Numbered from the stretch's first letter, positions 1 to 38,856 are shown. The stretch is DNA of 38,856 nt from Myxococcales bacterium (GCA_033578775.1 JAVQWY010000014.1:64001-102856); one strand, 5' to 3'. The notes: generated by a model not told the origin, from the sequence alone. Program-made: numbers and translations.

Positions 1-145
1 GAGGGCGCTGTGCCCGCTGTCCAGTGCGGCCGAGAACGCAGCGGGGTCCGTGCCGATTGGGGTAACAAGACCAATGCCCGTGATAGCGATAGCTTGCGGC
101 TCGTGGATGGTCGGCATGCCGATCCTTGGCTACCATAAAAACAGG

Positions 146-811
146 ATGATGATAGGCTCGCGTGGAATCAGTCTGTCGTTGGTCAGTGTCCTGGGGGCGC
201 TGCTTTTGGGTCCTGCACGGGCGGAGGCGCACCTGTTTGAATTCTATGTGGATGGCTATGGGGGCGGCCTCTATGGAACGCCACAGATTGCCGGTTTTCC
301 TCAGCCCAAGCCCGACACGGTGGAGGATTTTTTCCACGACCAGAGCGGCGGGTTGCTCGGCGCCCGCCTCGGCCTGGAGCTCCTACATACGGATCTCTAT
401 CTTCAGTTTGATCAGTTCTTTAACCGCATGGGCGCGGCCGGCTCGGCACTCCAGCTCATGCTTGGCTGGGACATGTGCCTGGGCAAGCGCAGCAACAAGG
501 GCCTTTGCGGGCTGCTTGGCGCCTACGGTGGGTTGGTGTTCGGCTTCCCTTACACGCCCCACCCGCCCATCGATCGATCTCAGATCGCCACCTTCGGGGT
601 CGCTGCCGAGGGCCAGGGCGGGCTAGAGTACCACGTGAACCGGTTTCTGGTGCTGCAGGCTCTGGGCACGGTGGGCTATCATTTCTTGTTTCGTACCCTG
701 CAGGGCGACGGCATCGTGGTTGCCAATGATGGCAGCGTCAGCTTCCCCACCAGCCATGGCTTCCACCTGATGGCCAAGGTCGGTATCCGCTTCCATCTGT
801 CGGTGCTATGA
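146..811 (+). CDS. secreted protein, probable outer-membrane beta-barrel
   Basis: ORF 50..811 trimmed to the ATG at 146. N-terminal signal peptide (MMIGSRGISLSLVSVLGALLLGPARAEA). Gly/aromatic-rich alternating pattern typical of OM beta-barrels. AAAAACAGG lies upstream. Confidence 0.45.
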   Translation: MMIGSRGISLSLVSVLGALLLGPARAEAHLFEFYVDGYGGGLYGTPQIAGFPQPKPDTVEDFFHDQSGGLLGARLGLELLHTDLYLQFDQFFNRMGAAGSALQLMLGWDMCLGKRSNKGLCGLLGAYGGLVFGFPYTPHPPIDRSQIATFGVAAEGQGGLEYHVNRFLVLQALGTVGYHFLFRTLQGDGIVVANDGSVSFPTSHGFHLMAKVGIRFHLSVL

Positions 812-869
812 GCGGAGCGCCGGCGCAGGAAATTTGCTTTTGGCAAATGAGGGGTCTAGCGTTTGGCTG

Positions 870-1472
870 ATGCAGCACCTGTCTGCCGCCATCGTAGGCC
901 GGCTCGAGCCGGCTGTTGTGCGCCGGGATCTTGCCACGTGGCGCGAACTGCTCGACCGGCTGGAGTCGCTGTCGCTGCTTATTAGCACCGCCGAACGAGC
1001 GCGGCGTTTGCGGGGGGAATGCGCCGCCCTTCTCGAACGGCTGGCGGAGCTGGCCCGGGCCGGCTATGCGCCCTTGTGCAGCCTACCGCCCGGCAGCTAC
1101 ATCGCCCCGGAATTCCACCAGCTGGGCCTGGAGGTAAGCGAGCAGATGCGGCGGACGCGGCGGATCATGGACTACTGCCTGCAGATCGAGACCCTGGCCT
1201 TGCTGCGCGAGCAGGCGGAGGCGGAACGCGAGCACCGGCGAAGGTTCCCTGTAGAGCTGGATCTGCTAGAGGCGCACCGCGAGGTGCTGGCCGCGCTGTA
1301 CCCAGACCGGTGGTTGCTTTTGTATGACGGAGCCATCCGCGGCGAGTTCGACACCGCCCAGGAGGCGCTTCAGGCCGGTGAACAGATGCGGGGCCGGGAC
1401 GACGAGGGGCGGCCGAGGTTCCTGGTATTCTGCCACCGCAGCCCTGCGCGTCAGGCCGCTCCGCCCCGCTGA
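870..1472 (+). CDS. hypothetical protein
   Basis: ORF 834..1472; 834 is a TTG, and the first ATG is at 870 with GAGGGG upstream. No recognisable domain. Confidence 0.35.
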   Translation: MQHLSAAIVGRLEPAVVRRDLATWRELLDRLESLSLLISTAERARRLRGECAALLERLAELARAGYAPLCSLPPGSYIAPEFHQLGLEVSEQMRRTRRIMDYCLQIETLALLREQAEAEREHRRRFPVELDLLEAHREVLAALYPDRWLLLYDGAIRGEFDTAQEALQAGEQMRGRDDEGRPRFLVFCHRSPARQAAPPR

Positions 1473-1490
1473 AGGGGCTATACTGACGGG

Positions 1491-3023
1491 GTGGCCTCCC
1501 TTGTGCCCCCCTCCATAGCCGCTGCTAAACGCCCGGTGGGCCAGCCTCTGGGGAGCGTAGTGGTGGGTTCTCTGCTGGGCAAACTCCTGGTGGCGGTGTT
1601 GGTTCCGACCGTGGCCACCTTCGCTGGTTTCGGCTTCCTGTGCCACATGGAGGCCGAGCGCGCCCTTGCTGCCGAGTTGGGTCGACGCTTGGGTGCACTG
1701 GCTGCTGCTGCGGCGGCCCAGATCAGCGAGGAGGGGGTGGCGCTGCTTGGGCCGGGGGATGAGAGCAGCCGCACCTATCGCAACCTGCGCCGCCGTCTGC
1801 TGGATCTGCGCGAGGCAACCGGGGTCCAACGCGTGTATGTGTTTGCGGCGGACCACACCGCGCGCGTTGACACCGATGGGGCGGTTATTGGCGAGCGGCT
1901 CTACACTCTTGACAGCAGCCGCGCGGAGCTCAGACTGGTCTTTGGCGGACGCACGGCCTCCTCAATGCTCTTCCGCGGGCGCGATGGCCGCCTATATATG
2001 TCGGGCTTTGCGCCGATTCAATCGGAGCCTGGCCGGGCACCACAGTTTGCTGTGGGCGTAGATGGCAGCGCCTCCCTGTATGCGGACCTGCTGGCGCTGC
2101 GGCGCACGCTGGTGGGCGTTGGCGCACTCGGGGTCCTGGCCATGGTGGTGCTGGCGGTGCTCCTGGGTCGACGTCTGGTGCGGCCGCTGGCGCAGCTGAC
2201 GCAAACGGCGCGCCACATCGAGCAGGGCATGCTCGGGCAGCCGGTGCCAGAGCAGCTGCGGCGTGGCCGGGACGAGGTTGCGGTGCTGGCCCAGGGGATC
2301 GAGGAGATGCGCCGCGGGATTGCCGCGCGGGATGAGCGCCTGCAGATGATGCTGTCGGGCATCGCGCACGAGGTGCGCAACCCCCTGGGGGGCATGGAGC
2401 TGTTTTCGGGCCTGCTGCGTGAAGAACTCGCCGCGGAGCAACCCAGTCTCGATGCTGCGCGCAGCTACCTGGAGCGCATCGAACGCGAGATCCGGCATCT
2501 TAAGGCGGTCGTCACTGAGTTCCTGGAATACGCGCGGAGGCCCGCCCCTCACTTCTCGCCCGTGGAGCTGCCGCCTCTTCTAGAGGAAGTGGCCGAGTGC
2601 GTCCGCGGGACCGCCCCGGCTGGCACTGACGTGGTTGTAGAGGCGGAGCCAGTTCCACCATGCTGGGCTGACATCACGCAGCTGCGGCGGGCGTTGTTAA
2701 ATCTGACGCACAACGCAGTGCAGGCCTGCGCTGCCTCTCATGGTCCCCATCGGGTCACCTTGGGCTGCCGGGCAGGTGGCGGGGCCGTGCAGATTAGCGT
2801 CGCGGACACCGGACCGGGTATCCCAGAGGATATTTTGCCCCGCATCTGGGCTCCATTTTTTACCACCCGCCAGCAGGGCACGGGGCTCGGGCTGGCTTTC
2901 GTCCGCGAGATCGTGGCAGATCACGGAGGAAGCATCACGGTGAACACTGGGCCGGGAGGGACCGTCTTCGACCTCTCTCTGCCCGTAGCGCCTGGCAGGC
3001 CGTCGCCTGCCGGGCAGGGGTGA
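1491..3023 (+). CDS. sensor histidine kinase (two TM segments, HAMP-like linker, HisKA, HATPase)
   Basis: GTG start. TM1 is [23 protein letters not shown] and TM2 is [21 protein letters not shown]-box is [18 protein letters not shown] boxes are [11 protein letters not shown] and [20 protein letters not shown]. The stop overlaps the downstream regulator gene. Confidence 0.85.
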
Positions 3024-3028
3024 CCCCG

Positions 3029-4402
3029 ATGGCAGACATCCTCATCATCGATGACAACCTGAGCATGCGGGAGGGGATGGCCGCGGTCATCCGGCGCATG
3101 GGACACGAAGTGCGCACCTATGGCAGCGGCAAGGAAGCGCTGGCAGCGATGGCAAAGAAAGCGGCTGACTTTGTCATCACTGATCTGCGCATGGAGGGAA
3201 TGGATGGGGTAGAGGTGCTGCGGCGGGTGCGCGAGCTGGATCCGGATTGCCCGGTACTCATCGTGACCGCCTATGGCACCGTTGAAGCTGCTGTGGAGGC
3301 GATGAAGCTCGGTGCAATGGACTTTATCACCAAGCCGTTTGCCCCCGAGGAGGTGCGGCTCAAGGTAGAGCGCGCCCTGGAGCTGCGCGCGGTGCGTCGG
3401 GCTGTAGAGCGGCTATCGGCGGAAAACGAGCACCTGCGCAGCATCGACCAAGGCCGCTATGGCGAGATGGTCGGCTCGACCGAGGCCATGCGCCGGGTCT
3501 TTGCAACCATTGAACGGGTCGCTCGCAGCGACACCGCAGTGGCCATCTATGGCGAATCAGGCACGGGCAAAGAGCTGGTAGCGCGTGCCATCCATATGCG
3601 GAGTCCGCGCGCCGGGGGGCCCTTTATCAAGGTCAACTGCGGCGCGCTCGCAGAAAGCCTGCTGGAGTCCGAGCTGTTTGGCCATGAAAAGGGCGCCTTC
3701 ACTGGGGCCATCAAGCGCCGGCTCGGGCGGATCGAGCTGGCTGACGGCGGTACGCTGTTCCTGGACGAGATCGGTGAGATCTCGCCCGCCATGCAGGTGA
3801 AGCTCCTGCGGGTGCTCCAGGAACGAGAGTTTGAACGAGTTGGCGGTGAGCAAACAATTCGCGTGAACATCAGGCTGATATCGGCCACGCACCGCGACCT
3901 GATGAAGCTCATCGAGAAGGGGCTGTTTCGTGAAGACCTCTTCTACCGCATCCAGGTTGTTCCTATCACCGTGCCGCCGCTGCGGGAGCGCAAGGCAGAC
4001 ATTCCCGACTTGGTGGCTCATTTCATTCGCCGGCTCGCGCCCCGGGTGAACCCTCAAGTGTCGGGCATCGAGGAGGATGCGCTCATGCGCCTGCTTGGCT
4101 ATTCGTGGCCTGGCAACGTGCGCGAGCTGGAAAATGTCATCGAGCAGGCCCTGGTGTTCACCGAGGGGAACAAGATCACGGTCTCGGCGCTGCCGCCGGT
4201 CTTTCGCGGTGCCGCCAGCGAAGGGGCGCTGACAGTGCCGCCGGGGCCGCTGTCTCTGCCCGAGATCCTGGATGACCTAGAGCGACAGCTTATCCTAAAG
4301 GCCTACGAACAGGCCAAGGGGGTCAAGACCGAAACCGCCCGGCTGCTCGGCATCAAGACGAGCGCCCTCTACTACAAGTTGGAAAAATATGGCATCGGCT
4401 AA
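3029..4402 (+). CDS. sigma-54-dependent response regulator, NtrC family (REC + AAA+ sigma-54 activator + Fis-type HTH)
   Basis: [10 protein letters not shown] receiver with Asp in VITDLRMEG. Walker A is GESGTGKE and the GAFTGA motif is present. C-terminal HTH is [16 protein letters not shown]. The ORF tool starts at GTG 3020, overlapping the kinase stop; ATG 3029 is preferred. Confidence 0.9.
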
Positions 4403-4428
4403 AGGTCCCTCAAAAAACTGAGGGTCCT
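4403..4428 (+). terminator. stem-loop right after the regulator stop (10-bp stem with one T.T mismatch, AAAAAC loop, no U-tract)
   Basis: aggtccctca-aaaaac-tgagggtcct. Intrinsic terminators in high-GC genomes often lack a U-tail. Confidence 0.35.
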
Positions 4429-4465
4429 GCGCCCTGGGTGAGACGGCAGAGGGTTGGTTTATGCA

Positions 4466-4480
4466 TGGCACAGATTTTGC
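4466..4480 (+). promoter_or_regulatory. sigma-54 (RpoN) promoter, TGGCAC-N5-TTGC
   Basis: tggcacagattttgct has -24 GG and -12 GC with exactly canonical spacing. It lies 20-35 bp upstream of the 4501 start codon and directly downstream of the sigma-54 activator gene. Confidence 0.6.
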
Positions 4481-4500
4481 TAAGATAATGGACGAAACCC

Positions 4501-5553
4501 ATGTGGATGTCCCGCATCAGCCAGATCCTGGCTCAGGCCGCCCTGGTGGCTTGGGTGGGGGGACTGGGGTCTGGGCTTCCCGTGGCGGCGCGGGCGGCGC
4601 CGGCGGCCAACCCAGTGCAGGCCCTGGCAGCCGATGTGGCCCGCCGCGAGGTCGAGCTACGTCGGGCTGAGGAGGCTCTGCGGCAGGCCGAGCGGGAGGC
4701 CGAGCGGGAGGCCGCCGACATTGAGAGGCTCAAGGCCCAACCTCCGGGTGTGGCGCGGGATCTACAGCTACAGCAGCGCCTGGCCGATGCGCAAGAGCGT
4801 GCCGAGGGGCTGTCGCGCCGAGCGGCCCAGCTGCGCCAGCAAGCGGCCCAGCTGCGCAGGGCCCGGCAAGATCTCATCCAGGCCTGCGACCGTCTGCTGT
4901 CCGACGGGGCGGTGCAGCTGGGTTCTGTGCAGCGGGTGGAGCTGCTGCGGCTGCGGGCCGTACAAGCCGAGGCGCTGGCAGCCGAGGAGTCCTGGGTGGG
5001 GCTGCAGGCAGCGGTGCGCTCGGCGCAGCGGGTGGAGGAGTCCCAGCCGGATGATCCGCGCCTGCTGCGCGAACGCGCCGACCTGCTCCGCGACTCGGCC
5101 GACAAGGTGCGCCGCGAGATCCAGCGCATTGAGCAGCGGGTGGAGGAGCTGGCCCGCCGTCGTCGCCTGCGGGAGCGCGCTGCGGCCGTCGATGAGGACT
5201 TGTTTGCCGAGCAGGTGACCAGCCGTCGCGCCAGCCTCGGCGGTGAGCGAGCTCGTGCTGCGGGTGATGGGGCAGGGAACCGGCCGGAGATCGCGGCTCC
5301 GAGCGATGGTCCTGGCCGCACTTCGGGCACCTCCTCTTCGAGCGGACAGGGGAGCTTCCCCGCCCAGATGCGCAGCGGCCTCGATCCAGCGACCATGGAC
5401 TTGCTCCGGCAAGGTGATGGGAGTGTAGACCCTGAGGTCAAGCTACAAGCGCTGCGCCGCGCACAGGCAGACCTTGAACGCATGGCCGCCGAGCTGGCCC
5501 GCCGAGCCGCCGCGCTCGACCGCCGCTCGAACGAGCTTGGGCAGGGGAAGTAG
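4501..5553 (+). CDS. secreted coiled-coil protein (Ala/Arg/Glu/Gln-rich heptads)
   Basis: Signal-peptide-like N-terminus (ISQILAQAALVAWVGGLGSGLPVAARAAPA) followed by long coiled-coil text (REVELRRAEEALRQAEREAEREAADIERLK...). The antisense 386-aa ORF was rejected. Confidence 0.55.
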   Translation: MWMSRISQILAQAALVAWVGGLGSGLPVAARAAPAANPVQALAADVARREVELRRAEEALRQAEREAEREAADIERLKAQPPGVARDLQLQQRLADAQERAEGLSRRAAQLRQQAAQLRRARQDLIQACDRLLSDGAVQLGSVQRVELLRLRAVQAEALAAEESWVGLQAAVRSAQRVEESQPDDPRLLRERADLLRDSADKVRREIQRIEQRVEELARRRRLRERAAAVDEDLFAEQVTSRRASLGGERARAAGDGAGNRPEIAAPSDGPGRTSGTSSSSGQGSFPAQMRSGLDPATMDLLRQGDGSVDPEVKLQALRRAQADLERMAAELARRAAALDRRSNELGQGK

Positions 5554-5586
5554 CCACGTGCAGGCCCCCTTGGGTATGCTGCTCCG

Positions 5587-6654
5587 GTGAACCTGCTTCC
5601 CGGCATCGCCGCACTGCTTCTGGGTGTCTGTCCTGCGGCGTTGCGGGGTGTGGTCACCGCTGCTGCCGGGCCAGAGTACGACAGCAACGCCAACCGCGCG
5701 GAGGAGGGAGGCGAGATCCAAGCACAGCCTTCGCCGCTGCTTCGCCTTCAGGCGGGGGGAAGCTTGTGGCACGCCGCCGGGCGACACCGGCTCCGGCTGG
5801 AGGCCATTGCAGGTGGAAAGGTCTTCTTGCTGCCCGCAGCCCAGGACCAGAACGTCGCTGTGATCCAACTCGGCTACGAACAAGGCGTGCAGCTTGGCCC
5901 GCTGCGGCTGGGCGGTGTCCTCGACTACTACGATGCCTTCCAGCAGGCAGCTGGCGGGAGCCTCAGCGCGCGCGATTTCCGCGCGGGCAGCACTGGCCTC
6001 CGGCTGTCCGGTGCGACCTCGCTGCCCAGGGGCCACAGGCTCGACGGGGCGGTGGATGTAGTCGGCCAGCTCTTTATGTACAAGCCCGACGGTGCCTACT
6101 CCTTCTTCAGCCCGACGCTGCAGGGACGCATCGGCTCGCAGCTGCACGCCGGCGACCCGGATCTCGGCCATGACTTTGACATTGGCCTGCACGCGCGGCT
6201 CGATTACCGGGGCTACCTCTCCGAACGCCGGGATTTCTTCCTGCAGACGGGCCTGAGCGCCGCTTGGGTTGGTCCCGTGCTCACCCAGGTTGGCTATACG
6301 CTGCAGCTGAACTTGTCCACGATCTCGCTGGAAAGCTACCAGCGTCATTTGCTATCAGCAAAGTTTGCTGTCCGCATACCAGGTGACTTCTATCTGACTC
6401 TCAAGGGACAGCTCAACCTGCTACAGGCGGCACCCACTCTGTTCGTTCCGGTGCCGACCATCGATGAGGAAAACCGCAGCCTGGTGATGGCAGACATCGA
6501 GCGGCCCTTGCCGCGGGGCCTGGCCATTTTGGCCCGCTACGCGGGCTATTTCAACGTGCCCTGGCTCGGCGGCAACGAGCCGCCCTATCAGCGGCACACT
6601 GTTTACCTCGGCGTCTCCTTCCGCCTTGAGCGCCAGCAAGCCCCAGCCCCCTGA
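5587..6654 (+). CDS. secreted hypothetical protein, probable outer-membrane beta-barrel
   Basis: Signal peptide MNLLPGIAALLLGVCPAALRG. Beta-strand-like alternating pattern. C-terminal YLGVSFRLER. Confidence 0.45.
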   Translation: MNLLPGIAALLLGVCPAALRGVVTAAAGPEYDSNANRAEEGGEIQAQPSPLLRLQAGGSLWHAAGRHRLRLEAIAGGKVFLLPAAQDQNVAVIQLGYEQGVQLGPLRLGGVLDYYDAFQQAAGGSLSARDFRAGSTGLRLSGATSLPRGHRLDGAVDVVGQLFMYKPDGAYSFFSPTLQGRIGSQLHAGDPDLGHDFDIGLHARLDYRGYLSERRDFFLQTGLSAAWVGPVLTQVGYTLQLNLSTISLESYQRHLLSAKFAVRIPGDFYLTLKGQLNLLQAAPTLFVPVPTIDEENRSLVMADIERPLPRGLAILARYAGYFNVPWLGGNEPPYQRHTVYLGVSFRLERQQAPAP

Positions 6655-6706
6655 TTCCTCTCAGGCGGATCTTGTCAGCCCCTAGAAGCTGGCATACAAG
6701 CTATAG

Positions 6707-7360
6707 ATGTCCATGGACGAGCCCCATTGGAGCCTGGACGATCAGGCGCTGGTTGCCGCAGTGATTGCGGAGCGTCCGGGCGCATGGAATGCGTTTTTTG
6801 CGCGCTTTGAGCGGCTCATCATTTCCTGCGTACGCAAGACCTTGGTTCGGCACGGGTTTCCTCCACGGGAGGAGGACATCGAGGATCTGGTGTCTGCCAC
6901 CGCACTCAATCTGGTCCGGGACGGCTACTACAAGCTTCGCGCCTTCGATGCGTCCCGCGGCTATCGGCTATCTAGCTGGGTGGGGATGGTGGCCACCCAC
7001 ACAGCCTTTGATATGCTACGACAGCGTCCAGCTGAGGTGGCCCCCCGGGAGGGGGACAAGGGACCTGCCCAGGAGGTCGTAGCTGAGGGGGTAGATCCCT
7101 CGGAGAGGGTGCTGCGTGCGGAGCAGACGCGCCTGCTGCAGGAGGCCATCGCGAAGCTGTCGCCCACCGAGCAGCTCTTTGTGCGCTACTGCTTCGAAGA
7201 TGAGCTGGAACCGGAGCACATTGCGCAGCTTATGCAGATCTCGGTCAACACGGTCTACAGCCGAAAAAACAGGATGCGCGAGAAGCTGCGGCGCGTGATC
7301 GAATCCATGGAACCCCGGGAAGAAGCCCGCGGGAGACCCCGTAACAATCGGCAGGAGTGA
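6707..7360 (+). CDS. RNA polymerase ECF-type sigma-70 factor
   Basis: Region 2 (FFARFERLIISCVRKTLVRHGF...EDIEDLVSATALNLVR...SWVGMVATHTAFDMLRQR) and region 4 (LSPTEQLFVRYCFEDELEPEHIAQLMQISVNTVYSRKNRMREKL). Confidence 0.8.
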   Translation: MSMDEPHWSLDDQALVAAVIAERPGAWNAFFARFERLIISCVRKTLVRHGFPPREEDIEDLVSATALNLVRDGYYKLRAFDASRGYRLSSWVGMVATHTAFDMLRQRPAEVAPREGDKGPAQEVVAEGVDPSERVLRAEQTRLLQEAIAKLSPTEQLFVRYCFEDELEPEHIAQLMQISVNTVYSRKNRMREKLRRVIESMEPREEARGRPRNNRQE

Positions 7361-7363
7361 TCG

Positions 7364-8002
7364 ATGCCCATCGGATTGGCCCGACACGGCGGCCTGCCCA
7401 CCCAGGACCAGAAGGACCCAGTGGACGCGAAGCTCACCTGGTTGCTCCGGCACGGCAGCCGCCTTCCCTCCCTCCCCGACTCTGACGCATCCCCAGACGA
7501 GGTCCTGCTCCGCTATGTAGAGGGCAGCCTGAACCGAGACCTGCATCAGGTGGTCGAGCGCCGGCTGGCAGATGACCACGGGGCACGGTGCCGGGTATCG
7601 CTCCTCAAGAGCGCCTTGGCAGAGAGCGAGGGACCACCTCTGCCAAAGAAAGAAAGAAGCCATATCCTTCTTTATTTTGCGAAAGGCAAGCTACACCTCC
7701 TTCGCGCCCCGCAGGCTGCCGAATCCCCAACGCCCGGTGGAACTGTTCTGATCGCCATGCCCCAGCTGGGGCCCGGGGCCATCCTTCACCTTATGGTCAT
7801 GGAGGGGGGGGTGGGCGTCCAGGTTCGCGGTCCCGGGGTCACGGGGGTCAGCCTGCGCCACGGCGCGGCCGAGCCCCTACAAGCCCATGCCGATGGAGAG
7901 GGAGGGTTCCGCTTGGCGGCAGTTGCCCCAGCGCGCTACGAGCTGCGTGTCCACAAGGGCCCTGAGGAGATCCCGCTGGTCCTCGATATCCGCACCGGCT
8001 AG
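7364..8002 (+). CDS. putative anti-sigma factor (no complete HxxxCxxC zinc motif)
   Basis: Starts 4 bp after the ECF sigma stop. EVLLRYVEGSLNRDLHQVVERRLADDHGARCR resembles the N-terminal helix of anti-sigma factors. Assignment is by position. Confidence 0.35.
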   Translation: MPIGLARHGGLPTQDQKDPVDAKLTWLLRHGSRLPSLPDSDASPDEVLLRYVEGSLNRDLHQVVERRLADDHGARCRVSLLKSALAESEGPPLPKKERSHILLYFAKGKLHLLRAPQAAESPTPGGTVLIAMPQLGPGAILHLMVMEGGVGVQVRGPGVTGVSLRHGAAEPLQAHADGEGGFRLAAVAPARYELRVHKGPEEIPLVLDIRTG

Positions 8003-8139
8003 CGATACCCGGCACGCTCCCTCTTGTCACTGGTGCCCGGATCGCCTACGTTGCAGGGACGCAACGACATGGGTGCACATGACTGCGTGATGTCCTGGCG
8101 CCGGGCGCAGCGGCGCCGGGTTGCGTGAGCTAGAAGTCC

Positions 8140-9450
8140 ATGGCCAACGTCGTGATCGTCGGTGCCCAATGGGGCGATGAGGGCAAAGGTAAGGTCGTCG
8201 ACCTCTACAGCGAGTTCGCGGACGTGGTGGTACGCTTCGGTGGTGGTGCCAATGCCGGCCACACCCTGGTGGTGGATGGGAAGAAGCTGATCACCCACCT
8301 TATCCCCTCTGGGGTCCTGCATGGCCGTGGCAAGCGGTGCGTGCTGGGAGATGGCATGGTGATTGACCCGGCGACGCTGCTGCAAGAGCTGCGGGCACTT
8401 CAGGCGGAGTCGCTGTTGTGCGACGAGCGCGATCTGGTTATCGGCGACAGCGCCCATGTCATCCTGCCGCATCACAAAGAGATCGATCGTCTGCGCGAGG
8501 AGCGTGCGGGTGCGCTCGGCACAACGCGGCGCGGCATTGGGCCCTGCTATGAGGCGAAAATGGCGCGTCGCGGGGTGCGGATGCGAGATCTATTGTACCC
8601 CGAGCGGCTTCACGAGCGAATTGCACGCCAGGTCGAGGACTGTGCGCCCCTGCTCCGCCAGCTCGGTGGCACCGTGCCAGATGTCGACGCGGTCACCCAA
8701 GAGTATGTGGAGTACGGACAGGCGCTTGCACCCTATATCCAGGATGCCAGCCGCGTGCTGCATGAGGAGATGAAACGGGGGCAGCACGTTCTGTTCGAAG
8801 GTGCACAGGGGGCCCTGCTGGACATCGACCATGGCACCTATCCTTTCGTCACCTCCTCGACAACCCTGGCCGGAGGTGCTTGTGCCAGTTGCGGCATCGG
8901 GCCCACGACCATCTCTTCGGTTATTGGCATTGCCAAGGCCTACACGACGCGGGTCGGAGCCGGGCCCTTTCCGACTGAACTGACAGGGGAGGCGGCGGCG
9001 CGTCTGCGTGAGGCGGGAGCCGAGTATGGCGCAACAACGGGACGTCCTCGCCGCTGCGGCTGGCTCGATGTGGCGGCGCTGCGTCTGGCGGTGCGCTGGA
9101 ATGGGCTCAGCGGGCTGGCGTTGACCAAGCTCGATGTGCTGTCCTTTTTGCGCCGTATCAAGATTTGTGTCGGCTACCGCCTGGAGCCGGCACCGGGCGG
9201 GTCTGGCGTGGCCGATGTGCGCGATGAGCTCCCCCTGGATCCCGACGAGCTCCAGCGGGCCGTGCCGGTTTATGAGGAGCTGGATGGCTGGGATGTGGAC
9301 CTGCGTGATGTACGCGATGTGGACGATCTCCCACCGGGGGCACGACGCTATGTGGGCCGTATCGAGGCGTTGCTTGGCATCGACTGCCACCTCATCTCGA
9401 TCGGTCCGGCGAGGGCCGAAACCATCGTGATCAAAAATCCGTTCAGGTAG
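8140..9450 (+). CDS. purA: adenylosuccinate synthetase
   Basis: MANVVIVGAQWGDEGKGKVVDL P-loop, GGGANAGHT, and full-length conservation (TTRRGIGPCYEAK, GATTGRPRRCGWLD). Confidence 0.95.
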   Translation: MANVVIVGAQWGDEGKGKVVDLYSEFADVVVRFGGGANAGHTLVVDGKKLITHLIPSGVLHGRGKRCVLGDGMVIDPATLLQELRALQAESLLCDERDLVIGDSAHVILPHHKEIDRLREERAGALGTTRRGIGPCYEAKMARRGVRMRDLLYPERLHERIARQVEDCAPLLRQLGGTVPDVDAVTQEYVEYGQALAPYIQDASRVLHEEMKRGQHVLFEGAQGALLDIDHGTYPFVTSSTTLAGGACASCGIGPTTISSVIGIAKAYTTRVGAGPFPTELTGEAAARLREAGAEYGATTGRPRRCGWLDVAALRLAVRWNGLSGLALTKLDVLSFLRRIKICVGYRLEPAPGGSGVADVRDELPLDPDELQRAVPVYEELDGWDVDLRDVRDVDDLPPGARRYVGRIEALLGIDCHLISIGPARAETIVIKNPFR

Positions 9451-9481
9451 GCCGATGGGTGCAACAGAGGGCACCTCGAGC

Positions 9482-9510
9482 TTGCGAGCAGCTAGGAGGG
9501 TACCTATAAT
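9482..9510 (+). promoter_or_regulatory. sigma-70-like promoter TTGCGA-17bp-TATAAT
   Basis: ttgcga at 9482-9487, a 17-bp spacer, then tataat at 9505-9510, about 50 bp upstream of the 9562 ATG in a GC-rich background. Confidence 0.45.
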
Positions 9511-9561
9511 CCATAGCTCGATGGCTGCCTCCCCAAGGGATAGATAGGGGATAATCTGCAC

Positions 9562-11259
9562 ATGAAAATCGTTTGCGAAAACTGCGGCACCAAATACTCG
9601 ATCGCGGACGAAAAGGTCAGCGGGAAAGTATTCAAGCTGCGGTGCAAAAAGTGTAGCCATGTCATCGTGGTGCGCGGAACCACCGAGAGCGAGGCGGCGC
9701 ATCAGGAGGCGCCAGCCCCAGCTGCACCCGGGCCAGCGTCGGAGCAGGCGAGCTCAGCCGGCCCGCCCCCCGATGCCGTCTGGCATTTGGTCATCGATCG
9801 GGAGCAGGTCGGCCCGATGACCGCGGCCGAAGTTCGCAACAAATTTGCCAGCGGAGTCATCGACGGCGAGACCTACATCTGGCGCGAGGGGTTTGAGGAC
9901 TGGGTGAAGCTGTCTTCCGTCGCGGAATTTCAGGATCTCGGCGGCGCGCAGCGCGGCAACGGCCAGGAGCAGACCACGCGCCGCTCGGACAGGGCGGACC
10001 TGTTCCGCGACGCTGGTCGGGACGAGGCACCAGCGCCCGGGGCGGACCTGTTCAACCCCCCCATGACCTCGTCGCCCACGGCCGCCACCATCGTGGCCAG
10101 CAGCCCAACATCGTCTGCCAGCGCCCCCTTGCGGTCCCAGCAGCCCCCAGGGGACCTTGTGAGCGCCAGCAGCGGTCCCTCTCCGGCGGTGGACATCCGG
10201 TCGCTCACCGGAGCGCGCAACGAGAACTCCGTTCTCTTCTCGCTCAACAACCTGCAGGCGCTGGCCAGTGGGTCGAGTTCCAGCTCTTCCGGTGGGGCCG
10301 GTGCGCGACCCGGGTATGCAGACTCCCGGACCGAGGGGTCTGGCCTGATTGACATCCGCGCCATGGCAGCGCAGACGCTGTCGGCGAGCAGCAAATTCGG
10401 CACAGCCGGCAGCAAACCGGATGACCTGCCGATGGTCAACGAGGCGCCCCTGTTTTCTCCGGTGGCGCCAGCGATGTTGATGCCAATTCCCGAGCCGCCT
10501 GGCATGCCAAAGTGGGTCTGGGCGGTGGTCGGGGTCGGCGGTGTGATGTTCCTGGCGATGACGGCGGTCATCATCTGGGTGGTGCGCTCATCGCCGCCCC
10601 CAGCGCCGGCGCCACAGCCGACGGTCGTTGTGGCCAGTGGCCCTGGAGGCATGGCACAGCCAGGTTCTGCGCCGACAGGGCAGCCAGCCTCCCCCGGTCC
10701 GACCGCGACCGAGTCTGGGCCAGGCAAGCCCACTGCCAAGGACGAGGGGGCAGTGGCAGAGGCCGAGCGCAAGCGGCGTGCGCGGGAGGCGCGGGACAAG
10801 GAGCGCGAGAAGCCTTCGGCCCCTAAGGAGAAGGAGCCCATCGCCTCCACCACCCCAGTGGCTCCCGCCGTGGAGCCCCCTGCTGAGCGCCGGCAGCCCA
10901 AGCCCAAGCCCAAAGACGATCTCGATGCTCTGCTCGACAGCGCCACGGGAGGGCCGAGCGCCGCTCGTCCCAAGGTCGAGTCGGTGCGGAAGGATGCACC
11001 CGAGCAGCTCAGCATGGACGAGATCAAGAGCGTGCTCAAGGGGGTCAACGCCTCGGTGCAGTCCTGCAGTCAGGGCAACCCCGGGACGTTCATTGTCAAG
11101 ATGACCATCGGCCGCAACGGCCGCGTCACCGACGCTTCCGTCCCGGGCAAGGCCGGTGATCCCACTGCAGATTGCGTGGTGCGCGCTGTCAAGGCCGCTC
11201 GTTTCCCTGAATTCAGTGGTGATCCGCAGTCCCTGAGCTACCCCTTCATCCTGCGATAG
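9562..11259 (+). CDS. MJ0042-type zinc-ribbon / GYF(DUF4339)-like membrane protein with Pro/Ser-rich linker and TonB-C-like C-terminal domain
   Basis: N-terminus MKIVCENCGTKYSIADEKV...KLRCKKCSHVIVV has the double CxxC. WHLVIDREQVGPMTAAEVRNKFASGVIDGETYIWREGFEDWVKLSSV is GYF-like. There is one TM (VWAVVGVGGVMFLAMTAVIIWVV) and a low-complexity P/A/S region. C-terminus FIVKMTIGRNGRVTDASV...CVVRAVKAARFPEF resembles a TonB C-terminal fold. Confidence 0.65.
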   Translation: MKIVCENCGTKYSIADEKVSGKVFKLRCKKCSHVIVVRGTTESEAAHQEAPAPAAPGPASEQASSAGPPPDAVWHLVIDREQVGPMTAAEVRNKFASGVIDGETYIWREGFEDWVKLSSVAEFQDLGGAQRGNGQEQTTRRSDRADLFRDAGRDEAPAPGADLFNPPMTSSPTAATIVASSPTSSASAPLRSQQPPGDLVSASSGPSPAVDIRSLTGARNENSVLFSLNNLQALASGSSSSSSGGAGARPGYADSRTEGSGLIDIRAMAAQTLSASSKFGTAGSKPDDLPMVNEAPLFSPVAPAMLMPIPEPPGMPKWVWAVVGVGGVMFLAMTAVIIWVVRSSPPPAPAPQPTVVVASGPGGMAQPGSAPTGQPASPGPTATESGPGKPTAKDEGAVAEAERKRRAREARDKEREKPSAPKEKEPIASTTPVAPAVEPPAERRQPKPKPKDDLDALLDSATGGPSAARPKVESVRKDAPEQLSMDEIKSVLKGVNASVQSCSQGNPGTFIVKMTIGRNGRVTDASVPGKAGDPTADCVVRAVKAARFPEFSGDPQSLSYPFILR

Positions 11260-12107
11260 CGGCGCCACGGCAGGAAGTGCAGAAACCCAGGCTCACACCG
11301 GATACCGACGAGTTGTCCCTTCATCCTACGATAGCGACGCCATCCCAACCCTGCCAGTGCGAGGAGCCCCATCAGGCCTGCCCCTGCCAGCAGGAGCAGA
11401 CGATGCGGCACCAGCGAAGGCGGCGCCCGCTCGAGAAAGCGCACTGTGATCGAGCGGTCCGACAGCGACGACGACGGCGGACCATAGAAACGAAACGTCG
11501 TGATGCGCTGCGGCTGCTCCGGTCGCGGTGCTCCCTGACAGGACTCGATCAGCTCTATACCCGGCCCCGGCTCGACGAGGATTTCGATCTCACCTGCCGG
11601 CGCAAGCCCGACGCGATCTTCATAGCGAAGCTCCTGCACCTGTCCAGATGCCACGCGCACCGAGGCAGATGTATCGACCGAAAGCGCGGCCGGGGCGACG
11701 GCATCGCCGGCAAGCCCGATCGTGGGCTCTGCAAAATGGAGCGCCACGGGCTGGCCGTTTGCCTCCAGCCGGAGTCCGGCCCTGGCCTCCCCTAGGAGCT
11801 GCCGCGCCAGGGCAGCCCCCTCGGCCTCACTGAGGCGTCCGTCGCCATCGCGATCGGCCCCCCGGCGCAGGTTGAACGCCGGGATGTCACCCACCATGAT
11901 GGTATAGGTGAGCCGCACCTGCCCACGTGGCATGAGCGCCAGCCTGCTGTATCGGTTCACCACGGAGAGGGTAAACTGCGGATGCCCTGGTGCCGGAGCC
12001 GCACCGCCAAGAATAACCAGGGCCATGGTCAGGGCAGCGCGCCATGAACAGGGCACCATGCCGCGCAGGTAACACGAGGACTGCCCCATGGCAAGCACCC
12101 GGTGCAT
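11238..12107 (-). CDS. secreted EF-hand (DxDxDG) protein with C-terminal TM anchor; probable start at 12057
   Basis: Signal peptide MVPCSWRAALTMALVILGGAAPAPG. EF-hand loop DRDGDGRLSEAE. C-terminal TM LLLLAGAGLMGLLALAGLGW followed by an RRYRRMKG tail that appears twice because of the DNA repeat. The 3' end overlaps the convergent zinc-ribbon gene by 22 bp. Confidence 0.45.
   Translation of the reverse strand: MHRVLAMGQSSCYLRGMVPCSWRAALTMALVILGGAAPAPGHPQFTLSVVNRYSRLALMPRGQVRLTYTIMVGDIPAFNLRRGADRDGDGRLSEAEGAALARQLLGEARAGLRLEANGQPVALHFAEPTIGLAGDAVAPAALSVDTSASVRVASGQVQELRYEDRVGLAPAGEIEILVEPGPGIELIESCQGAPRPEQPQRITTFRFYGPPSSSLSDRSITVRFLERAPPSLVPHRLLLLAGAGLMGLLALAGLGWRRYRRMKGQLVGIRCEPGFLHFLPWRRYRRMKG
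11241..11346. repeat. imperfect ~30-bp direct repeat (period 76 bp) spanning the stop codon of the zinc-ribbon gene
   Basis: ccccttcatcctgcgatagcggcgccacgg (11241-11270) versus tcccttcatcctacgatagcgacgccatcc (11317-11346). Confidence 0.7.
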
Positions 12108-12227
12108 CCGCGCGCTCGCCGCCCTGGCTTATCGCGGGAAGCGCCTCTGGTTTCCGCGGCTCGCTGCAGGATGCATAGCTGGGGAAGCCATTGCGACGGC
12201 TGCCGCCCCATCGTATGGTAGGGCGCT

Positions 12228-13037
12228 GTGTCCATCCTTCCCGTGCACGCCGCTGGCTTTTCCGCCACCTTCCGCCTGCGCGAACTGTCTTCCGCCCTGC
12301 AAGGGGCTGACCTGACCATCGACAAGGACCTGATGCTGGCTCGCTTCCCTAGACGGGACGGGCTGGAACCGGTGGTGCTGGTCTTCGACTTTGGCGCTTT
12401 GGTCTGTGCGGGGCTCGACCCCGAGGAGCGAGAGCGTCTCATCAGCGCCGTGTCATCCCGCCTACCGCCAGAGCCCCACGCTCCCCTGACCGAAGACTTT
12501 CTCGTGGAGGTCCGCCCCGGCGCCCAGGTGGAGGTGCTCTTCGACCGGGTGGTGGTGCCCGAGGCCAACCTGCCCGTGCTGCGCATCGTCGGGCTGCTCC
12601 TGGCCCAGTCGGTGGCCCTGGACTACTATGAGGAAGATGTGCGCGACATCCTGGAGCGGACCGACGCGATCGTGACCTCCCTGCAGGCAACAGGACGTCT
12701 GCCCGGGCGGAGCCAGGACCTGGTCAGGTTCATCGGCTCGTGCATGGCCACGCGAAACGCCGTGATCGCCAAGCTGGCGCTGTTCGACAAGCCGGACCTA
12801 GCCTGGGAGCATCCCCAGATCGACCGGCTGTTCAATGGCCTCCGCCTCGAACTGGAGATCGCCGACCGGTACCGCGCGCTGGAGGCCAAGCTCCGAATGA
12901 TCCAGGAAAACCTCGTCCTGCTGGCCGATTTGTCACAGCAGCGCAGCACGTGGCGGGTGGAGATGGCCATCGTGCTGCTTATTTTGTTCGAGGTCGGCAT
13001 CATGCTGTGGCAAACGTGGCGCGGGGCAGCACACTAG
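12228..13037 (+). CDS. hypothetical protein with C-terminal TM helix (possibly DUF155/RMD1-like)
   Basis: 269 aa. C-terminal TM is MAIVLLILFEVGIMLW. No catalytic motif recognised. Confidence 0.4.
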   Translation: MSILPVHAAGFSATFRLRELSSALQGADLTIDKDLMLARFPRRDGLEPVVLVFDFGALVCAGLDPEERERLISAVSSRLPPEPHAPLTEDFLVEVRPGAQVEVLFDRVVVPEANLPVLRIVGLLLAQSVALDYYEEDVRDILERTDAIVTSLQATGRLPGRSQDLVRFIGSCMATRNAVIAKLALFDKPDLAWEHPQIDRLFNGLRLELEIADRYRALEAKLRMIQENLVLLADLSQQRSTWRVEMAIVLLILFEVGIMLWQTWRGAAH

Positions 13038-13039
13038 CG

Positions 13040-13750
13040 ATGGGTCGTCCGCCTCTGGTCGATGTGATCATCCCGGCGCTCGATGAAGAGCAGGCGCTGC
13101 CGCTGGTGCTGCGCGACTTGCGGGCGCAGCCATGGCCTCTGCGTCACATCGTGGTGGTCGACAACGGTTCGACAGATCGGACCGCAGAGGTGGCAGAGGC
13201 AGCCGGGGCAGTGGTCCTCAAGGAGCCACAGCGTGGCTATGGTGCTGCCTGCCTACGGGGTCTGCGTTTCCTGTCCCAGCTGTCGTTGCCCCCGGATGTC
13301 GTTGTGTTTCTGGACGGTGACTACTCCGACGACCCAGCCGAGGTCGCCTGGCTCCTGGATGCCATCGAGGCGGGCGCCGACCTGGCCATCGGCTCGCGGG
13401 TGCTCGGTCGGGCAGAGCCGGGGTCGCTCACACCCCAGCAGCGGATCGGCAACATCCTGGCCACCACGCTCATTCGGCTGGTCTACGGACAGCGCTACAC
13501 CGACCTAGGGCCCATGCGGGCCATACGCTATCCGGCCCTGTGTGCCCTGGCCATGCGCGACACCGGATATGGCTGGACGGTGGAGATGCAGGTCAAGGCC
13601 GTACGTCTGGGCCTGCGGGTGGTCGAGGTCCCGGTATCCTACCGGCGGCGTCGCGGCGGGGCATCGAAGGTTTCGGGCACGCTGCGCGGCACGCTGGGGG
13701 CAGGCTATAAGATTCTCTATACTGTTCTCCGCCACGCAACCGCCCGGTAG
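13040..13750 (+). CDS. family 2 glycosyltransferase (dolichyl-phosphate-mannose-synthase-like)
   Basis: VDVIIPALDEE...IVVVDNGSTDRT...VVFLDGDYSDDP...DLAIGSR are the GT2 DxD/DXD motifs. The ATG at 13040 lies 2 bp after the upstream stop; the longer 12740 ORF was rejected. Confidence 0.8.
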   Translation: MGRPPLVDVIIPALDEEQALPLVLRDLRAQPWPLRHIVVVDNGSTDRTAEVAEAAGAVVLKEPQRGYGAACLRGLRFLSQLSLPPDVVVFLDGDYSDDPAEVAWLLDAIEAGADLAIGSRVLGRAEPGSLTPQQRIGNILATTLIRLVYGQRYTDLGPMRAIRYPALCALAMRDTGYGWTVEMQVKAVRLGLRVVEVPVSYRRRRGGASKVSGTLRGTLGAGYKILYTVLRHATAR

Positions 13751-13816
13751 ACCCCCGGCCTCGCCCATCATCGGTGGAACCGACCGGACGCATTACAATG
13801 CGGCGCTCCTGGTTCC

Positions 13817-16039
13817 ATGAATCACTGCTGTCCACGGCGCCGCCTTGGGTGGACCGCCCTCGCGCTGATGCTGGCGCCCCTGTGCGCTCGCGCCGACGCC
13901 CGGCCCACGGCCCGTGCTTCCTTCACCCGAGTCCCCCCGCGCATCGACGGGCTGCTGGACGATGAGGCATGGCGCAACGCGACGCCCTACGGCGGCTTCG
14001 TCGAGCGCCGGCCGCTGCTTGGGGCCCGTCCGCCCGAGGAGACGACATTTTATGTACTATACGACACCGAGGCGCTCTACTTTGGCATCCGCTGCATCGA
14101 CAGCGAGCCGAGCAAGGTCCGCGGCCGGTCGGTCCAGCGCGACAGCTTCGCTCTCTTTTCCGATGATGCCATCAGCATCAAGCTGGATCCGCTCGGCGAC
14201 CGCCGCACCACGCTCGGCTTTGCTCTGTCGGCCTCTGGGGCTCAGCTGGACTACCGGGGCATCAACGAGTCCGAGTTCCGCGTCGAGTTCGACGCCGTCT
14301 GGCAGGCTGCAGCGCGCCGCACCCCCTTTGGCTGGTCGGCCGAGTTGCGCATCCCGCTGTCCTCGCTTGGCATCGACCCCCGTGCGCCGCCGGCCCGCAT
14401 TGGCCTCAACCTGAGCCGCGACCACAGCCGTCGCAACGCCACCTATGACTGGTCGCTGCTGCGGCCGCCCTTTGGCCCCATCGCCGCCAGCCTGTACGGC
14501 GATCTGCTGGGTCTGGACGAGCTGCCGCGGCACCTGTCCGGTCGCCCCCGGGCGCTGTCGGGCCTGAGCCTGGCCATTGTGCCCTACGCTCTGCTCGGCT
14601 TCCGCCTGCTGCCGCAGCACCCCCAGGATGTCGCCACTGCAGGCCTGGACGCTCGCCTGGACCGGGGCGAGGTGCTGAGCCTGCACCTGTCGCTCAACAC
14701 CGACTTTGCCCAGGTGGACCTGGACGACCAGCGCATCAACCTGGGCCGCTTCGGGCTGTTTTTTCCCGAGAAACGGGACTTTTTTCTACGCGACCTGGAG
14801 CTGTTCACGTTTGGACGGCCGCAGGAGGCTCAGCTTCTTCAGACGCGCCGCATTGGCCTGCGCGGCTTCGACGTGCTGCCGCTGCTGGACGGTCTGAAGC
14901 TGCTGGGGAGGCTGCGGCGCTGGCTGCGGCTGGGCCTGTTGCAGGCCGTCACCCTGCCTGCCGCCGGCACGCCCTACACGCTGTATCTGGTGGGACGGGC
15001 CCAGGCGGAGCTAGGCGGCGGCTCCAATCTGGGCGTGATGGTGACGCACCGGCAGTCCCTGCAGGATCGCGACGACCGCAACCTGGTCCTCGGCATGGAT
15101 GGCGCCTGGCGCAGCACGGGCGGACTGCTCCTGCAGGCTTTTGCTCTGCTCAGTCTCACCGGTCCACGGGCCGCCCCGCCCGAGGAGGCCGCCGGAGGGG
15201 AGGGCAGGGGGGCCCATGCAGACCAGTTCGCCCCGGGGCTGGGCGCCGAGGCCAGCTTCCGCGGCCTGCTGCTGCGGCCCCAGCTCCGCTACGCCTACTA
15301 TCACCCGGCGCTGCGCGCTGACCTCGGCTTCTTCCGTCGCGTCGGCGTGCACGATGGCAGCGCTAGCCTGGCGATAGAGCCGCGCTTTCAGCGCCGTGGC
15401 GTGGAGCGGCTCAGCATCGCCGCCGGCGGTGGGGTCGTTGCCACTGCAGACGGCACGCAGCTGCTTGACTGGCACGCCGGCGCCCGCGCCGACCTGCACT
15501 GGATCATGGGGTTTGCCCTGAGCATGAGCGGCGAGAGGGTAGAGGAAACCGTGCAGGCGCCCTTTTCGGTCGGTCCCATTCAGATCCGAGCGGGCCGCTA
15601 TGGCATGAACCTGTTCCGCGCCGCAGGCTCTACCCCTGCGGTCTGGTCCGTCAGCGGGTCGGTGTCCACCGAGTACCGCGATTACTATGGTGGTCAGCTG
15701 CTCGGCCTCCAGCTCGGTCTGCAGACGCGGCCGCTGTCGCTGCTACGGGCCGAGGCCGGGGTGGAGCTGAGCCGGATCTGGTTTGCTGACCCTCGCGAAA
15801 GCCTCCATACCGGCGTTCTCAACGGGCGTGTGGCGCTCGGCTTCACCCCACAGCTGGGCCTCGACCTGTTTCTTGGCTGGAACAGCGTTGCCGACCTGGT
15901 TCGCCTACAGGGACGGCTGCGCTTCCGCTATGCCGAGGGCAGCGATCTCTTCGTGGTCTATCAGCACGATCTGTCGGCAGGCGGGACAAGCCGCTTTCAG
16001 ACCTTGCTCGTCAAGGTCACCGTGCGCTGGCCGCAGTAG
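13817..16039 (+). CDS. DUF5916 / carbohydrate-binding family 9-like domain protein (secreted, probable OM-associated)
   Basis: Signal peptide. FTRVPPRIDGLLDDEAWRNATPYGGF...FYVLYDTEALYFGIRCIDSEPSKV...RDSFALFSDDAISIKLDPLGDRRT matches the CBM9-like N-terminus of DUF5916 proteins. Confidence 0.6.
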   Translation: MNHCCPRRRLGWTALALMLAPLCARADARPTARASFTRVPPRIDGLLDDEAWRNATPYGGFVERRPLLGARPPEETTFYVLYDTEALYFGIRCIDSEPSKVRGRSVQRDSFALFSDDAISIKLDPLGDRRTTLGFALSASGAQLDYRGINESEFRVEFDAVWQAAARRTPFGWSAELRIPLSSLGIDPRAPPARIGLNLSRDHSRRNATYDWSLLRPPFGPIAASLYGDLLGLDELPRHLSGRPRALSGLSLAIVPYALLGFRLLPQHPQDVATAGLDARLDRGEVLSLHLSLNTDFAQVDLDDQRINLGRFGLFFPEKRDFFLRDLELFTFGRPQEAQLLQTRRIGLRGFDVLPLLDGLKLLGRLRRWLRLGLLQAVTLPAAGTPYTLYLVGRAQAELGGGSNLGVMVTHRQSLQDRDDRNLVLGMDGAWRSTGGLLLQAFALLSLTGPRAAPPEEAAGGEGRGAHADQFAPGLGAEASFRGLLLRPQLRYAYYHPALRADLGFFRRVGVHDGSASLAIEPRFQRRGVERLSIAAGGGVVATADGTQLLDWHAGARADLHWIMGFALSMSGERVEETVQAPFSVGPIQIRAGRYGMNLFRAAGSTPAVWSVSGSVSTEYRDYYGGQLLGLQLGLQTRPLSLLRAEAGVELSRIWFADPRESLHTGVLNGRVALGFTPQLGLDLFLGWNSVADLVRLQGRLRFRYAEGSDLFVVYQHDLSAGGTSRFQTLLVKVTVRWPQ

Positions 16040-16215
16040 CTTCGCCCTTCCCTTCGCCCTGGCCGTCCTCCTCCTTCCGCCCTACAGGGCTGCCAGGGCT
16101 GCATTTAATTTAAAGCAATAGCCACCGCGCTGCGAGGCGGGACAGCCTTTGCTCTGGCCTTCTTCCTTGCCGTGCTGCGTGGTCGGGTAGCGACCGCAGG
16201 CTGGATGTGCTCGCG

Positions 16216-17316
16216 CTACAGATACAGCACCGACTCGACTTCCTTCATGGCCCGAACTCGTGCCTGGACGGCCGCGGAGTCGCCGCTGTGCATGCGCTCG
16301 GTCTCTGCCAGCACCTCCCCCAGCGGCCACAGCGTCACGTGGTGGTCGTAGGCGCAGACGCTACGAGCCTGGCCGGGCCCGGCCCAGCCCACCATAAACT
16401 GGGTGTGTCCGTCGCGCAACGCGCGCATCGCTGCTGCTGCCAAACGCGCTGCGAGCAAGCGATCAAAGGCGCTGGGTGCGCCGCCGCGCACCACATGCCC
16501 GAGCACGGTGACGCGCGTGTCCACTTCCATGCCGCGGGCTCGGATGCGCTCGTCCACCATGTGCTTGAGTCGTTGCGAGTCAAGCCGCACCCCCTCGCTC
16601 TTGATCACCAACACATGCCGCCGTCCGCCCTGACGTGCATAGGCCGCCTCGATGGCCCGCATCACCTGGTCGACAATCTCATCGTCGCTTTGCTTGCCCT
16701 CGCGGAACAGCACGGCATCAGCTGCGGCGGCGATGCCTGCAGCCATCGCCAGGTAGCCGCAGTCGCGTCCCATGACCTCGATAATAAAGGTCCGTTGGTG
16801 AGACAAGGCTGTGTCGGCAATGCGGTCGCAGGCCTCGACGATGGTATTCATGGCCGTGTCCACGCCGATGGCCAGGGTGGTACACCCGATGTCGTTGTCG
16901 ATGGAGGCAGGCACGCCGCCCACGCGCAGCTCGTTCCCATCGGCGCCAGGGGTCCCAGCCAGGGCGTGCGCTCCGGCCAGCGAGCCGTTTCCGCCAAAGA
17001 CCAGGAGCCCAGCCAGCCGCGCTGCTGCAATGGCCTCCCGCGCTCGCGCTTGCCCCTGCGGCGTGGGAAACTCCTTGGAGCGCGCGCTGCCCAACAGGGT
17101 CCCGCCACGCCGGCAGGCCTCATCGAGTGCGCGCATGTCCAGAGCCCGCAGCCGCCCCTCCATCAGTCCGCGGTAGCCGTCCTCCACGCCCAGCACTTCC
17201 AAGCCCAGGGCAGTGCCTACCTTGGCTGCTGCGCGCAGACCGGCGTTCATGCCAGGCGCATCGCCGCCCGAGGTGAGCAGCGCCACCCGATCGCCCGGAC
17301 GCAGGGGGACAGGCAT
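16216..17316 (-). CDS. pfkA: ATP-dependent 6-phosphofructokinase
   Basis: MPVPLRPGDRVALLTSGGDAPGMNAGLRAA...GGDGSL...MGRDCGYLA. GGAGG RBS is 6 nt upstream of the ATG at 17314-17316. Confidence 0.9.
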   Translation of the reverse strand: MPVPLRPGDRVALLTSGGDAPGMNAGLRAAAKVGTALGLEVLGVEDGYRGLMEGRLRALDMRALDEACRRGGTLLGSARSKEFPTPQGQARAREAIAAARLAGLLVFGGNGSLAGAHALAGTPGADGNELRVGGVPASIDNDIGCTTLAIGVDTAMNTIVEACDRIADTALSHQRTFIIEVMGRDCGYLAMAAGIAAAADAVLFREGKQSDDEIVDQVMRAIEAAYARQGGRRHVLVIKSEGVRLDSQRLKHMVDERIRARGMEVDTRVTVLGHVVRGGAPSAFDRLLAARLAAAAMRALRDGHTQFMVGWAGPGQARSVCAYDHHVTLWPLGEVLAETERMHSGDSAAVQARVRAMKEVESVLYL

Positions 17317-17345
17317 GAAAACCTCCTTGTAGCTAATTATACTTC

Positions 17346-18166
17346 TTATACTTCGCACCCTCGTCCCAGCTCCGCCACCAGCTGTGGATCGCACAGCGCG
17401 CGCAGCTCCTCCTCGAAGCGATAACGCCGCGCCCAGTGGTACCGCGCACGCAGCGCCGCGACCTCGTCGGTAAGCACTGCCGGGTGCACCATGACCTCGA
17501 CGGTTAGGCCATCGGCCCCTCGCAGCAGCGCCCGCAGCCGCCGGGCGTCCAGCGCGCCGCTGTCAGCAAACCCAACAAAGCGGTCAGCAAACCGAAGCCC
17601 AGCGGCCCGGACCCGCTGCCGGGCAGCCAGCGACAAGGCCGACAGCGCCAGCCACCCGGGGCCGCGCAGCAGGGTGCGGGCGTGCGGCCGTTCCAGCGGC
17701 AGGCGCAGGTAGGGCACCCGGTAGCGCACCGCCAGCGAGATGGCCACCTCCAGCAGCGGTGGCAGCAGATGGACATGCTTGTGCGAGTCGAGGTGGCTAA
17801 GCTGTAAGCGGGCGTCCAGCGCCCGCTCGATCTGCGCCCTCCACTCGGCGCGCACGGCCTCGCTGTCGAGCCGCCCGGCGAGCCAGAGCCGCAGCAGCGC
17901 CCCCGGTCCCTCGTGAAAGGACCCGTCCGGACGGCACAGCGCCCCCAGGCGGGCGGGTGGCAGCAGCGGCCGGCCCTCGCACAGGGTCAAATGCACCCCA
18001 ACGCCCAGACGCGGACAGCGCCGGGCCACAGCCACCGCACCGTCAAATGCTGCGCCGTTGCACAGCAGCGATGCCCGGCGTAAAATGCCCTGCAGGTGGG
18101 CGCGCTCCACGGCCTGGTTGTGCCCCTTGGTCCAGCCGAAGTCGTCGGCGTTGACAAGAAGGTCCA
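17346..18166 (-). CDS. YdjC/ChbG/HpnK-family carbohydrate deacetylase-like protein
   Basis: LVNADDFG and SHLDSHKHVH motifs. TTG start at 18164-18166 with a GGGAGG RBS. The ORF tool's upstream extension was rejected. Confidence 0.7.
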
Positions 18167-18390
18167 ACGCTGCCTCCCTGGCTTTGGTCCGGGGTGAGGG
18201 TAGTTGTAGGCTTGGGGGCCGGTCAAGGCGATTGGCGGCCCGAGCGGTCAGCCTGTGGACAGCGACCCAAGAAATTCTCTGCCCCCTTTTCCATGCCTCT
18301 GGGGGGCGCCTCATCCGGCGGTCAAAGCGGCGGAGGGCAGAGCACTGAAGGCCTCCCCGCCGTCTGCAGGCCTCCCACCCTCATGGGCCG

Positions 18391-18849
18391 TTAGCTCCGG
18401 GCGCTTTCCAGCTCCATGATGATACGGCGCTGGGCCCGAGTCAGCTGGCGCAGCCGCTCCAGCTCGCGCAGGTCGGCGCGGTGCCGTAGCGCCAGGCGCA
18501 GCAGCAGACGCAGCTCGCCGCTCTCCCAGGGCTTCTGCAGACAGTGGTACACTGTCTCCCGTTCTACGGCCTCCCCGACCAGCCCCGCATCGCCAGCGCC
18601 GGTCATGAGGATCCGCACCAGGGTCGGGTTCCGCTCCTGCAGCGCCTCGCACAGCTGGAGGCCCGTCTGTCCGGGCATGTGGTGATCGCACAGCAGAATG
18701 TCCACCGTCTCGTCTTGCAGGAGTGCCAGCGCCTGCTTTGCGCTGTCGGCCTCCAGCAGCCGATAGGGCTCGCCCCGGAGGGCGCGCTGCAGTGCTTGCC
18801 GCACGGCGGGCTCGTCATCCACGATGAGCACGGTAGGGGACATGGGCAC
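18391..18849 (-). CDS. single-domain response regulator (CheY-like receiver)
   Basis: TVLIVDDEPAVRQAL...DILLCDHHMPGQTGLQLCEAL...LVRILMTGAGD. Confidence 0.8.
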   Translation of the reverse strand: MPMSPTVLIVDDEPAVRQALQRALRGEPYRLLEADSAKQALALLQDETVDILLCDHHMPGQTGLQLCEALQERNPTLVRILMTGAGDAGLVGEAVERETVYHCLQKPWESGELRLLLRLALRHRADLRELERLRQLTRAQRRIIMELESARS

Positions 18850-18916
18850 TCCTGCTGCAGCCCATCGGCCTTGTCTAGCCCTGCCTTAAGCAGGGGCCAG
18901 GGCGTATAGTCAGGCC

Positions 18917-19438
18917 ATGTCTTCTCCCTCTGCTACGGTGACCCGCGGCCGTCGGCTGCAGCCGGCGCGCCGACGCAAACACGCCATGCCGCTCAGTGGC
19001 CTTCCCCTCGTCGAGGAGGCCCTGCGCCGCCTCGATCTGCTCGAGGAAGTCCGGGCGCTGCGGGCGCTGCGGGCCTATGCCCTGGCCTGCGGGCCCCACC
19101 TGCTGCAGAGCACCCGGGCTGAGCGCTTTCGCGACGGCGTGCTCTACATCCGCGCGGAGAGCTCGGCCTGGGCCAACGAGCTTGCGTTGGTGCGCGATCA
19201 GCTGCTGCGCCAGATCCATGCCGTGCCTGGAGGGCAGGAGGTCAGGTCGCTGCGCTTTTGCGTGGGGCCGGTCCGGGAGTTGCCAACGTGGCTGGAAACC
19301 AAGCCAGAGCCGCCGCCCGCCACGCCGGTCCCATGCGATCCGAGCGTCGGCGCGGCCCTGTCCCGCGTGCGCGACCCACAGCTGCGGGAGGCCTTGGCGG
19401 CCCTGTATGTGCGCGCCTGCCGCGCAGGACGGCGCTGA
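18917..19438 (+). CDS. DUF721 (DciA-like) domain protein
   Basis: ALACGPHLLQSTRAERFRDGVLYIRAESSAWANELALVRDQLLRQIH fits the DUF721 signature (h..p..L.dG.L.V.v.SsaWa.EL). Confidence 0.5.
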   Translation: MSSPSATVTRGRRLQPARRRKHAMPLSGLPLVEEALRRLDLLEEVRALRALRAYALACGPHLLQSTRAERFRDGVLYIRAESSAWANELALVRDQLLRQIHAVPGGQEVRSLRFCVGPVRELPTWLETKPEPPPATPVPCDPSVGAALSRVRDPQLREALAALYVRACRAGRR

Positions 19439-19477
19439 GAGCCCTGCGTGCATAGAGGGCGCGTTGGCGCATCCAGG

Positions 19478-20605
19478 ATGCATCCACTATACTGCCAGAC
19501 GAAGACCGTGCGTCCTTATGCCCGTCGGAAAACCACGCCGCAGCTCGTTGTAGTCGCGGCGCTCCTGGCGCTGCTGGTACACGGGCTTGTGCTGCTCCTG
19601 CTGGTGGGCAGCGGGGCCCTGCAGACGCTGCCGCTTGGACGCACCGTGGTGGCCGAGCGCACCGAGGGGTTGCTGCGCTTGGACGAGCCACCCATCGAGA
19701 TCGAGTGGCTGGTGGATCAGCTGGACCGGCCCCAGCAGGAAACCCCTGAGGAGCAGCGCCGCCGACAGGAGGAGGAAACCACGCGCCCCGAGGGACAGGT
19801 GGTGGACATCGCCCGCCCGGCCCTGGAGCAGCGTCCCGACCAGGCGCGCTTTCTGGCCGAGTACGACTCGACGGTCGAGCGGGAGACGCGAGGACCCCCA
19901 GGGCGGTCCCAGGCCGGCGCCCTCCAGCCCGCTGCCCGGCCCACCCCTCCGCCCCGCCCAGCTCGTCCTGGCCGCGCTGGCCCCCCCGGGCCGCTGGCGC
20001 TCCGGTCGGCCTCGTCGCCCCCCGCGGCTGAGAGCAGCCAGGACCTGGCCCCCGATGGCACGGCCCGGTGGCAGCCCGGCGGCCCCCATCGGACGCCCTC
20101 CCAGCCCGGCGGTGGGCAACCCGCCGCCCCTGCCACGCCCAACTTGTTGGCCACCCCCGAGCTCCTGGAGCGGGTCCTGGGCCAGGGAGCCGGCTCGCCC
20201 GACTACCTGAAGGACATCGACGACGGCGAGTACACCGCCCTAAACGCCAAGCGGTGGAAGTTCGCCTCGTTTTTCAACCGGCTCAAGCAGGCCGTGGCGG
20301 ACGAGTGGCACCCGGACACCGTCTACCTGCGCCATGATCCGTCGGGCAACATCTACGGCATCAAAGATCGCATCACGGTGCTGCGCGTGCACCTGAAGCC
20401 CGACGGCCGCATCGCCGCCATCCAGATCCTGCGCCCTTCGGGCGTCGAGTTTCTCGACGATGAGGCCGTGGGTGCCTTCAAGCGTGCCCAGCCCTTCCCC
20501 AACCCCCCCCAGCAGCTGGTCGAGCCCGACGGGTTGATCCGGTTCAATTTTGCCTTCATCTTTGAGTTGTCGGGTCGGACCTCATTCAAGGTGTTTCGCT
20601 ACTGA
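19478..20605 (+). CDS. TonB-family energy transducer
   Basis: N-terminal TM (LVVVAALLALLVHGLVLLLLVG), Pro-rich spacer, and C-terminal TonB domain (YGIKDRITVLRVHLKPDGRIAAIQILRPSGVEFLDDEAVGAFKRAQPFPNPP). The ORF tool's upstream GTG at 19448 is also possible. Confidence 0.65.
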   Translation: MHPLYCQTKTVRPYARRKTTPQLVVVAALLALLVHGLVLLLLVGSGALQTLPLGRTVVAERTEGLLRLDEPPIEIEWLVDQLDRPQQETPEEQRRRQEEETTRPEGQVVDIARPALEQRPDQARFLAEYDSTVERETRGPPGRSQAGALQPAARPTPPPRPARPGRAGPPGPLALRSASSPPAAESSQDLAPDGTARWQPGGPHRTPSQPGGGQPAAPATPNLLATPELLERVLGQGAGSPDYLKDIDDGEYTALNAKRWKFASFFNRLKQAVADEWHPDTVYLRHDPSGNIYGIKDRITVLRVHLKPDGRIAAIQILRPSGVEFLDDEAVGAFKRAQPFPNPPQQLVEPDGLIRFNFAFIFELSGRTSFKVFRY

Positions 20606-20690
20606 GGCCTCCCAGCGCGGCAACCGCGTCCTCGTAGCGCTCGACTGCCAGGACCATTCAAGGTGTTTCGCTACTGAGGCCTCCCAGCGC
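20583..20690. repeat. perfect 36-bp direct repeat x2 separated by a 36-bp unique segment, covering the stops of two convergent genes
   Basis: cattcaaggtgtttcgctactgaggcctcccagcgc at 20583-20618 and at 20655-20690. Confidence 0.9.
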
Positions 20691-22034
20691 CCCGCGCAGG
20701 CTGTAGAGATCGTCCAGATACTGTAGGATCAGCTCCCGCACCGCGCCTCGGTCGGGCAGACGGGCCATGAGCCCATAGGCTGCAGCCTGGCCTTGGCCCG
20801 ACCGCTCCGGGTGGGCGCGCACTTCCTCCACGGCGGCGCGCAGGTCGGCCAGGTAGGCCTGCTCCACCCCCTGGTGGGCCGGCGTGATCATGAGGTGGAT
20901 GGCACTCGGGTGCTGCTGCCGGTCTACGTGCCAGCCGCGCGCCGCCAGCGCATCGGCCACGGCCAGGATGTCCACCTCGTCGGAGGTGAAGGCAAAGACG
21001 CTCATGTCCGGCTGGCCCAGCACCCGCAGCCCGGGGATGGCCGCGATGCCCTCCAGAAAGGCGCGGCTGGTGCGCATGATCTGCTCGGCACGGCGCAGGT
21101 AGCCCTGGCGCCCCGTGGACATCAGGGCGGCCCAGGCAGCGGCAATGGCCCCACCGGGACGCGTGCCGGCCAGGGTCGGCGAGCCAAAGAGACCGCCCGG
21201 CCAGTCGCTGGTGACGAAGAACTGGTACCGACGCAGCGCCCGGTTGCGGTAGAGCACCACCGAGGCCCCCTTGGCTGCAAAGCCGTACTTGTGTAGGTCG
21301 GCCGACAGCGATGTGACCCCGGGGACGCTCAGGTCAAAGGGCGGCACCGGATGGCCCAGCTCCCGCACAAACGGCAGCAGAAACCCCCCCAGGCAAGCAT
21401 CCACGTGCATGCCCAGCCCCCGCTCCTGGGCCAGCGCCGCCAGGGCCGGGATGGGATCGATCACCCCATGCGGATAGGCGGGAGCCGAGCCGACAAGCAG
21501 GATGGTCCGTGGTGTGATCGCCGCACGGACGGCATCCACATCCACGCGCAGGTCCGGCCCCAGGGGCACGTGCACGGCCCGCACCCCTAGGTAGTGGGCG
21601 GCCTTGTCGAAGGCCGGATGGGCGGAGACGGGCAGCACCATCTCTGGCTCCACCAGATCTGGACGCTGCGCACGCGCCCAGTCGCGGTAGGTCTTTACGG
21701 CGAGCAGGATGCTCTCTGTCCCGCCCGAGGACATCGTGCCGCAGGCCTCGGGTCCTCCGCCCAGCAGGCTGGCAGCCATGGCCACCACCTCGTTCTCCAT
21801 GCGCAGCAGGCTGCGGAAGGCGGTGGGGTTTAGGGCATTTTCGTCGAAGAACAGGCAGTAGGCCTGTTGCAGCAGGGCCCTGTGCTCGTCGCCGGCGTGG
21901 TAGACGAGGCTGAAGGTGCGGCCCTGGCGCCAGCGGGCGTCCTCGCTGCGGAGCGACTCCATCTGGCGTAGCACCTCCTGGTGTGGCAGGCCCTGCTCAG
22001 GCAGGTGAGAGCGAGGCGGGGGTAGCTCAGACAT
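20658..22034 (-). CDS. PLP-dependent group II decarboxylase-fold enzyme, sphingosine-1-phosphate lyase family
   Basis: LNPTAFRSLLRMENEVVAMAASLLGG, SGGTESILLAVKTYRDWA and SLSADLHKYGFAAKGASVVLYRN, where HK is the PLP lysine, closely parallel the SPL motifs. Start is at MSELPPP; the 176-aa N-terminal ORF extension was rejected. Confidence 0.8.
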   Translation of the reverse strand: MSELPPPRSHLPEQGLPHQEVLRQMESLRSEDARWRQGRTFSLVYHAGDEHRALLQQAYCLFFDENALNPTAFRSLLRMENEVVAMAASLLGGGPEACGTMSSGGTESILLAVKTYRDWARAQRPDLVEPEMVLPVSAHPAFDKAAHYLGVRAVHVPLGPDLRVDVDAVRAAITPRTILLVGSAPAYPHGVIDPIPALAALAQERGLGMHVDACLGGFLLPFVRELGHPVPPFDLSVPGVTSLSADLHKYGFAAKGASVVLYRNRALRRYQFFVTSDWPGGLFGSPTLAGTRPGGAIAAAWAALMSTGRQGYLRRAEQIMRTSRAFLEGIAAIPGLRVLGQPDMSVFAFTSDEVDILAVADALAARGWHVDRQQHPSAIHLMITPAHQGVEQAYLADLRAAVEEVRAHPERSGQGQAAAYGLMARLPDRGAVRELILQYLDDLYSLRGALGGLSSETP

Positions 22035-22312
22035 GCTCTGCAAGCTACACGAAACCGGGCCCCAAGGGCAGCCGTAGGCCGCAACTTCCCCCTGCAGCCC
22101 CTTGGACCTGCAGGCTGGCTTGGGCGTTGCGCCATCGCCTCGTGCGTGCGCTGCTCCGCCCCCGGTCCTGTCCGCGCTGCTGCGTCTTTGGCCCCTGGTG
22201 GTCGGCGGTCGCCGTCGGGGTCGGCTGCAGGGGACGCTCCTGGCGCCTGGCCTCCGGGCGTGTCTTGCACCCGCTCGAGGCACCTCCAGCGCCCTCGGCA
22301 GGGCGGTGGGCG

Positions 22313-23893
22313 TCAGAAGCGGAACTGCACCGCCAGGCGCGCCTCGCGCTCCAACGTGGTGGGGGCGTGCAGGTCGGTGCCGAGGCGGCGCTCCATGAAG
22401 AAGGCGGTCACGGTGCCGATGCTGCGATAAAAGTACAGGTGCACCGCGGCGCGCCACTGCAGCTCGTCCAGCTGGCGCTGCATCTCTGAGCTTAGCATGG
22501 CCGGCGGGTGGTCGAACCCCGAGGCGACGAACTGGCCCACGTCCATGCCCAGCATGAGCCACTTGGACACCGCCAGCACACCGACCTGGATGTTGTAGGC
22601 CAGCCCCCAGGAGCCGAACTCAATCTCGCGCTTGCCATAGGTTTCGGCCTGGATGAGCAGGCGCCGGTAGCGCAGCACGGCGAACAGGTTGGCTGCGGGG
22701 AAGCGCTCCAGCGGCCGCTGCTCCCACTTGACGCCCAGGGCTAGGGCCACGGCCAGCGGCACCGGCGTGTACAGCAGCGGGCTGTCCCATCGGCTGAAGA
22801 AGCCAACCACGTTCCAGTGGATCTGAGCGGCCACCTGGTAGGCGAAGTTGCTGTTGTCCTCGGTCAGGAAGGTGCCGCCGACGTTGCCGGTAAAGCGCCC
22901 GGTGCCGGCCGAGGCCAGGGCACGGTACAGCAGGCGCCCGCCCCGGTCGATGGGCCCGCCAAACTCCACAGCCACGCTGTAGGGCTGCTGGAAGGCGTTG
23001 ACCAGATAGAAGGGCGGGTCGAGCAGAAGCTGCTTGTAGATCGAGATGGCCAAGATGGACGACAGGCCGCCGGTGCCGCTGCTGACGTTGGCGTAGTGGC
23101 CGCGCTTGCCCAGCGGCACCTGAAACATGGCAAAGGTCAGCCGCGGCGTGCGCTCGGCGCGCACGTTGAGCAGGAAGAACGAGTTGCGGATAAACGGGAT
23201 GGGGCCGAGCACGCGCAGCTGCAGGCGCGAAAAGCGGGCGTCGAAGGTGTTGTCCTGCGCCTGGTAGGCGACCTCGGTGCGTGCCACCACGGAGAAGGAG
23301 AAGTTGGGCTGCCCCTGGCAGACGGAGATGGAGGGGTCGAAGCGGCAGCCAAAGTCCTGGCAGTCGGTGCGGCCGTCGCCGTCGTTGTCGATGCCATCGG
23401 CGCACAGCTCGTCGCTGCGTTCGCCGTCCTTGTCGTTGCCGCGGCCGATGAGATCTTCTACGGACATGCCTGGGCCCAGCTCGGGCACCGGCTCCGACGC
23501 CATGGGCTGCCCCGTGCCCTGAGCGCCGCCGGTTGCCAGCGTGGCCTGGGTGCGCTGATAGGAGCCCTGGCACACAGAGATACCGGGCACCTGACAGTCC
23601 GGGTCATCGCAGTCCATCTGGCCGTCGCCATCGTTGTCGATCCAGTCGCTGCATAGGGAATTGGTGGACTCGGGCCGCCCGTCGGGACGGCAGTGGGGCG
23701 AGTCGGCGCAGTCGGCATCGCCGCAGTCATAGACAGTATCGCCATCGTTGTCGATGCCATCGTTGCACTCGGTCTCGCGCGCCGGCTCGGCCGCAGCGAC
23801 AGGTCTGGCCGGGCACAGCAGCACCGCCAGCAGCGCAGACAAGACGACCATGTCCCCTCGGGCCGTGGGTCGCATCGGTCGCATGGCTCGCAT
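22313..23893 (-). CDS. outer-membrane beta-barrel protein with N-terminal Cys-flanked DxDxDG repeats
   Basis: Signal peptide. Four copies of C.DGIDNDGDG..DC.D.DC. The C-terminal ~350 aa have beta-barrel texture and end in the Phe-terminal AVQFRF. Confidence 0.6.
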   Translation of the reverse strand: MRAMRPMRPTARGDMVVLSALLAVLLCPARPVAAAEPARETECNDGIDNDGDTVYDCGDADCADSPHCRPDGRPESTNSLCSDWIDNDGDGQMDCDDPDCQVPGISVCQGSYQRTQATLATGGAQGTGQPMASEPVPELGPGMSVEDLIGRGNDKDGERSDELCADGIDNDGDGRTDCQDFGCRFDPSISVCQGQPNFSFSVVARTEVAYQAQDNTFDARFSRLQLRVLGPIPFIRNSFFLLNVRAERTPRLTFAMFQVPLGKRGHYANVSSGTGGLSSILAISIYKQLLLDPPFYLVNAFQQPYSVAVEFGGPIDRGGRLLYRALASAGTGRFTGNVGGTFLTEDNSNFAYQVAAQIHWNVVGFFSRWDSPLLYTPVPLAVALALGVKWEQRPLERFPAANLFAVLRYRRLLIQAETYGKREIEFGSWGLAYNIQVGVLAVSKWLMLGMDVGQFVASGFDHPPAMLSSEMQRQLDELQWRAAVHLYFYRSIGTVTAFFMERRLGTDLHAPTTLEREARLAVQFRF

Positions 23894-23899
23894 CCTTGG

Positions 23900-25123
23900 C
23901 TACTCACATACGCGACGGCCTGGGCACACCGTCACCAGCGGGTTGTGGCTGCAATCCCAGTCGCGGCAATCTATGAACCCGTCCAGGTCGTTGTCGAGCC
24001 CGTCGGAGCAGCGGGCATTGGCGGCGGCCGCATCGGGGCCGAGGCTCTCTTGGCAGGCCTGGCGCACATCGATGGTGGCGGCCTGGCTGCAGGCCCGGTC
24101 CTCGCAGTCGATGTAGCCGTTGCCATCGTTGTCGAGGCCGTCGGTACAGCGAGCGAAGGTATTCTCCAGGCGGGCAGCGCAGTAGGCCATCAGGTCGGGG
24201 TCGCCTGAGCGCGAGCAGGAAAAGTCGGCGCAGTCGGTGTAGCCGTTGCGGTCGTTGTCCACCCCATCGCTGCAGCGCGCCAGCGTGTTTTCCAGCCGCT
24301 CGGCGCAGTAGGCACGCACGGCCGCGTCAGGGGAGGTGGCGCAGGCGCGGTCGGCGCAGTCGGTGTAGCCGTTGCGGTCGTTGTCCACCCCATCGCTGCA
24401 GCGCGCCAGCGTGTTTTCTGGCAACAGGTCAGCGCACAGGGCCTGGATGGCCGGGTCGGCCGAGCGGGCGCAGTCGAAGTCGCGGCAGTCGGTGTAGCCG
24501 TCGCCGTCGTTGTCGAGGCCGTCGGCGCAGCGCTCGGGGGTGTTTTCTGGCATGCGGCAGCGCTCCAGGCGCACGCAGTCGGGGTCGCGGCAGTCGATGT
24601 GGCCGTCGCCGTCGTTGTCCAGTCCGTCGCTGCAGCGGGCGTCGGTAAGTTCAGTGCAGACGGTGACAAAGGGGCTCTGGCGGCAGCCGAAGTCGCGGCA
24701 GTCGGTGTAGCCGTTGCGGTCGTTGTCCACCCCATCGCTGCAGCGCGCATCGGTATTTTCGATGATGCAGCAGGTCTCGGGGATGGCGCGGCAGCTGGCC
24801 TCGCCGCAGTCCCAGTTGCCATCGCCGTCGTTGTCCACCTGGTCGGTGCAGGTGGCGTAGGTGGCCTCGCGACGGGGGGGTTCAGGGATGGGGGGAACCA
24901 TCTCGCCGCAGAAGGTGGAGGTGAAGCGGCAGTCGGGGTCGCGGCAGTCGACCTGGCCATCGGCGTCGTTGTCGAGGCCGTCGCTGCAGTTTTGATCCTC
25001 GGTCTCGTAGCCCAGCACCGGATAGGGCGGGCGCTCAAAGCAGCCCAGCGCCAGCAGGGCGGCAGCAGGCAGTACGGCCACCAGGCGGCCGGGACGCGGC
25101 GAATCGTCAGATGGGCGGCGCAT
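23900..25123 (-). CDS. lipoprotein composed of ~9 tandem ~41-aa Cys-flanked DxDxDG (Ca-binding-loop-like) repeats
   Basis: Lipobox LLALGC. Repeats of ENT[LF]ARCSDGVDNDRNGYTDCAD..C....P.....YCA. The underlying DNA repeats are near-identical. Confidence 0.65.
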   Translation of the reverse strand: MRRPSDDSPRPGRLVAVLPAAALLALGCFERPPYPVLGYETEDQNCSDGLDNDADGQVDCRDPDCRFTSTFCGEMVPPIPEPPRREATYATCTDQVDNDGDGNWDCGEASCRAIPETCCIIENTDARCSDGVDNDRNGYTDCRDFGCRQSPFVTVCTELTDARCSDGLDNDGDGHIDCRDPDCVRLERCRMPENTPERCADGLDNDGDGYTDCRDFDCARSADPAIQALCADLLPENTLARCSDGVDNDRNGYTDCADRACATSPDAAVRAYCAERLENTLARCSDGVDNDRNGYTDCADFSCSRSGDPDLMAYCAARLENTFARCTDGLDNDGNGYIDCEDRACSQAATIDVRQACQESLGPDAAAANARCSDGLDNDLDGFIDCRDWDCSHNPLVTVCPGRRVCE

Positions 25124-25160
25124 GTACCCTCGCTTTCTTCCCCTTACCTCTCACTTGATC

Positions 25161-26105
25161 TCACTTGATGAGGCAGGCGGCTCGCAACGGACCATACCGC
25201 CGCTGGAACGGCACATGGTACATGCAGGAGGTCTCCTGGCCGGGGTCGCTGCCCAGGGCGCCTGCATCCCTGTAGCGCTCCAGCAGCTGCCGCAGCGGTT
25301 CGCGCAGCGCCTGGCGCACAGGGCGGCCCAGGACGCGGTAGCGCACGTACATGTGGATGGCCGCGCGCAGCTCCTCCACGGAGGCCTGGCGGACCTCGGG
25401 ACTGGCCGCTGGGTCGGCGCGCAGGCGCTCCAGCAGGCGCGCCTCGGTCTCTGGATTGCTCGGGTACTGGCGGTGGCAGATGCGCGTGCACTCGGCATAT
25501 TGCTCGTGGTGCACCCAGGGCACGGAGTGGCCGTCTGCGGTGGAGACGAGGCGGTTGAAGGTACCGCGGCCCTCGGTGTCCTCCTCGCGGGAGTGGAGCG
25601 AGGTGAGCAAGAAGGGCGGCACGCCATGGGCCCACAGGCCACGCCGGGCCTGCATCGCCTCGCGCTGAGCGCGCAGCAGCACGGGATCGCCGGGCTCGTC
25701 GGTGACGCTGAGGACATGGGCGAGGCCGCTGCGCACTTGGGTCTCGGCCAGATCCGGGCACCACAGCAGCGTCCGACCATAGCCGTCGGGGCGGTCTTGG
25801 ATGGTACAGTGCCACACGCCGCGCCGCGCCTGGAGCGTGGCCATCTTGGCCAGCACGTACAACTCCTCTGGCGTCCAGCTTCCCCACTGGTGCACCGGGC
25901 CGTGGGCCTCCAGCGCGTTGAACCCGGCCAGGCGGGTGCGCATCCCGCGGTGGGGCCCGTCCAGCACGCGGAAGCTGTCGCCGTCGTTGAACAGCACCGG
26001 GGTGGGCTGGCCATTGATGAACACCAGGCTGGCTGCCGGATCGGCCCCTGCCGGCGCGGACGCCGCAAGCAGGACCACGAGCAGCGCGGAGCGGGATGGC
26101 AACAA
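25161..26105 (-). CDS. secreted thermonuclease (staphylococcal-nuclease-like, SNase fold) with C-terminal extension
   Basis: Signal peptide. FNDGDSFRVLDGPHRGMRTRLAGFNALE, GLAHV and RRGLWA motifs of the SNase family. TTG start. Confidence 0.7.
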   Translation of the reverse strand: MLPSRSALLVVLLAASAPAGADPAASLVFINGQPTPVLFNDGDSFRVLDGPHRGMRTRLAGFNALEAHGPVHQWGSWTPEELYVLAKMATLQARRGVWHCTIQDRPDGYGRTLLWCPDLAETQVRSGLAHVLSVTDEPGDPVLLRAQREAMQARRGLWAHGVPPFLLTSLHSREEDTEGRGTFNRLVSTADGHSVPWVHHEQYAECTRICHRQYPSNPETEARLLERLRADPAASPEVRQASVEELRAAIHMYVRYRVLGRPVRQALREPLRQLLERYRDAGALGSDPGQETSCMYHVPFQRRYGPLRAACLIK

Positions 26106-26442
26106 CGCGGGGACGATAGTCCCTGGCGAGGCGCTTGTAAAGCAGGATGCGCGCGCCCATTGGCCATCGGGAGGGGTGGGGCCGGCAGGAGCGCTGCTGG
26201 CCGGCTGGAGCGCCGGGGCTCAGGCCCGGGGAGTGGTCAGGGGCGAGCCACCGGACGACGACGTGGGACCGGGTGGGCCGAGGGGAGACCGGAACGCCCG
26301 GGCCCTCATCCGCTCAGCACCACCCGGCACCAGAGCGGGGCTGGCGCGGGGCTGCTAGCGGCATGCTGGATTATCCAGTATCTTATAAAACCCTTGTCCG
26401 AATCAGGCACATCGTCGCGGCCAACATCCAGCAGGAGGACCC

Positions 26443-27912
26443 GTGTCTCATCTCAGGACGGCGATGAGCCATCCGTTCCGGCGGGCCAAGATCGTGTGCA
26501 CGCTCGGGCCGGCCAGCCGCTCGCCGGAGGTCATTGGCCATCTTATCGACGAGGGCATGGACGTTGCGCGGCTCAATTTCTCCCACGGCAGCCCGGATGA
26601 ACACCGCCGCATGGTGGCCCTGGTGCGGGAGCAGGCGCGGCTGCGCGGGCGCCCTGTGGCGGTGCTGCAGGACCTGCAGGGCCCCAAGATTCGCATCGGC
26701 AAGATGGCGCCGGGCACGGTGCTGGAGGCCGGTGCCGAGTTTGTGATCACGACGCAGGAGATCGTGGGCGATGCGACGCGCGCCTCGACCACCTACCGGG
26801 AGCTGCCACGTGACGTGCAGGTGGGCGACATCATGCTATTGGACGACGGGATGCTGCAACTCGAGGTGCTGGAGGTGGCTGGGGAGGAGGTCATCACCCG
26901 CGTGCTGGTGGGCGGGCCGCTGTCGGACAACAAGGGCATCAACCTGCCCGGCGTGCATGTGTCTGCGCCCTCGCTGTCGGACAAGGACCGGGCGGACCTG
27001 GTGCTGGGGCAGGAGCTGGGGGTGGACTTCGTGGCGCTCTCGTTTGTGCGCTCGCCGCAGGATGTGATCCAGGCCAAGGAGGCCATTCACGATGCGCGCC
27101 TGGCGCTGGGTGGGCGGCCGCGGCGGGCGCCCACCCCGGTCATCGCCAAGATCGAGAAACCCGAGGCGGTGGAACACCTGGCCGAGATCATTGAGGTGGC
27201 CGACGGCATCATGATTGCCCGCGGAGACCTGGGGGTGGAGCTGGGGCCAGAGAAGGTGCCGCTCATCCAGAAGTCGGCCATCGAGCTGACCAACCAGCAT
27301 GGCAAGCTGGTCATCACGGCGACGCAGATGCTGGAATCGATGACCGTCGCGCCACGGCCGACACGCGCCGAGGCGAGCGATGTGGCCAACGCGATTCTCG
27401 ACGGGACCGATGCGGTCATGCTGTCTGGCGAGACGGCCTCGGGGCGCTATCCGCTGCTGGCGGTGCGGACCATGGTGCGCATCGTGCGCGAGGTGGAGCA
27501 GAGCCCGCGCTTTCACCAGCTTATGGCGCGGCAGTCGTGGCCCAAGCTGGCTGTGACCAGCAACGCCGTGGCCCATGCGGCGGTGGTGGCGTCGCGACTG
27601 GTCAAGGCCCCGGTCATCGTCTCGGTGAGCGATTCTGGCGGGGTGGTGCGTTTGCTATCCGAGTACCGTCCCGAGGCGCTGCTGGTGGCGCTGTCGCGGC
27701 ACGAGGAGGTCTACCGTCAGCTGGCTGCCTACTGGGGCGTCGTGCCCATGATCGCACCCGAGGTGCAGACGGAGCAGGAGATGGTGGACTTTATCTTGCC
27801 CATGCTGCGGGAGCGGGGCTATGCCCGCAGCGGCCAGGCGGTGGTGATCACGATGGCGCTGCCCTATGGCAGCGGCCTGCCCACCAACACGATGCAGATC
27901 TTGCAGGTGTAG
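26443..27912 (+). CDS. pyk: pyruvate kinase
   Basis: RRAKIVCTLGPAS, NFSHGS and MIARGDLGVE. GTG start at 26443 with an AGGAGG RBS; the ATG at 26464 is an alternative. Confidence 0.95.
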   Translation: MSHLRTAMSHPFRRAKIVCTLGPASRSPEVIGHLIDEGMDVARLNFSHGSPDEHRRMVALVREQARLRGRPVAVLQDLQGPKIRIGKMAPGTVLEAGAEFVITTQEIVGDATRASTTYRELPRDVQVGDIMLLDDGMLQLEVLEVAGEEVITRVLVGGPLSDNKGINLPGVHVSAPSLSDKDRADLVLGQELGVDFVALSFVRSPQDVIQAKEAIHDARLALGGRPRRAPTPVIAKIEKPEAVEHLAEIIEVADGIMIARGDLGVELGPEKVPLIQKSAIELTNQHGKLVITATQMLESMTVAPRPTRAEASDVANAILDGTDAVMLSGETASGRYPLLAVRTMVRIVREVEQSPRFHQLMARQSWPKLAVTSNAVAHAAVVASRLVKAPVIVSVSDSGGVVRLLSEYRPEALLVALSRHEEVYRQLAAYWGVVPMIAPEVQTEQEMVDFILPMLRERGYARSGQAVVITMALPYGSGLPTNTMQILQV

Positions 27913-28013
27913 GCGCCGGTCCGCCTGGGGCAGCGCGATCGGTCTGCTGCTGTCCCGCCTGGGTCAGAGCGTTGCGGTTGGTGTGGCGCCGGTCCGCAGG
28001 GGGGAGCGCGACC
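27907..28013. repeat. diverged (~85% identical) ~33-bp direct repeat with 74-bp period starting on the pyk stop codon
   Basis: gtgtaggcgccggtccgcctggggcagcgcgatc (27907-27940) versus gtgtggcgccggtccgcaggggggagcgcgacc (27981-28013). Confidence 0.6.
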
Positions 28014-28078
28014 TCAGCGTAGAGGGGCTCTTCCGGCGGTGCTTGCAGGGGTGGACCCGGGCCGGCCCGGGGCGGCTG

Positions 28079-28567
28079 TCATTTGCGGAGCGCAACCAGG
28101 TGGAAGTTGGGGTAGCCCGCCATGGCAGCGGTCTTCATGACCTTGGCCAGCAGCTCGTAGGGGATGTCCTTGTCGGCCATGAGCAGGATCGTGCTGTCGT
28201 CGTGGTTGCGGCTCATGCCCCGTTCGCTGCGGCTGGCTCGGGCGGCGGTGAGCCGATTGTACAGGGGGACGATCTGGTCTCCCTGGACTTCCACATCGAA
28301 CCGGCCGCCCTCGATGTGGGCAATGGGCGATCGCTCGATGGCCAGTTCGGTCTTGGACAGGCTGACAACGATGCTCTCTCTCAGGTTGAAGCCGAGGCGA
28401 CTTTCGGGCAGCGTCAGGTGGGTGCGCCCCTCCAGCGCCAGGTGCTGCGAGGCGAAGATGGTCAGCAAGAAGAACAGCAGGTTGGTCAGGATGTCGATGA
28501 GGGCCACCAGGTTCAGCTGGGGCACCTCGTCGGGGGTGGCGTTTGCGCTGTCGCCGCTGGACATCAT
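28079..28567 (-). CDS. ExbD/TolR-family biopolymer transport protein
   Basis: LNLVALIDILTNLLFFLL TM followed by the periplasmic ExbD domain. Confidence 0.85.
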   Translation of the reverse strand: MMSSGDSANATPDEVPQLNLVALIDILTNLLFFLLTIFASQHLALEGRTHLTLPESRLGFNLRESIVVSLSKTELAIERSPIAHIEGGRFDVEVQGDQIVPLYNRLTAARASRSERGMSRNHDDSTILLMADKDIPYELLAKVMKTAAMAGYPNFHLVALRK

Positions 28568-28573
28568 GGTGCC

Positions 28574-29125
28574 TCAGCGAACCAGGTCGGAGATGACGAC
28601 CTTGGTGAACAGGTTGCTGGTGCGCGCCGTGCCCCCCGTGCCGCGGGCGGCGTCCATGGTTCGGATGATCACCTCGTAGGGGACCTCGTTGTCCGGCAAG
28701 AGGATCACCGTGTCTGATGCAGGGTAGCGGTCCTTGATGGCGGCCAGACGGCGGGTCAGCTCCTCGTAGGGCAGGTCCCAGGGTGGCGCGCCAGCCTCGG
28801 TGCGGCGGGGCAGCTCAAAGCGCAGCGCGGCGGTCTGCTCACGGCTGAGGCGCTCATTGGCAGCACTGCCTAGGATGCCGCGCCTGGTGATCTGCAGCGT
28901 GACCAGGACCTGGCTTGGCGGCGGCTCCTGCCCACCGGCCGACTCGGAGCGGGTCGGTACCGACGCCGGCAGCAGCGCCACCACCGCCGCCCCGACAGAG
29001 GCCAGCAGGAAAAACAAGATGTTGCTCATCACGTCCATCAGCGGCGTCAGGTTCAGGTCCACACCACCGACCTCGGCCTCTGTGCCGAAGAGGGAACGGC
29101 GCGAGCCGAAGACCGAGCCCTGCAT
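28574..29125 (-). CDS. ExbD/TolR-family biopolymer transport protein (second copy)
   Basis: LNLTPLMDVMSNILFFLLASVG. The start ATG overlaps the ExbB stop (ATGA). The ORF tool's N-terminal extension was rejected. Confidence 0.8.
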   Translation of the reverse strand: MQGSVFGSRRSLFGTEAEVGGVDLNLTPLMDVMSNILFFLLASVGAAVVALLPASVPTRSESAGGQEPPPSQVLVTLQITRRGILGSAANERLSREQTAALRFELPRRTEAGAPPWDLPYEELTRRLAAIKDRYPASDTVILLPDNEVPYEVIIRTMDAARGTGGTARTSNLFTKVVISDLVR

Positions 29126-29770
29126 CAGGCGGTGGCTCCGCGGCGCTGGGCCCCGGTCCGCTGCGAGGCCAGGTGGTCGACCAAGCGGGTGGTCGCCTGC
29201 TCCATGGCGGTGAGGATCCGGGACTGCCGGCCAGAAATGATCATATACGCAAACACCGTGCCCACGGCGACAGCGAGGCCGAAGAAGGTGTTGTAGAAGG
29301 CGATGGCGATGCCCTTGGCGAGCATCGCCTGCCGCGCGGCCGTGCTCTCGGTGTTGCCGATGCCTTGGAAGGAGACGATGAGGCCGTGGATGGTGCCCAG
29401 CAGGCCGCACAGGGTGGCCAGGTTGGCCAGGTGGGGCAGGTAGGCCGTGAGCGCCCGGATGGTGGGCAGCTCCACCGCTGCCTGCGCCTCGACAGCACGG
29501 CGGATGTCCTTCTCGCTGCGGTCGGCTCGCACCAGCGCCGACTTAAGGATGCGCATCAGCGGGTGGCGGTTCATGCTACAGAGCTGGAGCGCCTGGGGGT
29601 AGCTGCCGGACTCGCTCAGGTCCAGGACCTGCTTGAGGTACGCCGGGCCGGGGAGGCGGTACTTGACCCAGAGCGTGTAGAGACGCTGCAGAATGATCGC
29701 AACGGCGCCAATGGAGATGCCCAGGGTGGCGAACATGAAGGGTCCACCCGCTAGCAGAAGGTCGAACATC
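29125..29770 (-). CDS. MotA/TolQ/ExbB proton-channel protein
   Basis: Three TM segments. CGLLGTIHGLIVSFQGIGNTESTAARQAMLAKGIAIAFYNTFFGLAVAV. AGGAG RBS. The ORF tool's extension to 30042 was rejected. Confidence 0.85.
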
Positions 29771-29933
29771 GGTGCTCCTTGTGCGTGCTGGCCCATCATA
29801 CTGGCCAGGGGCCGTAAGGTCCAGGCCACCAACCGGCGGGTGGCGCTTGGGCCGGGACGAGGGTCTGCGCCCTTTGCCCACATAGGGGCGAGCTGGACCC
29901 ATGGGGGGGCGGGGCGGCGGGAAGGGCTTGCGC

Positions 29934-30156
29934 ATCCAGGCCCCAGAAGAGTGCAGGGGCTGACGCAAAGGAGCGAATGCAGGCTTGAGTAGCGATAAAC
30001 CGGGTGAATCCAGGCCCCAGAAGAGTGCAGGGGCTGACGCAAGGGAACCTGGGCCTGGCGGAGGAGACTAGGGCTTGCGCAGGAACTTAGCTCCCGTGGC
30101 CTGTCTCCCGGAGTAACAGGGACCTGGGCCTGGCGGAGGAGACTAGGGCTTGCGCA
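29934..30156. repeat. two adjacent repeat-spacer-repeat structures (35-bp perfect repeats A and B, each x2, spacers 39-40 bp)
   Basis: Repeat A (atccaggccccagaagagtgcaggggctgacgcaa) lies at 29934-29968 and 30008-30042. Repeat B (acctgggcctggcggaggagactagggcttgcgca) lies at 30047-30081 and 30122-30156. B copy 2 contains the sterol methyltransferase stop codon. Confidence 0.9.
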
Positions 30157-31168
30157 CCAGAAAGTAGAACATCGGCGTGAAGATGCCGGTTCGCCCCCCC
30201 TCGACGAGGTAGCCCGCCCCGCGCTGCAGGAACGAGCTGACCGCGGTGGCGCCCTTGGGTGCCACGCCCACGGCCTCCAGGCTGCGGACCATCTGGTGGG
30301 TCAGCCATCGGCCCACGGGGCTGGAGCGGAACCCGCTGGGGGTGTACCAGGGGGCTGCCAGGGGCAGGTACCAGGGCGTCTCCGGGTCGGCGGTCAAGGC
30401 CCGGTCCTCGCTTTCCAGCACCTCGAAGCCGACCGCGCGCAGCGCTTCCAGCACCTCCGGCACCGTCGCCAGCTCGGGCAGCGCGTTGCCTTCCTCGATG
30501 CCCTGCCGGATCTCCCGATGGCGGGGGTTTTGCGAGTCGTACCGGTCGGTCACGCACCACTCGTAGGCGGCAAAGTGCGCGCCCGGCTTGAGCACGCGGA
30601 AAACCTCGCCGTAGATTTGCCGCTTGTCCGGCGCGTGGCAGGTGGCCTCGATGGCATAGGCGGCATCGAAGGTGCCATCTGGCACCGGAACGGACAGAAA
30701 GTCGCACTTGAGGAGCTCGCACAGGTGGCTCAGGCGGGCCGCCTCGTTGTGTTTGCGGGCCCGTGCGATCTGGTAGTCGTTGTTGTTCAGGCCGACGATG
30801 GTGGCGCCGCTAAAGCGGGCAATGGAGCGCATCGGCCCCCCCACCCCGCAGCCGAAATCGGCCACCCTCATGCCCGGCCGCAAGCCCAGGCGCAGCGCCA
30901 AAAAGTGCTCGTAGCGCGCGATGGAAGCAGCAAATGCCTCGCCGCGGAAGCGCGGCGCAAAGTGAAAGGACTGTCCCCAGCCGAACTCATAGAAATCCGT
31001 GACAAGATCGTAAAAGTTGTTGACCAGCGTCGCATAGGACTGTTTGCGACGTTCCGTGCTGCCGCCCCGGGAACGGTCATACTGGGCGGTGTAGTTGTCC
31101 ACGGTGGCCTGAACCTCGTCCCGGGCGAGGGATGTCTGACAGATGTCGGTGACCGATGGTGCGTCCAT
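30143..31168 (-). CDS. sterol 24-C-methyltransferase (ERG6/SMT1 family, SAM-dependent)
   Basis: Near-colinear match to ERG6 hallmark blocks: YEFGWGQSFHFAPRFRGEAFAASIARYEHFLA, FGCGVGGP, VGLNNNDYQIARA, YAIEATCHAP, VLKPGAHFAAYEWCVTDRYDSQNPRHREI, GGRTGIFTPMFYFLVRKP. Start at MDAPSV; the upstream ORF extension was rejected. Confidence 0.85.
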   Translation of the reverse strand: MDAPSVTDICQTSLARDEVQATVDNYTAQYDRSRGGSTERRKQSYATLVNNFYDLVTDFYEFGWGQSFHFAPRFRGEAFAASIARYEHFLALRLGLRPGMRVADFGCGVGGPMRSIARFSGATIVGLNNNDYQIARARKHNEAARLSHLCELLKCDFLSVPVPDGTFDAAYAIEATCHAPDKRQIYGEVFRVLKPGAHFAAYEWCVTDRYDSQNPRHREIRQGIEEGNALPELATVPEVLEALRAVGFEVLESEDRALTADPETPWYLPLAAPWYTPSGFRSSPVGRWLTHQMVRSLEAVGVAPKGATAVSSFLQRGAGYLVEGGRTGIFTPMFYFLVRKP

Positions 31169-31314
31169 GGCTGAGCCCTGTTGCTGTGTGCTGGTAGGAA
31201 ACCCGGAACCCGCGCGGGTGTCAATGTGCGATTCCGCACGGGCGGGAACCTGTTGACCCCAGCCCGCGCTGGAGGCAGCATGAGGCAATTTGTTTGATCC
31301 TGCCGGAGCATGCC

Positions 31315-32652
31315 ATGAGCGGAGAGCCTGAGCAGCCTGTTCCTGTCCCTGTCTATGACGTTTGCGTTGTCGGTGCCGGCCCGAGCGGTGCCACGTGTGC
31401 ATACTATCTGGCGCAGCGCGGCAAGCGGGTTTTGTTGCTGGAGAAAAAGACCTTTCCGCGCGACAAGCTGTGCGGCGATGCCGTCTGCACCAACGCCCAG
31501 ATCCACCTGGACCGCATGGGCGTGCTTCGGGAGCTAGAGGAGGAGGGCACCGGTCACTGGGCTGCAGTGGGGGGCCTGGTCAGCCCGCGGCGCATCGGGT
31601 TCATTGGCAACTCGGCCAAGCAAAATGGCCGCCCGCTGGTGATGGCCGTCAAGCGCATGATCCTCGACGAGAAGATTGCGCGCGCGGCGCAGCGGGCCGG
31701 GGCCCTTCTGGTGGAAAACACCACCGTGACCGGTGCCTCTCTCTCGCGGGCCGAAGGGGTGTGGACGGTCCAGGCAACCCGCAACGGGGCGGCCGTGTCC
31801 TACCGGGCGCGGGCGCTGGTGGCGGCAGATGGGGCGCTGTCGCGGCTCACCCAGGCCCTTGGCATCCCGACGCCGCCGCCAGACAGCGTGTGCAGCCGGG
31901 CCTACATCAAGGCCGGCACGCATCAGTTCGACATGGACGGCGTGGTCTTTTATGAGCTGGACATGGTGCCCGGCTACTGCGCCCTGTTCCGCGAGGCTGG
32001 CGGCGACGTCAACTACTGCGTCTATATCATCCCGGGCGGGCGCTGCTCCATTGACGATCTTTACGAGATGCACCACCGCATCCTCCGCGACAACCCGTAT
32101 GTGCGTCGGGCGGTCGGTCCCCACGCGGTCATCGACAAGATGAAGGGGGCACCGCTGCGCCTGGGTGGCATCCGCAAAAGCTACCACGACCACCTGCTCA
32201 TTGTCGGCGATGCGGCCGGACACATTGACCCGCTCACCGGCGAGGGCATCCATCATGCCATGGACGGTGGGTACCTGGCCGCCGAGGTGCTGTGCGAGGC
32301 CCTGGCAGTCGGCGACCTCAGCGAGCGGTTCCTGCGCCGCTATCAGGACCGCTGGATGCGCGCCTTTGGCCGCGATTTCTTCTGGTCCAAGAAGATGGCC
32401 CAGGTCTTTGCGAAGGCGCCGATTCTGGTCGATGCCAGCGCCGCGGTCATGCAGCGCAAGGGCGCGGACTCGCTGCTGGAATGGGGCCGTGTCATGACCG
32501 GCGTGGCCCCCAAGCGCTACTTTCTGCGGCCGGAGGTGGCGCTGCCCCTTCTTGTGGAGACGGGACGCCAGGTCGTCCGGCAAGCCTTGGGGAAGATCGT
32601 TCCAGATGTCAGGGTCTCTCTCGATGGAGTGGTTCGGCCCTGGATGCCCTAG
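31315..32652 (+). CDS. geranylgeranyl-reductase-family FAD-dependent oxidoreductase
   Basis: YDVCVVGAGPSGATCAYYLAQRGKRVLLLEKK is the Rossmann GxGxxG. LCGDAV. LIVGDAAGHIDPLTGEGIHHAM is GGR/ChlP-like. Alternative start at 31294. Confidence 0.8.
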   Translation: MSGEPEQPVPVPVYDVCVVGAGPSGATCAYYLAQRGKRVLLLEKKTFPRDKLCGDAVCTNAQIHLDRMGVLRELEEEGTGHWAAVGGLVSPRRIGFIGNSAKQNGRPLVMAVKRMILDEKIARAAQRAGALLVENTTVTGASLSRAEGVWTVQATRNGAAVSYRARALVAADGALSRLTQALGIPTPPPDSVCSRAYIKAGTHQFDMDGVVFYELDMVPGYCALFREAGGDVNYCVYIIPGGRCSIDDLYEMHHRILRDNPYVRRAVGPHAVIDKMKGAPLRLGGIRKSYHDHLLIVGDAAGHIDPLTGEGIHHAMDGGYLAAEVLCEALAVGDLSERFLRRYQDRWMRAFGRDFFWSKKMAQVFAKAPILVDASAAVMQRKGADSLLEWGRVMTGVAPKRYFLRPEVALPLLVETGRQVVRQALGKIVPDVRVSLDGVVRPWMP

Positions 32653-32662
32653 TGGTGCTCCC

Positions 32663-33061
32663 TTCGGGGCGGGGGCCCCGGTTCGCGGGGCAGGGGGGCA
32701 GCGGACTCAGGTGGGCCGGGAAAATATCCCAAGGCGCTTGAGAGGCGAGGGAGAGCACAAGGCTCGAGCCGGTGTCAATCAGGTTTGCCCCCGGGAAAAT
32801 ATCCCAAGGCGCTTGAGAGGCGAGGGCCCCGGTCCGCGGGGCAGGGGGGCAGCGGACCCGAGCCGGCTGGCGCCGCAGGGCTCTCCGGCTGGGGGCGGAG
32901 CAGGCGCGTCGGGAAGGACACGGGGCCCTGCGCCCGGGCACCCGCTGGGGCTGCGGCCGTGTCATCATCCTGCCATATCCTGCCATCGGCGGGCGGAGAT
33001 GCGCGCTACAGGAGATCCCTCGCCCCCCGCTGGGGCTGCGGCCGTGTCATCATCCTGCCAT
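32663..33061. repeat. complex nested direct-repeat region filling the intergenic space
   Basis: C is a 34-bp repeat with 1 mismatch at 32673-32706 and 32824-32857. D is a 36-bp perfect repeat at 32716-32751 and 32791-32826. E is a 36-bp perfect repeat at 32941-32976 and 33026-33061, overlapping the downstream ATG. Confidence 0.9.
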
Positions 33062-34271
33062 GCCATCCCTGCCCGCGCCTGCTGAGCAGGCGAAGCATTT
33101 CTGCCTGGAGGCGGGCGTGGTGTTTCTGAACCACGGCTCGTTTGGCGCCTGTCCCCGTCCTGTGCTGGCGGAGCAGGACCGGCTGCGCGTCCGGCTGGAG
33201 CAGGAGCCGGTGCGCTTTTTCCTCCAGGAGGCGCCGGTGCTGCTCGGGCGGGCCCGCGCGGCGCTGGCCGAGCTGGTGGGGGCCGACGAGCAGGATCTGG
33301 TCTTTGTGGCCAATGCCACCACGGCTGTGAACGCCGTGCTGCGCTCGCTGGATCTCCGCCCGGGAGATGAGCTGCTCGAGACGGACCACAGCTACAACGC
33401 CTGCCGCAACGTGCTGCGCTACCTGGCGGCGCGCACCGGCGCCCTCGTCCGCACCGTCGCGCTGCCCCTGCCCATCTCCGGCCCCCAGGAGGTGGTGGAG
33501 CGGGTGCTGCAGGAGGTCACGCCGCGCACGCGCCTGGCGCTGCTGGACCACGTGACCAGCCCCACAGCGCTGGTGCTGCCCGTGGCCGAGCTGGTACGCG
33601 CCCTCCAGGAGCGCGGGGTGGACACGCTGGTGGACGGCGCGCATGCCCCCGGGATGCTGCCCCTGGACCTGCGCGCCCTGGGCGCGGCCTACTATGCTGG
33701 CAACTGCCACAAGTGGCTGTGCACGCCCAAGGGTGCTGGGTTCCTGTACGTCCGTCGGGACCGCCAGGTGGGCCTGGTGCCGCCGGTCATCAGCCATGGC
33801 TACAACGCGCCGCCGTCTGAGCAGCCGCGGCTGCACGCCCTCTTTGACTGGACCGGCACGGTGGACCCGACGCCGGCGCTGTGCGTGCCCGCGGCGATTG
33901 CGTTTCTGTCCGGCCTGATGCCGGGCGGGCTGGCAGCGCTGCAAGAGCGCAACCGACAGCTGGCCTGTCAGGCCCGGCAGGTGCTGTGCGCAGCCCTGGG
34001 CCTGCCGCCGCCCTGCCCCCAGCAGATGCTGGGCAGCATGGCCGCGGTCCCCTTGCCCGACGAGGACAGGGGGACGCCGCGGTCGCCGCTCCAGCCCGAT
34101 CCGCTGCAGACGGAGCTGCGCGAGCGGTTTGGCATCCAGGTGCCGATCATGTCCTGGCCTGCATGGCCCCACCGCCTGCTGCGCATCTCTGCCCAGGCCT
34201 ACAACAGCCTGGCCCAGTACGAGTACCTGGCAGAGGCTCTGGGCACCCTGCTGGGGGCGTCCCGCCGGTAG
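33060..34271 (+). CDS. class V aminotransferase-fold PLP enzyme (isopenicillin-N-epimerase / cysteine-desulfurase-like)
   Basis: FLNHGSFGACP, ANATTAVNAV, HVTSPTALVLPV and GNCHKWLCTPKG (K is the PLP lysine). Confidence 0.8.
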   Translation: MPSLPAPAEQAKHFCLEAGVVFLNHGSFGACPRPVLAEQDRLRVRLEQEPVRFFLQEAPVLLGRARAALAELVGADEQDLVFVANATTAVNAVLRSLDLRPGDELLETDHSYNACRNVLRYLAARTGALVRTVALPLPISGPQEVVERVLQEVTPRTRLALLDHVTSPTALVLPVAELVRALQERGVDTLVDGAHAPGMLPLDLRALGAAYYAGNCHKWLCTPKGAGFLYVRRDRQVGLVPPVISHGYNAPPSEQPRLHALFDWTGTVDPTPALCVPAAIAFLSGLMPGGLAALQERNRQLACQARQVLCAALGLPPPCPQQMLGSMAAVPLPDEDRGTPRSPLQPDPLQTELRERFGIQVPIMSWPAWPHRLLRISAQAYNSLAQYEYLAEALGTLLGASRR

Positions 34272-34404
34272 CAGGCCCCAGCTCAGGGCTCCTGCGGCGA
34301 CCGGCCTGCGGGCGCCTGCCCTATGCTCGGCGGGCACCCAAGGTCCCCGCGGTCCGAACGCAACCCCAGGGCCGGGGGTCCTGCCGCTGCCCCTGCTGGT
34401 GTAC

Positions 34405-34505
34405 AATGTTTGTCGAAAAAATAGCGATCATCTGGGCGCATATTTGGGGTTGACATTAAACGGACTCTATATAATACATAGACATAGCTTCATCGCTCGA
34501 GGAGG
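34405..34505 (+). promoter_or_regulatory. AT-rich island with sigma-70-like hexamers upstream of the ECF sigma gene
   Basis: TTGACA at 34450-34455 and TATAAT at 34470-34475, with a short 14-bp spacer. GGAGG RBS at 34501-34505. This is the only strongly AT-rich ~100 bp in this part of the window. Confidence 0.35.
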
Positions 34506-34514
34506 CGTTGGTCC

Positions 34515-35096
34515 ATGTCCTGTCCCTCTCCACCCCGAACCCAGTCCGCGCTGCCTCCCACTGCAGTCATCGTCAAAAGCCGCGCCCGGCTGTTGCGCCA
34601 GGCGCGCCGCATGCTTCGCGATCGAGACGGTGCCGAAGACGCCGCCCAGGACGCGCTGGTGTGCGCCCTGCGCGGCCTGCAGGACTTCCGCGGCGAGGCG
34701 CAACTGGGCACCTGGCTGTACCGCCTCGGCGTCAACGCCGTCCTGATGAGCCTGCGCCGCCAGCGCCGCGCCGCCGCCCGCCTGTCCCGTGCCGCCCGCC
34801 TGTCTGCCGGCCGGCCCAGCTGGCTCCACGGAACCTCCGAGGCCCTGGCCTACCGCGCCCAGCCGCTCGAGCAGCTGGAGGCCCACGAGCTCGCCCGCTC
34901 GCTCCGCCGCGCCGTCCGGGAACTGCCCGATGCCTACTCGACCGTGGTGACCCTGTGCGACCTGGACGGCCGCCCCCTGCCCGAGGTCGCCAGCACCCTC
35001 GGCCTCAGCGTCGCCGGCGTGCGCACCCGGCGTCTGCGCGCCCACCGCATGCTCCGCCAGGCCCTGGGCCCCCAGGCCGCCGGGTGGGCCCCATGA
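34515..35096 (+). CDS. RNA polymerase ECF-type sigma-70 factor
   Basis: Region 2 (EDAAQDALVCALRGLQDFRGEAQLGTWLYRLGVNAVLMSLRRQ) and region 4 (LPDAYSTVVTLCDLDGRPLPEVASTLGLSVAGVRTRRLRAHRMLRQAL). Confidence 0.75.
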   Translation: MSCPSPPRTQSALPPTAVIVKSRARLLRQARRMLRDRDGAEDAAQDALVCALRGLQDFRGEAQLGTWLYRLGVNAVLMSLRRQRRAAARLSRAARLSAGRPSWLHGTSEALAYRAQPLEQLEAHELARSLRRAVRELPDAYSTVVTLCDLDGRPLPEVASTLGLSVAGVRTRRLRAHRMLRQALGPQAAGWAP

Positions 35097-36025
35097 CCCC
35101 CCAGCTGGGCCTGGTCTGCCTGTCGGCCGGACCCGAGGTCCGCTTCCGCACCACCACCCGTGCCTTCCTGCACCGCCACCGCCCCTGCGAGGCCCAGCAG
35201 CTGCTCCGGGCACTCTACCGCGACAACCTCGCCCGCCTGGAACGCGCCTTCGCCTTCTGCGCCTCGCTCGGCATCTCGCTCTACCGCATGCCCTCCAGCC
35301 TCTTTCCCTTCGCCGACGCCGAGGGCGCCCCCCTGCTCGAAGAGCTCGCCGAGCCGCTGGCCGCCCTGGGCCGCCAGGCCCGCCAGCAAGGCCTCCGTCT
35401 GCTGCTCCACCCCGACCAGTTCGTCGTCCTCAGCTCCGACTCGGCCGCCACGGTGCGCAACGCCCACCTCATGCTCGCCATGCAGGGACGCCTGATGGAC
35501 CTGCTCGACCAGCCCCGCTCCCCCTGGGCCGCCATCAACATCCACGGCGGCAAGGCCGGACGCCTGGCCGCCCTGGTCCGCGAGATCCGCTCCCTGCCCG
35601 ACGCCGTGCGCACCCGCCTCACCCTGGAAAACGACGAGCGCGCCTACGGCAGCGCAGAGATCCTAGAAGCCTGCCAGCAGGCCGGCGTGCCCATGGTCTT
35701 CGACGCCCACCACCACCTTGTTCACGACCGCCTGTCCTCCTACGACGACCCGAGCATCGCCCACTGGCTGGCTGCCGCCCGCCAAAGCTGGCCCGACCCC
35801 TCCCTGCAGGTGGTCCACATCTCCAACGGCCGCGACCACCTGCAGGACGCCCGCCACAGCGACTGGATCACCCACATGCCCACCGCCTACCGCCACGCCC
35901 CCTGGATCGAGGTGGAGGCCAAAGCCAAAGACGAGGCCATCCGCCGCCTCCGCCAACGCTGGCGCCCCCTGCGAGCCCGACCCTCCGGCCCCCGCGCGCC
36001 CGGTGCCCAGCAAGCAAACCGCTAG
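35093..36025 (+). CDS. uvsE: UV DNA damage endonuclease
   Basis: LGLVCLS, SLGISLYRMPSSLFPF, LLLHPDQFVVLSS, NIHGG, LTLENDER and HIS of the UVDE/UvsE family. ATGA overlap with the ECF sigma stop. Confidence 0.85.
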   Translation: MTPQLGLVCLSAGPEVRFRTTTRAFLHRHRPCEAQQLLRALYRDNLARLERAFAFCASLGISLYRMPSSLFPFADAEGAPLLEELAEPLAALGRQARQQGLRLLLHPDQFVVLSSDSAATVRNAHLMLAMQGRLMDLLDQPRSPWAAINIHGGKAGRLAALVREIRSLPDAVRTRLTLENDERAYGSAEILEACQQAGVPMVFDAHHHLVHDRLSSYDDPSIAHWLAAARQSWPDPSLQVVHISNGRDHLQDARHSDWITHMPTAYRHAPWIEVEAKAKDEAIRRLRQRWRPLRARPSGPRAPGAQQANR

Positions 36026-36127
36026 GGCCCCCCGCCAGCCGCCCCCCCGCACGCCGCTCCCCCCAAGATGCCCTGCGAGCCCGACCCTCCGGCCCCCGAC
36101 GCGCCCGGTGCCCAGCAAGCAAACCGC
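35967..36127. repeat. 56/57-bp direct repeat (1 indel) with 104-bp period; copy 1 is the last 18 codons of uvsE
   Basis: ccctgcgagcccgaccctccggcccccg(a)cgcgcccggtgcccagcaagcaaaccgc at 35967-36022 and 36071-36127. Confidence 0.85.
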
Positions 36128-36136
36128 CCCTGCCCT

Positions 36137-37510
36137 TTACGGCGCGACCATCAAGCAGCGGGTGACCGGCTGCAGGATGTCGGCCGTCACATAAAGATAA
36201 TACCGTCGCCCGCTCACCAGCGGCGCCGGCGGCCCCGACAGCGGGAAACGCTGCCGCCCGCCCGCAGGCACCTGCCCATAGCGCACCGTGCCGCTGGCCC
36301 ACGGCTCCCCCTCCGGCGGCACATCGATGCGCCAAATCGTCCCAGCGGGCAAATCCAGATTCGGCGGCACCGTCGGCGAGGCCGCCCCCTCCTCCAGCAC
36401 ATACAGGTAGCGCGCCCGACCCCCACGCCACACGATCCGCCCATCCGGCGTCACCCCCTCCCCCCGCGTGCAGGCCGAGGGCCGGAACAACCGCTGCTCG
36501 TCGATCGGCCCAAACACATACCGCATCCCGGCAAACATCTCCTGGCGCAGCCCCCGCCGCTCCGCCTCCCGGACAAAGAAGCGCCGCATGCGGGCATCGT
36601 CCGTCGTGACAAAGATGGTGTGATGGGGGTTGTCCGGCGTGGCCCGCGAAAACCCGTTGTTCTCCTCTGGCGGATAGGCCCCCAGCCCAGAGGTGTCGAT
36701 CCAGCCCGCCCCCATGGCGATGCCGCGATCAAAAAACCCGTTGATGAAGTTGCCAGGCGCGTCCAGGTACCAGTTGGACGGCCCCCGCGGCGCGCTGCTG
36801 GAGTGGCAGCAGACGCAGGCCGTGGACTCGATCTGGCTCCGCACCCAGGCCAGCTCCTGCGCATACTCCGGATCCTGCAGCCGCTCATCCGGTCGGTCCG
36901 CCCCAGGGGCAGTCGGCACGGGATAGTAGGGTCGCTGGGTGCGCACCCGGTCGCAGCTCGCATAGTCGGCAAAGCGCCGTCCCGGCTCCGTGGCCCCAGA
37001 GATCATCTCCCAGGTGCACACCTGCCCCCCTGGCGACCGACCGGGCGGCTCCCCTGGCAGCGGGTCCTGGCATCGCCGCACCGGCTGCTGGAACACGACC
37101 AGCCCCCCGCCGCGGTCCTGGTCCGGATCGACCCCCCCACAGATCGGCGCCGGGTCGAACGCCCCCCGTCCGAAAAACTCACACCCCCGCAGCGTGGAGC
37201 CGCACGCCCCCGGGTCGTTGCCCGGCAGGCTGGCCCGGATGTAGCGGCCCTCCTGCTCCCAGATGCAGTAGCCCAGCACCTGCTCCAGGTTGCAGGCCTG
37301 GCCGATCGTCACCTCCCCCCCCCACGAGTCGCAGTCTTGCCGAATCTGCTCCTCGGTCCAGTCCCCGTGGTAGTCGCGACACTCGAACTTGCGGCTGAAG
37401 CGGTTTTCATACCGGCACGAGCCCGCGATCTCCTCCGGAATGACCGGCACTTCTTTCTTGGCGCAGCCCCCCAGCACAGCGACCAGGACACACATGATGC
37501 GGCACAACAT
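36137..37510 (-). CDS. hypothetical lipoprotein containing a single CXXCH motif
   Basis: Lipobox VAVLGGCA. Cys-rich N-terminal region. CVCCH matches the heme-c-binding pattern; a possible PSD1/DUF1587-like relation is unverified. Confidence 0.45.
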   Translation of the reverse strand: MLCRIMCVLVAVLGGCAKKEVPVIPEEIAGSCRYENRFSRKFECRDYHGDWTEEQIRQDCDSWGGEVTIGQACNLEQVLGYCIWEQEGRYIRASLPGNDPGACGSTLRGCEFFGRGAFDPAPICGGVDPDQDRGGGLVVFQQPVRRCQDPLPGEPPGRSPGGQVCTWEMISGATEPGRRFADYASCDRVRTQRPYYPVPTAPGADRPDERLQDPEYAQELAWVRSQIESTACVCCHSSSAPRGPSNWYLDAPGNFINGFFDRGIAMGAGWIDTSGLGAYPPEENNGFSRATPDNPHHTIFVTTDDARMRRFFVREAERRGLRQEMFAGMRYVFGPIDEQRLFRPSACTRGEGVTPDGRIVWRGGRARYLYVLEEGAASPTVPPNLDLPAGTIWRIDVPPEGEPWASGTVRYGQVPAGGRQRFPLSGPPAPLVSGRRYYLYVTADILQPVTRCLMVAP

Positions 37511-37742
37511 GATGGATCCAACCTCCTACCCCTTGGATGCCGTCCCCCTCCCGCCGGCGCCCGGCTGCCAGGAAAAAGCCACAGGCCCAGCGGCCCTCCA
37601 GCCGCCCCCTCCGCCACCCCGCTGTCTTTGGCGCCAGCAGGGCAGACCGCCTGCGGCATCTCATGGTATGAGATGGACGCCTAGCGGGACCCCACGTCCT
37701 CCGGGGACCGACCCTGTCTCACCCCTAGCTGCGAGGAAGACC

Positions 37743-38816
37743 ATGTTCAAGACCTGTCTGCCGCTGGCCTTGGTGTTGCTCCTTGGCTGCCCCCCCCCGC
37801 CGCCCCCCTGCCAGGGGGGGGAGTGCCCTGACCTGAAAGCAGACCCCCCCGATGCCGCCCCTGGCGATGCGGCCACCCCACCGGATGCCAGCGCGGCCGA
37901 CCTGCGTCCTGCCCCCGACCTGGTGGCAGGGGTGCCTGACCCGGGCCGCCCCGGACCGCGCCGCACCGTCCGCTTTGACCTGCGCGTGCCCGTGGCCCCT
38001 GGGGGGCTGCTGGACGTCACCGTGATCGGTCCCAGCGAGGATGGCCGGACGCTGTCGCGCTCAGGCGCCCCCTTCCCCGTGGTGATCATCTCCCCCGGCT
38101 TCACGCTGCCGCGGACGCAGTTTGCCGGCTACGGCGAGCGCCTGGCCAGCCACGGCCTGCTGGCAGTGCTCCAGAAGGCCCGCAACGAGACAGACCATGT
38201 GCAGTACCGCGACGACACCATCCGCCTGCTCGACTGGCTCGGCGCCCCCACCGGGCCGGATGCCTCGCGCCTGGAGGGACGTGCCGATGTGAACCGCGCA
38301 GGCGTGTGCGGCCACTCCCTCGGCGGCAAGATCTCCTACCTGGTGGCAGCGCGCGACCGGCGCATCCGCGGGGTCATCGGCATCGACCCGGTCGACGGCG
38401 GCGGCTTCGGCATGGCCCCCACGGCTCGGGAGGCGCTCCCCTCGGTGCGCCTGCCCCCGGGGATCGCCATCGGCTTCCTCGGCCAGACCATCAGCAAGAG
38501 CGGCCTGATGCCCTGCACCCCGGCCGACCGCAACTACGAGGTGCTCTATGCGGCCGCGCCCGCCCCCGCTTTTGCCATCACCTTCGTGGGGGCGGCCCAC
38601 AACGACTTCGTCGATGACTTTGGCAGCTGCTTCCAGTGCGGCTTCTGCCCGGGCAGCACCGCGCCGCGCGAGCGCACGCGCGACCTGGCCATCCGCTACG
38701 TCACCGCCTACTTCCTGAAGGCCCTGGCCGGAATCGCCGGGGCCGAGGACTACCTGTCCGGCGAGGCCTTCCAGCGGGACGTGATGTCGGGCGCCGTGAC
38801 CCGCCAGGCCAAGTGA
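37743..38816 (+). CDS. lipoprotein alpha/beta-hydrolase, cutinase/PETase/chlorophyllase-like (polyesterase/lipase fold)
   Basis: Lipobox LLLGC followed by PPPPPPC. FPVVIISPGFTLPRTQFAGYGERLASHGLLAV parallels the cutinase/PETase core. GHSLGG is the nucleophile elbow. GAGGAAG RBS. Confidence 0.7.
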   Translation: MFKTCLPLALVLLLGCPPPPPPCQGGECPDLKADPPDAAPGDAATPPDASAADLRPAPDLVAGVPDPGRPGPRRTVRFDLRVPVAPGGLLDVTVIGPSEDGRTLSRSGAPFPVVIISPGFTLPRTQFAGYGERLASHGLLAVLQKARNETDHVQYRDDTIRLLDWLGAPTGPDASRLEGRADVNRAGVCGHSLGGKISYLVAARDRRIRGVIGIDPVDGGGFGMAPTAREALPSVRLPPGIAIGFLGQTISKSGLMPCTPADRNYEVLYAAAPAPAFAITFVGAAHNDFVDDFGSCFQCGFCPGSTAPRERTRDLAIRYVTAYFLKALAGIAGAEDYLSGEAFQRDVMSGAVTRQAK

Positions 38817-38856
38817 GCGCCGCAGAGCCGGCGGGGGGCCTGCATTCTACCCGCTA

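Follow-up and report, generated by a model that had tools for sequence, protein, structure and literature searches.

The Cas1-Cas2 integrase of CRISPR adaptation duplicates a target of repeat length when it joins a new spacer; molecular rulers place the second attack, and sites outside CRISPR arrays are also used (PMC6698737, PMC6895254). Without ruler motifs, the position of the second attack shifts (PMC6895254). Such integration is also reported in vivo by Nivala et al. 2018, as cited in PMC7054753 and 10.1101/148544. The type III-A Cas1-Cas2 draws at least 30% of its new spacers from the genes for rRNA and tRNA, whatever the PAM or the orientation, and such spacers are subsequently lost from arrays through autoimmunity (PMC8860593, PMC8860600); RT-Cas1 systems, moreover, acquire spacers from RNA (PMC6821258, PMC5576922). 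The locus described here lies at the 3' end of uvsE in a 38.9-kb stretch of a Myxococcales genome (38,856 nucleotides, referred to below as the window), where two copies of a 56/57-nt repeat enclose a unique 48-nt segment. It is one of at least 11 local scars of the form repeat, unique insert, repeat in about 42 kb of this genome. Judged from the sequence, the most plausible reading of the uvsE repeat is that of a target-site duplication on either side of a short insertion, and we put the probability that this scar arose by ectopic CRISPR spacer integration, catalysed by the Cas1-Cas2 of the genome, at about 0.5.

The anatomy of the uvsE scar is given in Table 1. A first-pass annotation had described a repeat of the uvsE 3' end with a single-base indel, and its coordinates and lengths were reproduced: each copy consists of two exact 28-nt blocks, which the repeat finder places at offsets of 104 and 105 nt. 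The repeat is not due to chance; with up to three mismatches allowed, its first 28-mer is still found at just two positions of the window, and none of 100 shuffles yields a match. As the same annotation had it, copy 1 adjoins the uvsE stop, which is the TAG at 36023-36025 and forms the first triplet of the intervening segment (S6), and copy 2, with its 1-nt insertion, follows the start of a spurious ORF, whose ATG (36068-36070) is the last triplet of S6. This plus-strand ORF (36068-37684, 538 aa) is an antisense shadow of the convergent minus-strand gene, and copy 2 is situated between the two convergent genes, at a distance of 10 nt from that gene's stop. The homopolymers noted earlier in the intervening segment proved to be runs of C. 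S6 also comprises 2.7 copies of a 15-nt unit (TRF period 15), so that it may have been lengthened by slippage of this unit, and it carries a C/A strain polymorphism at 36048. It occurs once in the window, has no significant similarity to the repeat or the flanks, and is not repeated in front of copy 1 or behind copy 2. Searches for its source among the other inserts, the rRNA references, phages, plasmids and IMG/VR gave no match. The 56/57-nt copies flank S6 without loss of target bases, as in a target-site duplication, and S6 is unrelated to the site in which it lies.

Every source of this sequence is a short-read metagenome assembly, contigs often break at such repeats and the population is polymorphic, all of which would suit an artefact of assembly or strain mixture in which the second uvsE copy does not lie on one molecule with the first. 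We consider such an artefact very unlikely, to the point of being negligible. A MEGAHIT contig from the Myxococcota MAG SKYG55 (JANWXW010000122.1, hereafter L002) matches the window over 33038-38856 with 8 mismatches and no gap, and reproduces the whole 161-nt uvsE structure, including the extra A; the structure is therefore the same in two assemblies between which there are 8 SNPs, and the second copy, on which the earlier annotation depended, is real. A third assembler reproduces the junction of copy 1 and the insert, in a Logan k=31 contig (L001, run SRR15826901) that spans copy 1 and 25 nt of S6 and ends one base short of the C/A polymorphism. Furthermore, because the two exact blocks are only 28 nt long, below k=31, the uvsE repeat creates no ambiguity in the assembly graph. 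At two of the sibling scars, the Logan contigs do end, and they end where true repeats would make them do so: contig L101 at 20612 (scar E1) and contigs from two runs at 30127 (scar E3b), which are exactly the bases at which a repeat of 36 nt would cause a graph built with k=31 to branch. This coincidence indicates that the sibling scars are real in the reads too. L001 and L002 both start within copy 2 of a further scar, E5. The 28.9-kb Logan contig that ends at 20612 shows no internal break, which indicates that young scars are absent from the first 20 kb and clustered in the next 21 kb.

Table 1. Positions of the uvsE scar, its sibling scars and the inserts matched to 23S rRNA. Positions are those of the window, except for the rows named L002.
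Feature	Position	Strand or orientation	Description
uvsE (UV damage endonuclease)	35093-36025	+	310 aa; PF03851 (UvdE) = residues 5-261
Repeat copy 1	35967-36022	+	56 nt; encodes uvsE tail PLRARPSGPRAPGAQQANR; without the extra A of copy 2
Insert S6	36023-36070	+	48 nt; 81% GC; C runs; 15-nt periodicity
Repeat copy 2	36071-36127	+	57 nt; extra A at 36099, also present in L002
Convergent gene	36137-37510	-	hypothetical lipoprotein-like protein; annotated in both NCBI MAGs
E1	20583-20690		identical 36-nt repeat, 20583-20618 and 20655-20690; insert 36 nt
E2 (older)	27912-28011		just past pyruvate kinase stop; repeat 27 nt (24/27 identical), spacing 73
E3a	29934-29968/72 and 30008-30042/46		repeat 35 nt exact (39 with one mismatch); insert 35-39 nt, 29973-30007
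E3b	30047-30081 and 30122-30156		repeat 35 nt exact, including methyltransferase stop; insert 37-40 nt, 30082-30121
E4 (younger, nested)	32716-32751 and 32791-32826		repeat 36 nt; insert 39 nt
E4old (older, nested)	32668-32706 and 32819-32857		repeat 39 nt, 37/39 identical; insert includes 32708-32743
E5	32941-33061		identical 36-nt repeat, starting at 32941 and 33026; insert 49 nt
E8 (probable, old)	11241-11343		3' end of GYF/zinc-ribbon gene; about 26-33 nt repeated, spacing 75, decayed
L002 pair	6033 and 6108		repeat 36 nt; insert 39 nt
L002 older pair	5933 and 6009		beyond the window
L002 44-nt pair			spacing 72; beyond the window
L002 outlier pair	8510 and 8615 (8510-8643)		spacing 105; repeat/insert split 29-35 / 70-76
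Insert S3a (of E3a)	29973-30007	sense	E. coli 23S 1250-1284, score 55; 32/35 to Sphingomonas 23S
Insert S4old (of E4old)	32708-32743	sense	E. coli 23S 1617-1652, 36 nt, score 42
Insert S3b (of E3b)	30082-30121	antisense	E. coli 23S 929-960, score 32; homologous position in both references

The part of uvsE that is duplicated lies outside the enzyme proper. In a C-terminal alignment of 29 homologues, the conserved core ends with AIRRLRQRW, the W codon of which is at 35960-35962, and the ten closest UvsE homologues (P0002-P0011) terminate 0-4 residues past this W; bases 35963-36022 encode a non-conserved 20-aa tail, and it is this tail that repeat copy 1 encodes. On this comparison, the last 18 codons are evidently former intergenic DNA that is read through by the uvsE ORF and stands outside the conserved enzyme. 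The earlier view of the locus as another instance of a duplicated gene 3' terminus therefore holds in that there are several such instances, but the duplication of a terminus is a consequence and not the cause, since the tail is non-conserved and scars are also found in 5' regions and in plain intergenic DNA. When copy 1 and S6 are removed in silico, the uvsE ORF is intact, ends with the TGA at 36162-36164 and overlaps the convergent gene by 28 nt. With the A present in copy 1, the event would have added 57 + 48 = 105 nt, an in-frame insertion of 35 codons in uvsE; a later 1-nt deletion in copy 1 would then have brought the TAG at the start of S6 into frame, which would have shortened the uvsE tail and ended the predicted 28-nt overlap. 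The effect on uvsE is minor, because only the non-conserved tail was changed.

None of the relatives examined carries the uvsE repeat, so that no conserved downstream element speaks against the earlier annotation. In the protein database, this UvsE is the sole member of its cluster and the next one shares 70% identity with it; no allele with an empty site was found. The GTDB and JGI collections yielded no close relative: the GTDB representatives are of the same species and then of at most 54% identity, and the JGI metagenomes have nothing above 62%. This distribution bears on the possibility that the two copies have a function at the uvsE 3' end and are retained for it. They might act as a terminator or attenuator, encode a small RNA, or be the template repeat and variable repeat of a diversity-generating retroelement (DGR). 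The position, a gene 3' end between convergent genes, is one where terminators are expected, and the strand complementary to S6 is G-rich and might in principle fold into G-quadruplexes. However, the sequence is absent from all relatives and no Rfam family was found in the window; in the 1.1 kb scanned for terminator-like sites, the two detected (35930-35945 and 36519-36533) lie off the repeat and insert; and folding is no better than that of shuffles on either strand (z = 0.58 and 0.50). The copies, moreover, differ by a 1-nt indel and not by adenine-specific substitutions, and there is no reverse transcriptase (RT) nearby. We therefore regard a functional two-copy element as scarcely credible.

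The sibling scars were found by a scan for short-range direct repeats and an exact-run scan over about 42 kb, comprising the 38.9-kb window and 3.1 kb of L002 beyond it, and each has its own repeat sequence. They occupy gene ends, in both 3' and 5' regions, and intergenic DNA. The repeat of E1 holds the stops of both convergent genes, a TonB-like gene (+) and a PLP decarboxylase gene (-), each of which uses a different copy; the tail of the PLP decarboxylase is encoded by the repeat and is non-conserved, as in UvsE. Both flanking genes have complete ends at E1 and likewise at E3b. The homologues all end before the middle segment of E1 and so say little on whether it is ancestral coding sequence, though this slightly favours insertion. 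Beside E3a, at 29922-29933, lies a 12-nt remnant of an older copy, and the cluster at 29.9-30.2 kb has three copies of one repeat, the oldest degenerate, in the manner of a mini-array. The E5 insert is made up of 39 nt and a 10-nt tandem copy of the end of the repeat, and E5 copy 2 adjoins the start codon of an aminotransferase gene. The dimensions of the six young scars fall within narrow limits, with duplications of 36, 35, 35, 36, 36 and 36 nt (range 35-39) and inserts of 35-40 nt.

An offset spectrum of start-to-start spacings over the 42 kb, with one repeat-rich gene masked, showed that nearly every non-tandem local repeat has one of a small set of spacings. Nine pairs are spaced 72-76 nt apart, one 85 nt (75 plus a 10-nt slip) and one 151 nt (76 + 75, nested); two loci have a spacing of 104/105 nt, and a weak pair within uvsE at 207 nt is the sole stray. 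In 405 kb of uvsE loci from other taxa there were no such scars, only short-period tandem repeats, and the same holds for GC-rich contigs, about 47 kb in all, of the closest relatives by PLP decarboxylase, which are not syntenic with the window. The uvsE scar shares with the family its architecture, its niche in the gap between convergent genes and its genome, and its membership in the family is likely. Its sizes lie outside those of the young scars (duplication 57 versus 35-39 nt, insert 48 versus 35-40 nt), and a second outlier, at 8510-8643 of L002, shares the 105-nt period but divides it differently between repeat and insert.

Three of the inserts can be traced to 23S rRNA (Table 1), in alignments against the E. 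coli and Sphingomonas rrn operons, both of which are distant from this organism; in a control, 0 of 400 random 38-mers from the window reached a score of 32. S4old also matches unannotated stretches in 72 plasmid or chromid records, and S3a matched such stretches in several taxa; in the one record checked (L111), Rfam places the matched stretch inside a 23S gene. In all three cases, the 23S homology ends at the border between insert and repeat. This finding shows which part is which: the inserted DNA is the middle segment, and it is the repeat that arose as the target-site duplication. The remaining inserts, S6 among them, have no match in these two distant rRNA references, and a weak match of S1 to the 5' end of 23S was set aside as not significant, with 22 of 400 controls scoring as high. 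The Rfam E-value mode, applied to the 29.9-30.2-kb cluster, misses even the true 23S fragment and is unsuited to fragments. Protospacers were sought by exact-core scans of IMG/VR and by blastn against phages, and nothing was obtained. Other origins of the inserts were also considered. Pairwise scores between inserts are no better than those of shuffles, so the inserts are not a family of small mobile elements; as a set they have no codon periodicity, with S1 as the exception, and are not random GC-rich coding DNA; and no insert has a second copy elsewhere in the window, which argues against local templated insertion.

Taken as a family, the scars are in our estimation quite probably the result of ectopic spacer integration, because four independent counts agree with it: the length of the duplications, the length of the inserts, the diversity of the inserts and their source. 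To our knowledge, the CRISPR adaptation integrase is the only one that joins a 35-40-bp fragment with a stagger of about 36 bp. The duplications of 35-39 nt in the six young siblings fit CRISPR repeats of 36-37 nt; the 57 nt at uvsE do not, and whether the uvsE scar is a product of the same process as the family is evenly balanced in our judgement. In the proposed course of events, 48 bp of DNA from elsewhere would have entered the non-conserved tail and the intergenic stretch that separates uvsE from the convergent gene, and the 57 bp of target between two staggered joining points would have been copied on both sides by gap filling. The integrase would be Cas1-Cas2, probably belonging to a type III-like system whose repeats are about 36 bp long; it would have worked at a distance from any array, and the same process would have left the at least ten canonical scars nearby. 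The odd sizes at uvsE could have come about through an aberrant attack on the second strand or through an untrimmed prespacer, and the copies, not being expressed as crRNA outside an array, could persist. We infer both the role of Cas1-Cas2 and the aberrant attack or untrimmed prespacer at uvsE; E5 is evidence that irregular products do occur in this genome. The origin of the 57/48 scar from two overlapping canonical events was rejected, as each such scheme would leave a third, partial copy, which the sequence does not show. Several observations count against a CRISPR origin or give it no help: the density of about one scar per 4 kb is far above reports for off-target integration; the 105-nt pair with a different repeat/insert split is not predicted by an integrase model; the 38.9-kb window contains no cas genes, no cas1-cas2 and no CRISPR array; and no leader-repeat-like motif shared among the ten scar sites was evident in this small sample.

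The main rival to the membership of the uvsE scar in the family is an unrelated duplication with filler DNA, that is, a one-off accident of replication or repair with a superficial likeness to the canonical scars. It could have arisen by a staggered break with fill-in and end joining that captured filler DNA, or by a double template switch. The sizes at uvsE, outside the tight classes of the six young scars, would suit such an accident, as would the low complexity of S6, whose C runs and 15-nt period could have been produced by polymerase stuttering, and the weak similarity of S6 to the 24 nt that precede copy 1, a similarity equalled or exceeded in 27 of 500 shuffles. However, the junctions of the uvsE scar show no microhomology and there is no local template for S6, the same architecture occurs at least ten times in the region and never in some 450 kb of controls, and a second event has the same 105-nt period. 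In addition, no known repair route gives a 57-nt staggered duplication. We therefore consider an unrelated accident at uvsE rather unlikely.

The rRNA inserts call for a further alternative that would cover all scars, namely non-CRISPR retro-insertion, in which an RT would copy fragments of rRNA or other abundant RNAs into staggered nicks by a mechanism like target-primed reverse transcription. Such a process would account for the three inserts from 23S rRNA, which occur in both orientations and stem from the most abundant RNA of the cell, and it would accommodate the 57-nt duplication, as target-primed events give duplications of variable length. Against this stand the narrow sizes of the young scars (inserts 35-40, duplications 35-39), as if set by a molecular ruler, and a window that contains no RT gene; we also know of no bacterial RT that performs such retro-insertion. 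An RT fused to Cas1 would give identical data and belongs with spacer integration. Retro-insertion without CRISPR therefore appears improbable.

If ectopic spacer integration is the source of these scars, it is possible, and we propose this tentatively, that the lineage holds a natural, ongoing and very dense record of such events, with the 105-nt class as a second, so far undescribed outcome. Off-target spacer integration has been demonstrated in the laboratory; for wild genomes, our literature search turned up no more than hints. Were the local density to hold genome-wide, there would be hundreds of scars per genome, and the adaptation integrase would be a major source of intergenic indels and a substantial natural mutagen. 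Such scars would separate overlapping convergent genes, remodel gene tails as at uvsE, displace promoters and seed mini-arrays, and would be natural examples of the birth of new arrays. Scars outside arrays would also preserve self-derived spacers, here from rRNA, and so offer a view of capture before selection. For the annotation of these MAGs, the scars account for unusual gene tails, spurious ORFs and 'questionable CRISPR' calls, and also for the contig breaks that recur in them.

The comparison with known systems places the scars apart from several structures that they resemble. The uvsE site is not itself a CRISPR array, as it has two copies only, each scar has its own repeat and the window contains no cas genes. 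Like a DGR, it has one repeat inside a gene 3' end and the other just downstream; unlike a DGR, it has no RT domain among the window ORFs scanned, its 57-nt copies differ by one indel with no adenine-specific differences, and the repeat encodes a non-conserved tail instead of a ligand-binding domain, so that a DGR was rejected. Tandem duplication by slippage likewise gives local direct repeats a short distance apart, but the copies here are separated by unrelated sequence, with identity between insert and neighbours at random level, and TRF shows no array of 104/105-nt period, which disposes of simple tandem duplication. Transposons and casposons share with the scars the staggered joining and the gap filling that duplicates the target. 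Their duplications are of 2-15 bp (14-15 bp for casposons) and their inserts are related copies of an element, whereas the scars here have duplications of 36-57 bp and every insert is different.

The scars also have a likeness to the adaptation of type III-A and RT-Cas1 systems, the spacers of which resemble the inserts here in being rRNA fragments of about 35-40 nt in either orientation with no evident PAM. In those studies, the spacers enter an array and the rRNA-derived ones are lost by autoimmunity, whereas the inserts here lie outside any array and would do no harm there. In the S. epidermidis system, moreover, 23S was a less frequent source than 16S and 5S; the three inserts identified here all come from 23S. 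A further likeness is to the off-target integration and 'neo-CRISPR' loci of Nivala, Shipman and Church (2018, as cited in PMC7054753, PMC6698737 and 10.1101/148544), which share with the scars a unique insert of spacer size, a local duplication of repeat size and a site outside any array. Repeated hits at one spot are common to both, as in the three-copy mini-array at 29.9-30.2 kb, and this recurrence fits the growth that is reported for off-target sites. The events of that work occurred in E. coli overproducing Cas1-Cas2 and gave 28-bp duplications, with only circumstantial natural cases; in contrast, the scars of this genome are natural, fixed and dense, with at least 11 in 42 kb, and extend to the 57-bp duplication and 48-bp insert at uvsE.

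Scars in which a unique insert lies between two copies of a repeat occur in at least 11 local cases across the window and L002, the independent contig JANWXW010000122.1 of MAG SKYG55 that extends past the window end, and the repeated sequence differs in each of them. Their start-to-start spacing is 72-76 nt, with further values of 85, 105 and 151 nt, and three of the inserts are 23S rRNA fragments. This scar family, with its spacing and its 23S inserts, forms the core of the explanation offered for the repeat at the end of uvsE. The 28.9-kb Logan contig ending at 20612 (window 1-20612) contains no young scars, but they are common in the following 21 kb (window 20583-38856 and L002 to 8643).

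Scars and other features in the window and in L002
Feature	Sequence	Position	Strand
Scar	window	11241-11343	
Scar	window	20583-20690	
Coding repeat, unit 105-138 nt, 11-13 copies	window	23333-25000	-
Scar	window	27912-28011	
Scar	window	29934-30156	
Methyltransferase with sterol methyltransferase C-terminal domain	window	30143-31168	-
Geranylgeranyl-reductase-family flavoprotein	window	31315-32652	+
Scar	window	32668-32857	
Scar (E5)	window	32941-33061	
Heptamer tandem repeat CTCCTAG/CTCCTAA, ~14 copies	window, onward in L002	38844-38856; L002 5820-5915	
Scar	L002	5933-6143	
Scar	L002	6231-6346	
Scar	L002	8510-8643	

At E5, ATCCTGCCAT stands twice as a perfect 10-nt tandem duplication (32967-32986), exactly where repeat copy 1 meets the insert, and looks like a slip in gap repair. 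Two independent assemblies, L002 and the Logan contig L001, both start within E5 copy 2 (33026-33061). The 48-nt insert between the uvsE repeat copies carries a C/A polymorphism at 36048, and L001 stops one base short of this position; these scars and strain variants account for contig breaks in the MAGs.

Among GTDB representative genomes, the nearest relatives of UvsE (35093-36025) belong to Nostocales cyanobacteria (52-54% identity) and not to Myxococcota, and the next best UvsE protein anywhere has 70% identity. This pattern points either to acquisition of the gene by horizontal transfer or to a lineage with very poor sampling. The start of uvsE (35093) overlaps the ECF sigma-factor gene (34515-35096) by 4 nt (ATGA), which suggests that uvsE is co-transcribed with this stress sigma factor.

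Elsewhere in the window, the coding repeat abounds in DNDGD-like Asp/Asn/Gly motifs, together with conserved Cys codons, and the ORFs as cut across it had no match in Pfam. The heptamer tandem repeat directly follows the hydrolase gene at the window end. In this Myxococcota MAG, the gene for the methyltransferase with a sterol methyltransferase domain adjoins that for the geranylgeranyl-reductase-family flavoprotein, a pair that may be connected with bacterial sterol or isoprenoid modification.

The uvsE period of 105 nt recurs in a second scar, the one at L002 8510-8643, where a 757-aa ORF ends; the split between repeat (29-35 nt) and insert (70-76 nt) differs from that at uvsE.
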